A stretch of DNA of 60,229 nt from an uncultured delta proteobacterium. GTDB taxonomy: Bacteria > Desulfobacterota > Binatia > UBA9968. Numbering within the stretch: position 1 is the first letter of the stretch; each line of letters starts with the position of its first letter. A program made the position numbers and the translations under genes. Shown in pieces: positions 1-60,229 of the stretch. The notes under the pieces are model-generated. The model did not search any database. It was not told the DNA's origin and saw only the letters and a program-made list of their open reading frames with translations. The DNA is taken from contig CAVTUQ010000016.1 of NCBI GenBank assembly GCA_963737905.1, forward strand, positions 1 through 60,229, read 5' to 3'.

Positions 1-465
1 CTTCGGCGGCGGCCCCAGAGTCCTCAGCGACGGCGCGCGCCAGGTCGAGGTACATCCGCTCCCGACCTCCCACGCAGAAGACCTGGTCGTGGTATACTTC
101 CCAAGGAACGACTTCTTATCGAAGCCGACCACGTCAACCCGCGCGACGGTCAGGTGAGACCGGGCCCCCGGGTAAAGGAATTTGTCCAAGGGCTCGACAA
201 GCTCAAGGTCAACGTCGCGACGATCGTCGGTATTCACGGCGAACAGGCGAGTCTTGAGGCCACCCGGGCAGCAGCCAGAAATAGTGGCGACCCGAGGCTG
301 GTCCCAGATCCGGTTTCTTTACCAAACCGCGCATCTTGCCGGCATGCCGACGGCATGCTATCGTTTCTTCCATGGCCAATATCCAGTGCAAGAACATTCC
401 GGAAAAACTCCATAACCGGCTTCGGCGGTACGCGCGGGAGCAAGACTGCACGCTCGGCGAAATAA
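1..465 (+). CDS. 3' part of a probable MBL-fold metallo-hydrolase (partial, frameshift near 101; true 3' end uncertain)
   Basis: Frame 2 reads ...SHAEDLVVVYF and frame 1 continues PKERLLIEADH...ATIVGIHG; one C appears to be missing at ttc-cca-agg (98-106). These are C-terminal MBL-type motifs. Confidence 0.5.
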   Translation, partial: LRRRPQSPQRRRAPGRGTSAPDLPRRRPGRGILPKERLLIEADHVNPRDGQVRPGPRVKEFVQGLDKLKVNVATIVGIHGEQASLEATRAAARNSGDPRLVPDPVSLPNRASCRHADGMLSFLPWPISSARTFRKNSITGFGGTRGSKTARSAK

Positions 466-605
466 TTTTGGAAGCCATTGAGCGAGAAGTGGCGCGACGA
501 GAATGGCACAAACGTTTCTCGGGATGCCCCATGACGCAGCTTCGCAGCTCGGCTGCGGAGTTGCTCGAACAAGAACGACATCAACGCGACCGTGACCTTC
601 CGTGA
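372..605 (+). CDS. Antitoxin, FitA-like ribbon-helix-helix (VapB-type)
   Basis: MANIQCKNIPEKLHNRLRRYA...LGEIILEAIERE fits the RHH pattern; its stop overlaps the GTG start of the PIN gene (GTGA at 602-605). Confidence 0.8.
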   Translation: MANIQCKNIPEKLHNRLRRYAREQDCTLGEIILEAIEREVARREWHKRFSGCPMTQLRSSAAELLEQERHQRDRDLP

Positions 606-1003
606 GCCGCTACGTTATCGACGCGTCCGCCGCGACGGAATATCTTCTTCGAACCCCATTGGGGCTCAAACTGGCTGATGTAATCGAAGGCGCGTTCCTA
701 TTGGCGCCGGAGTTATTGGACGTGGAGGTGCTGTCGGTGTTAAGACGCGCGGTGTTGCGGGGTGAGCTGACTGAACCGCGCGCGTTGGTCGCAATCGAAG
801 ATCTCATAGATTGGTCAATCGACCGAATTCCGCACATCTCCCTCGTTCGGGCGGCTTGGCAGCATCGCAACAATGTGAGTGCCTACGACGCGTTTTATGT
901 CGCGGCCGCCCGTCTTTCCAGCGCGGCCCTCCTCACGACAGATGGACCCCTCGCTCGGGCGCCTTCACTGGGAATTGTGGTAGAGAACATCCGGTTGGCT
1001 TAG
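602..1003 (+). CDS. vapC: VapC-family PIN-domain toxin
   Basis: 133 aa with VIDAS, APELLDVEV, SAYDAFYVA and LLTTD, the PIN acidic motifs. Confidence 0.92.
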   Translation: MSRYVIDASAATEYLLRTPLGLKLADVIEGAFLLAPELLDVEVLSVLRRAVLRGELTEPRALVAIEDLIDWSIDRIPHISLVRAAWQHRNNVSAYDAFYVAAARLSSAALLTTDGPLARAPSLGIVVENIRLA

Positions 1004-1201
1004 CTATTTCCACACTGTTCCGCGATCCTGGATTGACGACGCCCCAAGATCATGAAAGACCCCAATCCACTCACTCACCGTCCGAGTGGTCGGCAAGCGT
1101 GTGGTTTGACAAAACGGTTCGTGCCCGTGCCTGGCTAGTTGTACTTGCCGGCTCCGTCCGGGCGCTGGAGATTTTCTAAGACAGGCGCCGCGGCTCGTGT
1201 G

Positions 1202-2959
1202 CTAAGTCACGCTCACCATTCGAACGCGAGCTTTGAATTCGGGGGAGCCCGGGGTGAAATATTTGTTGGCCCAGCGCCGGTCTGGTTGCAACGCAAATCC
1301 CGTCTGGATCACCGGCAGATTGCTCTGCTTAAATCTAATGAAGCTCGCCCGCGCACGGTAGTGCTCGTACAAGCGGAGGAATTCAGCGAGGTAGATCTGT
1401 CCCAGCCGAGGCGAGCCCTTGATCTCGAGCAAGTTCTCATCGTTGTTGAATACAGAGTTGCCGCTCATATTTGCGGAGCCCGTGTAGATGATGGGCGAGT
1501 CCGTTTCTGCGTCGATGACGATGAACTTGTGATGTACGATGACGGGCGGGAATGGTGGCGGATTCTCGCCGGGAAAGATGTTCACCTCCGGCTCGAAACC
1601 GGGAGGAGTGAGAGCCGGGCTAAAGAACTCGGCGCCGATAGTATCTTTCTTGTCGCGCGATCGATGGAACAGCTCGAGCGCCGCGAGCTGATCGGCCGGG
1701 ATGTTGCCGGCAGGCGTCGGGGTGGTTCCTGGCTCGGTGTGGGCGATGCGATTGACGAGGCCGAACATCATCTTTCCTGCATCACCTGCGGAGAAGCAGG
1801 CCTGGCGCAGCTGTTCGTCGGTAGGCGTAAAGAGGCAAAAGATTACCGAGCTCCGCGCCGCATGAATACTGGCGACGATGGTCTCGATGGAGACGCTCGG
1901 GTCACCGGCGCTGCCTTTTTCCGGCGAAAAAAGCACGCGGATGCCGGCATCTCCTACGGACACGGTATTTGACCACCCCACATGCTTCACCGTATTAGCT
2001 TTCGTTGGATTGTCCTTCAGCAATATGAAGCGCTCGTGATAGAGTTTGGCAAGTTCTGGTGAGTCAAACGTGTGAACGAGGTTCGCCTGCGACGTTATTC
2101 CCTCGGTGGTGTAGTTTGCCGAACCGCAGGTCAGTCTTTTTGGCGATGCCTGCTGGGCATCCAGGTTATCCCCCGCAACCAAAAACTTGTTGTGCATGAT
2201 ATTCAGACGGGTCCGGGGAAAGAACTCCACGTCTGTCAATATCTGCTTGGCGTCCGCATTGACGGCCGGATCGTCATTGTCGTACACGATTCCGATTGTT
2301 TTGGTGGCCATTGCTGCCTGAAGCGCAGGAATGATCCACACTTTGTCGGTGAGATGATAGATCGCGCCGGACACCGAATCAAAGGCGGGGGCGCTAGGTC
2401 CCACGAAATCTGGCACAGGCGTCTCCATGCCGTTCGCGAGCCAGAGGCGCAGGTCGAGCTTCTGCGCGTCTGTGAGCTGTCCGGGCGGGGTATCGAACGA
2501 GTGCAATTTGCGGGAAAACGCCTGAGAACTTATGACAGCTCGGTTGAACCAAGTCCCGATATCGAACGCGACGTGTTGGGGTAACACAATGGTCAGCGAG
2601 AAAGCATCCGCGGTAATCTGCTGCAGTGCACCGGGCGCGCCGCCTACGGGAATGACCTCGTACGTCAGGGAGTCGCCAGCCACGGAGCCATCGAGACGCG
2701 CGTCCCACCACATGAATTTCTGAATCGGAGCTTCCGCGGACGGGAAATCCGGATGTCCTGGAGCTGGCGGACCATTAAACGAGATGCGGTTCGGCAACCA
2801 ACTACTCGCTGCCTGGACACCGGTCGCCAGGTCCATGAACCCTGGCGTGCGGCGAATGGCAAACCCGAGAAAGTCCTGACGGGTTGCACCGTCCGGCCAG
2901 TCCAGCGCCAGCAACACTAGCGTTGGTGAGAGGTACGCGCGAGCATTCGCAGTTGCCAT
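1202..2959 (-). CDS. Phospholipase D-superfamily protein (two HKD-type domains)
   Basis: MHNKFLV...CGSANYT and VHHKFIVID...TGSANMS...NDEN motifs; ATG at 2959 (MATANARAY) chosen as start; no signal peptide seen. Confidence 0.88.
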   Translation of the reverse strand: MATANARAYLSPTLVLLALDWPDGATRQDFLGFAIRRTPGFMDLATGVQAASSWLPNRISFNGPPAPGHPDFPSAEAPIQKFMWWDARLDGSVAGDSLTYEVIPVGGAPGALQQITADAFSLTIVLPQHVAFDIGTWFNRAVISSQAFSRKLHSFDTPPGQLTDAQKLDLRLWLANGMETPVPDFVGPSAPAFDSVSGAIYHLTDKVWIIPALQAAMATKTIGIVYDNDDPAVNADAKQILTDVEFFPRTRLNIMHNKFLVAGDNLDAQQASPKRLTCGSANYTTEGITSQANLVHTFDSPELAKLYHERFILLKDNPTKANTVKHVGWSNTVSVGDAGIRVLFSPEKGSAGDPSVSIETIVASIHAARSSVIFCLFTPTDEQLRQACFSAGDAGKMMFGLVNRIAHTEPGTTPTPAGNIPADQLAALELFHRSRDKKDTIGAEFFSPALTPPGFEPEVNIFPGENPPPFPPVIVHHKFIVIDAETDSPIIYTGSANMSGNSVFNNDENLLEIKGSPRLGQIYLAEFLRLYEHYRARASFIRFKQSNLPVIQTGFALQPDRRWANKYFTPGSPEFKARVRMVSVT

Positions 2960-3696
2960 TTCACGACCATCGTTTGAGCGGAGCACAATACCGATGGCTA
3001 GGATCACTGAGACGAAGAATACTCCAGTTCGACGGCATTCTCACGTTAAATCACAGGAATTAGGTTTAGCCACCGAGAACTCCGGAATTCCCCCAATCAA
3101 TCGCGGGGCAATATCTATTTAAGAGCCGAAAGCGCCTGCTGGAAAAAACGAACCAGCCTCCGATCACGATCTGGGCAGACAGTATCCGATCAGCTGGCGT
3201 CATGTCAATTTGGGCAAGCTTTTTCCCAGACTGGAGATTTTCTCTGCTGCGGGGTAGGGAGGAGATAAATTACTTGCAATGGGATCCCGAGTTCGTTGCC
3301 GAAGCCGAGAAAACGCGAATGCGATCCCCGGGACCACTCTGCACAATATGATTGTCAAAGGCCTGTCGATGCCCGCGCCCTCAAAGAAAAGCTCAAGCGA
3401 TCCTCGCGCCGAAGGATTAGCGGAAGAACCTGTAACCAATCCGGAATCCGTAGCATCCTGGGACTATCCCGGTGAGTTCTGGATCGAGAAATTCTCCGCG
3501 AGCTGTAGTGATTGAGCTATTCAAGAAGCGCGTCGGCGCCGGCCCGCTTCCGCCGCACTAAAGTCGCACGGCCGCATGCTCATGCCAATCGGCGTCCCCA
3601 TGATCTGCCCCGATTCCCAAATTTTAGAGTTAAGCAACTTAGGCAAGTCAGGCACCGGAGGTTAGGATGCTGCTCCGTTGGCTCGGTCTGCGGCGC

Positions 3697-4227
3697 CTAT
3701 TTTTTCATACTCTCACGGAATTTATTCCAGGCGGCAATACCAGCTTCGGCAGCTTTCTCGTCGACTCCCTGCGGCAATCCTGCGACACCGATGGCGCCCA
3801 CTAGCCGGTTTCCTATGGCCAGCGGAACCCCGCCGCCGACAAGGTAAACTTCACCTGGATACATGTTCATGATGCCGAAATAACGATCGGGACGGGTCTT
3901 GGCGAGTTCGGCGGCGACCTCGGTACGATCTCGCAATATGAGAGATGCCAGGGCTTTCCCTTTCGCAAAGCGCTCGAGATGAAACGAAGCGTTTTCCATG
4001 CGATCGGCGGAGATCATCTGTCCCGAGTCGTCCACAATCACAACTGTCATTTGCATCTTGTTCTCTCTCGCGTAGGCCACGGCGCCATCGATGATGACGC
4101 GCGCTTCCTGCAACGACAGAGATGTCGGCGGTGCCGATGGCCGGGGCGCCTGCGCGGCGGGCGCAGTGACGGGGCGGGCGAGAATTGCAATTAAGAGAAC
4201 CGAAGCCAAGGACGCGATGATTTTCAT
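3697..4227 (-). CDS. Secreted GlcG/HbpS-like heme-binding protein
   Basis: Signal peptide, VVIVDDSG, AKGKA and GGGVPL...VGAIGVAG...DEKAA motifs. Confidence 0.88.
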   Translation of the reverse strand: MKIIASLASVLLIAILARPVTAPAAQAPRPSAPPTSLSLQEARVIIDGAVAYARENKMQMTVVIVDDSGQMISADRMENASFHLERFAKGKALASLILRDRTEVAAELAKTRPDRYFGIMNMYPGEVYLVGGGVPLAIGNRLVGAIGVAGLPQGVDEKAAEAGIAAWNKFRESMKK

Positions 4228-4442
4228 GGAACGCCTCCTGAACAGGGATTTTTGACCGACCGAATATTAGCACCAGCGTGCCGACACCCGCAATGATAAT
4301 TTCAGATCGTGTTGAAGGATCAGGGACAAGGGCACCAGGAAACCACGGGTGAAATAGCGTTACTCCGATTCCATCGCGCTATGGTTACCATGCTTGACAG
4401 CTTCATCAACGCAATGGTAACGCTTGGACTCGCAGCCCGAAG

Positions 4443-4967
4443 GTGCCGATTGTGAGCGATAAACAAAAAGAAGCGACTTCATTGATCATCGAACAACTCG
4501 TTCAGAGCGGAATTAAACTCGTGGCGAGCCTCCCCGACGACTGGATCGCTCCGCTGATTCATGACATTGACAAGGACGATCGTTTTAAGCACGTGCCTGT
4601 CAACCGCGAGGAGTCCGCGATCGGTCTTTGTTCCGGCGCTTACTTCGGCGGCATCCCCTCTCTGGCTCTCATGGGAGCCTCCGGGTTGATGACCTGCGTC
4701 TATGCCATCACCAAAATCAACTACAGCTACCATATTCCCCTATTTATCTTCGCCACGCTGCGCGGGGTGATCGGCGATCCGCGGCCGCATCACATTGCAA
4801 ATGGTCTCTATCTCACCAGACTCTTGGATTCGATCAGCCTGCCGTTCTTGCTCGTGGAGGAGCGAAAGACCATCGAGCGCATCCCGGCCGCCTTCAAGCA
4901 CTGCCAGGCGATGAACCGGCCCGAGGTGATGATATTTACCGAAGCCGTTTTGCTTGGCGAGGCCTAG
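4443..4967 (+). CDS. TPP-dependent decarboxylase, pyrimidine-binding (alpha) subunit; sulfopyruvate/phosphonopyruvate decarboxylase-like
   Basis: ASLPDDW, VNREESAIGLCSG and LMGASG motifs; paired with the downstream PP-domain gene. Confidence 0.8.
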   Translation: MPIVSDKQKEATSLIIEQLVQSGIKLVASLPDDWIAPLIHDIDKDDRFKHVPVNREESAIGLCSGAYFGGIPSLALMGASGLMTCVYAITKINYSYHIPLFIFATLRGVIGDPRPHHIANGLYLTRLLDSISLPFLLVEERKTIERIPAAFKHCQAMNRPEVMIFTEAVLLGEA

Positions 4968-4974
4968 GAAAACG

Positions 4975-5592
4975 ATGTTGGATCTGAGAGATTGCTTCAA
5001 GTATTTTGCCCAACGTCAAAGCGACGGTGTCGTGATCACCTCGGCCGGTGTCACCTCCGGCACGTGGTGGAGAACCACGCACGATATGGATCAGGCTTTT
5101 TACCTCGGCGCCTCGATGAGCATGATTTCGATGTTCGGCGCCGGCATCGCCATGGGCGCGCCGAAGCTACCGGTATGGGTTTTCATGGGTGACGGAGCGT
5201 TCGTTATGAATCCGGGGATGCTGATGGTCGAACGCGATCTCAATTTGCCCAACTTGAAGCACTTCCTCGTTTCCAACCGCGTCTACAACGCCACCGGCGC
5301 CGTTCCCCTCGCTAACGCGAAGCGCAACGACTACGCGGCGATCGCGAGAGCCGTAGGGATCGAACGGGTCTTTGAGATTGACTCTCTCGAGGGACTGCAT
5401 AGCCAGTTCGATAAAATCGTATTGGAGCCTGGGCACACTTTCACGATTCTCGAAGTCGAGCCCCTGCGCGAGAAACCAGGCGGCGTGCCGATTGATGATG
5501 TTGAATCAAAATTCCGCTTCGGGCGCTACATTGAGAGAAAGGCGGGGATCAAAATCTTCCGCCATCCGGCAACGGAACCTATAAACCGCTAG
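4975..5592 (+). CDS. TPP-dependent decarboxylase, PP-binding (beta) subunit
   Basis: TPP motif GDGAFVMN...LVSNRVYNATG; YLGASM. Confidence 0.85.
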   Translation: MLDLRDCFKYFAQRQSDGVVITSAGVTSGTWWRTTHDMDQAFYLGASMSMISMFGAGIAMGAPKLPVWVFMGDGAFVMNPGMLMVERDLNLPNLKHFLVSNRVYNATGAVPLANAKRNDYAAIARAVGIERVFEIDSLEGLHSQFDKIVLEPGHTFTILEVEPLREKPGGVPIDDVESKFRFGRYIERKAGIKIFRHPATEPINR

Positions 5593-5846
5593 CTGAGGGA
5601 AGAGTATCAGTGACAGACTTGCCTAAGTCTACTAACTCCTAACAGGCAGGGACATATCTCCCGCGTGCTGAGCCTGTCAAACACAGCTCCAACCCGTTTT
5701 TATCCGCTGGGCCGTGTAGGCCTGAGAAGACGCATTGAATTGCTTTCACCGCCCGGTCATCTAGGTTCGCGCAGCTCCCGTCGCTCTGTTGTACGGAACC
5801 CAGTACGGGTATAAAATTACATATCTTATACCTCTGGAGCTTTAGC

Positions 5847-6098
5847 ATGGGCATGAACATAAAGAGCGACGAAACGCACCGTCGAGCCAAGGAATTGGCC
5901 CGAATCACGGGTGAGACAATCGCTGAGGCCGTGGACCGCGCGGTCAGCGAGCGCTTGGATCGGTTGCGGCGGCAACGGAATCGCAAAGCGCTCGCGGCGA
6001 AACTCCTAAAGTTGGGTGACCAGTGCAGCCGGCTGCTGGTGATGGACAAGCGATCAGCCGACGAAATGCTCTATGACGAGCAAGGGCTGCCGCGATGA
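5847..6098 (+). CDS. vapB: VapB-family antitoxin (Rv0623-like)
   Basis: MNIKSDETHRRAKELARITGETIAEAV...LYDEQGLPR; ATGA overlap with the toxin gene. Confidence 0.9.
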   Translation: MGMNIKSDETHRRAKELARITGETIAEAVDRAVSERLDRLRRQRNRKALAAKLLKLGDQCSRLLVMDKRSADEMLYDEQGLPR

Positions 6099-6496
6099 TC
6101 GTTGTCGATTCGTCTGCGCTGATCGCGATCCTCGACAAGGAACCGGATGCGGCGCTTTACGCAGAAGCCATCGCGGAGGCGGATACCCCGCTCATTTCTG
6201 CGGCGACTCTCCTTGAACTGCATATTGTGATGCTAAACCGGCACGGCGCCAGAGCCGCACAAATCGTCGACCGTTTGATCCAAAACGCTGCCCTTCAGAT
6301 TGAAGACTTTACCGCTCAACATGTCGCGCTCGCGCGTGAAGCTTATGATCGCTATGGCAAAGGCAGAAATGTTGCAGGGCTCAACTATGGGGACTGTTTT
6401 TCTTACGCGCTGGCAAAAGCCACCGGCTTGCCGTTGCTTTTCAAGGGGCAGGATTTTTCAAAGACGGACCTGGTCGCGGCGCTGCCCAACACTTGA
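6095..6496 (+). CDS. vapC: VapC-family PIN toxin
   Basis: MIVVDSSALIAIL...LNYGDCFSYALA...LLFKGQDFSKTD. Confidence 0.95.
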   Translation: MIVVDSSALIAILDKEPDAALYAEAIAEADTPLISAATLLELHIVMLNRHGARAAQIVDRLIQNAALQIEDFTAQHVALAREAYDRYGKGRNVAGLNYGDCFSYALAKATGLPLLFKGQDFSKTDLVAALPNT

Positions 6497-6584
6497 GTCC
6501 ACTTTGACTCTTAAGCACTAACATACGTTGGGGAAGTGATCCGGCTCGACATCTTCAGCAATTCCTGCTTTGAATCATGGGACT

Positions 6585-7676
6585 ATGGACGAGACAATCA
6601 CAGCGATCGACACGATCACGCTGCGCATTCCGTTGGACATCTGGGCTCCGCCGCCCATGTCTCAAGGTGTGCCGCGCACGCATGTTGAAAGCCTTTATGT
6701 ACGCGTGACGACCAGTGGCGGCGTCGTGGGCTGGGGTGAGTCGTTCGGCACGGCCCGGCCCATGGTCGTCGCGGCGTTCGACAACTGGATCAGGCGACTT
6801 GCCGTTGGACAAAGCGTCACGGACGAGCAGCTGATCCCCCGCATCGAACGCATGCTGCTTTCGTTGAGCCGCTCCGGTCCGCTGGCCCACGCGCTCGCGG
6901 GACTCGATATTGCGCTGTGGGACATTCGGGGGAAGCTTGCGGGAGTTCCGGTGTCGACGCTTCTTGGCGGCACCAAGCGAACGCGCGTCGAATGCTATGC
7001 CTCGTTGCTGCAATATTACGGCAACCCGGAATACATCAAGCGCAACACCGCTCGTGCTCTCGAACGCGGCTATCGTCAGATCAAACTGCATGAGCGCACT
7101 GCCGAGGCGGTCGCTGCCGCGCGCGAGGTGACGGGTCCGGACATTCCTCTGATGGTGGATACAAACTGCGCCTGGACGCTGGCCGAAGCGGAGGCGGCGG
7201 TCACGGCGCTGGCGCCGTACAAGCCGTTCTGGGTCGAGGAGCCGATCTATCCACCGGAGGATTTCGAAGCGCTCGCCAAGCTGCGCACGATCACCGGAGT
7301 ACCCGTGGGGATCGGCGAGAACGCCACCAGCCTGCGCGATTTTCGCAGAATGGTCACCATCGGCAAAGCCGACTACATTCAGCCCGCCATGGTCAAGCTG
7401 GGCGTCACTGCCTTGGCCAAAGTAGCCGCCGAAGTTGAGCAGGCGGGCGCGACCTGCGTGCCGAATGCTTTTTATCTGGGACCGGCTTTTCTCGCGGTGC
7501 TGCATTGCATGGCGGCAAAAGAGAAAGAATCCCCGCTCGAGCGGATGTTTGCCGATTTTGGCGCGACTCCGTTCGCCAAGACCGTGCCTGTGATCAACGG
7601 CGGAGTTGAAGTTCCGCAGGGCCCAGGTCTCGGCGCGGACCCGGAAGACGACCTGATTGCACAGTTCAGAGTGTAG
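6585..7676 (+). CDS. Mandelate racemase/muconate lactonizing enzyme family protein
   Basis: GWGES, AGLDIALWDIRGK, LMVDTN, WVEEP, GEN and PQGPGLG enolase-superfamily motifs. Confidence 0.93.
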   Translation: MDETITAIDTITLRIPLDIWAPPPMSQGVPRTHVESLYVRVTTSGGVVGWGESFGTARPMVVAAFDNWIRRLAVGQSVTDEQLIPRIERMLLSLSRSGPLAHALAGLDIALWDIRGKLAGVPVSTLLGGTKRTRVECYASLLQYYGNPEYIKRNTARALERGYRQIKLHERTAEAVAAAREVTGPDIPLMVDTNCAWTLAEAEAAVTALAPYKPFWVEEPIYPPEDFEALAKLRTITGVPVGIGENATSLRDFRRMVTIGKADYIQPAMVKLGVTALAKVAAEVEQAGATCVPNAFYLGPAFLAVLHCMAAKEKESPLERMFADFGATPFAKTVPVINGGVEVPQGPGLGADPEDDLIAQFRV

Positions 7677-8159
7677 TCCCCGCTCTCCAGGCGGGAGCGT
7701 CATAAGGTTCAGGCGTGCATAAGTGAATAGATTCCTGTAAAGAGAGCCCGAGAGTTAGGTCTTGTTTCGGCGATAGACTGACATTCTGGCGAATTCGGCA
7801 TGGCCAGGATCTGTTTAACGATAGGAATTTTCTTTTGGGTTTCGGCCATCGACCCCCATTTGGAAGTTACAAGCAACTAGCAGAGGGAGCCCGACTCGCC
7901 AAGGAACGCCAATTCGGCTCAGACAGTAGCCGATAAGTTAGCGCTGTGTCAACTTTGACCTTGGCTTGCGGACAGAGCTGGACATCTGCTCCTGTCTTCG
8001 GTAAGAGGCTTTTAGATTAGCTTCCACTGAAGGCGGATCAGCCTTTGGCTGAGGCTGTCCCTCGATCTTTTCCTCGAGAGGTGAGTTTATCGAACGGTCG
8101 GACGGATCGAAGGTGAGGGCAGTCGACTTTCGACAAACCGAAATGAAAGACCCAAACCG

Positions 8160-9458
8160 ATGTTGAGCGACGAACAGAACCGGAGCTTGATGCAAGTCGG
8201 CGCCGGCACGCCGATCGGAGAGTTGCTTCGGCGCTACTGGATGCCCATCGCCGCGGTGGCCGAGTTGGACGACAAGGCGACGAAGCCCGTACGTTTGCTG
8301 GGTGAGGATCTCGTCCTCTACCGGGACCAGGCCGGCACCTATGGTCTCCTAGATCGGCACTGCGCGCATCGCCGCGCCGACCTATCCTATGGATGGGCCG
8401 AGGGCTGCGGGCTGCGTTGCCACTACCACGGCTGGTTGTGGGATCACACCGGCAAGTGCCTGGAACAGCCTTTCGAGGAGGTCGCGAATCCCGAGGCTCG
8501 CTTCAAGGACCGCGTGCGTATCAAGGCATATCCCGTGGAGGCCAAGGCCGGCCTGCTGTGGGCCTACCTGGGGCCGCCGCCGGTGCCGCTCGTGCCCACC
8601 TGGGAGCCTTTCACCTGGAGAAACGGTTTCGTGCAGATCGTCTTTTCGGAAGTCCCCTGCAACTGGTTCCAATGCCAGGAAAACTCGATCGACCCCGTGC
8701 ACTTCGAGTGGCTGCACAGCCACTGGACGCGGGCCTTGCAGGGTGACGAAGGGCCGAAGCCGCCGACCCATCTGAAGATCGGCTTCGAGGAGTTCGAGTA
8801 CGGGTTCGTCTACCGACGTGTTCTGGAAGGTCAGTCGGAGTCGGACGAGCTGTGGACTGTCGGGCGCACCTGCCTGTGGCCGAACTGTCTCTTCACCGGC
8901 GGTCACTTCGAATGGCGGGTGCCGATCGACGACGAGAGCATGCTGAGCGTCGGCTGGTTCTTCGACCGGGTGCCGACCGAGATGGAGCCGTTCACACAGG
9001 ACCGCATCCCCTACTGGTACAGCCCGATCAACGAGGCGCGCACGGGGCGCTGGATCACCACGCACGTAATGAATCAAGACTTCGTCGCCTGGGTGGGCCA
9101 GGGTGCTCTCGCCGACCGAACCCAGGAGCACCTGGGCGAGAGCGACCGCGGCATCATCCTAATGCGTAAGCGGATGCTGGAGCAGGCCGAGCTTGTGGCC
9201 CGCGGCGGTATGCCCAAAGCGGTAATCCATGATCCGGCGCAGAACGCCTGCGTGCGGCTCCCGATCATCGGCCGAGAATACTTCGTCGGCGGCTATTCCC
9301 GAGCGGACAGTGACAAGCGACGCGGGCGCACGCCGGGACTTGCCCAGCGAAAGGACTTCCCTTTCTTGACCGGCCAGCCCGAGGAGATCCGGCAGGCCTT
9401 CCGCCGCGCGATGGGCCTCGACGCCGAAGTCCCGCGCGACGTTCGCTCGCCCGGCTAA
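8160..9458 (+). CDS. Rieske aromatic ring-hydroxylating oxygenase alpha subunit (phthalate 4,5-dioxygenase/LigX-like)
   Basis: Rieske CAHRR...CHYHGW; mononuclear Fe motif ENSIDPVHFEWLH; GELLRRYW N-terminus; EHLGESD. Confidence 0.93.
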   Translation: MLSDEQNRSLMQVGAGTPIGELLRRYWMPIAAVAELDDKATKPVRLLGEDLVLYRDQAGTYGLLDRHCAHRRADLSYGWAEGCGLRCHYHGWLWDHTGKCLEQPFEEVANPEARFKDRVRIKAYPVEAKAGLLWAYLGPPPVPLVPTWEPFTWRNGFVQIVFSEVPCNWFQCQENSIDPVHFEWLHSHWTRALQGDEGPKPPTHLKIGFEEFEYGFVYRRVLEGQSESDELWTVGRTCLWPNCLFTGGHFEWRVPIDDESMLSVGWFFDRVPTEMEPFTQDRIPYWYSPINEARTGRWITTHVMNQDFVAWVGQGALADRTQEHLGESDRGIILMRKRMLEQAELVARGGMPKAVIHDPAQNACVRLPIIGREYFVGGYSRADSDKRRGRTPGLAQRKDFPFLTGQPEEIRQAFRRAMGLDAEVPRDVRSPG

Positions 9459-9500
9459 TTTAGTTTTTGCAGCCTCAGCTTATGCGGGGTGGTTCGTTAT

Positions 9501-9547
9501 TATCACTCGTCCCTCGACACGTCACCCCTCCTGGCTCGTCACTCGTC
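9501..9547. repeat. Degenerate heptamer tandem repeat (TCACTCG/TCCCTCG type)
   Basis: tcactcg tccctcg acacg tcacccc ... tcactcg between convergent genes; related to 11284-11362. Confidence 0.5.
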
Positions 9548-11193
9548 CTGGCCGTAGTGGATGCGCCGGTAGGGCAGGGTGATGACGCTGCGGGAAATCC
9601 GGACGTCGAGCATCGTCGGTGCGGGATTCTCCAGGAACTCTCTGGTCGCGGAGCGGAGCTCATCCACGCTGCGCACAAGCCGGCCCCTGCCGCCAAAGGC
9701 CTTGCCGACGGCCCCCAGGTCCGGCGTCGCGACGGTCGCGAGGTCGGCTTTCATCTTGTGCGCGTCGAACTTGTAGTACTCCGAGCCCAGCGCCTGGTTG
9801 TTCAGGCACACGACCATCAGCGGCATGCCGTAGCGCACCGCCGTCTCGAACTCCCCGACGTGCATCATCACGCTCGCATCGCCGTCACACAGCACGTGCG
9901 GCTTGTTGCCGCTCGCCGCGATCGCGCCGATCGCCGCCGGCAGCATCTGGCCGATGCAGCCGAAGAAATGTCCAGGAAGCACCAGCGAGCGCGGCTTGTT
10001 GAACAGCATGTTCGAGAAGCCCGCGGTGGCACCGCTTCCCGTGACCACGCCTATTTCGGGGGGCAGCATCTCGTCGAGTGCAGGCAGATCTCCCGCGGAT
10101 CCACGGCGCCCGGCTCGATCGGAAATTCCGTACGGTCCACGTGCTGGGCGGCGAGTTGCTTCTTCACCTCCTCGGTGCGAAAGCCGGTCATCTTGACCGA
10201 GCGCTTCGCGAGCGCGTTCTCCAGCGCCTCCACGCCGGCTTTTGCGTCCGTCTGCACGTAGCAGTCGGCGGAACGGCCCCCGCTCATCACGAGGTGCGGC
10301 TTCGAGTCGAGGTGCACGAAGCGCGCATTGGGGTAGAGGTAGCCGTGCTCGGTGGTGTAGCGGCCCATGCTGGCGCCGACGGCGATAACGCAATCGGCTT
10401 CCTCGAATAGCTTCATAGAGGTGCGGGTGCCGTAGGTCCCGGAGATGCCGGCGTGATATTCGTCTTCGGCGAGCAAGCCCTTCGCCATCAGCGTGGTCGC
10501 GATCAGCGCGCCGATGCGGCCTGCGAGCTTCTTCACGGCGTCGCCCGCGCCGGACCATTTCGCCCCGCGCCCGACGAGGACTACCGGATGCTTCGCTCCG
10601 GCGATGATGTCGGCAGCCTTTTCGATCTCTGCGGGATCCGGATGGACCACCCGCTTCGGGAGCACCGTGGAAGACGGCTTGTACGGCTCGTCGTCGTCCT
10701 CGAACGCCTTCTGCTGGATGTCCATCGGCGCGCTCAGCATGATCGGCCGCGATTCGAGCTTGGCGAGGTAGAACGCCTTGCGCACGCAGTCGTCCGCCAC
10801 CTCCGGGGAGGTGATGCGAATGAAGCCGGTCTCGCAGCTGGCGGCAAACGCCGCCTGGTCCATGCGCTGGAGGTACTCGTCGTCATTCGAGGGGAATTCG
10901 CCGCAGAACGCGACCAGCGGCGACGCGGCGCGGCTGGCGGTGAGCAGCGCGGTGGCAAGCTGCGAGACGCCCGGCCCGCAGGTCGTGGTGGCAACCCCCG
11001 GGGTGCGCGTCACGCGCGCCCAGCCGTCGGCCATGCCGAGCCCGGCGCCCTCATGGCGCACTTCGAGCATCTTGACGCCGCCGAGCTTGTCCAGCTCGTG
11101 CATCCAGTACATGTTACCGTCGCCCATGATGCCGAAGATATGCGTGACGCCTTCGGCGACGAAATCGGCTGCGAGTCTCTGGTACACTTTCAT
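9539..11193 (-). CDS. TPP-binding protein, acetolactate synthase-like (frameshift near 10080)
   Basis: N-half has IFGIMGDGN, RHEGAG and GPG. The C-half in another frame has DGDAS...LNN. The frames join at DPREICL/ALDEMLP if one base is added. Confidence 0.9.
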
Positions 11194-11283
11194 GCTTTCT
11201 CTCCTTTTCGGTTTGCGATGAGTAATGTGCGATGCCGGACCCGCGTTAGCCGATGCGTGATCAATCGTTGATACGGGATGAGA

Positions 11284-11362
11284 AGAGGGTCGAGGATTGA
11301 GGGTCGAGGGGAAACCACTCGATACCCGACACTCCCCTCGACACCCGTCCCTCGTTACTCGT
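11284..11362. repeat. Heptamer repeats with inverted counterpart (GAGGGTC.../...CTCGACAC), hairpin-like
   Basis: gagggtc gaggatt gagggtc gagggga followed by ctcgatac ccgacac ... ctcgacac ccgtccc tcgttac. Confidence 0.55.
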
Positions 11363-11369
11363 ATCCGTT

Positions 11370-11831
11370 CTACACAGTCGCCTTGGCGCAGCGCGCGGCG
11401 AGCCGCTCCGTGAATTCGCCCGTCATGCGCTTGACCACCAGCGCGGCGCCGGACTCCACCAGTGAAGCGAGCCGGCCGGAGATCTCGACCTCAGCGTCGA
11501 TGGGAACCGCCGACGAGCCCGGTGCCTGCCCCGCCACGACCTTGAAGGTCATCGCCGTTTTCACCCGCGTACCGCCCTGGTCGTCCCTGCCGCGGGAGGA
11601 TACGTGCCCGATCATCGCCGTGCCATCCAGCTCCAACGCGACCTTCGCGCGAAAAGTCACTTTGGCCGGTCCGAACTTCACCGTCACGGTCGCATCGTAC
11701 GAGCCGTCCTCCAGCCGGTCGCCCAGTTTCGCCCCCGGCATACAGTCGACCACGGCGCGCGGGTCCGACAGCACGTCCCACACGACCCGCGGAGCCGCCG
11801 GCACCTCTACACGCTCGCTTATTTCAATCAT
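11370..11831 (-). CDS. CoxG/SRPBCC-family protein
   Basis: VWDVLSDPRAVVDCMPGA, VKFGP and ISGRLAS motifs. Confidence 0.88.
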   Translation of the reverse strand: MIEISERVEVPAAPRVVWDVLSDPRAVVDCMPGAKLGDRLEDGSYDATVTVKFGPAKVTFRAKVALELDGTAMIGHVSSRGRDDQGGTRVKTAMTFKVVAGQAPGSSAVPIDAEVEISGRLASLVESGAALVVKRMTGEFTERLAARCAKATV

Positions 11832-11902
11832 TTGTTTTTCGGAGGTACAGTATTCGATAACGTTCAGCAGTGTCAACTTGGGGTCGTGGTTTAGTTAGCC
11901 AG

Positions 11903-11974
11903 AGATCTCTCACTTCGTTCGAGATGACAGATCTATTACTTTTTGTCATTCCGAGCGGCGGTAGCGAGGAATCT
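11903..11974. repeat. REP-like palindromic pair (AGATCTCTCACTTCGTTCGAGATGACA ... TGTCATTCCGAGCG...GAGGAATCT)
   Basis: Two short imperfect palindromes in inverted orientation in an intergenic region. Confidence 0.6.
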
Positions 11975-12121
11975 TTCTCGCCGATAAAAGTCGTGCGAAG
12001 GCAAACTGAACCGCTACCCAACTTGGACTTAGCTTTTAGACAGGGCTGGACTCGCGCCACGGGCCAGGGTAAGAAAGGATCAAATGAGCTGGGACTAAAA
12101 AGGGGTTTACGGGAGGCGGTA

Positions 12122-13060
12122 TTGAGACTTGCTCTGTTCCAGATAGCCGGAAGCGCTGACGTGTTGCCGGGACTGATTACTCGGGGCGGCGTCGTGAGCA
12201 TTGCCGATCTCGTGTCGCGTGGCCCCACGCCTCAGTTGACGATGACCGGAATCATCGACAATTTCGAGCGCTTGCGTCCAGCTCTGGAGCGCCGTGCACG
12301 CGACGGCGATCAGACGCCGCTCGCCGACGTGCGTCTGTGCGCCCCGTTGCCGCGGCCCGGGAAGATCCTCGCGTGCATCGCCAACTACTGGGAGCACGGC
12401 GCGCTCGAAGCCCGGCCACTCAACATGTTTCTGAAGAATCCGGATGCGGTGATCGGGCCGGGCGATACCATCGTGTTGCCGGAATTCACCGAGCCATGGA
12501 TTTTCATGCACGAGGCGGAGCTTGCGCTCGTCATCAAAGGGCCTGTCAAGAAAGTGAAAGCTGAGAACTGGCGCAGCGCTGTTTTCGGCTATACGGGAAT
12601 GATCGATGTGTCGGCGCGCGGCGAGGGCCGGCGGACATGGAAGGCGGGCAGTTGGCTTGGAAAGTCGTTCGACACCTTTGCGCCGCTTGGGCCGTGCATC
12701 GCGACCCTCGACGAGATCCCGAATCCCAACGATGTACTTGTGCGTTTCTGGGTCGATGGGCAACTGCGGCACAACTACAACACCGATGACATGGAGCACC
12801 TCGTGCCGGAGCTCGTCGAGTTTGCCTCCACCATCATGACGCTCAACTCCGGCGATGTCATCGCCTGCGGGACCAACCACGAAGGCCTGGGGCCGCTGCA
12901 AGACGGCGAGGTCGTCGACTTCGAGATCCAGCACATCGGGCGCATGCGGCTTAACGTCGTGGATCCGCTCAAGCGCAGCTGGGAGAAAGGCATTTACATG
13001 GGGGTGGATTCAACCAACCCTGATGCCGTCAGGCGCAATCGGCCGCAGACGCCGCCTTGA
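12122..13060 (+). CDS. Fumarylacetoacetate hydrolase family protein
   Basis: PGKILACIANY, FLKNP, HEAELA, GKSFDTFAPLGP and GDVIACGT; TTG start after GGAGG (12112-12116). Confidence 0.93.
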   Translation: MRLALFQIAGSADVLPGLITRGGVVSIADLVSRGPTPQLTMTGIIDNFERLRPALERRARDGDQTPLADVRLCAPLPRPGKILACIANYWEHGALEARPLNMFLKNPDAVIGPGDTIVLPEFTEPWIFMHEAELALVIKGPVKKVKAENWRSAVFGYTGMIDVSARGEGRRTWKAGSWLGKSFDTFAPLGPCIATLDEIPNPNDVLVRFWVDGQLRHNYNTDDMEHLVPELVEFASTIMTLNSGDVIACGTNHEGLGPLQDGEVVDFEIQHIGRMRLNVVDPLKRSWEKGIYMGVDSTNPDAVRRNRPQTPP

Positions 13061-13158
13061 TTGCGCAGATTCGCAAGAATCTCTCGATCCGTTGCGTTAC
13101 GACTCAGACGTGGTTTCGTCTTGTCTTTTTCGTTTCCGAAACCTTCGAAAGTGTTCCG

Positions 13159-14292
13159 CTAGAGACGAAAGAAGCGTTCGGCGTTTTTGCCGAGGAGCTT
13201 TTCCTTGACTCGGTCCGGCATATCGCTCCGTTCGCGCCAGCGGGTGACGTAGTTCTCTTCTGCCGAAGGATCGCCGTGAGGGAAGTCGGAGGAGCACATG
13301 AGGGCGTCCTCTCCCACATGTTTCAAGAGATAATCAAAATCCTCGTCTCCCTCGCAGTTGACGAACGCCCGTCCCGAACGGAAGAATTCTTCCGGGTCGC
13401 GGTAATAGCGGCGGTCGATGGCATTATCGACGGGCCGTCGCTGCCCTTGAGTGAAAAGTACGCTGGGCGGCTCGACCCGGCGCCTGATCTGCTGTATCGC
13501 GTAGGGGACCCAGGCGGAGCCGGTCTCCAGAAAACCAAGCCGGAGTTTGGGAAAACGGGTCAGCAAGCCGGCGCCCATGGTGTACATGAAGCCCCATATC
13601 ACGGGAACAATAGCCGAACAAAAGAACGCATGAGAATCGGAAAAGAGCTGGGTGACCTGCGGCGAGCCCCAACCGAGATGAACGCAAAGGGGGAGGTCGA
13701 GTCCCGCGGCTTCCTCATAGATCGGAAAGAACTCCGGATCGGCCAAATTCCGCTCCCACACCATGCCCATGGTAAAAATACCCGAAGCTCCCAGATCGCT
13801 CGCGCTGCGCATCTCCTTCACCGCGGCCTCCGGGTCGCGAAACGGAAGCAGCGCTGCCCACCTCACCCGGCCTTTTGATTTGGCGCAGGCTTGACCGACA
13901 TATGTGTTGTAGGCGTGAAACAGCGCGCCTTCGAGTTTCACATCCTCCGCTACCGAAGCGAGAAACATCGTGGGGAAGACGATCTGGCAGTCGATATGGA
14001 ATCGATCGAGGTCTGACACCCGGGCTTCCATGTCTTCCAGAGTCTGCGACCCGAGGGAAACGTCGATCTTTTTCGACCGATCCGTCCACGAAAGCGACGC
14101 GGTGGTGCGTCCACGGCTGCCAATGTTGGGAACGCTTTTTCCCTCGATGAGCCAGCAGCCGTTGAAGTCACCCCGGACCGTGTCCGCCGGTAAGCGGACC
14201 GGGATCGGACGTTGCAGATGAAACTCCTCGGGAAGATGCTCAAACATGCCTTCCGGCTCAATGATATGTCCATCGGCATCGATCACGCTCAT
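13159..14292 (-). CDS. Amidohydrolase family protein (amidohydro_2)
   Basis: IDADGH, LCVH, FLETG, SSDFPHGD and LLGKNA motifs. Confidence 0.93.
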   Translation of the reverse strand: MSVIDADGHIIEPEGMFEHLPEEFHLQRPIPVRLPADTVRGDFNGCWLIEGKSVPNIGSRGRTTASLSWTDRSKKIDVSLGSQTLEDMEARVSDLDRFHIDCQIVFPTMFLASVAEDVKLEGALFHAYNTYVGQACAKSKGRVRWAALLPFRDPEAAVKEMRSASDLGASGIFTMGMVWERNLADPEFFPIYEEAAGLDLPLCVHLGWGSPQVTQLFSDSHAFFCSAIVPVIWGFMYTMGAGLLTRFPKLRLGFLETGSAWVPYAIQQIRRRVEPPSVLFTQGQRRPVDNAIDRRYYRDPEEFFRSGRAFVNCEGDEDFDYLLKHVGEDALMCSSDFPHGDPSAEENYVTRWRERSDMPDRVKEKLLGKNAERFFRL

Positions 14293-14454
14293 TACGTCTT
14301 CCTCCTCTCATTCATTCTTGACTGCAGTCAGTCTATTCGTGGCGCAAAACTCATGTCAAGTGACGACAGTGGTGAATCGGAGTACCGAAGTGATGGAGTA
14401 ATGGGAGTCATGCGTCTTTGATATCTCTAGACAATCTTAGCAAGGGGATCAGCA

Positions 14455-15822
14455 TTAGGTTCTTCGACGAGGGATAACCAGGCTATCAAACAGCCTGTCG
14501 AGGGTCGCGCTGTTCTCGAAGCTCCATACTTCCGACAGCACTCGATCGCAGCCCTCCGCTCCCAGCGCCCCGGAAGCCAAGCCCCGGAACTTCGCTTCAA
14601 CTTCGCTATCCGTCAACGGGTTACGGTAGTGTCCCTTCGGGTGGCTCGTCTCCGCCACCACCCGCCGTCCGTCCGTCGTCGTCACCTCGATCCGCGTGCA
14701 TGACTCCGCGGGATAGCGACGGGTGAATTCCGGCTCCTCCACCACCTTGAGCTTCTTGATCAGCATCCGTAGCGCCGGGTCCTGGATCCTTGACGGCGCG
14801 AAGGTTGCCGGCGTTACGCCACCGTCTTGAAACGCAGCCGCCACCATGTACGGCATGCTATGATCCGCCGTCTCCCGGGTCTCGGGGGCCCACTTCTCCG
14901 CCTCGGTGGCCGTACGCCGCACCGCTTCGCCGTATGCCGCCACGTGCACCGACTCGATCTCCGCGGTGCCGAGCCGCTGCCGTAGCTCCAGCACAAGGCC
15001 GATGGGTCCCTGGGTGTGCACCACCGACGGGTACGCCTTGAAGCTGGTAGCGGTGATCCGGAACGGTTTCGCTTTGCCCCCAAAGCCTTCCCACTTCGGG
15101 GCTTCGATCCCCAGGTGCTGCCACAGCCCATCCCGTCCTTCGAACGGTTCGCCCGGCCCTGTCATCCCTTCCGCTGCCAGCTCGGCCGCGAACACTGCGG
15201 TTCGGACCGCAGCCGCCGTTGCGCAACCTTTCCACATCGAAAGCTCTCCGACCCGCGTCGCTCCCAGCGGCACACCGGTGGTGATCGCGATGGAGATGGC
15301 GTTTCCCATAGCTTTCGGGTCCAGCCTGAGAATCATGCCGGCACCGCAGGTCGCCCCGATGGCTGCGAACATTCCCTGGTCCCAGCCCTTCAGCGGAATC
15401 TCGTCTGCCAGCCGGCAGAACACCTCGTAGGCGGCTGTAATGGCCGTGATCACCGCCCGTCCGTCTATTCTGTGGGCGCCGGCCACGGCCAGGACGCCGG
15501 GGATCATGTCGCTCGGATGGCCCGTGCCCCGTGCCGCGTAGTGGTCGTTACAGTCGAGGTAGCGGATAAGAACTGTATTCGCGAAGGCCGCCAGATCCGT
15601 AGACGTCTCCTCTGACGTGCCGAGGATGCGTGCCGGAGGATTCCCCTGCACTCGGGAGGCGATGCGCCGCGCGATGGACGCCGGCTCGCTGTCGAACGCG
15701 GCGACCGCGCAACCCAAGCTGTCGACCAAGGTCCGCTTCACCTGGTGAATTGCCTCCGGGGAAAGGTCTTCGTAGGTCAACCTGCATGCGTAGTCGCTCA
15801 GGTATTTCGTCGTGAGGTCCAT
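14455..15822 (-). CDS. MmgE/PrpD-family protein
   Basis: DSLGCA, RYLDCND, GHPSD, GELSMWKG, RETADHSMPY and KGHYRNPL. Confidence 0.95.
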   Translation of the reverse strand: MDLTTKYLSDYACRLTYEDLSPEAIHQVKRTLVDSLGCAVAAFDSEPASIARRIASRVQGNPPARILGTSEETSTDLAAFANTVLIRYLDCNDHYAARGTGHPSDMIPGVLAVAGAHRIDGRAVITAITAAYEVFCRLADEIPLKGWDQGMFAAIGATCGAGMILRLDPKAMGNAISIAITTGVPLGATRVGELSMWKGCATAAAVRTAVFAAELAAEGMTGPGEPFEGRDGLWQHLGIEAPKWEGFGGKAKPFRITATSFKAYPSVVHTQGPIGLVLELRQRLGTAEIESVHVAAYGEAVRRTATEAEKWAPETRETADHSMPYMVAAAFQDGGVTPATFAPSRIQDPALRMLIKKLKVVEEPEFTRRYPAESCTRIEVTTTDGRRVVAETSHPKGHYRNPLTDSEVEAKFRGLASGALGAEGCDRVLSEVWSFENSATLDRLFDSLVIPRRRT

Positions 15823-16079
15823 GAGACCCTCCTGCCGCAAAATGATCGTGAAGGTGTGAACGCCTGCTTAAGCCCCAAACAGGAGACCAAGATAAGATTG
15901 AACGACATCAAAGTCCAGATGCTGATGAAACTACGGGGATAGGTCACTTTGCCCTATTCTTGAATCCCGACTTAACAGCACCGAATTATTGCACTATAAA
16001 CATACTTACTGGTCGGTAAGAGGTCCAAACTTGCTTTCTGATCGGCTAACAAACGGACAATTTCAGAGGAGGGAGAACC

Positions 16080-16742
16080 ATGGCAATCGAACTTTATTGG
16101 GGCAGCGGCAGTCCCTTCGCTTGGCGGGTCATGCTGGCACTTGAAGTGAAAGGGCTCAAGTATGAATCGAAACTCTTGGAGTTTTCCAAAGGCGAGCACA
16201 AAGCGCCAGGCTATCTTTTGCTCAACCCACGCGGCAAAGTCCCCACCCTCAAAGATGGAGACTTCGTCCTCTACGAGTCGCTCGCGATCATGAGTTATCT
16301 CGATCGCAAATACCCGGATCCGCCGCTCTTCGGTAAGACGCCGGAGGAAACGGGTTTGATTTGGCGCGCGCTAGCTGAATGCGAATCCTATATGGTAAGT
16401 GCAGGCGACAAAGTCGTTCGGCCGATGTTCTTTGGCAAGGGATTGGACAAAGTCGAAGAGATCCAACAGGCCGCGCAAACGCTTCGCCACGAGCTCAAGA
16501 TGATCGACTCGCGCTTGGCCGGTTCGCCTTGGCTAGTTGGGGATAGGATTTCCGCCGCGGACATCGGCGTGTTTCCATTGGTGCAACTGATCTTGCGCGC
16601 CGCGTCCAAAGAAGCCGCCCAGCCGTTCAATTTAGGCTTCCTCCCGCTTGCGCAAACCTTTCCCAGCGTCGCCAGATGGGTGCAGCGCATCGAAGCGATA
16701 CCGAATTATGAGCGCACTTACCCGCCGCATTGGAGACAATAA
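16080..16742 (+). CDS. Glutathione S-transferase family protein
   Basis: SPFAWRV, NPRGKVPTL, LYESLAI and SAADI. Confidence 0.95.
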   Translation: MAIELYWGSGSPFAWRVMLALEVKGLKYESKLLEFSKGEHKAPGYLLLNPRGKVPTLKDGDFVLYESLAIMSYLDRKYPDPPLFGKTPEETGLIWRALAECESYMVSAGDKVVRPMFFGKGLDKVEEIQQAAQTLRHELKMIDSRLAGSPWLVGDRISAADIGVFPLVQLILRAASKEAAQPFNLGFLPLAQTFPSVARWVQRIEAIPNYERTYPPHWRQ

Positions 16743-16765
16743 TACCGTTCGGGAGTAACGCCCAT

Positions 16766-17581
16766 TCAGACAATCGACTTAGTCGGCTTGGATGCTCCGG
16801 GAAACAGGCCGTGCTTGGTGAGAAATTCGATCATAAAGCGATCGAACAGCCAGGGTTGCTCTATCTGGCAGGCATGGCCAGCTCCAGGCAAAGTCCTCAA
16901 CTCGCAATTCGGTATGAGCGCTTTGAGCGCGAAGGCCCGCTGATGGCTGCCGTCCTCGCTGCCGGTCAGGATGATGGTCGGACAGGCGATGCGCTCATGA
17001 TGGCCCTCCGGATAGGACTGGGCGAGCGCTTTGAACTGGTGGATGATCGTCTGCACATCGGCGTGTTGATTGCGTTCGGTGAATAGGTTCGCAAAGAAAT
17101 GCGCCATCGGTGTCGTGCGAAACGCCGCGCTCAGATCTTCGAACGTGTAGGCCCAGCGATAGTCGATGCCATTGGCCGTGTAGTTATCGATGCGCCCCTT
17201 GGTAAATTCCTTGTTGGGGTTGTAACCGGTGCCCGACAACACGAGCGCCGCGGTTTTGTCCGGGCGCTGGTGGTACATGTGGGGAGCGAGCGACGAGCCC
17301 ACAGAACAGCCGACTAGAATCGCTTTCTCGCCGGGCAGCGCGTCGTCGATCGCTTCCCAGCAAGCCTGGGCCATGTCATCCATCGTCAGCCCGGCGTCCG
17401 CCTTGGGCGAGCGGCCGTATCCCGGGATGTCAATGGCAATGCAGCGGTACCAGGTCGAGAGGTGCGCCATCTGAAAAATCCAGCATGACTGGTCCATCGG
17501 ATTGGGATGGATAAAGGCGATCACCGGCCCCGTGCGTCCCATCCGTTCATAGTAGAGCGGTCCGTGAATGTGTTGCGCCAT
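16766..17581 (-). CDS. Alpha/beta-fold hydrolase
   Basis: DIPGYGRS, GCSVG nucleophile elbow, GSED and AGHAC. Confidence 0.9.
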   Translation of the reverse strand: MAQHIHGPLYYERMGRTGPVIAFIHPNPMDQSCWIFQMAHLSTWYRCIAIDIPGYGRSPKADAGLTMDDMAQACWEAIDDALPGEKAILVGCSVGSSLAPHMYHQRPDKTAALVLSGTGYNPNKEFTKGRIDNYTANGIDYRWAYTFEDLSAAFRTTPMAHFFANLFTERNQHADVQTIIHQFKALAQSYPEGHHERIACPTIILTGSEDGSHQRAFALKALIPNCELRTLPGAGHACQIEQPWLFDRFMIEFLTKHGLFPGASKPTKSIV

Positions 17582-17680
17582 AGTTTTCCCCTTCTTAGTT
17601 TGCGCGCGCTAGGATCAAGTCTTAACGATTTCCAGACCGTTGAAAAAAGTTCTGAGATGCGAAGCGCGTTCTTCGACGAC

Positions 17681-17713
17681 TTGAACTACTTGAACGTTTT
17701 GAACGATTGGAAC
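17681..17713. repeat. Nonamer tandem repeat (TTGAAC-NNN)
   Basis: ttgaactac ttgaacgtt ttgaacgat tggaac; same family at 18824-18861, 42341-42415 and 49935-49969. Confidence 0.6.
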
Positions 17714-17727
17714 ATTCGCGAAGCGTA

Positions 17728-18813
17728 TCAGATTTCGCGAGGCTTGAAAGGGTTTTCTCTGCCTAGCCCTTCCATTAAGCCTGGTTGCCCGCCCTTTTGC
17801 ATAGACTCGGCGAGCTCGAGCAGATAGGCTTCCTGTTCGATGGCCTCGTATAATGTCATCGATCCGTCGTTTTTGATCGGTTTTCCGCCCATGAAGTGAA
17901 AGGAGTGACAGTCCCAATCGTAGAACTCGTCGCCGCGATTGCTGATCTCTTTCCACCTGATGCCGACGGGGCTCCGATGTAAACCGGTGCGTGCCGGCAG
18001 CGCCTCTTGTTGGTCCAGGGAAAGATTCAGGTCTGCCTTATAGCCTTTCTCCTCGGGAATTCCTTCCCACATGCGTCGGTAGTTGGGCAGGAACTCTTTC
18101 TGGCGGACCGTCAGCGCGGTGTGCATGTCCCACCAGGTTCCATGTCCGGAGACGCGCTCGTCAACCCGGTCAACCAACTTGTAAACGAGCCGGCCGCCCG
18201 CTCTCAGACGCAGTACGAGCGTACCCTCGGCCGTCTTCGAATCTTGCACCGGTTGCATTCCACAGTATTTCTCGAAGAAGGCGGCAGTCCTTCCCAGGTC
18301 GCGGGAGCCGTAGACGCCGTGACTGATGCGGCCGACTTTTTCGGAGGTGCAGATCTCCATGGCGCCTTCCGGCATATGCGCCGGCGCCCAAAACTCATAT
18401 TGGTTACCGTCAGGATCGGCGAGATAGATGACGGTACCTTCGTCACCTTCAGCGGCTGTCTTGACCGGATCCGTGTGCGGAATCTTGTGTTGATCGAGCC
18501 GGCGCAAGTGCAGGTCGATATCCTCGGGCCGGATGTAGAATCCGCAGCGCGGCAGATCCTCCCCCAGAGCTTTTGCCGGCGGGTAAATCTCGGGCTGAAG
18601 GAACGCACCGACGCGGCACGATCCACCTTCCCACCACAAAAAGCAGGTTATCTTGATATTCCTTTTGCGGGCCGCAGTAGTGAGTCCGATGAGCGGTCTT
18701 CTAGTTATGCCTGTGGCATTGCCTGCCCAGTCCGCCCAGGCGACCATATCGTTGGTTCCGACGACATAGTGATCGATCCAATGCACTGCGCCTCGGGGTT
18801 CAACATCTGCCAT
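17728..18813 (-). CDS. VOC/glyoxalase-superfamily protein (tandem domains)
   Basis: IDHYVV, YLADPDGNQYEF, RISHGV...DLGRTAAFF and a terminal FYDWDCHSFH repeat; RBS GGAGG. Confidence 0.75.
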   Translation of the reverse strand: MADVEPRGAVHWIDHYVVGTNDMVAWADWAGNATGITRRPLIGLTTAARKRNIKITCFLWWEGGSCRVGAFLQPEIYPPAKALGEDLPRCGFYIRPEDIDLHLRRLDQHKIPHTDPVKTAAEGDEGTVIYLADPDGNQYEFWAPAHMPEGAMEICTSEKVGRISHGVYGSRDLGRTAAFFEKYCGMQPVQDSKTAEGTLVLRLRAGGRLVYKLVDRVDERVSGHGTWWDMHTALTVRQKEFLPNYRRMWEGIPEEKGYKADLNLSLDQQEALPARTGLHRSPVGIRWKEISNRGDEFYDWDCHSFHFMGGKPIKNDGSMTLYEAIEQEAYLLELAESMQKGGQPGLMEGLGRENPFKPREI

Positions 18814-19071
18814 GATCAAGCCTCCGTTCCAGTCGTTCTAAACGTTCTCGTCGTTCCAATCACGCGACGTACCAGACGTGAGAAACGGTGTCAAGCGAGT
18901 TTTTCGTAAACGTTCAAGCTTACGTTCGATGGGCGGCGATTCGGTGGCCCGGCCTTGACCTATCGACCTTCACGGCGCGCGCCGATCTTGGAATCTTAAG
19001 AAATGACTTCGTTCATGCTAAGCTGTGGATGTTCGATCCAACAAGGCCGAAAGCCGGACAGGGATGTAAAA

Positions 19072-19671
19072 ATGGGGCGGCTACCGTTTCTGAATTTAAC
19101 CTTTATTGTTTTGCTATTGACGTTGATGATGATGCAGAAAATGGCTCCCGGAATCTACCACTCTGAAGATGACTTCGCTGAGTTTAATGAAAGCGCTCCC
19201 CAGCTTCGCGGCCCCTCCGTTCGTCCCAACGGCGATTACATCCGCCAACTATCTCCATCCCTTGCGCATATCGCGGGCCATTTTGCTCAAGCCTGGCAGC
19301 GGGCCCAGATTCTGGCCGAGTGGCCGATCGAAAGCAACACCGCTCAGTGGGAGAAGTCTTATGCCCCGACTCTGGTTGAAAAAGAGTTGATCGAGGCCAG
19401 ATTTCATGTCGAGAACGCCGAGGTCTACGAATGGTCTATAAAGAATAGACAAAAGACGGTGGCGGAGATCAACCAGGCTGAGCGTTTCCTGCAAGATGCT
19501 CGGCCCTTGGTCAAAAAGCCGGCGTTGGCCACGGTCGAGAGAGTTGCAAAGGAACTGGAGCTGGTGAAATTAGATTCGACCGGTGAGGGAGCGAGCCAGC
19601 CGGCCAACTATGAAACCATCAAGATGGACCTGGATCGGGTCATAGGTTGGGTTCGCGCGGCCGGACTTTAA
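19072..19671 (+). CDS. Hypothetical protein, N-terminal TM anchor plus helical domain
   Basis: Hydrophobic LNLTFIVLLLTLMMM followed by amphipathic helices; no recognised motif. Confidence 0.55.
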   Translation: MGRLPFLNLTFIVLLLTLMMMQKMAPGIYHSEDDFAEFNESAPQLRGPSVRPNGDYIRQLSPSLAHIAGHFAQAWQRAQILAEWPIESNTAQWEKSYAPTLVEKELIEARFHVENAEVYEWSIKNRQKTVAEINQAERFLQDARPLVKKPALATVERVAKELELVKLDSTGEGASQPANYETIKMDLDRVIGWVRAAGL

Positions 19672-19755
19672 GTTCATGTGGATGAGCCCGCGAGGGAAGG
19701 GAACCGGAGCGATGCGATTGCCTCCATCGGGTTACTTAGCGGTGATGAGAGCTTG

Positions 19756-22700
19756 TCACATGGACGTAAGGTAATCCAGAACAGCCAAAATGCCCGCTCC
19801 GCCAAACGGAATCGCGAGGGCTCCTATGACCGGGTGCTTGGAGAGAGGAACAAAGGCACCTTCGTCATACGATTCGACTTCGTGGATCAATAGACGGATC
19901 TGTTCGGGGAGATTAGCATTCTTCTGGTCCCTGTCAGGATCATCTTTCCGCGGCTTTGGTTTTGTCGAAATCAATGCCAGTGAAGAAGCGCGAAAAGTCC
20001 CCCAAGCGCGAGTCGGAACCGATCTCGATGGCGTTAGTTCCAGATCTTCTCTATCCTCACTCTGCAGATATTTTCTTTCGCCGCCCAAAACTTTCAAAAG
20101 CTTGTGTTTCAGCTTGCCGATCGCCTCTCGCCTCGCGTTTTCAGCAGATCGACGAATAACCCATACAGCATAAAGCGCATAAGCTGAGTTGAAACCGAAA
20201 ACAAGGATCAGCAGTATGGGCCAGTCCCAGCGGTCGAAAAATTGGTACCGTGAGATAATTGTGAGAAACAAGACGACAAACGGATAGAAAATGAGCTTTC
20301 CGACCACCTTGGTGCGCTCACCGATGAGGTTGACGCCGATCCATTCATCCAAATAGTCGCGGTGGATGCCGTACTGTTTTTCAAATTCGCGGTAAGTCTC
20401 CTCCGGCCACTTCGTCGCTTTATGGTTTAGGTTGTCGATGAATTTCTTACAGAGCTGGGCTGCATCAACGACGAAAAAAATGAGAACGATCAAAGGCAGC
20501 ACCGTAAAATAAAGAACAAATTTATCAGTCCAGTAACTTATGGGTCCACGGTAAGGCACGAAAGGAGGGTCATAGCCAAACAACAGCATCAGTATGACTA
20601 TCGATAAGACGTAAACCAGCAACACTGGGATGAACCGAGCAACGCGATGTTTACAAGAGCCGAGCCAGTTGTAGTCTTTCCACAATTGGAGGGCGTCCAC
20701 TTTCTTTTCTCCATCATCCGTCAGGATGCTTTTTTCCGGATCCCAACGGTTAATCTTGATAGAATTTCGTAAGGTCCACCACCAACGCACTTCGGTTTTG
20801 AATTTTTGCCAAAGGTCGCCGTGCGAAGCTGTTACGGATTGCGACAGTTCGCTTTGATGTCGTTTTTCCCGCAAGCGTTCGGCGGTTTCCTTTATGGATT
20901 GAACTCTGTCGAGCAGACGGAAAGCTTTCGATAACTTATCTTTGTTGTTCCGCAGTTGATGCCGCGTTTGGAAGAATAGAAAATAAAGACTCAAATAGGC
21001 CGCAACCATTCGCGTCACCTCGGCCGGCCAGATACTGATTCCATCGATCAACGAGAAAGGTTCGTCTTGTCCCGAAAAGTGCGCTATGCATATCGCGGTC
21101 GCCAAAATCAGCGGGAGCAACATCAATAACCAGACGAGCGCGCGAAACCATGGCGTTTGCTTAGTACGTCGTCTAAATGTGTCTCGAACAATTTTTCCAA
21201 GATCCCGGGCGGTGCCACTGAAATAAGCTATGAGCCAAAGCACCAACAAGAGAAAAACAATTAATAGGGGGACCGTTAACAAGTCCCACGGCGACAAATC
21301 TTTCATAATGTGGGGGTTGGGTGGATGCACTCTTTCCGTCGTCGCGTCCGGGCCCAGAGGATACGCCCCGCCCCGGCCGATCTCGAAAAGCCGCACCGGA
21401 AGGAGAGGCGTGATCGAAGTATCGAGTTCAGTCGCGACCTTCTCCAATTGTTTGTTATGCGGCGGAAGAGCTAACTGGCTGGCGAGGAATGTGGCCGTCT
21501 GGTAACTGTCTCGAAACGGGGGGATATCTCCCTGAATATCTTTGTCTAATTGCAATCCGAAACTCGAGGCTACGATTAGATTTCGAGACCAGTTCAACTC
21601 CTTGGAATGAAACAGGCGAGCATCTAAATCCGTTGTGAAAAAAATCACGTTGGGAAAGTGAATCCGCAAGGACTGCAAGAGCAGGAGCTTGTCGTAGACG
21701 TCGCTCCCCAACACGCCGATGGCTGTGATCTTCTTACCGGAGTTGGATTCCTCGTCCTGTAGTTTGGCCGCTAGACGCGGGATGTAGTCAAGCTGGCTGT
21801 TGCCCTGAGGCGACTCCAATGGTGCGATTTCTCGCCGTTTGTTGATAGCCTCTTCTTTGTTCGAATCGTTGCTGGTCTTTGACGACTGCGATTCGCTTCC
21901 CGGAAGTTTCCCATCCAGCCCCCGAAGATAGCTCACCTGGACCAGATCTCTTCTGTTCAACAGCTTCGAGAACGTATCTGGCAATGCCCGACCGTAAAAA
22001 GTATCCCACTCGGAAACCAAGGCGATCGCGTCTTTATCGGGAGCAATGCCGCGCAGCTTAAGTTCCGTTATGAGCGCACAGATTAGCACATCGTCCGTCA
22101 AGGTGACGTTGTGAAATTCGAGTTTTCCCCTCAGTTTCTCTTTTACACGGGCTCTGGTATCCTTCTCGGTTTCACACAAAGGTTGGCTAGGTTCTTGTAA
22201 TAAAAGGCTGTCGGGAGCAGTCGCGGAGGGAGAGTAGATTTCGCCACCGTCCAATTGGGTATCGTCCGTCAGCATGGCCTTTAACGTGGTAGAGCTCCAG
22301 GGACCGATAATTTTGAGTTCCATTTTCCGCTGTTCGACGGCGATCTTGTCCGTCAAAACATGTTTGAGTAATTTGAGTCGCTTGAGCGGCCAGTCTTCGA
22401 ACATGTCATCTTTTATCCAGAGCAGCAGGATGGCTCGCTTTCGTGATGTGGAGGTTTCGAATTCATTGCGTTCAAACCACTCGAAAGGCACCGATAACCG
22501 AAGGCACTTTTCACCCATTGTGTCGTTCGAGCATTCTTTCGATGCTTCTTCGACTGACCGGCTTTTTAATGTTTCGCCGCGAGGCCAACCCATTTCAAAG
22601 TAGCCGACGTGCTCCGGATCATACGGTCTATACCCTGATCGGGAGAGCCCGGCCAGGACCGCAAAGCGACCTCGGATACGCCACTCGGCTCCTTCATTGT

Positions 22701-23049
22701 AAGGGCTTCCGGTCACCATGACCGGCATGATTGTTATGTTCTTGTCACTCCGGCTTGCAATCTGTTGTCTGACTTTCTCAGTGTTGTAGCGGCTTATCGT
22801 CGGACCGCTCTTAGACCCGTCGTTGGAAGATTTGCGCTGCTGATCTAGAGTGACTGCCTCGAAAGGGTCTTGCCAAAGCCGGGCTTCGGCATCCTGGTCC
22901 CCGAGCGCCGTCCCGTTGAAAGCCGCCCTTTCAGCCGGGCGCGAGCTTTTGAGCGGGGCCTGCAACCAAAACAGGTTCGCTGCAAGCGCCGTAATGAGCG
23001 CAATCGATGGCCAGCTGTTGATTAGACCGCCTGGTTTTTTCTCATCCAT
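19756..23049 (-). CDS. Large membrane protein: type-I periplasmic-binding-like (Venus flytrap) region plus about 8 C-terminal TM helices
   Basis: 1097-aa ORF with IIGPWSS, YSPSATAP, FHNVTLTDD and IALVSEWDTFYG segments, followed by multiple hydrophobic stretches. Confidence 0.75.
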   Translation of the reverse strand: MDEKKPGGLINSWPSIALITALAANLFWLQAPLKSSRPAERAAFNGTALGDQDAEARLWQDPFEAVTLDQQRKSSNDGSKSGPTISRYNTEKVRQQIASRSDKNITIMPVMVTGSPYNEGAEWRIRGRFAVLAGLSRSGYRPYDPEHVGYFEMGWPRGETLKSRSVEEASKECSNDTMGEKCLRLSVPFEWFERNEFETSTSRKRAILLLWIKDDMFEDWPLKRLKLLKHVLTDKIAVEQRKMELKIIGPWSSTTLKAMLTDDTQLDGGEIYSPSATAPDSLLLQEPSQPLCETEKDTRARVKEKLRGKLEFHNVTLTDDVLICALITELKLRGIAPDKDAIALVSEWDTFYGRALPDTFSKLLNRRDLVQVSYLRGLDGKLPGSESQSSKTSNDSNKEEAINKRREIAPLESPQGNSQLDYIPRLAAKLQDEESNSGKKITAIGVLGSDVYDKLLLLQSLRIHFPNVIFFTTDLDARLFHSKELNWSRNLIVASSFGLQLDKDIQGDIPPFRDSYQTATFLASQLALPPHNKQLEKVATELDTSITPLLPVRLFEIGRGGAYPLGPDATTERVHPPNPHIMKDLSPWDLLTVPLLIVFLLLVLWLIAYFSGTARDLGKIVRDTFRRRTKQTPWFRALVWLLMLLPLILATAICIAHFSGQDEPFSLIDGISIWPAEVTRMVAAYLSLYFLFFQTRHQLRNNKDKLSKAFRLLDRVQSIKETAERLREKRHQSELSQSVTASHGDLWQKFKTEVRWWWTLRNSIKINRWDPEKSILTDDGEKKVDALQLWKDYNWLGSCKHRVARFIPVLLVYVLSIVILMLLFGYDPPFVPYRGPISYWTDKFVLYFTVLPLIVLIFFVVDAAQLCKKFIDNLNHKATKWPEETYREFEKQYGIHRDYLDEWIGVNLIGERTKVVGKLIFYPFVVLFLTIISRYQFFDRWDWPILLILVFGFNSAYALYAVWVIRRSAENARREAIGKLKHKLLKVLGGERKYLQSEDREDLELTPSRSVPTRAWGTFRASSLALISTKPKPRKDDPDRDQKNANLPEQIRLLIHEVESYDEGAFVPLSKHPVIGALAIPFGGAGILAVLDYLTSM

Positions 23050-23329
23050 ATAGATTCCGTACGGTTCAGGAGACTATAAATTGCAGTTTCGCTGTAGCAG
23101 CCTGCGCTGATCGTTTGTTGATAGCCAATAAGGTAAATCCTACGATTGATTGAGAGCAACCAAAGTGCCAGTCGTGAAATCCGCTAAGAGTTAACTAAAC
23201 GTTTAAGAATTTTAGGTGTTTAGGTTGGAGTATCTTTTTTTCTGCGCCTTGAACGAAGAACTATACGCGCGACTTTATGGATACGGGGGTGTATACAAAG
23301 TTGCGTCGATGTCTTAAACCTTTGGAGAT

Positions 23330-23570
23330 CGGGCCCGGCCGGCCGATCCAACATCTCGATGCCGCGACGCAGAAGGCGATCCTCCCGGCTGCCGACAGCG
23401 ACTTCGTCGAGGGGATCCGCTTCAGCCTCGCAACGGCTATGATTTTTCTCGCCCTCGTCCTCGCCGCCGGCTTCGCCTGGTTTCCCCGCGGCAAGGGCGC
23501 CGTCGCCGACGCCGAGCGTGAGGCACGAGCGCTTGAGTCGGAGGAGACCGCCCCCGAAGGCCCTGTTTAG
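23330..23570 (+). pseudogene. GC-rich gene fragment resembling the C-terminus of a DHA2-type MFS transporter
   Basis: AILPAADSDFVEGIRFSLATAMIFLALVLAAGFAWFPR is a last-TM pattern; the GC-rich patch sits inside AT-richer flanks. Confidence 0.35.
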
Positions 23571-23795
23571 CAACAGCAAGAACCGGGTCGGATCCGCGCA
23601 ATGTATTGATCGAACGGATTGAGTGAACGGAGTAGGGCACTAAGGCCAGAAACACTGTCTTTTGGGCGAAAAATTCTAAAGTACCTCACACTTGTAGCCC
23701 TCGGTTAGTGTTGCTTAGAAAAGCTAAAAACCTTTCCTAAAGACGTATTATCAGACTCTAAGATCGTTACTGTCACGTAAGAATTGACTTCATCT

Positions 23796-23950
23796 GTGAG
23801 CCCCGCGGCTAACATGAATAAGTCAATAATGGGAATTGATCAGGAACAAAGTGACTCTCCGCGTCACGACTATCTCAAGAGTCCCGGACTTACACAAAAC
23901 ATGCAGCGACTGCTGGCGGTGACTAATCCGAAGGTTGCGGAGGCGGCCTC
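23796..23950 (+). other. Structured non-coding segment, possibly an orphan IS110-family non-coding end
   Basis: GTGAGCCCCGCGGCTAACATG...GACTCT/AGAGTC stem (23853-23858/23878-23883)...CTGCTGGCGGTGACTAATCCGAAG...GCGGAGGC; recalled resemblance only, and no transposase follows. Confidence 0.4.
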
Positions 23951-24190
23951 CCGGCCGCGAACCAACGTTTGGGTGCCTTGCCCTGGCGCATCTTGAGCGC
24001 CGAAAAGCAAAGGACTAAGGAAGTCTAAAAATCGCAGCATTCCGCCGGCAACTTTATTTTCCCACGGTGTTGAAACAGAGAGCGATCTTTAATAGCAGTA
24101 TTGCACGGTCGGGTAAACGAAAGTGCTGCGTGCTTCGTCGAGTATTATTGAGCAAGTCCCGCCGTCTTCGTAAAACGAAAGGGGGTTGAG

Positions 24191-25228
24191 ATGGCAAACG
24201 ATCAATGGCGTCGCGATGTGACAGAGGATTTGCAGCGGTTGCGACGGCAATTTGAAGGGTTTAATCCCGGCGTTGTGTTCCCGGTGCTGTTAATTCTCCT
24301 GGTTATCATCATTCTATGGTCCAGTTGGTATACCGTCCAGCCCGAGGAAACTGCTATCGTTCAGCGGTTCGGGCGGGTTCAACGCTCGACCGGTCCAGGG
24401 CTTCACTTCAAAATACCGCTCGGGATTGAGACCGTAAGACTGGTCCCCACGGCTCGAGTCCTCAAGGAAGAGTTCGGCTTTCGGACGGCGGAGGCAGGTC
24501 GTCAGACGCGGTATGCCGGCGGGGACTATTCCAACGAGTCGCTCATGTTGACCGGAGACCTCAACGTCATCGATGTTCAATGGATCGTTCAATTCAGAGT
24601 CGAAGACCCCGTTCACTATCTTTTCAAGGTCCGGGAACAGCGCGAGACCTTTCGCGACGTCGCCGAGGCGGTCATGCGGCGTGTAGTGGGCAATCGTTTA
24701 GGAAGTGATGTTCTGACCGTGGGGCGAGTGGCCGTTGCCAGCGAGGTCAAGGAGGAAATGCAAAAAATCCTGTCTGACTACGAGACCGGCATCCGGCTTG
24801 TCACGGTCGAGCTTCAGGATGTTACTCCTCCGGACCAGGTGAAGCCGGCTTTCAATGAAGTCAATGAAGCGCGCCAAGATCTGGAGCGTATGGTCAATCA
24901 AGCGCAGGAACAGGCGAACAAGCTGATTCCCAAGGCCGCCGGAGAAGCGAAACAAGCGATTGCGGAAGCGGAAGGTTATGCGACCGAACGGGTCAATCAA
25001 GCTCGTGGCGAAACCGCTCGCTTTACCTCCGTGTTGGCAGAGTACCAGCGGGTACCCGAAGTCACCCGACGACGCCTGTACCTGGAGGCGATGGGCGTAG
25101 TGCTTTCCGAAGCCAAAAGCGTTTACATCGTCGACAGCGAGCAACGGGCATTGATTCCCTGGCTTTCGATAGATTCAGGCCAGCGTCCCCCGCCATTAAA
25201 AAAACCGACGGAGGAACCCAAGTCATGA
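24191..25228 (+). CDS. hflK: FtsH protease modulator HflK
   Basis: SPFH domain, MLTGDLN, PPDQVKPAFNEVNEA and PEVTRRRLYLEAM. Confidence 0.95.
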   Translation: MANDQWRRDVTEDLQRLRRQFEGFNPGVVFPVLLILLVIIILWSSWYTVQPEETAIVQRFGRVQRSTGPGLHFKIPLGIETVRLVPTARVLKEEFGFRTAEAGRQTRYAGGDYSNESLMLTGDLNVIDVQWIVQFRVEDPVHYLFKVREQRETFRDVAEAVMRRVVGNRLGSDVLTVGRVAVASEVKEEMQKILSDYETGIRLVTVELQDVTPPDQVKPAFNEVNEARQDLERMVNQAQEQANKLIPKAAGEAKQAIAEAEGYATERVNQARGETARFTSVLAEYQRVPEVTRRRLYLEAMGVVLSEAKSVYIVDSEQRALIPWLSIDSGQRPPPLKKPTEEPKS

Positions 25229-26196
25229 AAACGCCGCTACGTTACGTTTTAGGTATTCTATTGTTGGGTGTCGTCCTATCGCTGGTTGGCGCCTTTTATG
25301 TCCTACAAGAAGGACAACAGGCGGTCATCTTGCAATTCGGCCGGCCGGTGGGGACACCCGTGACCGAAGCGGGCTTGCATTTCAAAATACCGTTCATACA
25401 AGAGGTGCGGCGTTTCGATAAGCGTCTGCTGATCTGGGACGGCGACCCTAATCAGATACCCACGGCCGGGCGCGAGTTTATCTGGGTGGACTCCACCGCA
25501 CGATGGCGCATCGTCGACCCGCTGAAGTTCCTCGAAAGCGTTGCCACGGAGGCTGGAGCTCAATCGCGGCTCGACGATATCATCGACTCCGTCGTCAGAG
25601 ATCAGGTCTCATCGAACTCGCTCGTCGAACTGGTTCGAAGCTCGTCTTGGACGACGCCCAAAGAGGAGGTTCTCGAAGAGGTTTCCAAGGAAGTGGTGGA
25701 AGAGCTCAAGAAAGAAATCAATCTCGGACGCGAAGGACTCACGCGGGCCATTCTGTCCGTGGTGCGTAAGATCGCCCCCCAGTACGGCATCGAGGTCGTC
25801 GATGTCCGAATCAAACGGCTCAATTATGTGGAAAGCGTGCGTGAAAAGGTCTATGCGCGCATGATTTCCGAGCGGAAACGGATTGCGGCTCGTTTCAGGT
25901 CGGAGGGCGAGGGCAGGAGCGCCGAGATCCTAGGTAACATGGAGAAAGATCTGCGTCAGATCCGTTCCACGGCTTACAAAGAGGTGCAGGAAATTCGTGG
26001 CAAGGGGGACGCGACGGCGACCAAGATTTATGGTGACGCTTATGGCCGGGACAAAGAATTTTACGCCTTTTCGCGCACCCTCGAAAATCTAAAGGCAGGC
26101 AAAAACGAAAATGCGGTGTTGGTCCTGACCACGGATAGCGACTATTACCGTTATCTCAAGGAGGCCAATCCTTCAGGCGTCGGAACCCGGCGATAA
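25225..26196 (+). CDS. hflC: FtsH protease modulator HflC
   Basis: QFGRPV, GLHFKIPF, DVRIKR, RMISER...RSEG and FYAFSRTLE; ATGA overlap with hflK. Confidence 0.95.
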   Translation: MKTPLRYVLGILLLGVVLSLVGAFYVLQEGQQAVILQFGRPVGTPVTEAGLHFKIPFIQEVRRFDKRLLIWDGDPNQIPTAGREFIWVDSTARWRIVDPLKFLESVATEAGAQSRLDDIIDSVVRDQVSSNSLVELVRSSSWTTPKEEVLEEVSKEVVEELKKEINLGREGLTRAILSVVRKIAPQYGIEVVDVRIKRLNYVESVREKVYARMISERKRIAARFRSEGEGRSAEILGNMEKDLRQIRSTAYKEVQEIRGKGDATATKIYGDAYGRDKEFYAFSRTLENLKAGKNENAVLVLTTDSDYYRYLKEANPSGVGTRR

Positions 26197-26376
26197 TCAT
26201 CGACCTTTGCGGCTTTGCGTCTCTGCGGGAGATATTCCCATTCTTTCGGCTTCGGCCCTGCCGGCTAGGATCCTCTGGGCGTGGGCCTGTGGTATACAGA
26301 CAGTCGCGGTTTGACAGGTAGAAGACAAAATGCAATGAGTCTGCCAGGATAAAGGCTATCATCACAGGAGGACCGA

Positions 26377-26787
26377 TTGATGGAAAACGAAACAGCGTCG
26401 GCGACAAAGAGCGATCCGATTATTATCGAGCAGGCCGGAATGCGCATGACCGTCGCGCACCGGCAAGGCCTCGGCGGTAGCGATGAAGGGCTGACTTTCG
26501 ACATCACGACCTCCGGCCATGAGGACGAGGGAAAAAGAATTCTGCGCTTCGATTGCTTTTACAAAAATCCTCATTATCACGTCGGTGCCTCCGGCGATCG
26601 CTCAACTCACAAAATGAAGGATGAGGGCGTGGAAGACTCTGTCCGCTGGACTTTGGAGCAGCTCAAGACTCGGTTTCCCTCAATGGTCAAACAAGCCGGC
26701 TACGAGGAAATCGCCGAGCGGATCGACCAGCAAGCGATCGCCGATCAACTCACCCGGTTAGAACCGGAAATACTCGCTAAATACTAG
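26377..26787 (+). CDS. Hypothetical protein (LRFDCF..NPHYH motif)
   Basis: RBS AGGAGG; 136-aa ORF with a conserved-looking motif. Confidence 0.7.
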   Translation: MMENETASATKSDPIIIEQAGMRMTVAHRQGLGGSDEGLTFDITTSGHEDEGKRILRFDCFYKNPHYHVGASGDRSTHKMKDEGVEDSVRWTLEQLKTRFPSMVKQAGYEEIAERIDQQAIADQLTRLEPEILAKY

Positions 26788-26837
26788 CCAAAGATATTTG
26801 AAATTTTGGGGATAAAGAAAAAGTCGGAAAAAACATG

Positions 26838-26945
26838 TCTCGCGCAAAGGCGCAAGGGTCGCCAAGGTTCGGAGAAATAAGCAAGGGTTTTCTTTGCGTG
26901 CTTGGCGTCCTTTCGACTTCGCTCAAGACAGGCTTGGCGCGATAA
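26838..26945. repeat. REP-like inverted repeat (CGCAAAGGCGCAAG.../...CTTTGCG..CTTGGCG) with a nested CCTTTCGACTTCGCTCAAGACAGG palindrome
   Basis: Octamer-based arms, with a related half at 26205-26232; the second palindrome interrupts the right arm at about 26909-26933. Confidence 0.55.
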
Positions 26946-27175
26946 TGTTTTTGTCCGCATGGTTGGCAGCATAGAGTGGTAGAGATAAATGCTGAGACTT
27001 TAGAGTGTAAGAATCTAAATCGGTGTTGGGCTGTAGCCATAAGTCGGCATAGATTCGTCTGACTGCCGAGCGGATATCTTAGCGTGCTTCCCAGATACAG
27101 GTTCGCCGCGATGATGGACCCATGCTTCCATTTCCCGTTAGCTAAGCTAGTTCTCACTGAAGAATTGCCCGTTCG

Positions 27176-27259
27176 CCCTTCGACACAGATCAGGACGAAC
27201 GGGGAACACGGACACAATGGGTCAAATTTCCGTTCATGCTGAGCGTCGTCGAAGCATTC
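27176..27259. repeat. REP-like palindromic pair (CCCTTCGAC..TCAGGACGAACGG / CCGTTCATGCTGAG..TCGAAGCA)
   Basis: Second copy at about 44030-44110; related half at 42366-42385. Confidence 0.65.
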
Positions 27260-27391
27260 TTAGACTTTCAGTGAGGTCTAGCTAAGTTGATAACTAGTAG
27301 CAATTGCTACGCCTGAGGCCGTTGTCCAACCTTTCTAGAGATTCGTTTGTCTAGGCGATTGCCCGTTTGAGCGACTTAAAGAGGTGCCAGC

Positions 27392-28453
27392 TTGTTACTC
27401 TTGACCAATAACGACGTAGAAAAAGTTTTAACCATGGCCGATTGCGTGGATGTTTTACGCCGCTTTTTCGCTGAGGAAGGGAGTGGCAAGGTGCTGACGC
27501 GCCAGCGCACAGAAAGCTGGCTACCCCACCAACAGACAGATACTTTTTATCAGTGCAAAACAATGGAGGGAGGCGTTCCCTACATTGGTAAGTATGTAAT
27601 TCGGATTGATTCCAATGTCACTAGACAAAAGCATCAGGGTTATTTGAGCCGGACAGAACATGTTCCTTTCGCCAATGGTAGCTGGATGGGCATGTTGCTT
27701 GTCTTCTCCACCGAGACGGGCGAGTTGCTCGGCTGGATGCCCGACGGTTATCTCCAGCGTACCCGCGTGGGGGCCTTGTATGCCCTCGCCGCTGATTACT
27801 TAGCACGCGCAGATTCCGTCGAAGTTGGACTGATAGGATCCGGCTGGCAGGCCGGAGGGCAAATTCTTGGTTTGCTTTGCGTGCGAAACATTAAAAGGGT
27901 AAGGGTTTACAGTTCCAATTCTGATAATCGCAGTCGATTCGCCAACGAATTGCAGGCGAGCTTAGGAATTGAAGTCAAACCTGTTGCTGATGCCCGCGAT
28001 GCCATTGCCAAAGCGGACATCATTGCCTTGGCTACAAATGCCAACCAAAAGGTAATGGAGGCCGCTTGGGTTGAGCCCGGGCAGCACGTAAACTCCGTAC
28101 GCTTTCTTGAGCTCGATCCTCTGTTGTATGAAAGCTGTGATCGAGTGGTTGTGAACAGGGCCGAGCCGTGGATTCAAAACTATTATCTTGGCGAGTTGTG
28201 TCCGCAGGATGTCAAGGATGCCAAGTTGCCCGCCTTTCCTGCCGGCCGGGCTATCGAGGCTCGCGAATTTTTCGCGGGACAGCTCAAGAGAGTTAGAGCT
28301 AGTGAGATTACGTTGTTTCCGAATGAAGCAAGCAATTATCAGTTAGGTGGTCAGTTCGCTGCAGTCGCGGGTTTCGTGCTGGATCGCGCACGCGAAAAGG
28401 GATTAGGCCGCGAGCTGCCTGCGGATTGGTTTTCTCAAACGCTCCTCCCGTGA
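27392..28453 (+). CDS. Ornithine cyclodeaminase/mu-crystallin family protein
   Basis: LQRTRVGA, IGSGWQA Rossmann motif, PGQHVNSV and ELD. Confidence 0.92.
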   Translation: MLLLTNNDVEKVLTMADCVDVLRRFFAEEGSGKVLTRQRTESWLPHQQTDTFYQCKTMEGGVPYIGKYVIRIDSNVTRQKHQGYLSRTEHVPFANGSWMGMLLVFSTETGELLGWMPDGYLQRTRVGALYALAADYLARADSVEVGLIGSGWQAGGQILGLLCVRNIKRVRVYSSNSDNRSRFANELQASLGIEVKPVADARDAIAKADIIALATNANQKVMEAAWVEPGQHVNSVRFLELDPLLYESCDRVVVNRAEPWIQNYYLGELCPQDVKDAKLPAFPAGRAIEAREFFAGQLKRVRASEITLFPNEASNYQLGGQFAAVAGFVLDRAREKGLGRELPADWFSQTLLP

Positions 28454-28571
28454 CGCGATAGCAATTGGGAAGGAAGGAGTAAATCAGGCCGGTGGAAGGT
28501 ACGCTGTAACGACTGCGAGACGGATGATCAGTTGTGCTTTCTTACTAGACCCGACGCTAAGCCCTTTATAG

Positions 28572-31500
28572 ATGGCAAGAGTCCAGATAAAGCCCGCCGC
28601 GATACCAAGAGCCGGTTACGAGTATCAAGACCTTGCCGGCATCGAGGTGCTTATTCGTCAGTACCGAGATCCTGAGCTCTACGCGTGGGTGCAACTCGAG
28701 GCAGACGACACGGCGTACCGAGCGCTCGACGACGTCGTGGCTGCGCGAAAGGATGGCTCTTTCGAGTTCATCCAGGTCAAATTCACGGTCGACTCCAACC
28801 GCTACGAACTGGATTGGGAGTGGCTTCTCTCCAAGACCAAAAACGGCACTTCCATGCTTGAGAAGTGGGCGAAGTCACTCGCGCGCGTCGCCGCCCTAGG
28901 TCCAATTCACAGTGCAGGCCTCAAAACAAACCGCACTCCGTCCGCGAAGTTCGCCAAGTATCTAAAGGGCTCGCGGGTCGACATTGACCTCCTACCCAGG
29001 GATATTCGCGAGGTAGTTGAGGGCGCGTGCGGAGGTACCGGCGCAGCCGAGCGTTTTTTCAGTGACTTCGATTTCTTAGGAGGTCTTCCAGACCTCGACA
29101 GATACGAAAACTACTTGCGCGATCAGCTCGTGCCTACGGACACGGATTCGTTAGGCTGGCTCCTCTTCCGCGAGAGCGTTCGTCGTTGGGCGACCCGCAA
29201 AAACCAGCCTGAACCCGATGGACGTATTCTGCGGGAACATCTTGTACAGCTTATTACGAAGCGTCGCCCGCAGCCGATCCATCAGGACTTTATCGTCCCC
29301 GATGGCTACGGCCCGCCGAGTGAGTCGTTTGACAAACTCATCCGTGGGCGCATCACGAAGGATGACAATCTAATCACGATCCTTTGGGGAACGCCCGGAC
29401 GCGGCAAGAGCACTTACCTGAGCTATTTAACGCAAGAACTTCAAAAGGAAGGTGCGGCCGTCGCGCGACACCACTACTTTCTGTCGGCAGAGGACTCGAG
29501 TTCCAACCGCATCTCCTTTATTGAGATTGCAACTTCACTGATGCATCAGCTGTATGTGCGCCATCCCGAAGCCATGGCCGGCGTTGCCGAAGATGCCGAC
29601 AAGTTGCGGTCTAACCTCGCGATTGTCGCGGCCAATCTAGCCGTCAAAGGGCAGCGGCTTCACATCGTCGTTGACGGACTCGATCACGTGTGGCGCGACA
29701 CGCAGCGCGTCGACCAGCTTAATCACCTCTTCAACGAGCTGCTACCGCTGCCGCCAAATGTAAGTCTTATTGTCGGAACCCAGCGGGTCACCGACGAGCA
29801 GCTGCCCGGCAAGCTGCTGACGATTGCGAATGACGATGACTGGGTCGAAATTCCTCGCATGGACGAGGTCGCGGTCCATCGCTGGGTGGTGCAGCAAGAT
29901 AGGGCGCGTCCACTCATCCTTCGGTTTGACCCGACGCCCCAGCAGCGCGTCGAAATGATCGGCGAGATCGCGGGAGCGTTCTTTGATATCAGCCAGGGCC
30001 ACCCGCTGCATTTAATCTACGCATATGAGGCGCTCATCCGCACAGGCCGCCCAACGTCTGCAGAGGAAGTCCGATCGCTACCGCCGTGCCCCGACGGCGA
30101 TATCCGCGTCTACTATCGGGGACTCTGGGTTCGCCTCAGTGCGGATGCCAAAAACGCTCTCCACATGCTTGCCGGATCGGACTTCTTCTGGCCGAGCCTT
30201 GGCATAAGGCAGGTGCTCGGGGACTTCAGCGAGATCGACCACCTTTTGGAGCCGCTTAATGTTGGCATGGTCCCCTTCCACTCAAGCATCTTCGTATGGG
30301 TACGCGAGCGGGCGGACCATGCGGAAGCCTATCAGGCGCTCCTGCCGAAGATCATCAACTGGCTTGCGAATGATGCGCCTGAATATTGGCGGTGGGGCTG
30401 GCTCTGGCTCGCCAGGGCTCAGACCGGCGACTTCAAGGATTTACTCGCGGGCGCAACGCGGGACTGGGTTGTCGAATCCTTCACGAAGGGCTGGTCCGAT
30501 CAGCAGATCGAAAACATCCTCGCCGCCGCGGAAGCGAAAACCTTCGAGGACGGCGACTTACCGCGAACGGTATCCCTTCGCAGTCTTAAGACCCGCGTCT
30601 CAAACGCGCGCGAGTTTCAATCGAGGGATTTTGCCGCTTATCGCGCGACCGCGCTCGCGGTCTCCGATAACCGCCAACAGACTTTGAACCTTCTTGATAA
30701 CATCCACGAGTTGACCGAGAGCGAGGTGACAGAGCTAGTCCGCCGTGGTCCTAGCGAGATGTCCTCGCAGATCTTGCCTGCCTGCCGTAATGAACTGGAT
30801 CGTCGCGTCAATGCATGGATCGCGCTGCGTCACCGGCCCGAGCGAGAATTTACGACGCTTTCGGATCAGCTCCTGGCGGTCAGTGCGCTGATGGATAGAG
30901 AGACAGTGCGACGCACCTTAAACTACCTGCGCGGCTTCAGAAAACCCGAGCCCCATGTCTTGAGGCTCATTCGTTTACTAGGGGATGCGCAAAATATCCA
31001 GGGGCTCCAACTCGCCCGCAAGACGCTGACCAGCGCCAAGTGGAAGGATCAACGGCAACTAATCGACGACGCGCTTGTACGGGCGGCGAGTTTCGCAGGC
31101 GCGGACGTCCGAGAACTGGTCTCCCTCGGAAAGGAGCCTCTCTCAGCCTTTGCGGCATCCTGGTTCCTCTGGCGCGATCGCGAAGCCAAGATAGAAGGTC
31201 ATATGCCTCCAGTACCCGATGACCTCATCCGCGAGCGGTATTCGCTCGTTGAAAACGCGGATGTCACCTCGTTCTTCTACGATGCGTTTTGGATCGCGCT
31301 ATACCTAGGCCTCCGCGCGAATGGCAATGATTTCTCGATGATCTATCCGGGTCTGGGTAAGGAGAATTTGGGATGGCTACCGAAGGGCCTGGCAATCATC
31401 GAGGAGATCGCAAGGAAAATCGCAGAAGGCCGCATCACGCCCACCTTCTCCGCTGTCTATACCGAATCAACAGATATCGAGCCGGTCAAGTGGGGTCCAT

Positions 31501-32945
31501 CTCCCGAGACGGAATACAGACAATATCTGGCTTTCAGGGAGGCTCTCCAACATATCGCCGTCGATTTGCATCTCCTTGCTCCTCCCAACTCCGGTGATAC
31601 GAAGGTGCCAGCCTCGGAGCTGAGCATGGCGCGCAAATCTGCCCACTGGTCGGACGCGAATTGGGTGGCACGCAATGTGGCAGACAGGATTCCACTCTTT
31701 GATAAAGACGGTGCGGCGGCGCTTCTCACCGCGGAGGCGAAAGTACTTTTGGCGAACGTGACGGAGTTCAGCGAGCGCTCGGAACGTTGGACACAATTCG
31801 CGGACTTGGCGCATCGTTATGGCGACGCAAGAGAGACCGAGTTTCTGGCGCATGCTGCCGAATGTCTCGTCGGCTATGGCTGGCGAAAAGACCTCGGCGC
31901 GATGGATGTACTCGATGCCGTTGTTGAACTGAGCGCGAAAGACCCAGCTGTCACGCGGGCACGCATGGATACACTCGTGCCAATCGTCGAAGTAATCACC
32001 GAATTTACGGACGGCGATGAGACGAACCACGTAAGGTCTGAGCTTATCGAAGTTGTAGCGAAGGTTGCACCCGAGCGCTTGCCCTCCGTCTACGAACATC
32101 ACCTCTCGAACGATGATCATTCCTACGCCGACGAGTGCCTGGTTGAACTCGCGAAGGTGATGGATCTCGGTACGCCAGAATGTAGCGCGCTAGCGCGCAC
32201 CTTTCTTGATGAACGGACTCTGGGTGTTCTAGAAGACCGCGCGGCCAGTGAACCTGCCGCCCTAGCGCTCCTCGCCGGCCAGAATGCGTTTCTCGGCCGC
32301 ACACTGGAGACTCGCCGCGAGATCAAAGCAACCGAGGAAGAGCTTTCGGAGCGGGAGAAAGAAGCTGCCAAAATTGACCCTACCGCGTTTGACTATGACG
32401 ATTTCGCTGGCGTCGTCAAAGCGGCCGCGGCGGGCCACTACAGGAGCCGCAAAGAATTCATGGTGAAGTGGCTTCATCACTGGAAGGCTCAACGCAAGGG
32501 GACGCGAGTTCTGCGCTCGATTCTCTCCTACTTTGAGGTCGGCGAGAAAACCCACGATGCTGAGGAAGTCCTCGATGAAGCCTTCCTCGTAAGCTTCGCT
32601 ATCGAGGGGAAGGAGGCCGCGTATCCGTGGCTTGTTAAGGCGCACATTCATCGTGGCGGGTGGCAGAGCTACTGGGCATCCGAGACCGAAATAATGCAGC
32701 GGCTCAGGCTAGCCGTGGAGCACTATCCAGATCGCTGGCTAAAATACATCAAAGATACTTCGGTGCCCGCGTCCTACTACCTTCGCCGGGGCTACGGTTT
32801 CGTAATTGGTTACAAATACCTGGTGCGCTTCCTCATGCTTGTCGGGCAGGCGGAGCTTGCTGACAACGTTACCACAGCTTTCGTGGACTCATTGGTCGAG
32901 GAGGTCCGGGAACAGCCAATCCCGGAGACGCCATGGTTCCGTTAG
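28572..32945 (+). CDS. PD-(D/E)XK nuclease-STAND/NACHT NTPase-helical repeat protein (Avs/NLR-like putative anti-phage protein)
   Basis: N-terminal GYEYQD...ALDDVV...FIQVK (Cap4/Mrr-like); Walker A GTPGRGKST (29388-29414); Walker B HIVVDGLD; IVGTQ sensor; GHPL; PFHSS; long helical C-terminus. Confidence 0.88.
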   Translation: MARVQIKPAAIPRAGYEYQDLAGIEVLIRQYRDPELYAWVQLEADDTAYRALDDVVAARKDGSFEFIQVKFTVDSNRYELDWEWLLSKTKNGTSMLEKWAKSLARVAALGPIHSAGLKTNRTPSAKFAKYLKGSRVDIDLLPRDIREVVEGACGGTGAAERFFSDFDFLGGLPDLDRYENYLRDQLVPTDTDSLGWLLFRESVRRWATRKNQPEPDGRILREHLVQLITKRRPQPIHQDFIVPDGYGPPSESFDKLIRGRITKDDNLITILWGTPGRGKSTYLSYLTQELQKEGAAVARHHYFLSAEDSSSNRISFIEIATSLMHQLYVRHPEAMAGVAEDADKLRSNLAIVAANLAVKGQRLHIVVDGLDHVWRDTQRVDQLNHLFNELLPLPPNVSLIVGTQRVTDEQLPGKLLTIANDDDWVEIPRMDEVAVHRWVVQQDRARPLILRFDPTPQQRVEMIGEIAGAFFDISQGHPLHLIYAYEALIRTGRPTSAEEVRSLPPCPDGDIRVYYRGLWVRLSADAKNALHMLAGSDFFWPSLGIRQVLGDFSEIDHLLEPLNVGMVPFHSSIFVWVRERADHAEAYQALLPKIINWLANDAPEYWRWGWLWLARAQTGDFKDLLAGATRDWVVESFTKGWSDQQIENILAAAEAKTFEDGDLPRTVSLRSLKTRVSNAREFQSRDFAAYRATALAVSDNRQQTLNLLDNIHELTESEVTELVRRGPSEMSSQILPACRNELDRRVNAWIALRHRPEREFTTLSDQLLAVSALMDRETVRRTLNYLRGFRKPEPHVLRLIRLLGDAQNIQGLQLARKTLTSAKWKDQRQLIDDALVRAASFAGADVRELVSLGKEPLSAFAASWFLWRDREAKIEGHMPPVPDDLIRERYSLVENADVTSFFYDAFWIALYLGLRANGNDFSMIYPGLGKENLGWLPKGLAIIEEIARKIAEGRITPTFSAVYTESTDIEPVKWGPSPETEYRQYLAFREALQHIAVDLHLLAPPNSGDTKVPASELSMARKSAHWSDANWVARNVADRIPLFDKDGAAALLTAEAKVLLANVTEFSERSERWTQFADLAHRYGDARETEFLAHAAECLVGYGWRKDLGAMDVLDAVVELSAKDPAVTRARMDTLVPIVEVITEFTDGDETNHVRSELIEVVAKVAPERLPSVYEHHLSNDDHSYADECLVELAKVMDLGTPECSALARTFLDERTLGVLEDRAASEPAALALLAGQNAFLGRTLETRREIKATEEELSEREKEAAKIDPTAFDYDDFAGVVKAAAAGHYRSRKEFMVKWLHHWKAQRKGTRVLRSILSYFEVGEKTHDAEEVLDEAFLVSFAIEGKEAAYPWLVKAHIHRGGWQSYWASETEIMQRLRLAVEHYPDRWLKYIKDTSVPASYYLRRGYGFVIGYKYLVRFLMLVGQAELADNVTTAFVDSLVEEVREQPIPETPWFR

Positions 32946-34390
32946 TGAACTCCGCCCCCATCGCGCTTTCCTTTCTCTTCCAGCGGCTCAAGTGGCCAGT
33001 GCCGATGTCCCGTTGGCGCACGGCGAAGGAGATCCGAAACCTGCTGAATAATCCAAACACGCGATCCTCAACGTTGGACGCACTTTTGGACTATCTCGAT
33101 CAATGCAAGACTGAATCTGAAGTCTGCGAGATTCTCACAATCGTCTTCCTGACCTCCCCGGATGCCAGACCCTCGCGCACAGCGCTCGCATCGCGCATCC
33201 ATTACCCTTCCGTTCTCGCTGATATCCTCCTGGAGCAGATCTACGGACTGGGGCACGGCATCGGCGGATGGCGCTGGGCTCACTCGGGGCGGGCTCCGGC
33301 AGATTTCGCCGGTGGCAGCTACTTCGAGGAACACAAGGCAGCACATGTTCCGCCTATATTCGCGGACAATCTGAAACGGCTGGAACGCGCCAGCAGTGAC
33401 CCCTTTCTCCAGCAATGGGCCTACGAGTGGGAAACGCTTCGCGACAAGCTGGGCACACCTTACACGGGCTACCCGGATTATTTCGGTGACGTCTTGGAGG
33501 GACGCGCGGGAATCATGGGCCAATACTGGCAGCGGATGAGAGAGGTTTATCTCTCAGCATACCTGCGGACTTTGTCCTATGCCGTAAGCGAGTGGCGTAT
33601 GCCCCAGATGATGGCGGAAAACAATTGCCTCGAGATCGTTCACGGGATTGCCGGTCTTTTCGATGTCGAACCTGGTGCACGACCGGCGTGGCTCTCGGAC
33701 TTCCCTGAAAGATTCTGCGCTCCCGACGCTGACTTCACACTCCTCGTCCGCGAGCTCGTGCAGACCGCACGAGCGGAACGGATGAGGCTTGTGTCCCTCG
33801 ACACGCCAGTGGCGTCGTCAGTGCAGAAATTCGCCAATCTCACCCTCAGCACTCATCTCGTAACGCCGGATTACGAATTGCTTGACAATGCTTTCCTCTT
33901 CGAAAAAATGCCATGGCTGTCACTCGCAGATACGTTCGAGCTCACGGGCCCGCCAGCAGAGATCACGATCAAGGAAGCTAGCACAGCAGGAAAAATGGGT
34001 GACGAGGTGGCCGTCTGCAATCGTCTTTTTCCGGTACCATATGGAACCTGGCAAAGCGACTATTTCGCCATGGGCCTCAGGATCCCCGCTCCTTATACGA
34101 TTCCCGACACCGAAGTCCGCTGTTCGCACGAGAGCATCGAGTGTATTACATCCGACGGGAAGGTTGGCTCGAGAACTTTGATATGGAACGACAATTGGGT
34201 TCCGCCGCACCCAAAGGGGGGTTCAACGCGCTGCGGCACCGCGACTATGATCGATCAGGAGATGCTCGCCGAAGCTTTAGAACGACTAGGCCGCAAGCTC
34301 GCTTTCTTCATGAAGCTGCGCATTTGGGGCCGCGAGAAGGAGTATGGGGACTACTCGGAATCGAAACGCACTTTCTTTTTGCTTGATTGA
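32933..34390 (+). CDS. Hypothetical 485-aa partner of the STAND NTPase (translationally coupled or split C-terminus)
   Basis: Overlaps the upstream stop (ATG at 32933, or TAG/GTG overlap at 32943-32947); no catalytic motif recognised. Confidence 0.8.
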   Translation: MVPLVNSAPIALSFLFQRLKWPVPMSRWRTAKEIRNLLNNPNTRSSTLDALLDYLDQCKTESEVCEILTIVFLTSPDARPSRTALASRIHYPSVLADILLEQIYGLGHGIGGWRWAHSGRAPADFAGGSYFEEHKAAHVPPIFADNLKRLERASSDPFLQQWAYEWETLRDKLGTPYTGYPDYFGDVLEGRAGIMGQYWQRMREVYLSAYLRTLSYAVSEWRMPQMMAENNCLEIVHGIAGLFDVEPGARPAWLSDFPERFCAPDADFTLLVRELVQTARAERMRLVSLDTPVASSVQKFANLTLSTHLVTPDYELLDNAFLFEKMPWLSLADTFELTGPPAEITIKEASTAGKMGDEVAVCNRLFPVPYGTWQSDYFAMGLRIPAPYTIPDTEVRCSHESIECITSDGKVGSRTLIWNDNWVPPHPKGGSTRCGTATMIDQEMLAEALERLGRKLAFFMKLRIWGREKEYGDYSESKRTFFLLD

Positions 34391-34591
34391 GAGCGTCGAG
34401 AGTGGATCAGGGTCTTGAAGATCAGGTCGGGGGGCACGCATTAGCCGGCAGGTCAAGTAGGTACAGAGATTCCCACGAAGAGAATTTCTTTTCCTTTCCC
34501 GTTATTTGAACTCGTCAGCGTTTGACCGTCTCAGTCACATGCCTCTGTTTTCAATCGTTCGGTGTCGGATCTAGGGTTAGTCGTGATGCTC

Positions 34592-34811
34592 GGGCTTGAT
34601 TCTGTATTTTGATTTCTTTCCTTGTCCATTCAGGCTCGACCTCGCTATTTCCCCTTCTGTCTGCTATGAGGATTTTCAGTCCTCTGACGGCAGCGGGACT
34701 ATGTGTCACTATTGGTATCTATTCAAGTGTTTAACGGCGGTCTCAGCCGGTCTATTTTACCGATTCGAACACATAGCAACACGTAGTTCTTTCAAAGCAC
34801 ATTCAAAGCAG
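34592..34811. repeat. att-like element copy 1 (tRNA-Phe anticodon core plus arm repeats)
   Basis: Core GAGGA-TTTTCAG-TCCTC at 34668-34684; GTCACTAT 34705-34712; IHF-like ATTCAAGTGTTTA 34721-34733; terminal TTCAAAGCA doublet. Confidence 0.75.
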
Positions 34812-35042
34812 GGAGGCGATCAGTAATCCGTACTGTGCCTCTATGTGCCTTAATCGCTTTACGCCGGAATATCGACTGAAGCCGTGGATCAAGCGGACCG
34901 GTACAACAGCGGATTTTTCATCAAGCAGAGAAGGAATTGACATCTCTGCCGGTCGTGCGATACGGCTAGATCATAGAAAAGGTCGTTCTCGCGTGATCGA
35001 CCACTAGCCTCTTTCGAAACGCGGTGGGCGTCCCTACTGGCG

Positions 35043-36644
35043 ATGGAGGATGTGATGGACATCTGCACGCTCCTGTCGGCGACATCGCTGTTCTCCGCGC
35101 TCGAACCAGCGACTGTACAACGTCTTGCCGCCTGCTGCCGCGTGGAAACGTATCCAGAGGGTGCCACGCTGTTTGTGGCGGGTGACCCAGGCGATGAGAT
35201 GTTTGTCGTCGTCAGCGGGAGCGTCAAGGTACTTGTCGCGTCGGAAGATGGTGACATCACGCTGGCCACGTTCAGCCACGGCGACACGTTTGGTGAGCTG
35301 GCGCTCCTTGAAGTAAGCGGGCGACGGACGGCAACAGCCGTCGCGGTCGAGCCCACTGATCTGCTCGTCGTAGCTCGCCACGACTTCGACACTATCCTCC
35401 GTTCGTCGCCCGATTTCTTGTACAGGCAGCTCTGCGAAGTCGCGATGCGTCTAAGACAGACGAATCAACTTCTGTCTCCGCAGGCTAGTATTGACGTCTA
35501 CGATCGTCCGAGTAGAGCCCACCAGGAGGCGCTCGGACATGACGTCACTCTCGTAGGGTATGGGCGCTACGGGAGACTTCACATTGGGCCGAAATATGCC
35601 ACCAACAGCACGTTGTGGAATATGGCAGCTATTGTGGACCCTCTTCTCACGAGGCCGCAGTATCGTGTCAGCCGGTTGGGATTGACTAGGCCAGACGTAC
35701 CGATATTCGCCACGTTTGACGATTGGCGACATGAATACTTTAGCAAGCTGGACGATGCGGCGAAAGCGAAGCATGTGGTAGATATCGCCTTGCGGCCGGA
35801 TGTCGTGTACGATCAAACCGTACTATATATGCGCGCCGGCATAAAGAACGTGATCTTGCCCAAGCCAGTCACGGTAAACCACGAGCAGTTCGATCAATTG
35901 AGCGAGGAGGTTACGAAGCACGGTGTCAAGGCCGCGGTCGCCTCGCAATGGCACTATTCGGACCTGCCACGCCTCATCCGTCGCGAGATCAAGCGCCTGG
36001 CCGGACAACCCGTTGCAAGGTTGGCTGATGTCAAATTGCAGCGAGTCGAGCTGGAGTTCTCAAAAGAGAACGGAGCCGCTATCTCGGCAACTCCGCCGCT
36101 CTCGGAACTACCTCACGCCATCCAGCTGCTCGAGTCGATCGGCCTGGTCGATCTTGCCCAGCACCAACCCGAAGTAAGCGGTAACGAGGTGTCTGTCGAG
36201 GCCGTGTATAGACCGACGAACATTACGGATGGTATCCATGTTCGGGCGAGCCTGGACTGGACGCCCGATGAGTGGGTCAAAGTGCAGTATCCGCATTGGG
36301 ATGTTCAGAATCGTTCCCTGAGAGTATATCTTCATCAAGATCAGAGTGAACCATCGATGAGCGTGGACTTTTGGGTGAAGTTTGACCGAACTGGTCGATA
36401 CGCCATTCGACCTGGTAACCTGATTCTTCCTGATGATCCCAATTCCGAATGGCGCGATAGGTTGCGCATGGACTTCGTGGACGATCAGTTGCTGACTATG
36501 CTTCGGAAGATCTATGCAGCGTTTGATCAGGACTTCAGTGAATTCCAAAGCGATGAGAGGGTGATGCCTCTCGATCGCTACGCGAATGTCGGCAAGCAGC
36601 TCATGGTGATCGAGAAGATATGGCACGATACTATCAGGCAGTAG
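35043..36644 (+). CDS. Cyclic-nucleotide-binding domain fused to a Gfo/Idh/MocA-like Rossmann oxidoreductase
   Basis: CNBD: LFVAGDPGDEMFVVVSGSV...GDTFGELALL...RTATAVA. Rossmann part: VTLVGYGRYGRLH, AAIVDP and VILPKPV. Confidence 0.8.
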   Translation: MEDVMDICTLLSATSLFSALEPATVQRLAACCRVETYPEGATLFVAGDPGDEMFVVVSGSVKVLVASEDGDITLATFSHGDTFGELALLEVSGRRTATAVAVEPTDLLVVARHDFDTILRSSPDFLYRQLCEVAMRLRQTNQLLSPQASIDVYDRPSRAHQEALGHDVTLVGYGRYGRLHIGPKYATNSTLWNMAAIVDPLLTRPQYRVSRLGLTRPDVPIFATFDDWRHEYFSKLDDAAKAKHVVDIALRPDVVYDQTVLYMRAGIKNVILPKPVTVNHEQFDQLSEEVTKHGVKAAVASQWHYSDLPRLIRREIKRLAGQPVARLADVKLQRVELEFSKENGAAISATPPLSELPHAIQLLESIGLVDLAQHQPEVSGNEVSVEAVYRPTNITDGIHVRASLDWTPDEWVKVQYPHWDVQNRSLRVYLHQDQSEPSMSVDFWVKFDRTGRYAIRPGNLILPDDPNSEWRDRLRMDFVDDQLLTMLRKIYAAFDQDFSEFQSDERVMPLDRYANVGKQLMVIEKIWHDTIRQ

Positions 36645-36685
36645 GGTCAGGTCACGCTTTAGGGTCAGGTCTTGCAAGACAACAT
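36645..36685. repeat. GGGTCAGGTC direct repeat / REP-like (GGGTCAGGTCTTGCA...ACA)
   Basis: tagggtcaggtc acgctt tagggtcaggtc ttgcaagacaaca immediately after the stop codon. Confidence 0.45.
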
Positions 36686-36930
36686 CTGGGTACCGGTGCC
36701 GCGCCACTTCGCTTCGAACTGTCGCACAACTTGCCGTGTGGACGGATGATCCTACTGTGGCACTCGATTCGAGAATTCAAAGAGGATCCAGAAGTGGAAT
36801 GACGCTTAAAAACAGTCAAGCGTGTGATTTCGTTGTCCATCGTCTATCCCGCCATCACTAACGTAATTTGTGATATAGGTTTAGGGAAGATTTTCTGTTT
36901 GCGAAGCAAGGGGCATGGGGATCAGTCGTG

Positions 36931-37090
36931 GGGCTTGATTCTGGATTCTAATTTGTTTCGTTGTCCATTCAGGGTCGACCCCGCTATTTCACCTTCTGTC
37001 TGCTATGAGGATTTTCAGTCCTCTTGCCGTAGCGGGACTATGTGTCACCATCGGTCGCTATTGGTATCTATTCAAGCGTTTAACGGCGGT
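36931..37090. repeat. att-like element copy 2 (right arm truncated)
   Basis: Left flank near-identical to copy 1; core at 37007-37023; four 10-bp units (ggACTAT, gtcACCAT, gtcGCTAT, gtaTCTAT); IHF-like ATTCAAGCGTTTA; similarity ends at 37090. Confidence 0.75.
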
Positions 37091-37092
37091 GC

Positions 37093-37209
37093 GCTCATCC
37101 CACTAAGCCGGGCCGCGTAACTGTCAGTGGTAACCTCGGCGATGACATGCCAAAGGGGACGTTAGCTTCCGTACGGCGACAGGCGGGACTCAGAGGAGTA
37201 TTGCGATGA
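37093..37209 (+). pseudogene. hicA: 5'-truncated HicA-family toxin
   Basis: AHPTKPGRVTVSGNLGDDMPKGTLASVRRQAGLRGVLR* is the HicA C-terminal half; in-frame stop at 37081-37083 and no start; ATGA overlap with hicB. Confidence 0.8.
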
Positions 37210-37469
37210 GAAAGAGACAATATCTGGTTCGCGTAAACAAAGACCCGAATAGCGATTGGGGCGCTTCAGTGCCTGATCTCCCTGGTTGTGTGGCAACCGG
37301 AAAAACGATTGATATTACCCTTCGGCGAATTGAAAGAGCCATTACACTTCACCTTCACGGGCTGCGCGAAGATGGCATAAATCCACCGCTCCCACGACAC
37401 CGTTCCGTTACTCCAAGACGCACGCGCCGACAGGTGGATTTTTACGCGACTGTCGAGGTGGCTGCCTAA
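37206..37469 (+). CDS. hicB: HicB-family antitoxin
   Basis: WGASVPDLPGCVATGKT...AITLHLHGLREDG..PP. Confidence 0.93.
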   Translation: MRKRQYLVRVNKDPNSDWGASVPDLPGCVATGKTIDITLRRIERAITLHLHGLREDGINPPLPRHRSVTPRRTRRQVDFYATVEVAA

Positions 37470-37520
37470 CGAATCGCTTCAGACCGACGCTAAAAGCGCC
37501 GGCGGAGCTTTGCGTTAACC
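37464..37520 (+). mobile_element. Integron attC-like site (57 bp)
   Basis: R'' GCCTAAC containing the hicB stop, 5-nt spacer, L'' GCTTCAGA, central CGACGCT-AAA-AGCGCCG, L' GCGGAGC, 5-nt spacer, R' GTTAACC. Confidence 0.65.
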
Positions 37521-37596
37521 GCAGCCCCGGGTAGAATCGGCACGGTGGCGGTGACTCAATTTATCAAAGCCTCGGGACTAAGAAAGAGAAACGGGC

Positions 37597-37995
37597 ATGA
37601 AGAAGAGCGGGTCGCAGAAAAGCAAGTCTCCTTCTCAGCTGATAGATGCGAGAATCAAGGAGCTAGGCGACTGGCGGGGCAAGATGCTCAGCCGGCTCCG
37701 TACCTTAGTCAAGGAAGCCGATCCCGAAGTCGTTGAGGAGTGGAAGTGGAGAGGGGTTCCGGTGTGGTCGCACGACGGATTGATCTGCACAGGCGAGACT
37801 TACAAGAACGTTGTGAAGATGACCTTCGCCAAAGGGGCGGCTCTCAAGGATTCTTCAGGCCTCTTCAACTCCAGTCTTGACGGGAACACAAGGCGTGCCA
37901 TTGACTTCCACGAGGGCGAGAAGATACACGAGGAGGCGTTGAAGACTCTCGTTCGCGCCGCCGTGGCCCTGAACAAGTCGACAGCCAAAAGCTAA
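37597..37995 (+). CDS. DUF1801-domain protein
   Basis: LGDWRGKML...EEWKWRGVPVWSHDG...YKNVVKMTFAKGA...FNSSLDGNTRRAIDF. Confidence 0.9.
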   Translation: MKKSGSQKSKSPSQLIDARIKELGDWRGKMLSRLRTLVKEADPEVVEEWKWRGVPVWSHDGLICTGETYKNVVKMTFAKGAALKDSSGLFNSSLDGNTRRAIDFHEGEKIHEEALKTLVRAAVALNKSTAKS

Positions 37996-38060
37996 TCCAC
38001 GGAAGGGCCACCAGCGTTAACGCGCGAGGCATCCTTCACGGGTCGCCTGCGTCGCGCACT

Positions 38061-38232
38061 CAATCGAATGACAAAGAGCAGAGGATTTTCAGTCCTCTGC
38101 TCTACCAGGACTATGTTCACTATCGGTCGCTATTGGTATCTATTCAAGCGTTTAACCGCGGTCTCAGCCGGTCGATTTCACCGATTCGAACACATAGTGA
38201 CATATAGTTCTTTCAAAGCACTTTCAAAGCAG
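38061..38232. repeat. att-like element copy 3 (perfect 11-7-11 palindromic core; 27-nt tRNA-Phe fragment)
   Basis: AGAGCAGAGGA-TTTTCAG-TCCTCTGCTCT (38075-38103); the reverse complement of 38081-38107 is TGGTAGAGCAGAGGACTGAAAATCCTC (tRNA-Phe D-arm/anticodon arm); right arm shared with copy 1. Confidence 0.8.
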
Positions 38233-38305
38233 TGAGCTGTCTCGAAGCCAGTTAGGTTTTTTCACAATAGGAGGTGATTGTTCTGCCCACGTTCGGGCAC
38301 GGAGT

Positions 38306-38617
38306 CTATGTGACTATCGCTACGAAACTGGTCGATCCTCTATAGATCAGCGTTTCGTCCCTATGTGCGCTTGGGCAGCGTGCGTAAGTCCATTGGTTTG
38401 CGGCCTTCCACCAAAAGTGAGGAAGATGACCGCCTTTCAGCGTGAATTGCACGTAGTAGTAACCAGTTTCATTGCTCGGCGGGTTATATGAGACCCTCTC
38501 TCCCGGTGCCAGATCGCCCGTCCCCTTCCCCCAATCTACGGTGACTTCTTGGGCTCCGTCCTTGGAGTCGTAGCACCACCAGGTCACAGCCATATCTGAT
38601 TCGTTAATGATCTGCAT
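38306..38617 (-). CDS. Small hypothetical beta-rich protein, paralog 1
   Basis: RBS GGGAGG; MQIINESD..VTWWCY...GDLA.G.R.SY.PP.N.TG.YYV.FT.KGG shared with the neighbouring gene. Confidence 0.75.
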   Translation of the reverse strand: MQIINESDMAVTWWCYDSKDGAQEVTVDWGKGTGDLAPGERVSYNPPSNETGYYYVQFTLKGGHLPHFWWKAANQWTYARCPSAHRDETLIYRGSTSFVAIVT

Positions 38618-38700
38618 TTCTTACCTCCCACGTCTGATTGAAAGAACCGGAGCGCTGCCTTGTACCGAGCATCAGCCTGGTTGGTAGCCGCCAGACAATT

Positions 38701-39033
38701 CTAGCCATCCTTTGTCCTATCACGCCCGTGCTGGTCTACTAATTCGTATCTGGACGATCCTCTGAAGGTTACCGTTTGGTCCCGACCTAGCTTCGGGCTG
38801 TGTTTCAAAGTGGAAAAGTTTCCGGGCCTCCACCATGCGTAGGTCTGACTGCCGCCTTTGTTCGTGAACACCACGTAGTACAAACCCGTGGGGTTGTTCG
38901 GCGGGTCATATGAGGCCCTCCCTCCCTGTGCCAGATCCCCCCTCCCCCCTGGCGAGGTGTGCTCTTTGCCCCAGTCATCAGAGTTGTAGCACCACCAGGT
39001 CACATCCCGATCTGATTCGTTAACGATCTGCAT
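38701..39033 (-). CDS. Small hypothetical beta-rich protein, paralog 2
   Basis: Same scaffold; 43-nt 5' segment (39010-39052) identical to 38594-38636 except for one base. Confidence 0.75.
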   Translation of the reverse strand: MQIVNESDRDVTWWCYNSDDWGKEHTSPGGRGDLAQGGRASYDPPNNPTGLYYVVFTNKGGSQTYAWWRPGNFSTLKHSPKLGRDQTVTFRGSSRYELVDQHGRDRTKDG

Positions 39034-39347
39034 TTCTTACCTCCCACGTCTGGTTGAGCGCCAAATTGTAATGATAGGAATTTGCTTTTTGCATCTCGAC
39101 ACGAATAACTGAACCTGGCTCCATCAGCCGCTTGCGAGTCAGCTGTCATTCATACATTTTCCTCCTATTGATATAGCCATGACCTTTTCCTCCCTTTTCT
39201 TACTTACAGTGAACTGATCTAAGATGATGTGGCGAAGCAGTAGCGCGAGTCTACCAAGTGCCCTCGGGTAATACTATCGGGCATAGACTGATTTTAAGAT
39301 TCGGTTTTCCTTAGGGGACCTACTTGACAGAGGACGACGGGCACCCG

Positions 39348-39389
39348 CAATCGAATGACTGGAGCAGAGGACTTCTAATTCTCTGTTCC
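39348..39389. repeat. Diverged fourth att-like core
   Basis: CAATCGAATGAC..GAGCAGAGGA shared with the left flank of copy 3; 7-nt spacer CTTCTAA; imperfect inverted arm TTCTCTGTTCC. Confidence 0.55.
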
Positions 39390-39422
39390 GCTCTAACCGC
39401 AAGATAAAGCAAATATTTTTCT

Positions 39423-39530
39423 CTGCTTTGCAGTTGCTTTGAAAGAGAGAAGCTGTAACAAAGATCGAATCAGGTAACGATTCAGACACGAATCCGCTTA
39501 AATTCTCGCGGATCACCAATGGTGTGGCGC
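39423..39530 (-). repeat. Diverged inverted copy of the att-like right arm
   Basis: CTGCTTTGCAGTTGCTTTGAAAGA (39423-39446) is the reverse complement of the TTCAAAGCA doublet; TCGAATC, CCGC..TTAAA and ACCAAT blocks are collinear. Confidence 0.55.
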
Positions 39531-39612
39531 AGTATTTCGAGCTTCAATTACCTTCAATGTCAGGTCGCTCGATGGCGCTCACCACTTTTTTTGCACGAAA
39601 GGAAATGACACT

Positions 39613-40056
39613 ATGAAGGCTCAACCCTTTGTTGTAACCCCCAAGGACTACGATCCCGCGTTGAACGTACTCGGTATCAAGGTGACCGTGCTGGCTTCAA
39701 ACACAGCGACACAAGCCTACGAAATCACGCGGCAGCAGGGCGAGAAGGGAATGGGTCCGCCGCCGCATAGCCACAACTGGGATGAGTCCTTCTATGTCGT
39801 CGCGGGCGAAGTCGAGTTCACCTGCTCTGGCAATACCGTAATATGTTCGCCCGGTACTCTTGTGCACGTGCCCGCCGGCACGGTGCATAGCTTTCGCTAT
39901 CTTGCCGATGGCTGTGACGTGCTCGAAATTACCGGTCAGGGCGGGATTGCCACACAGATGTTCACAGCCGTCAGCAGGGAGATTCCTCCCGGTCCCCCTG
40001 AAGTTCCTAAACTGCTAGAGGTGTTAAAGCAAAACGGCGTGACTGTGCCAGCTTGA
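39613..40056 (+). CDS. Cupin-domain protein
   Basis: GPPPHSHNWDESFYVVAGEV...VPAGTVH. Confidence 0.92.
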   Translation: MKAQPFVVTPKDYDPALNVLGIKVTVLASNTATQAYEITRQQGEKGMGPPPHSHNWDESFYVVAGEVEFTCSGNTVICSPGTLVHVPAGTVHSFRYLADGCDVLEITGQGGIATQMFTAVSREIPPGPPEVPKLLEVLKQNGVTVPA

Positions 40057-40097
40057 CGGACACACCGGCATCACTTGGGTTGAAGCCTTGAGCGCGC

Positions 40098-40754
40098 TCA
40101 GGTCGGTCGATTGGCTACCAAGGCCTGGTTGTATGTCTCACGCCGCGTGATCCGCTCCAGATACTTTACGAGCGCATCCGGAAGCTCTATCCCTCGGCGC
40201 ATAGCCGACACCAGGCATGTGGTGAGAAGGATGTCCGCGCCCGTAAAGGACTCGCCAAGGATGAACGGCCCGCGGGCTGCCAACGTCTTACTGACAACCT
40301 GCGCCTGTTTTTCTAATTGCTTCCTCGCCGCCAGCACGGCATTCGGCGCTTCTCCGTAGATTGCTTTGAGATCGGTGTGCTTACGAAGAACATAGAGCGC
40401 GTTAGCATCCAACTCCATCATCAGAAAAAAACACCATTGGTAATAGTTGGCCCGGGTTTTCGTATCGGAAGGCGGTAACAAGCCACGTTGGGCACCGTAA
40501 GTCTCCCCTATGTATGTGACGATGGCGGCGCTTTCCGTAAGCGTAAATTCTCCGTCCTGCAGTACTGGAATCTTTTGACTCGGGTTAATACGGGTGAATT
40601 CGTCGGTTTGTGTCTCGCCGGTTCGCGACCCGATCGGCCGCCTTTCGTATTCGAGACCCACCTCTTGCAGAATCCAATGCGCCCGCATCGTTCTCGGTGT
40701 GCCAGCTCCCCAAAGAATTCGACGCGCTGCCGCGGTCCCTTCGAGCATAATCAC
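40098..40754 (-). CDS. Glutathione S-transferase family protein
   Basis: RTMRAHW, NPSQKIPVL, LTESAAI and FTGADI. Confidence 0.92.
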   Translation of the reverse strand: MIMLEGTAAARRILWGAGTPRTMRAHWILQEVGLEYERRPIGSRTGETQTDEFTRINPSQKIPVLQDGEFTLTESAAIVTYIGETYGAQRGLLPPSDTKTRANYYQWCFFLMMELDANALYVLRKHTDLKAIYGEAPNAVLAARKQLEKQAQVVSKTLAARGPFILGESFTGADILLTTCLVSAMRRGIELPDALVKYLERITRRETYNQALVANRPT

Positions 40755-40920
40755 CTCCGGTCATTCAAGCGAACGAATCATAGCGTCTGACCGCCTACGC
40801 TCTCGCTCAGTTTACCGATTAAGCCGGATAGTAGCATATAGTTGAAGATCCCACGGTTTCTCGACTCCCCGCTTTCTTCACTTCGGTAATGGTGCATGGT
40901 GCCGTAGTGCAAAATACGGA

Positions 40921-42213
40921 CTAAGGCGTGGTGGTCGCCAACGGCGAAGGTGCCAGCGGTGATACCACGTAGATGTGATCGAGCACTTTCACCCAGAGGG
41001 TATTGGCGGTCTGCTGGTCGTCCAGCGATACTGCTAGATTGGTCCACACGATGAGCGTCATCTGGTTGGTTGGATCGTAGCTGATTTTCGAGTTGTAGCC
41101 GGGGGTCTCGCCGCCGTGAAAATAAATCGTGTTCGTTCCCCAGCTAACTTGGGCGATGCCGTACCCGTACTTTTGGCCCTCGGGCTTGCTCGGGTCCTCG
41201 GGCTTGAGGCTGTCGAGCCAGCGGCGCTGGTAGGCGGGGTCGAGCACGCGGCCCGCAACCAGTGCCTTGATCCAGGTGGCGAGATCGTTTGCGGTGGAAA
41301 TGACACCCCCGGCGGCCGCGGCATTGGAATGGTTCACTCCCGTATAGTCCTTCGGCAGGAGGGTGCCAGCTCGTGCCGCAGCCTGAACCTCGGGCGAGTA
41401 AGGCGGTTCGCCCACCAACGCGACTGAGGAGCTGCCGTACAGATAGCCGTGCGAGTACGGTTCGGGGATTGTGTTCACGGTGCTGGCGGGGAGCACGGTG
41501 TGCTGCATACCGAGCGGCCCGAACAACCGGTCGTGCATTACTTGCGCCAGCGGCTTGCCGTCGACCTTTTCAGCGACGAGACCGAGAAGCGCATAGTTGG
41601 TGTTGTTGTACTCGTACTTTGTTCCCGGCGGGAAATTGGGTGGGTGCGCGAATGCAATTGCCAGTAAGTCGGCGGGGGTCCAAACCTTAGCTGGGTCTGT
41701 GTCTATGGTCGCCGAGATTATGGGGTCGTTGGTGTAATTGTAGAGTCCGGTGCGCATTTCCAGCAGCTGGGCGATGGTGATGTTGTCGCCGTTGGGCACG
41801 CCGGGGACGTACTTCGACACCGGATCGCTGAGACGCAGCTTGCCTTCCTGAGCAAGTTGGAGGATCACCGCGGCCGTCATCGTCTTGGTGTTCGAGGCGA
41901 TCCGGAAGTGGGTGTCGGCGCCGGGCCGGTTCCGAGTGCCCAACTGCGTGGTGCCGGAGGCAGCCGTGAAGTCGCCCTGGGGTGCGCGCAGGAGAACCAC
42001 GGCGCCGGGGATGAGGAGCTCCTTAATGGTCGTGTCCACCAGGGACTGCAGTGCTGCCTGATCGATGGGCTTGAGAGCCGATGCAGTCTGCGTTGATGGA
42101 GTCGTCATAATCGAGCACCCTGCGATCAGGAGGGCAGCGCCAAGCAGGAAGTTCGCGATCTGGCGGTGCCCGCATCGTCGCCGCGATGGCGACTGTCCGA
42201 TGAATGTGCGCAC
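40921..42213 (-). CDS. Serine hydrolase (beta-lactamase/D-Ala-D-Ala peptidase family), probable lipoprotein
   Basis: FRIASNTK (SxxK), YNNTNY (YxN) and HGG; lipobox LIAGC; GTG at 42213 after GGAGG. Confidence 0.9.
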   Translation of the reverse strand: MRTFIGQSPSRRRCGHRQIANFLLGAALLIAGCSIMTTPSTQTASALKPIDQAALQSLVDTTIKELLIPGAVVLLRAPQGDFTAASGTTQLGTRNRPGADTHFRIASNTKTMTAAVILQLAQEGKLRLSDPVSKYVPGVPNGDNITIAQLLEMRTGLYNYTNDPIISATIDTDPAKVWTPADLLAIAFAHPPNFPPGTKYEYNNTNYALLGLVAEKVDGKPLAQVMHDRLFGPLGMQHTVLPASTVNTIPEPYSHGYLYGSSSVALVGEPPYSPEVQAAARAGTLLPKDYTGVNHSNAAAAGGVISTANDLATWIKALVAGRVLDPAYQRRWLDSLKPEDPSKPEGQKYGYGIAQVSWGTNTIYFHGGETPGYNSKISYDPTNQMTLIVWTNLAVSLDDQQTANTLWVKVLDHIYVVSPLAPSPLATTTP

Positions 42214-42806
42214 TTCGTTCCTCCGGTCTAGCCCAGCTTCGAAATCTAAGCAGTTAGTGGAAAGGGCGAACGAGCCCTCTGATGGCCGTTTTGCGGAGCG
42301 TATCCGACAAGCTGATCTTGGGTCAACCAGCAAGCGAAGCCCGTTCCAATCGTTCCAAAAGTCTGCCCTGAGTCTGTCGAAGGGTTCAACCGCTTCGCTC
42401 AGTTCAAATCGTTTACAGAAACAAAGACCGAACGTCGAAATTCGGGAATTCTCGAACTGGTGGCTGCCGTTACCTACGCTAGATCCTCGAGGGCCGTGCA
42501 CCGCGAAGCCAAGCAGGCAGGTGAAACGTATGTGCTTGTCCATTCAGGCTTCCCGAATGATACGCTCCTAAAGTACAGATTCATCTCGACCCCGTTATTT
42601 TCCCAACGACGATCAGCTTTTTTTGTCGGGATAGTTATTTTCAAGACTGTTCACTATTGGACAGCAATCCGGCCCGAGTGTTGTTAGTTAATTAACTTAA
42701 TTCCTGAAAGGAAGACGGATCTACGGCATTGCATTAATGGCGTGCAACAAGAGGCAGAAGAAATCACAAGCCCCGAATTGTGGGGTACAACAAGGAGGTT
42801 CCCGAC

Positions 42807-43908
42807 ATGAAGATTGTGAATATTGTTTGTAAAGCGGCAGTCACCATAACGCTACTATTAACGTTGAGCGGCAGTAGCTGGGGCCAAACCAGTCTGGACA
42901 ACGCGCCAGTCGGGTCACAGACCGCTGACGAGGCGGCCCGGGCCCGAGGCGGCCCTGTTCAACCCGTATGCCGCCGCGATACCACACCACACAAAGTGAC
43001 GTTCGTGGAGGTCGAACCGGGCGTCAAACTGGAGGTGCTGGACTGGGGCGGTTCAGGAGAGGTGATGGTGTTGTTGACCGGAGCGGGCGACAACGCGCAC
43101 GTATTCGATTATTTTGCATTTCAGTTCACCGATTTCTTTCACGTCATCGGGATCACCCGCCGTGGATGGCTGCCATCGAGCCAGCCCAAAAACGGCTATG
43201 ATGTCGAGACAAGGGCGGCTGACGATATCGCGGTCCTCGATGCCTTAGGCATACGCAAGGCCGTCTTTGTGGGACATTCCATCGCCGGTGCGGAATTGAG
43301 CAAGATCGGAGCAAAATATCCAAGTTATGTAGATAAATTGGTCTATCTGGATGCTTCTGACCTGTCGGAGAGGAACACGTTCCCCGATATACCTGGTCCG
43401 TTTCGATCTTTTTACTGACGCGGACGGTAGATCTTTATTTGCTTTACAAGCAGCTTATGCACGGTTGCTAGCAGTCCGCGAACCAATCCCGGCGATCTGC
43501 CTGTCCTTTGCGTTTGACACAAATGGAATGGTTACAGGTTCCTCGACACCGGAATCCATCATCACTCAACTTCTGAGGGTGTGGGTATTCCGGCAAATCC
43601 ACCAACGAATTGGGCGGATATCAAGGTGCCGCGGCTCGGCATTTTCGCTCCATCCACAATTGAGGGTAGGCTACCCTGGTACTGGTACTTGAGTCCTGCC
43701 GACCAAGCAGAATTTGATCAACGGTTTCCGCGCCTTCTTCCCTGGTATAGAGATGCAATCGATAAATTTGGAGAGACACATCCGAGAACCCCACCCACCC
43801 GTAGTATTATTACTGCCCGGCGCTCCACACTATGTTTACATAAACAACGAAACGAAGGTCGTGCTGCAGATGCGGAATTTCTTAGGGTTGCCTGTCGGGG
43901 GAAATTGA
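42807..43908 (+). CDS. Secreted alpha/beta hydrolase (frameshifts near 43400, 43580 and 43790)
   Basis: LEVLDWGG, ITRRG and GHSIAG; later frames continue to IKVPRL and GAPHYVYI. Confidence 0.75.
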
Positions 43909-44029
43909 CAAGCGACTAGTCCCCCCAACAACTACGAGCCGTTCGCCCTTTCTCATCGCCAGCAAGCGGGGAAAGGGATTATCGCCCCTAGTCGCTAGCA
44001 GGTTGCTTGCAAAACTCCGTCGGAGACCT

Positions 44030-44110
44030 GTTTGACGGCGCTCAGGACGAACGGAGGGATTCTGATATCATTGAGGATTTTTCCGTTCATGCTGAGGTGC
44101 TCGAAGCATT
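44030..44110. repeat. REP-like palindromic pair (copy of the 27176-27259 family)
   Basis: tttgacggcgctcaggacgaacgg ... ccgttcatgctgaggtgctcgaagcatt. Confidence 0.65.
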
Positions 44111-44246
44111 CCTAACCTTTTTCAGCAACCAGCCTAGCCGGGGACGAAACTATTCGATCTTTGTTCACATTATGGCTCCGGGAACAGCACATCAGCGTCG
44201 CTTTAACCAACCCATAGGGAAAATAGCCAGGGCTGAGGAGAGTAGA

Positions 44247-45520
44247 ATGATGCGCCAGATGTTTTCGATTAAACCGATGAAAAAAGCATTGCACCCGTTC
44301 TTTCTATTGGCTTTAGCTTGTGCGATCGCGGTGGCGCTCCCCCTGACGCTGAATCCGCAAACCCGCGTCACCAGCCCTAATCTTTTGCCGGGTCAGTCCT
44401 CGACGATTTTGCCGGCGGGCAGCTCTCTGTTATTGGGCGGTGAAACCAACAGCGGGGTTTCGCCTGCCGCGACGATCTGGGACCCGCGAACGGGGACAGG
44501 CAGGGAATTGCCGTCGAAGCTTGGATATGCGCGGGCGTGGCACACCGCGACGGTGCTGCCGGACGGCACGGTTTTGATCTTGGGCGGGATTGGAAGTAGC
44601 GGGCAGTTGATCGAGAAGGCCGAGTTGTTCGATCCGGACTCGGAGACATTTTCACCGGTTGGAACAAGCGATCTCACGCCGCGCGCGCGTCACACCGCAA
44701 CTGTTCTTACCGATGGCGCGCTGCTCATCGCCGGCGGTGTCGGCGCCGACAATGAAACCCGCGACTCCGCGGAGCTTTGGGATTACGCCGATGGCTCGCT
44801 AATCCCGCTGCCGGTGATGAGCGTCGGTCGGGAAAATCATAGCGCCGCGCTGCTCGATGACGGTAGAGTATTGTTAAGCGGCGGGTCGGCCGAGCGAGGC
44901 GTCAAACTAATCACGGGCGAAATTTTTGATCCGAGCCGTGAACAATTTATTTCCGTGAATGCCGCAACGCTACATACCATGGTTCCGCCGCCCACGCCGT
45001 ATCTCGCGGCCAGTTTGCCTTTGAACAACGCGCTCCAGGTTGCGCTCGACCCTATGCTGGTCTTGCGGTTTTCAAAACCGTTGCGTGTGGATTCGTTAAA
45101 CCCCGACACCGTAACCTAAGCGGCCCCAAAGGAATTGAAAAGATCAAGGTTGTGGCAGCGGAAGCGGGCATGCTCGCATTCCTTACTCCGGCAAAAGAGT
45201 TGGGCGCCGGCGCGGCATACACCGTGACCGTTAATGGCGCGATTGATAGAGACGGGTTGTTATTGCCGGTCTCCGGTTTCAGTTTTACCACCGAGACTCG
45301 TGGCATCGGCGGCGCGTCAAGCAAAGCTTCAGCGACACCCACGATGGGCGGGCTGAGCACGGCACCCATCGATATTGCGCCCATGCCTAGTGGACGCGGC
45401 GCTGATGACGATGCTCAGGAGCGGAAGGGTGAAAAAGAGAACGGCAAACCGCATACCGACGGGAAAAATCTGCCGCCACTTAGAGCCGGTGTCGGTGAGA
45501 CTAAGCTTGCCGGCCAACTC
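44247..45520 (+). CDS. Kelch/galactose-oxidase-repeat plus bacterial Ig-like domain region (frameshift near 45116), fused in frame to the FG-GAP gene
   Basis: Signal peptide; repeats ARAWHTATVLPDG.VLI.GG and RARHTAT/RENHSAA; Ig-like LRFSKPL...LTPAKEL..GAAYTVTV...FSFTT. Confidence 0.75.
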
Positions 45521-48500
45521 GGCGGCACCCCGGCTCAAGGCGCCGATCCCAACTTCAGCAGCGTCTCCGACATTCTCGGAGGCAAGAAATACCTCCTGCG
45601 TCAGGACGACCTGGTTTTTACCTCCACTCAACTAGGGGGGTCGCCAGCGGCAACCGCCATCGCGCCCCTGTTCTCCACGAGCTCGACCGTGTCCTTCAAC
45701 GGGACGACAGTGCCTTGGGGAGTTAGCGGTGGCGGGGTGAACGGCGCACAGGGCAATGTCAGAACCGCGGTCGGGCGGATGTTCAGCCTCCCCAACGACG
45801 TGGTGGCAACCTTTGCCGAACTCGACCTCGGCCTCGGCGTCAACGTCTACGATCCGCGGACAAGCATGGTGAACTTCACATCCGCGTCCCCCCAGGACGC
45901 TTCCCAGGGCGAAACCTCCGGCGCCGTGATGGCCGATTTCACCGGCGACGGGTACGCTGATCTGGTGACCCTGTTCACGCACCATAAACTCAGGGAGCGC
46001 TGCTATCGCCGTCGCTAAGGCGACGGATGCGGGGAAGTTTGGCGACGGGTTGACCTTCGGGGCGTGGACCCCCGTGACTCCGAACCCGCAGCCATTCGCA
46101 GGCGGCACGCCGATGACGGTCGGCGATTTCAACGGCGATGGACAACCCGAGATTGCGCTGGTCACCTGTCCTCAGACTGCATGCAGCGTGCAGATCTTCG
46201 CCGTCGATCCCAACACCTTGGCCGTCTCGATGAAGTCCAGCATCAGCCTGATTCCAGAGCTCACGTCGGGCACGGCCTCTTTGGCGGCGGGCCGCTTCGG
46301 CGCCACGGACCACGACCAACTCGTGGTCGTGTACCAGCCCGCCTCGGGCAATGCGATCGTGGCCACGATCGATTTCGATGCATCGCTGCAGCCGAGCCTC
46401 AAGGCGGTATCGCAGGACATCACCGGGTCCGCGGGATTCTTTTTCGTCAAGGCGGCTCGCCTGGATTGGTTCTCGCCCTACGACTACGCCGTGCTCGTGG
46501 GTGGCAATAACATTCGGATACTTTCCTTCACGACCGATGGCAACCTCACACCCGGAATAAGGGGGCCGGGCTTGGCCATCGGCGGGTGCGTCAATGACGT
46601 CGCGGTGGGCAACTTCAACAACACCAAGACGAACCCGGAGCCCCCTCCGCCGACCACCATCGACCCCAACCTGCAGATCGCGGTGCTGACCGCGAAAGAA
46701 TGCGATGGCGGCGCATCGGGGGGCATCGCCGTGACCATCTACTTTGTCGATGATCAATTCCAGCTGTTCGTAGCTTCCACGTTCGACGTGCCGAGCAACG
46801 CCCTGGCGCCATCGCGGGATTGCAACCCCCCCGGAGGACCGTGCGGGTGGTTTCAGAACCTGGCCGTCGGCGACCTTCAGGGACGCTCGTCCGCTCTGGG
46901 GCCTCCCCAGAAAGTCACGGTGACCGGGAGCGTTCAGCCCCAGGTCATCCTGGGCCTGCCGCCCATGCATATCGACTTCATCCAGGACGCCAATAATCTT
47001 CCCAACGGCCCCGCTACCGTCCTCAACCTCACCGCGATGCCCAGCAAGTACTTTTCCCAGTATGATACGGAGCAGAGCAACACCAACCAGTCCTCGAATA
47101 AAAGTACCACCAGCTACACCTTCAGCACCAAGGAGTCGGCCGAGGGGAAGTTCTCCTATGGCGTCCCGGACGTGGCCTCGGTGAGCGTGGATCTCAAAGC
47201 CAACGCCAAGCAGACCCACGACAACAGCGTCTCCACCACTTACAACACCTACTCCAGCCAGCAGTTCGACGTCTCCACCCAGACCGGTTTCGGCGATGTG
47301 GTGTGGTACACGGCCAAGCGCTTCAACACCTACGCCTATCGAGTCCTCGGGCAGTGCGTTCCCGCGCCGGGCAGCCCGGCCGCCGAGGGCTGCCCGACCG
47401 GGACACAGCCGCTCTACGTGCAGTTCTCCGGCCCCGACCTGGTCAAGCAGTACCGCATCGGCGGCAACCTGGTCGAGTGGTACCAGCCGGTGCAGGAGCC
47501 GGGCAATGTCTTCTCGTATCCCGGGAGCGTCTCCCTGCTGCAGAACCTGTACGCGAGGTTTGCCCCCTTGACCGCCGATCCGGCCACCAGCTGGGCCACC
47601 GACAGCTCGGGCAGCACGGTCAGCGTGAGCTGGAGCCAGGGCTCGGGCAACAGCGTGACCAGCGGCTCGGTCTCGACCCAGTCTTTTGATGTCTCGACGA
47701 CGGTCTCGGCCAGCGCGCAGGCCTTTGGCTTCGGCGGCGGCGTCTCGGCGGGTTTTAAATACAACAGCAGCAGCTCGATCTCCACCCTGAACGAGTCGAG
47801 CTCGACGCTGGGCTCGTCCACGGGCATCAAGATCGTCAAGCCTCCCTTCATCAACCCGGGGCAGTACGCCTACGTCGCGCAGACCTACATTTTTGGCCAG
47901 CAAGCGCCCGCGGGCACGGAGCAGCAGATCCCGTTGAGCACCACGGTGAAGTCCGGTGGCCCCTTGTGGACCGCGTTCGTGGCCGATCCGACCGATACCG
48001 GAAATGGTGCCGGGGCGTGGTGGGCGCAGGCCTACACCAGGCCCGACGTGGCGCTCAACCATCCCTCGCGCTGGAACTGGACCCAGACCCAGAACGGCGA
48101 CGTCGTGACCCTCAATGAGGCCGACCCCAGCAATCCGGCGGACAGCGAGTTTTACTGGATGAAGGGGCTATACATCACCCCGGCGGGCGCCAATGGGAAA
48201 GGATCACAGATCGTGCAGGCCACGGCGGGCGACCCCATTTCCCTTCAGGCCCGGGTGTACAACTACAGCCTCGCAGTCATGCCGCCGGGCTCGACCGTGC
48301 ACGTGCGCTTCTACGGCCAGGAGTGGGACAAGGACAAGGCTGACTTCACCGGGATGGCCTTCATGATCGACGAGGTTCGCCTCGACCCCATCCCACCCTT
48401 CAACCCTTCCTCCGGAGAGCCCAACTGGGTGCTGGCCAGCACGACGCTCGACACCACGAGCTACACCGACCAATACCTGATCTTCTGGGTGGTGGTGTGG

Positions 48501-49250
48501 ATGGAGCAGAACGGGGAGCTCGTGCCCGAGACCACGGGGCATGGCCTCACCGCGATTCCGGGGGCGACGACCGCGCCCACCGCCGTCGCGATCGAGCGCT
48601 ACAGCAACAACGTGGGCTTCTACAAACAGCCTTTCTTCGTCTGCCCGAACCCGTGCCAGCAGTTGAGCGCGCCGGCAACCGCCGAGTCCCTCGCCGTGGA
48701 GAAGGTGGAGGTCGCGCCTAACCAAGTGTCGATATTCGAGAACGTGACGGTGGCCGCCACGCTGGTCGCAGGGGAGAGCAGTCTCGATGGCGTGCTGGTG
48801 GTCTACTACGACGGCGACCCGCAGGAGGGAGGCGAGGCGTTTGACGCCGAGCTCATCCCCCATATCCGGGCCAACGACGCGTATGTGAACAAAGTGAAGT
48901 TCCGGCCCCGCACCTGCGGCACGCATGACATTGTTGTGGTGGCCGGTCCGGCCACGCCAGCCCCCGCCACGGCGAGCATCACGGTGGATGTGACGATCGA
49001 TGCGGTGGAGGCGGTCGGGGCCCTCATCGCCGCCACCACCAGCCTCGAGTTGCCCAGGCGGGTGCAGGCACCGCTGGTCACCAAGTTGGCGGTGGCTAAG
49101 CAGGCCTTTGCACACGGCTTCCCTCGCGTCGCGGTGAACCGCTTGACCGCTTTCGTTGGCGAAGTCGAGGTGCAACGTGGGACGACGTTGACCGATCAGC
49201 AGGCGGACCGCCTGATCGGACAGGCCAAGCAGATCCTCGGCTGCGTGTAA
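45521..49250 (+). CDS. FG-GAP-repeat protein with Ser/Thr-rich beta-hairpin segments, Ig/CARDB-like domains and a C-terminal FIMAH-like helical domain (frameshift near 45980)
   Basis: ADFTGDGYADL, GDFNGDGQPEI, AGRF and VGNF repeats; C-terminal LVTKLAVA...AVNRLTAFVGEVEVQRG..LTDQQADRLI. Confidence 0.75.
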
Positions 49251-49416
49251 CCCAACCCCCATCCAAACCTCCAAACCGCTCAGCGATCATGCCGATTAAG
49301 CTCGCTATATCGATGCAATGTTCTAATGGAGCGGCAGAATTTTCACCTTGACAGTGATTTTATGGTTGATATGGTTTCGCTTTGGTCGAATCCTTTGAAC
49401 GGAGGATGCATTGAAA

Positions 49417-49930
49417 ATGGCACAGAACCCTGAATCCCTCGCGAAGCAGAAAGCGGAAAAAGTCGAATACGACTGGGGCACACTTTGGCCGCATTACCAC
49501 AAAGAGAAAATGAACTGGGCGACAGGATTTCGCACGAAAGGAGACGTCGATATTCTTTTTCTTTCCGGATCCACCGGCAGAGATCCATTTGAGGATGCGC
49601 CCTGTAGAGACTCCCGACCAGGAGCGCGCCGGCAGAGGTAAAGTCGTGGGCGGCATCAAAGAACAGACGCGCCAGTGCTTGGATGATATTAAGAATAATC
49701 TGGAGATCATGGGCGCCAGCCTGAAAAACATCGTCATGTTTCGTTATTTTCTGAAGCGCAGAGAAGACGTGTTCGACATGCGCGACGAGATGTACGCCTT
49801 TTTTGAACAGAATGAGCCTGACCTTCGGGCGCATCCGAGACCGGCCACCTTACTCAGAGGGGTAGGGGTCGACCTGCCGGACATGCTTATCGAGATAGAA
49901 GCCTGGGCAGCCGTCCCTCGAACAAAATAA
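49417..49930 (+). CDS. RidA/YjgF-family protein (frameshift near 49600)
   Basis: LFLSGSTG in one frame; IKEQTRQCLDDIKNNL, PRPATLL and MLIEIEA in another. Confidence 0.85.
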
Positions 49931-49934
49931 AGTC

Positions 49935-49969
49935 CGTTCAAGCCGTTCAAAACGTTCAAACGGTTCAAG
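49935..49969. repeat. Nonamer tandem repeat (CGTTCAA-NN)
   Basis: cgttcaagc cgttcaaaa cgttcaaac ggttcaagg. Confidence 0.6.
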
Positions 49970-50012
49970 GTGATCGATAGCTCTACGATCCGCGGCAAAA
50001 AAAGGAATCAGC

Positions 50013-50996
50013 ATGAAAAAGTGGTTTGCTGTCGCTTGGGGTATCCTTCTGGGAGTTGCCCTGATTTCGCCGGTGCAGGCCAAAGACCGGCTCGCCATCG
50101 GCTATAGTAGCGCGAGCGGAGTTTTCGCGGGTCTCTGGGTTGCGCAAGAGGGGAGGCTTTTCGAAAAGTACGACATCGATTCTCATCTGGTGTTGATCGC
50201 GTCCGGGTCGCTCATGGTGCAAGCGATGCTGGGAGGCGATCTTCCCGTCGCAGGGGCTGCGGGAAGCGCCGCTGTGGATGCGAGTTTGGGTGGAGCGGAC
50301 GTCGTTATGTTCGGATCCATGGTCAAAGTCCCTGCGTTCTACATCATGGCCTTACCGGCGATCAAAACTCTCGATGATTTGCGTGGGAAGTCAGTCGGAG
50401 TCACACGTTTCGGCTCCTCCACTGATTTCACGATGCGTTATGTTTTGCGCAAGCAAGGGCTCGAGCCCGGACGAGATGTGACGCTCATACAGACGGGCGA
50501 TCTCTTTGCCGCCGCGGCCATGTTGCGTACGGGTGCTATCGTTGCCGCTCCGTTCTCCAGCCCGGCGAATCTGAGGGCCGAAGAGGCCGGCGCGAAAGTA
50601 CTCATGAACATGGGCAAGGCCGGAGTTTATTTTCCGCACGACGCCTTTATGGCGCGCCGTTCTTTTATCAATGCCAACGGCGATCTGACCCGGCGATTTT
50701 TAAAAGCCTACGGCGAAGGCGTCTACCGGCTGTTTACGGATCGGGAGCTTAGCCGGCGCGCCATTGCCAATTACGGTCGCGCGACCGATGCGAAAACAAA
50801 CGATGCGGTTTACCAGTACGCCCTGGATTACGTGGATAAGATTCCGTACAACACCCGCGAGGGTGTCCAAGAAGTGCTGAACCAGATTGCGCCGAGAAAT
50901 CCTAAGGCGAAGACGGCCAAGCCGGAGGAATTCTATGACGACCGGTTCGTAAAGGAATTAGACAGCGAGGGATTCTACAAACAGCTGTGGAAATGA
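50013..50996 (+). CDS. ABC transporter substrate-binding protein (NMT1/SsuA-like)
   Basis: Signal peptide, WVAQEGRLFEKY, DLRGKSVGVTRFGSSTD and FYDDRFVKEL. Confidence 0.92.
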   Translation: MKKWFAVAWGILLGVALISPVQAKDRLAIGYSSASGVFAGLWVAQEGRLFEKYDIDSHLVLIASGSLMVQAMLGGDLPVAGAAGSAAVDASLGGADVVMFGSMVKVPAFYIMALPAIKTLDDLRGKSVGVTRFGSSTDFTMRYVLRKQGLEPGRDVTLIQTGDLFAAAAMLRTGAIVAAPFSSPANLRAEEAGAKVLMNMGKAGVYFPHDAFMARRSFINANGDLTRRFLKAYGEGVYRLFTDRELSRRAIANYGRATDAKTNDAVYQYALDYVDKIPYNTREGVQEVLNQIAPRNPKAKTAKPEEFYDDRFVKELDSEGFYKQLWK

Positions 50997-51060
50997 GGGC
51001 GAGGCGTTAGACGAGTAGAGGGAACGGTGGAGTAACGGAGTGTTGAAAACGGAGGCAACC

Positions 51061-52587
51061 ATGAAACGAAGATTTATGGCTGGTCTGGTGATCGCAATTA
51101 TGAATCTTCTTGTTGTCACTGCGCGCGTGCCGAACGGATTTGCCGAGACGCGCATCTCCATTGGCGTCACTGAAACCATGGAAACGTTCAATCCCTACGG
51201 CGACAGCGTTTCCCTCATGTATAGCGTGTGGTGCCAGGTATTGGGATGCCTCGGCACGTACGACTTCGACAAGGGACAGCACGTTGGTTTGTTGGTGGAG
51301 CGCTGGGAGGTTAAAGACCCCAAAAATTGGATCTTCTATCTGCGGAAGAGCAACCGCTTTCACGACGGCAGTCCCGTAACGGCCGAAGACGTCGTGCACT
51401 CGATTCAACGCACGCGAAACGATCCCTTGAGCAAACAACGGCAAAATATTTCCGCCATCGCTAGTGAAGCGGTGGTCGATAAATATACCGTCAGGATTAC
51501 AACCAAGGAGCCCACGGCGCCGCTGCTCGACTATCTCTTCGACCGGGTTATCATTACCAGCAAAGCCATTTATGATAAGTATGGCCCCGACGTGGCGGAT
51601 CGCCAGCATCCGATCGGTGCCGGCCCCTACAAGTTTAGAGAGTTAATCCCCGGTCAGCGGCTGGTCATCGGCAAGGACCTGACCCATCCCATGATGAAGC
51701 AGTATCCGCTGGCGCCGGACGAGGTCGTTTTCCGCATCATGCGCGAACCCGAGCAGAGGGTCACGGCGCTCCTCAACAACGAGATTCAGATCGCGCAATT
51801 TGTCCCGCCTCATTTGCGCGAGCGAGTAGAAAGGAGCCCGAATCACAAGATCGTTAGCTTTCATACGGCGGAGATCATGTTTTTGGCGATGATGCCGAAA
51901 GTCAAGCCGTGGGATAATAAGCTTATGCGCCAAGCGGTGGCCTACGCCATCGACCGCGATACGATCATTCGCACTTTGCTCCGGGGCGAGGCCTCCCGCC
52001 TCGACGGCCCCATCGGCGTGGGCCAGTATGGTTACGATCCGAATCTGCTGCCGAAATATACATACAATCCGGAGAAGGCTCGGGAGTTGGTCAAGCAGGC
52101 GGGCTATCCAAACGGAGTCGACGTGGAGCTCTCCACGCCCGTCGGCCGGTATACATTGGACAAACAAATCACGGAAGCGATGGTGCCGATGCTCAACGCC
52201 GCCGGTATCCGGACGAAGCTGCTAACGCCGGAATGGGCGACCTTGTGGGCGAACGTCCAGGTCGGCAAAGTTCCGTTCTATTACATGGGACGCGGTGGCG
52301 TCGTGGATCCCAGCGCGGCGCTCTCTCAGTATTTCGAAACCGGCGGATCACCGCGCATCGGCTACTCGAATCCAAAATTGGACGAGCTTCTAGCGGCGGA
52401 GCGTCAGGCTTTCAATCCCGAGAAGCGCAAAAAACTACTTAGCCAAGCGATGAGTCTGATTACCGAGGAAGCCCCCGCACATTTTCTCTGGCGCCATCAG
52501 CTGCTCTTCGGCATGGCGAAGAATGTCGACTACCGGCCGATCCCCAGCGAGCGAATCTACGCCTGGAACATGAAAGTGCGCAAGTAA
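51061..52587 (+). CDS. ABC transporter substrate-binding protein, family 5 (peptide/nickel)
   Basis: FHDGSPVTAEDV, PIGAGPYKF, RQAVAYAIDR and YNPEKARELVKQAGY. Confidence 0.95.
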   Translation: MKRRFMAGLVIAIMNLLVVTARVPNGFAETRISIGVTETMETFNPYGDSVSLMYSVWCQVLGCLGTYDFDKGQHVGLLVERWEVKDPKNWIFYLRKSNRFHDGSPVTAEDVVHSIQRTRNDPLSKQRQNISAIASEAVVDKYTVRITTKEPTAPLLDYLFDRVIITSKAIYDKYGPDVADRQHPIGAGPYKFRELIPGQRLVIGKDLTHPMMKQYPLAPDEVVFRIMREPEQRVTALLNNEIQIAQFVPPHLRERVERSPNHKIVSFHTAEIMFLAMMPKVKPWDNKLMRQAVAYAIDRDTIIRTLLRGEASRLDGPIGVGQYGYDPNLLPKYTYNPEKARELVKQAGYPNGVDVELSTPVGRYTLDKQITEAMVPMLNAAGIRTKLLTPEWATLWANVQVGKVPFYYMGRGGVVDPSAALSQYFETGGSPRIGYSNPKLDELLAAERQAFNPEKRKKLLSQAMSLITEEAPAHFLWRHQLLFGMAKNVDYRPIPSERIYAWNMKVRK

Positions 52588-52683
52588 ACAGCCTGTGTCG
52601 CGTTCAGAGCGGAAAATCTCTATAATCTTTCACATTGAAGGAAGTTTCATCAATGCGGCCCAATCGGGAAGGAGTCATTGTTC

Positions 52684-53697
52684 ATGGCGAGAGTCGGTTA
52701 CGCGTTAGGTTACGGTAAGTTCACCAACGTCAAGGAGATGGCTGCGGTCATGCAGCAAGCCGAAGAGCGCGGTTTTGAGATGGCGTTTTTTTCGGAAACC
52801 ATCGAGCTGATGCGCGACTCGGTGAGTTCGCTGGCAGCCATTGGATTGGCTACGAAAAAACTGAAGCTGGGCTCGACGCAAATCGTTCGCTTGCGAGGTC
52901 CCGTTGTGATGGCCCAGTCACTGGCGACTTTGGACGAGCTCACCGATGGACGGATGACGCTTGCTCCCGGCGCTTGCACCAAGAGTCATGCGCGAGTTCA
53001 TGCGCTGCCATCAGACGTGGGGGCAACGCCGCCGGAGGTGTTGAAAGAGTATATCGAGTCGATGCGGTTGCTGCTGACCGGCGAGAAGGTTTCCTATCAT
53101 GGAAAGTACGTCAACTTTGACGCTGTGGGACTGGGTTGGAAGCCGATACGGCCGAATATTCCGTTCTACGTTCCTGCAACCGCTTCCGTTGGGCTGCGGT
53201 TGGCGGGCGAGATTGGCGATGGCGTAGTTCTCAACGCGGTCTGCTCGCCGGAGTATACGGTTAATGCGTTGAGAATTATTAAAGACTCTGCGCAGAAGGC
53301 TGGGAGAGATTTTTCGAATTTCGAAGTGTCTCAGATCATTAATTGCTCCGTCGAAGACGATCACAAGAAAGCTCTCGATGCCATGCGGTGGGAGGTCGCT
53401 ACGAAGCTGGATCCCGTGCAGATTTCGTTTATTGCGGGGCCGAAGATGCGCGTCGGCGAGCCGTACATTAAAAAAGAAGATATCCCGCTTTTCGAGAAGG
53501 CGCATGCTGAGGGAGGTATGGAGGGGCTGATTAAGGCAATTCCGGATTCCTATGTCGAGGGAATGACGGCCAGTGGCACTCCGGACGAAGTCAAAAAGCG
53601 GGTTCAGCAATACCGCGACGCGGGGGTCAAAATTCCGCTCTTACGGCCCGCCGCGGCGCACCAAACCCAACGGCTATTAGACTTATTCGCCCAATAG
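52684..53697 (+). CDS. LLM-class flavin-dependent oxidoreductase
   Basis: AQSLATLDELTDGR, YHGKY, RLAGEIGDG and GTPDEV. Confidence 0.92.
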   Translation: MARVGYALGYGKFTNVKEMAAVMQQAEERGFEMAFFSETIELMRDSVSSLAAIGLATKKLKLGSTQIVRLRGPVVMAQSLATLDELTDGRMTLAPGACTKSHARVHALPSDVGATPPEVLKEYIESMRLLLTGEKVSYHGKYVNFDAVGLGWKPIRPNIPFYVPATASVGLRLAGEIGDGVVLNAVCSPEYTVNALRIIKDSAQKAGRDFSNFEVSQIINCSVEDDHKKALDAMRWEVATKLDPVQISFIAGPKMRVGEPYIKKEDIPLFEKAHAEGGMEGLIKAIPDSYVEGMTASGTPDEVKKRVQQYRDAGVKIPLLRPAAAHQTQRLLDLFAQ

Positions 53698-53698
53698 C

Positions 53699-53800
53699 GG
53701 TTCAAGGTTCAACGTTCAAAGTTCCGCGTCTCCCTCACTCCACCGCAACCGCAAAACTCGGAATATGAAACTTTGAACCTTGAACTCGGAACCTTGAACT
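53699..53800. repeat. Heptamer repeats in inverted arrangement (GGTTCAA)n ... (TTGAACC)n
   Basis: ggttcaa ggttcaa cgttcaa agttc ... aactttgaaccttgaactcggaaccttgaac. Confidence 0.65.
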
Positions 53801-53807
53801 GACTTTT

Positions 53808-55886
53808 ATGTACCGCGTGGGCATCGATATCGGCGGAACCTTCACCGACTTGCTTCTGGTGGGCGAGGACGGCACCGCCGTCATCGGCAAAACCCTCACG
53901 ACCTCTGGTGATCCGAGTCTCGCCGTGGAAAACGCGCTGCGGCCCTTACTCGAGAACGGCACCATCAAACCCAGCGAGCGTGGTACCTTGCTTCACGGTA
54001 CGACCTTGGTGACCAACGCGTTGATCGAACGCAAAGGCGCGCCGACGGCGTTACTGACGACTAGTGGATTCCGTGACGCCGTGGAGATTGGCCGCGAACA
54101 TCGTTACGAGCTCTACGATTTGAATCTCGATCTGCCGAAGGCCCTGGTCCCACGCCATCTGCGCTTCGATGTTCCGGAGCGGATCGCCGCTGACGGAACG
54201 GTGCTGCAGCCGCTGGACGAAGCCTTCGTACGCCGATTGGTCGTGGAGTTACGCGATAAGGGCCTCAAAGCCATCGCGGTTTGCTATCTCAATAGTTTTC
54301 GCAATCCAGGGCACGAGCGGCGGACAGCGGAGATCATCGCGGAGGTTGCGCCGAAGATCCGAGTGTCGCTCAGCTCGGAAGTGGTCGCCGAGATCCGCGA
54401 GTTCCAGCGCACGAGCACGACCTTGGCCAACGTCTACGTTCAAGAGCGAGTGTCCGATTACTTGGCGCAGTTGCAACAACGATTGGACAGCATCGGATTC
54501 GTGGGCAGTTTCTTTGTCATGCTGTCCAGCGGCGGCATCGCGACTCGGGAGACCGCTTCACGTTTTCCGGTGCGGCTGCTCGAGTCCGGTCCTGCCGCCG
54601 GCGCACTCGCGGCCGCCGAAGCTGGCATCCTTTCCGGTCATCGTGATCTGCTGTCCTTTGACATGGGCGGAACGACGGCCAAACTTTGCGTCATCGAGAA
54701 TGGGCAACCCTCGAAGACCCACGACTTCGAAGTGGATCGTATCTACCGTTTCCGGAAGGGCAGTGGCCTGCCGGTCCGGATTCCTGTCATCGATATGATC
54801 GAGATCGGAGCCGGCGGGGGGAGTATTGCGAAGGTCGATTCCCTGGGCCTGCTCAAAGTTGGGCCGGAGAGTTCAGGCGCCGATCCCGGCCCGGTCTGTT
54901 ATGCTCGAGGCGGTAAGGAGGCCACGGTCACGGACGCCGATCTGGTTCTCGGCTATCTCGACCCGAACTATTTTTTGGGCGGCAAGATGCAATTGGACAC
55001 AGACGGCGCGCGACAAGCGCTTTCACGTCTCGCTCAGCCGCTTGGAATGACAATCGAACAGGCAGCCTGGGGCGTGCATCAGATCGTCAACGAAAACATG
55101 GCTAATGCGGCGCGCGCCCATTTGAATGAGCGGGGAAAGGATCCGCGCCGCATGCCGATGTACGCCTTCGGCGGGGCCGGGCCGGTGCACGGCTATCGAG
55201 TCGCAGAGATTTTGCGTCTGCCCGCGCTGATTTCACCCTTTGGCGCCGGTGTGGGATCGACCTTTGGATTGCTGGCGGCGCCGCTGGCTTTCGACTTTGT
55301 GCGCAGCGCCTACAGTCGCCTGGATGAGCAAGATTGGCACCTCGCCAATGGACTTCTCAACGAAATGGCCGAGGAGGGGCGCAAGATATTAGAAAGCTCC
55401 GGCCTCTCTGCAAAAGAAATTCGCTATCAGCGAACCGCCGATATGCGCTATGTTGGCCAGGGACACGAAGTTTCTGTCCCGGTCCCAAGTGGAGTTTTGG
55501 GCGACCCGCAGGTGTCGCAGATCAGTGCGGAGTTCGAAGAGACCTATCGGGGTCTCTATGGACGCAAGGGACCCGATGTGCCGCTGGAGATCATTAATTG
55601 GCGGGTGGTGGCGAGCGGACCACGAAGCGAAATGAGTTTGCAATTGGCGAGCGGCACTTCCGGCCGTGGAGATACTCGGAAGGGGTCGCGCCGCGCTTAC
55701 TTTCCGGAATGCGGTGGGTTCGTGGATACCGTCGTTTATGATCGCTACGCTTTTAAACCGGGAATGAAGTTTAGTGGGCCGGCGATCGTCGAGGAGCGCG
55801 AGTCCACCTTAGTGCTGGGTGCCCATGGGCATGCTCGGGTTGACGAAAGACTTAATGTTATTATGGAGTTCGGTAATGAAAACTAA
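53808..55886 (+). CDS. Hydantoinase/oxoprolinase A subunit
   Basis: GIDIGGTFTD, HGTTLVTN, ESGPAAG, DMGGTT, GAGGGS and FGGAGP. Confidence 0.95.
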   Translation: MYRVGIDIGGTFTDLLLVGEDGTAVIGKTLTTSGDPSLAVENALRPLLENGTIKPSERGTLLHGTTLVTNALIERKGAPTALLTTSGFRDAVEIGREHRYELYDLNLDLPKALVPRHLRFDVPERIAADGTVLQPLDEAFVRRLVVELRDKGLKAIAVCYLNSFRNPGHERRTAEIIAEVAPKIRVSLSSEVVAEIREFQRTSTTLANVYVQERVSDYLAQLQQRLDSIGFVGSFFVMLSSGGIATRETASRFPVRLLESGPAAGALAAAEAGILSGHRDLLSFDMGGTTAKLCVIENGQPSKTHDFEVDRIYRFRKGSGLPVRIPVIDMIEIGAGGGSIAKVDSLGLLKVGPESSGADPGPVCYARGGKEATVTDADLVLGYLDPNYFLGGKMQLDTDGARQALSRLAQPLGMTIEQAAWGVHQIVNENMANAARAHLNERGKDPRRMPMYAFGGAGPVHGYRVAEILRLPALISPFGAGVGSTFGLLAAPLAFDFVRSAYSRLDEQDWHLANGLLNEMAEEGRKILESSGLSAKEIRYQRTADMRYVGQGHEVSVPVPSGVLGDPQVSQISAEFEETYRGLYGRKGPDVPLEIINWRVVASGPRSEMSLQLASGTSGRGDTRKGSRRAYFPECGGFVDTVVYDRYAFKPGMKFSGPAIVEERESTLVLGAHGHARVDERLNVIMEFGNEN

Positions 55887-57603
55887 ATCGATTGATCCAG
55901 TGACCTTGGAGGTTATCTGGAACCGGCTTTTGTCGGTGGCCAACGAGCAGCAGGACGCGCTGATTCGGACCGCATTCAGCACCATTGTGCGTGAAAGCCA
56001 GGATCTCGCCTGCGGTATTTTTGACACGCAGGGACGAATGATCGCGCAGTCCATCAGCGGCACGCCCGGCCATATCAACGCCATGGCGACTTCGATGAAA
56101 CATTTTTTGGCCGCCTTTCCGCCGCATAAACTTGCGCCCGGCGACGTCCTGATCACCAATGACCCTTGGATGACCGCCGGCCAGATCAATGACATCACGA
56201 TCACAACCCCATGCTTCAAAAATGGCAAACTCGTGGCTCTCTTCGCCAATACCTGTCACAGCGCGGATATCGGTGGGCGAATTTTGTCGGCGGAAGCGCG
56301 GGAGGTCTTCGAGGAAGGGCTGCGGCTGCCGATCATGAAACTGTTTGATCGGGGCGAGCCGAATCAAGTGCTGATGCAGATCGTGCGCGCCAACGTGCGC
56401 CAACCGGACGAAGTCATCGGTGACTTCTACGCGCAGACCGCTAGTAACGACGCAGGGGGCCGGGCGCTGTTGGAAATGATGGAAGAGTTCACCCTCGACG
56501 GTATCGATGAGGTCGCGGAAGAGATCGTGCGGCGGTCCGAGCAAGCGGTGCGGGGGGCGATTGCGGAGCTGCCCGACGGCGAGTGGACTCATGAAACATG
56601 GAGCGATGGATTCGAAGAACCGATCTTAATTCGCTGCACGGTGCGAGTAGCCGGCGATGAAATCTTTATCGACTTCAGCGGTTCCTCGCCGCAGAGCACG
56701 CGGGGAATCAATGTCGTTCTCAATTACACCCACGCTTACGCGAGTTTTGCCATTAAAGCCGCGATCTGCCCCGATGTGCCGCACAACGAGGGGAGCTTCA
56801 GGCCGGTTCATGTGAGCGCGCCGCCGGGCAGTATTCTAAATGCACTGGAGCCGGCGCCGGTGGCGAGCCGCCAGGTGATCGGCCACTTTATTCCCAGCGC
56901 GATTTTTGCTGCGTTGTCCGGAGCGTTGCCGGACCGTTTGATGGCGCCGGGAGCCGACCCCATCTGGCTGAGCGTCTGGCGTGGGCAAAACCCGCCGTTC
57001 ACATTGACCTTGTTTCAAGTGGGCGGCACAGGCGCGCGGCCATCCAAGGATGGTCTCAGCGCTGTCGGTTTTCCGAGCGGCGTGGCGGGAGTCCCCGCTG
57101 AAGTGATTGAAAGTTTATCGCCTGTCGTTATGAAGAGGCGTGAGCTGCGACCGAATTCTGGCGGAGCCGGTACATGGCGCGGCGGCTTGGGGCAGCTCAC
57201 TGAGTTTACGCGGCGCGGAGAGGGAAGGTGGAGCGTGAGCTCCATCGCAGATCGGACGAAATATCCAGCGCCCGGGCTTTTGGGCGGACAGGCGGGTGCC
57301 GCCGGAGAGGTCATCTTGGATGATGGAACCCGATTACATCCCAAGGCGCTGGTGGATCTGGAACCAGGAGATGTGGTGCACGTCAACCTGCCGGGTGGCG
57401 GTGGCTATGGCGATCCATTCCGGCGCGACGCCCAGAGCGTCCTGCGGGATGTGATCGAGGGCTATATCACGCCCGATGAGGCGGAAAGAAATTATGGTGT
57501 AGTGGTCCGTTACACTGGAAAACCGGAAGAATTGGTCAAGCTTCCCGATCATTGGATGATTGACCATCCGAAGACGGCTGAGTTGCGGGAAACTCGCCGT
57601 TAA
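55876..57603 (+). CDS. Hydantoinase B/oxoprolinase subunit
   Basis: DPVTLEVIW, RTAFS..RES.D, NDPW, EEGLRLP, GGAG..RGG.G and PGGGGYGDP. Confidence 0.95.
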   Translation: MKTKSIDPVTLEVIWNRLLSVANEQQDALIRTAFSTIVRESQDLACGIFDTQGRMIAQSISGTPGHINAMATSMKHFLAAFPPHKLAPGDVLITNDPWMTAGQINDITITTPCFKNGKLVALFANTCHSADIGGRILSAEAREVFEEGLRLPIMKLFDRGEPNQVLMQIVRANVRQPDEVIGDFYAQTASNDAGGRALLEMMEEFTLDGIDEVAEEIVRRSEQAVRGAIAELPDGEWTHETWSDGFEEPILIRCTVRVAGDEIFIDFSGSSPQSTRGINVVLNYTHAYASFAIKAAICPDVPHNEGSFRPVHVSAPPGSILNALEPAPVASRQVIGHFIPSAIFAALSGALPDRLMAPGADPIWLSVWRGQNPPFTLTLFQVGGTGARPSKDGLSAVGFPSGVAGVPAEVIESLSPVVMKRRELRPNSGGAGTWRGGLGQLTEFTRRGEGRWSVSSIADRTKYPAPGLLGGQAGAAGEVILDDGTRLHPKALVDLEPGDVVHVNLPGGGGYGDPFRRDAQSVLRDVIEGYITPDEAERNYGVVVRYTGKPEELVKLPDHWMIDHPKTAELRETRR

Positions 57604-57639
57604 GCTTGTTTTAAGATCGTTGGGAGGCGCGGCAATAAA

Positions 57640-58407
57640 ATGGAGCTCAAAGACAGAGTGGCTCTTGTGACCGGTGGTGCGGGTGGGATCGGAGGGGCGG
57701 TCGTGCGGAGCCTCGCCAAGGCCGGGATCAGTGGTATCGCCATCAACTATCGCAAATCTTCGAAGGAGGCCCGGGAGTTGGCCGTCGATCTGGAGCGCGC
57801 CGGAGTGAAAGCACTGGCGGTTGAAGCCGATGTCCAAAACGATGGGCAAGTGCGCGAGATGATCGAGCAGATTCACGCGCAATTTGGCCGCCTGGACATA
57901 CTGGTCAACAATGCCGGTATAACGCATTGGGTCAATCTCGCCGATCTCGAGGGGCTGACCGATCGAATCTGGGACGAGATTTTTGACGTTAATGTCAAGG
58001 GGGCGTTTCGCTGCACGCGTGCCGCCGCGCCGATGCTGGCCGAGCATCGAGGAATGGTCGTGAATGTCTCATCGGTTTCGGGGGTGTTGGCGCCATCAAC
58101 GTTGTCTTCTCTTCCCTACGGTACAGCGAAAGCGGCGCTGATCTATTTGACCAAAGGGCTAGCCGCTGCGCTGGCACCGCGGGTTCGGGTGAACTGCGTG
58201 GCGCCGGCATTTACGGATACGCCATGGATGAGCGCGCATTTCGGCGCGGAATATCCGCAGGCGATTGCCAAGGCCTCTTCCAGTTTCCCGCTAGAGCGCA
58301 TCGCGACACCCGAGGAAGTCGCCGGGGCTATTCTCGGCTTGATAACCGGCGGTGATTTCGTCACCGGGCAAACGCTGATCGTCGACGGCGGGCTGAGCTT
58401 GAGCTGA
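57640..58407 (+). CDS. SDR-family oxidoreductase
   Basis: TGGAGGIG, NNAG, YGTAK and VTGQTLIVDGG. Confidence 0.95.
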   Translation: MELKDRVALVTGGAGGIGGAVVRSLAKAGISGIAINYRKSSKEARELAVDLERAGVKALAVEADVQNDGQVREMIEQIHAQFGRLDILVNNAGITHWVNLADLEGLTDRIWDEIFDVNVKGAFRCTRAAAPMLAEHRGMVVNVSSVSGVLAPSTLSSLPYGTAKAALIYLTKGLAAALAPRVRVNCVAPAFTDTPWMSAHFGAEYPQAIAKASSSFPLERIATPEEVAGAILGLITGGDFVTGQTLIVDGGLSLS

Positions 58408-58482
58408 GATGATGAACCTCCCTGAAGAAGCGATAAAACGAGGAAGTTCCAGCATAAGGAATATCTGCCGAGCGTAAAAACC

Positions 58483-59470
58483 ATGGCCAGCATTCACTTA
58501 ACGTTGGCGTGTGAAGACTACGACCGCACGCGGCCGCTCAAGGACGGCATTATCAAACCCGAGGGCATTGATCTCAACTATCTCGTGCTATCGGTGGAAG
58601 AGATCTTCTGGCGCATGATGAAATACGAAGAGTTCGACGCTTCGGAGCTTTCCATGGGCGCTTTTTTAACGGCGGCCGCACGCGGGCGCGGGCCGTTCAT
58701 CGCGATTCCAGTGTTTCCCTCAAGAACGTTTCGCCACCGATGCATTTTTGTGAATACGGCTTGTGGCGTTGAGCGCCCGGAAGATTTACGCGGCAAGCGG
58801 ATGGGCGTGCCGGAGTACAGTATGACGGCTGCGGTATGGCTGCGCGGTCTCTTTCAGCATGAATACGGCGTGTCGCCGGAAGAGATTCATTGGGTTCAGG
58901 CCGGAGAAGAGGAACCCGGCCGGAAAGATCGCGTGGAATTCGAGATGCCACCGGGGGTCCGGCTAGAAAACTAAGCCGATAGGACCTTGAACGCGATGAT
59001 CGATAGCGGGGAGATCAACGCTATGATGTCGCCCCGAATGCCGACTTGCTTTCTCAACGGTTCGCCTCGCGTCCGCCGGCTGTTTCCAATTACAAGCAGG
59101 CAGAGATGGAAATATCAGGAAAACCGGTTTATTTCCGATTATGCACGTGATCGTGATTCGTAAGGCGATCTACGATGCTGACCCGTGGGTGGCGCAGACC
59201 TTATATAAGGCCTTCTGCCAGGCGAAGGATCTGCTCATGAGAGAGCTTTACGATACGAACGTGCTGCGTGTCAGTCTTCCCTGGACCTCGGCGGAATATG
59301 AGGAGACCCGCAGCTTGATAACCGCCGACTACTGGCCCTATGGGCTCGCGCCCAACCGGGCCAATCTAGAAACGCTGCATTCTTACCTTCACGAACAGGG
59401 ATTGATCAAACAAAGGCTCGTTCTCGACGAGAGTTTCGCGCGCGAAACCCTCGAAGCCTTCAAAGTCTAA
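58483..59470 (+). CDS. 4,5-dihydroxyphthalate decarboxylase-like / substrate-binding-fold protein (in-frame stop at 58972 and frameshifts near 59085-59125)
   Basis: YDRTRPL.DG, FDASELS, PVFPSRTFRH, PEYSMTA, FPIMH and WPYG..PNR; the reading continues past the stop as ADRTLNAMI. Confidence 0.8.
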
Positions 59471-59482
59471 CTGGCACGAAAA

Positions 59483-60229
59483 TCAATGGGCTTGGCCGTA
59501 GCCGCCGCCGTAAGGGGTCAGAACGACGATTTCCGTCTGCGCAGGCAAGGCTGCTTTGCTGACGACCAGAGTGTCGTTTAGCAAACGCCGGTGGGGCATC
59601 CCTTGGAAAAACATCTCCAGCAACGACGTGTTTTCACGGTAATGCATGGGGATGGCGATCTTCGGTTTCAATTGCGTAAGGACTTCACGGGCGGTATCGG
59701 GCGGCATAGTGAAAGTGCCGCCGATGGGAATCATCACGACGTCCACTTTGCCGAAAGCCTTGACTTGTTCGGGTACCAACGGATGGCTCAAATCTCCCAG
59801 GTGGGCGATACAGAGCGCTCCCAGATCGAAGACGAAAGCCGCGCCCTTGAAGCGGTGTAGAAGACCTGCTGATAGACGGGGATATTGTAGATGAGCACGT
59901 CGCGAACCGACGTGCTTACCTTATTCCATTCGGCTCCATGGTTGGCGAGGCCGCGTATGATGATCGGATTTCCTTGCGCGAGCTCCACATAGTTGTGGTT
60001 CGGATGCTCTCGACCCACGGTGACCACGTGCGGGGTCACCACCGGGGTTGGGTGCATTCCCGGCGCCAGCGGATCGGTGATAATCTTGGTTCCCTTGCTC
60101 GAGGTAATCTGGAAGAAATTGTGACCGAAATACTCGATGGTCGCGTCGGGCGCGGCTGCATAGGCCAGGCCGGAGAGACGTAGAGCGACATCGGGGTCAC
60201 GGCAGGAAGCAGCGGCTGAAAAAGCGCCC
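59483..60229 (-). CDS. MBL-fold metallo-hydrolase (5'-partial, frameshift near 59860)
   Basis: YFGHNFF, IITDP, EHPNHN, HLGD, IPIGG and IPMHY. Confidence 0.8.

Follow-up and report, generated by a model that had tools for sequence, protein, structure and literature searches.

Probable half attachment sites of tRNA-Phe-loop islands in a Binatia contig

The 60,229-nt stretch of contig CAVTUQ010000016.1 analysed here (the window), from an uncultured delta proteobacterium, contains three direct repeats which are probably half att sites of islands that use the tRNA-Phe loop; the array that they form would accordingly be a stack of decayed, integrase-less remnants of such islands. Stacked decayed islands with recombination at secondary sites are our best reading, favoured over an integron. 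On this reading the repeats are docking sites stranded between accessory genes, some of them broken, which is nothing out of the ordinary for an uncharacterised soil-bacterial family.

Three cores and their partners in the window

An exact-match search located the 17-mer GAGGATTTTCAGTCCTC three times on the + strand of the window, at 34668, 37007 and 38081, each time followed by a common arm. The core-to-core spacings are 2339 and 1074 nt, as given in the initial annotation. A shuffle control allowing up to three mismatches returned 0.22 matches on average, and three matches were reached by one of 100 shuffles. The 17-mer equals the reverse complement of positions 27-43 of the genome's own tRNA-Phe, which agrees with its earlier description as the anticodon stem-loop. 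Copy 3 had also been credited with a perfect 11-7-11 palindrome, located at 38075-38103, and with a 27-nt match to tRNA-Phe; this length was found for three relatives, but the match to the genome's own gene (C3:25438-25511) is 26 nt. A consensus built from 64 copies has mirrored half-sites, CGRCAC-GAGGA and TCCTC-KTGCCG. The reported lack of a tRNA and an integrase was verified: ARAGORN detected no tRNA in the window, and the genome's 12 PF00589 matches are all on contigs other than that of the window. tRNA-Phe is absent from this contig, on which at least 21 kb would separate the array from any such gene. The repeats and their left partners are as follows.

34592-34667, +: 'w' module, left partner of copy 1; not tRNA-derived, 89% identical to 36931-37006
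34668-34684, +: core 1, GAGGA / TTTTCAG (overlap) / TCCTC, reverse complement of the tRNA-Phe anticodon stem-loop
34685-34815, +: P-type (integrase-distal) arm of copy 1 (nhmmer E 1e-45; alignment)
36931-37006, +: 'w' module, left partner of copy 2 (repeat comparison)
37007-37023, +: core 2, exact 17-mer match
37024-37095, +: P-type arm of copy 2, truncated, model positions 1-88 only
38054-38080, +: left part of the 'family 2' hairpin module, left partner of copy 3 (repeat comparison)
38081-38097, +: core 3, exact 17-mer match, within the palindrome
38098-38236, +: P-type arm of copy 3, full length (nhmmer E 1e-49), with the doublet within 38209-38235
39341-39446, +: complete 'family 2' module, hairpin at 39362-39388 with loop CTTCTAA

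The left flank ascribed to copies 1 and 2 is indeed common to both, with 88% identity over 132 nt including the core. The right flank had been assigned to all three copies. A 46-nt block is present in all of them, and copies 1 and 3 agree over 118 nt at 89%, but copy 2 stops at about 84-90 nt and misses the inverted unit and the doublet. The arm of copy 1 is composed of phased CTATnnGTnn units, the block TATCTATTCAAGTGTTTAAC, inverted units, and the doublet TTCAAAGCAcaTTCAAAGCA at about 34791-34810; one 10-nt unit is missing from it in the alignment, as noted before.

The w module was also found at C1:118216-118291(-), followed by GAGGA-TTTCAAA-TCCTC and an unrelated right flank. Because it has its own loop TTTCAAA there, the junction between w and the arm can be placed inside the loop. 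Its hairpin matches tRNA-Phe positions 36-49 at 13 of 14 nt. The hairpin at 39362-39388, missed in the initial annotation, is a fourth one related to the cores with a different loop, and its module bears a TTCAAAGCA-type doublet in inverted orientation (39420-39446). The left part of family 2 that precedes core 3 recurs at 39341-39359, C1:62932-62992 and in G460:C8, and the family 2 hairpins match tRNA-Phe positions 21-33 over 11-13 nt, the complete module doing so over 12-13 nt on the sense strand. In the window, the 7-nt loop is thus the place where the arms are fused to two hairpins that are not tRNA-Phe but mimic its half-sites.

Copies elsewhere and the integrase-bearing islands

Four further copies occur in the same genome (C1:58385, C1:65625, C1:84480 and C28:221439), and in these a full tRNA-Phe 3' half, 90-98% identical to the real gene, lies directly left of core and arm. 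Soil metagenomes yielded the arm, highly conserved, on at least 120 contigs. The whole tRNA 3' half and the P' arm are kept in 12 of 113 metagenome copies and in the four genome copies, and a P' spacer can be made out to the left of C1a, C1c, C28, L100 and L111. Any integrase, present or as a remnant, was found in only 5 of 124 other arm-bearing loci. L197 and L066 hold the integrase, P' arm, tRNA-Phe 3' half, core and P arm together. The order in L066 and G462:C200 is integrase or remnant, P' arm with CAAAG doublet, tRNA 3' half, core and P arm.

Relatives of the L066-type integrase were found at 15 loci in genome contigs, 11 of them with a tRNA gene within 1 kb. Pfam recognises only the Phage_integrase catalytic domain in this protein, and a sequence match for its N-terminal 175 aa was found neither in Pfam nor in the PDB. 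A whole island, with its integrase between an intact tRNA gene and a displaced 3' fragment, was seen for the sister tRNA-Leu lineage in a Nitrospira MAG (L184), where 6.3 kb separate intact tRNA-Leu(UAA) from an orphan 3' fragment ending in the anticodon loop. The arm after this fragment has CTAT units and a GGGCAAAGCAcGGGCAAAGCA doublet, and matches the arm profile with an nhmmer E of 1.6e-4. The tRNA-Phe islands were recovered in parts only. An integrase beside tRNA-Phe with the same arms had been predicted, and L182 provides an integrase relative abutting intact tRNA-Phe together with P' CAAAG repeats; L066 and L197 extend from the integrase to the P arm, but the complete set of orphan fragment, P arm, integrase and intact tRNA-Phe is on no single contig. 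In G460, the integrase with tRNA-Phe and the sole P arm are on different contigs. G000, a MAG of 87% completeness, has no intact integrase of this type and only a broken one beside tRNA-Ser on C22. The window itself shows neither an island with intact tRNA and displaced fragment nor a cognate integrase beside a site.

CAAAG repeats are located on the P' arm in L066, L197, L083, L124 and L182, and two of them on the P arm in 95 of 107 scorable copies. The GTCACTAT-type units, formerly taken for Int arm-type units, are confined to the P arm. Since the CAAAG doublets occur on both arms, they are the better candidates for the arm-type sites of the integrase.

Exchange of one flank exactly at the core, proposed earlier for the window copies, was also found between alleles: in the pairs L115/L123 and L100/L102 the left sides are identical through the core and differ from the first base after TCCTC, and the w module exists with and without the arm. 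The tRNA-Phe core, the island layouts and this flank exchange support the previous interpretation of the repeats as phage-type att sites, in which the 7-nt loop behaves like the exchange region of a tyrosine integrase. The similarity to tRNA ends sharply 7 nt left of GAGGA in 76 of 89 scorable metagenome copies, with identities of 64-94% between -7 and -1 but of 13-40% beyond. Such an edge is not what random decay would be expected to produce, and it suggests that the full core is kept by selection or some other mechanism.

Origin of the array

On the + strand of the window, attP of these islands would run from the integrase gene through a P' arm and the tRNA-Phe 3' half to the core and a P arm of about 150 nt, and the CAAAG repeats of the P' arm would lie across the end of the integrase gene or after it. 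The core would comprise the half-site CCGACAC-GAGGA, the 7-nt overlap TTTTCAG and the half-site TCCTC-TTGCCG. In the P arm, four direct CTATnnGTnn units in phase would be accompanied by a ATTCAAGCGTTTAAC block that hardly varies, by a pair of inverted units and by the CAAAG doublet. A heterobivalent (lambda-type) tyrosine integrase may exchange strands at both edges of TTTTCAG with the CAAAG repeats as its likely arm-type sites, while the phased units on the P arm alone are likely sites for an excisionase or a bending protein. What is left in the window is the core and P arm, three times in direct order without integrase or tRNA, with one of two short GAGGA-N7-TCCTC hairpins imitating tRNA-Phe half-sites as left partner in all three. 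All three copies belong to one junction type (x-core-P arm) and have no P' arm or tRNA part; a simple island would show an attL/attR pair instead of three like junctions. Because the left partners are such hairpins and not tRNA-Phe, the copies are probably products of integrase-mediated recombination at secondary sites, with subsequent duplication and decay. Decay is seen in copy 2, whose arm is cut at about 37095 and fused to a broken hicA. At most, the array may still be movable by the integrase of another island. The option of stacked minimal islands in the initial annotation came close to this reading. The following features lie between and beside the copies.

34816-34987, +: repeated non-coding module beside the arm, 90-97% identical in L085, L198, L056, L072 and L091
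35043-36644, +: cargo gene, 533 aa, with a cNMP-binding domain and a GFO/IDH/MocA-type Rossmann domain (Pfam)
37096-37209, +: hicA remnant, last 37 codons, directly fused to the truncated arm of copy 2 (translation)
37206-37469, +: hicB-like antitoxin gene (Pfam HicB_lk_antitox, E 1.5e-10)
37597-37995, +: DUF1801 gene (Pfam)
38306-39033, -: two paralogous small genes, 103 and 110 aa, of no known family

Part of the non-coding module recurs without the arm at C13, C25, C40 and C2 of the same genome. The paralogous pair is 90% identical to C1:115953-116795 and is also found in L060 and L107. An intact HicA of 65 aa (Pfam HicA_toxin, E 7e-22) is encoded upstream of hicB in G001:C598, and the DUF1801 homologue of G001 is on a separate contig from hicB. 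The intervals had been regarded as small gene cassettes; interval 2 holds a truncated gene and is therefore not a clean one. Cargo boundaries at the core had been expected as well. The block 34986-36651, which recurs in G460:C8 at 98.6% identity and in contigs from four soil runs at about 99%, lacks the arm, and all matches stop at 36651, 7 nt past the stop codon and not at the core.

These boundaries bear on the main alternative, which we consider unlikely: an active integron-like platform, in which units of core, P arm and cargo are moved to core-like hairpins by an integrase acting in trans. If true, the array would be a functioning gene-capture device made from phage-type att sites. The flank exchange exactly at the core fits it, as do the short core spacing that recurs in L083 (1.36 kb), the conservation of the arm across so many contigs, the retention of a full two-half-site core, sharply delimited on the outside, in copies that have lost the tRNA part, and the combination of arm, module and cNMP gene with three differing left flanks (the window, G460 and L085). 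However, the right type of integrase was not found in this genome, the genes beside the arm are in both orientations (26 on the + and 38 on the - strand in 82 other loci), copy 2 is truncated into the broken hicA, and the recently shared block omits the arm and ends away from the core. No circle junctions were seen. Moreover, the window copies are without a P' arm, whereas integration by lambda Int requires both arms. The integron-like cassette array of the initial annotation is not upheld, with its unclean units, mixed gene orientation, off-core block end and lack of circle junctions. It seems similarly doubtful that core and P arm form a still-functional integrase-less module, freed from rebuilding the tRNA and using the integrase of a resident tRNA-Phe island. 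The partners of such a module, which keeps a complete two-half-site core with its sharp edge 7 nt outside the stem, would be any GAGGA-N7-TCCTC hairpin or other copies. The result would be a system for shuffling cassettes, made of phage-type att sites and distributed among soil bacteria, which we likewise hold to be improbable.

As to integrons proper, no IntI-type integrase with attI was found beside the array, the contig being without a PF00589 match. Inspection showed no symmetric attC sites of 57-141 nt with paired R''/L'' and L'/R' boxes, but a one-sided 150-nt arm and a tRNA core, and in place of intact co-oriented cassettes there are the hicA remnant on a truncated arm and neighbours on both strands. 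The integrase that comes nearest to the Xer/IntI type (C1:58830-59639) reaches 151 bits, below the TIGR02249 cut-off of 265, and is part of an IS91-type element.

Spread of a once att-derived repeat by a transposase, as a MITE or a non-autonomous repeat with HUH-type hairpin ends, is very unlikely. The sharp left boundary at -7, the high copy number with heterogeneous neighbours, the integrase and IS91-type transposase fragments directly right of copy C1b, and the IS110-type transposase adjoining L077 would suit it, but no transposase family is shared among the 64 right or the 53 left neighbours, and the repeat search gave no terminal inverted repeat pairing the unit ends. In this case the transposase would recognise the subterminal hairpin, and the repeat would terminate on the left, 7-8 nt beyond the foot of that hairpin, which is just as improbable; the right end is not sharp, as subfamilies have further common modules past the doublet, and the 12 metagenome and four genome copies that retain the tRNA 3' half and P' arm are attP-like. 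It is highly improbable that the repeats are small structured RNAs, promoters or leaders with a chance tRNA-like hairpin: several arm blocks are strongly conserved and a variable segment exists in discrete alleles, each able to form a 3-4-bp hairpin in our reading of the alignment, but no Rfam match was found at E up to 1, RNAalifold on 64 aligned copies recovered no structure beyond the anticodon hairpin and a stem of 4 bp, with compensatory pairs at 0 of 10, the promoter scan placed none of its sites in the arm and did no better than shuffles (4 sites, 3.5 expected), and the genes that follow lie on both strands and at differing distances.

Relation to known systems

The decayed-island reading has parallels in described elements. 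Passages of the Islander work (PMC4383910) report anticodon-centred attP sites and tandem islands as common, and its class A tRNA islands in the Williams sublocation scheme resemble the present ones in the tyrosine integrase, the crossover in the 7-nt anticodon loop, the symmetric stem, the tRNA 3' part carried by the element, the displaced 3' fragment at the far end and the tandem arrangement. In contrast to class A islands, the window copies are without tRNA fragment or integrase and joined to non-tRNA hairpins, and in most metagenome copies the tRNA sequence beyond the stem is reduced to 7 nt. Elements that have retained att sites but no integrase (cis-mobilizable elements, CIMEs), as well as tandem accretion of integrative elements, are described in PMC5704250 (Streptococcus ICESt1/3 and IME), where decay and the insertion of newcomers at att sites already present are thought to be their origin. 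Like a CIME, the window has att sites in direct order around DNA without integration or transfer genes; a CIME, however, has attL and attR at its target gene, whereas the window has three like half-sites and neither such a pair nor a target gene. In Dehalococcoides, parts of PMC3146451 describe arrays of a dozen repeats beside ssrA, where more than 12 target-end repeats split stacked strain-specific islands in a high-plasticity region and many islands are without an integration module. That system differs in its serine recombinase, tmRNA gene and 20-bp repeats, whereas each repeat of the window carries a 150-nt arm.

Integron arrays and CALIN share with the window the short gene-sized units, the palindromic recombination sites and the lack of an integrase in view, but in the window the sites derive from tRNA and have a long arm on one side only, the genes point both ways, one of the units is broken, and IntI is absent. 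The attP of phage lambda has a core C-O-C', arm-type Int sites on both arms, and Xis and IHF sites on the P arm. The present sites appear similar in their asymmetric arms, in one short repeat (here CAAAG) on both arms, in the 7-bp overlap, and in phased direct repeats and a putative IHF-like block on the P arm only. The arm repeats differ from those of lambda in sequence, though GTCACTAT-like units are present.

Three direct repeats of a tRNA-derived core

The observation of three core repeats in the window is real. The 17-mer GAGGATTTTCAGTCCTC of the core GAGGA-TTTTCAG-TCCTC, which is the reverse complement of the tRNA-Phe anticodon stem-loop, has three exact occurrences, all on the + strand as initially annotated, compared with 0.22 matches in shuffled sequence even at ≤3 mismatches.

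34668, + strand: copy 1
37007, + strand: copy 2, with only ~84-90 nt of the right flank retained
38081, + strand: copy 3, with the core inside an 11-7-11 palindrome
39362-39388: fourth related hairpin with a different loop, followed by the doublet of the right flank in inverted orientation (repeat search)

The proposed mix-and-match of flanks was upheld by a repeat search of the window, in which copies 1 and 2 have 132 nt of left flank and core in common (88%), and the right flanks of copies 1 and 3 agree over 118 nt (89%). The claim that all three copies carry the right flank holds for a common 46-nt block, but not for the full length in copy 2. Copy 3 matches the genome's own tRNA-Phe exactly over 26 nt, not the 27 nt stated before. 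No tRNA was predicted in the window by ARAGORN, and the genome's 12 PF00589 matches all lie on contigs other than C16, to which the window belongs, in agreement with the annotated absence of integrase and tRNA. The only promoter or terminator hit within a site is the palindrome of copy 3 itself, and the scan for such signals did not exceed the shuffle level.

A consensus of the right flank, here called the arm, was built from an alignment of 64 copies. It starts with CCGACAC-GAGGA-TTTTCAG-TCCTC-TTGCCGTAGCGAGA, continues with CTATGTGTCA CTATCGGTCG CTATTGGTAT CTATTCAAGC GTTTAAC and a 15-nt segment with discrete alleles, and closes with ATTTTACCGATTCGAACACATAGTGnCATATAGTTC and then TGGCAAAGTTGTGGCAAAGT. 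In a set of 113 non-redundant metagenome copies, two GCAAAGT units make up the doublet in 64, two TTCAAAGC units in 24 and mixed units in 7; 10 copies have a single unit, 2 have none, and six contigs are too short to score. The CAAAG repeats are candidate arm-type sites of the integrase because they occur on both arms of the attachment site, while the 10-bp-phased CTAT units, being on this arm only, may bind an accessory (excisionase-like or bending) protein. In the arm, ATTCAAGCGTTTA may resemble the IHF consensus, and GTCACTAT the lambda arm sites.

The complete attachment site and its integrase clade

The reading of the repeats as phage-type att sites is right. A complete element site was found at contig C200 of another genome, G462, and at locus L066, and is constituted by an integrase or its remnant, the integrase-side P' arm, a spacer, the tRNA-Phe 3' half, the core and the ~150-nt arm. 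Since integrase, P' arm and tRNA half all stand on the left of the core, the right flank is the integrase-distal (P-type) arm of attP. The P' arm of both sites possesses a CAAAG doublet, which overlaps the integrase gene end in L066, and then a conserved ~60-nt spacer that is also recognisable left of copies C1a, C1c and C28 and of loci L100 and L111.

At other loci the closest neighbours of the arm are mutually unrelated genes, and an integrase is the neighbour in 0 of 64 cases on the right and 1 of 53 on the left (L066). Integrase remnants on the P' side are present in 5 of 124 loci (L066, L197, L083, L167 and, on the opposite strand, L051). Relatives of the L066 integrase were found at 15 loci in genome_contigs, 11 of which have a tRNA gene within 1 kb; the tRNAs near integrases of this type are Phe, Leu (six loci), Arg, Cys/Gly, Met and Gly. 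In L182, the integrase abuts an intact tRNA-Phe; its gene carries a frameshift in this assembly and has small HTH genes just upstream. In L184, from a Nitrospira MAG, the integrase abuts an intact tRNA-Leu(UAA), and an orphan tRNA-Leu 3' fragment 6.3 kb away ends in the anticodon loop and continues as an arm that bears CTAT units and a GGGCAAAGCAcGGGCAAAGCA doublet (nhmmer E 1.6e-4), in the same layout as in the window. The suggested integrase at tRNA-Phe with the same arms was recovered in parts: an integrase beside intact tRNA-Phe in L182, and an integrase or its remnant with both arms in L066 and G462. A whole tRNA-Phe island was on no single contig examined. A PDB sequence search with the L184 integrase returned only a Xer-like catalytic match.

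No intact integrase of the L066/L184 clade was found in the source genome. A broken one at C22:97060-97828, beside tRNA-Ser(CGA) at C22:96824-96915, marks a decayed island that belongs to this integrase family but sits at a different tRNA. The integrase at C1:58830-59639 was rejected as the cognate enzyme: it is Xer/IntI-like and lacks additional N-terminal length, IS91 transposase fragments come after it, and no arm lies near its paralogues (C25:342660, C22:21344 and C19:194276). It is part of a separate element (C1:58830-60590; L013:13830-15590), located directly right of arm copy C1b and composed of this 270-aa integrase and then IS91-type Zn-finger and Y2 transposase fragments.

The att-site architecture identified here, with a core, two arms and candidate arm-type and accessory sites, belongs to an uncharacterised island family abundant in soil metagenomes and is tied to one particular integrase clade, whose members are located at genes for tRNA-Phe, Leu, Arg, Gly, Cys and Met. 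Integrase tools can draw on these sites as raw material, and well-defined att sites also help to map islands in fragmented MAGs, where assemblies break at the arm.

Flank exchange, decay and competing explanations

Stacked, decayed islands with recombination at secondary sites are the best account of the array and a probable one, close to the stacked minimal islands offered initially as an alternative. Islander lists 2083 islands with anticodon-centred attP and tandems of two or more (125) and of three or more (4) (PMC4383910), CIMEs and accretion are defined in a review of IMEs (PMC5704250), and in Dehalococcoides the stacked islands, some of which lack integration modules, have over a dozen ssrA repeats between them (PMC3146451). 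The core-plus-arm element, which has no name, was not found in the literature searched.

Flanks do change precisely at the core, as had been anticipated. Loci L115 and L123 have 99.5% identity over 625 nt of left flank and through the core; they part at the first base following TCCTC and show no relation past the arm, and the pair L100/L102 displays the same pattern. The "w" module, the left flank of copies 1 and 2, recurs at C1:118216-118291 (-), where GAGGA-TTTCAAA-TCCTC comes next and the right flank is unrelated; with its own loop TTTCAAA and another right flank there, w must have been joined to the arm inside the loop. Family 2, the hairpin family of the copy 3 left flank, has other members at 39341-39446 in the window, at C1:62960, C1:63916 and C1:115551 (-), and on contig C8 of another genome, G460. 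The w hairpin matches 13 of 14 nt at tRNA-Phe positions 36-49 and the family 2 hairpin 11-13 nt at positions 21-33, and beyond these short matches neither module could be placed in any tRNA. Judged by their sequences, both hairpins may be read as secondary attachment sites. At C1:62333-64017 (L013:17333-19017), GrpB and a 244-aa ORF on the same strand each have a family-2 hairpin 85-110 nt downstream; the two hairpins are 956 nt apart, in a cassette-like short run 3 kb from the IS91-type element.

The length of the tRNA match left of GAGGA was examined in 113 metagenome loci (120 minus 7 duplicates). A match of 29-31 nt is present in 12 loci, one of 14-28 nt in 3, one of 3-13 nt in 65 and one of 0-2 nt in 13; 7 loci lack the core and 13 contigs are too short. 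In the 76 short-class copies, positions -7 to -1 are 64-94% identical to the tRNA, compared with 13-40% for the positions left of them. Because identity falls left of -7, the outer edge of the left half-site is also the limit of the conserved unit, and random decay should not give such an edge. Uniformly diverged tRNA halves were rejected as an explanation of these left flanks, since a remnant is recognisable in only ~9 of 76.

The sharp edge and the orphan sites raise the testable question of whether att sites without an integrase are recombination-competent and shuffle accessory genes in trans. We consider an active trans-mobilised cassette system unlikely. Junctions of the predicted 2339- or 1074-bp circles were absent from the covered windows of Logan contigs of four soil runs; joints from 37041/37043 to 38174/38202 in these contigs, with short sides of 23 and 30 nt and 90% likeness, may be other organisms' arms. 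Nor does the mobile cNMP-gene block end at a core as proposed for the cargo. On G460:C8, the arm and its adjoining module recur at 90% identity and are followed by a 295-nt extra piece, the cNMP gene (34986-36651, 98.6%) and a family-2 hairpin; its left flank differs, and the remainder of its 9.7-kb stretch is almost without match in the source genome. The cNMP gene is also ~99% identical in contigs from four soil runs (four studies), all of which stop at 36651. Such identity in G460 and the soil runs indicates that the gene moved recently, in a block that leaves out the arm and has no core at its end. An 18-nt tandem duplication at 36634-36669 (TCAGGCAGTAGGGTCAGG / TCACGCTTTAGGGTCAGG) has its midpoint, 36651/36652, at the exact end of this block in G460 and the four soil runs. 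The arm of copy 2 ends at ~37095, directly joined to the last 37 codons of hicA; an intact hicAB pair is present in the relative G001.

The integron-like array of the initial annotation was abandoned, as IntI is absent, the tRNA-derived sites have their arm on one side only, one of the units is broken and arm-neighbouring genes face either way (26 on +, 38 on -). A structured RNA was rejected: Rfam gave nothing on 33500-40500 at E up to 1, and RNAalifold detected no covariation and no compensatory pair in 64 aligned copies of 71 references (L054, L056, L068, L122 and L129 were dropped for having no core, L057 for a cut arm and L093 as a near copy of L091). A transposon was dismissed since no transposase is consistently linked to the arm.

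Distribution and neighbouring features

The source genome, a 6.7-Mb MAG of 46 contigs and 87% completeness, encodes a single tRNA-Phe(GAA) at C3:25438-25511 on the minus strand. A profile of core and right flank identified seven copies, three on C16 and one each at C1:58385, C1:65625, C1:84480 and C28:221439, and a distal arm fragment at C1:115354-115419. Each of the four full copies on C1 and C28 has the whole tRNA-Phe 3' half ahead of its core, with 90-98% identity to the real gene. Among 60 relatives, counting two unpublished genomes (G006 and G012, both with the tRNA match only), 50 have just a 22-27-nt tRNA-Phe match and 8 have nothing. The search for the element across genome and relatives thus succeeded in the source genome, G001 and G004, but not in the other 58 relatives, nor in 400 further genomes of the phylum sample with up to two candidates per genome scored. 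An exact arm 22-mer retrieved two genome_contigs records and at least 120 metagenome contigs. Synteny of 31000-43000 was absent in five relatives, where matches were single genes and repeats only. The tRNA-Phe match in several fragmented relatives lies at or <2 kb from a contig end (G007:C41:1-22, G036:C125:1-22, G008:C1:718 and G041:C7:1616), as would be expected of assemblies broken by repeats or islands there.

Several other features were recorded. Just left of the array, 28572-34390 encodes a 1457-aa NACHT/AAA NTPase with a weakly Cap4-nuclease-like N-terminus (E 1e-3) and then an overlapping 485-aa ORF without family, a defence-like pair. Adjoining the arm, a ~95-nt non-coding repeat (34892-34987) is also found without an att site at C13:92664, C25:10972, C40:16514 and C40:17970 and on C2. 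A ~105-aa paralogous pair (MQIxNESD...WWCY...) without Pfam family at 38306-39033 (-) is repeated on C1 at 90% (L016:10953-11795) and lies beside arm copies in metagenome contigs L060 and L107. A dispersed repeat family of ~60-130 nt, represented at C3:23603-23737 (L018:8603-8737), gives ~40 BLAST matches spread over many contigs of the source genome and has no relation to the att sites.
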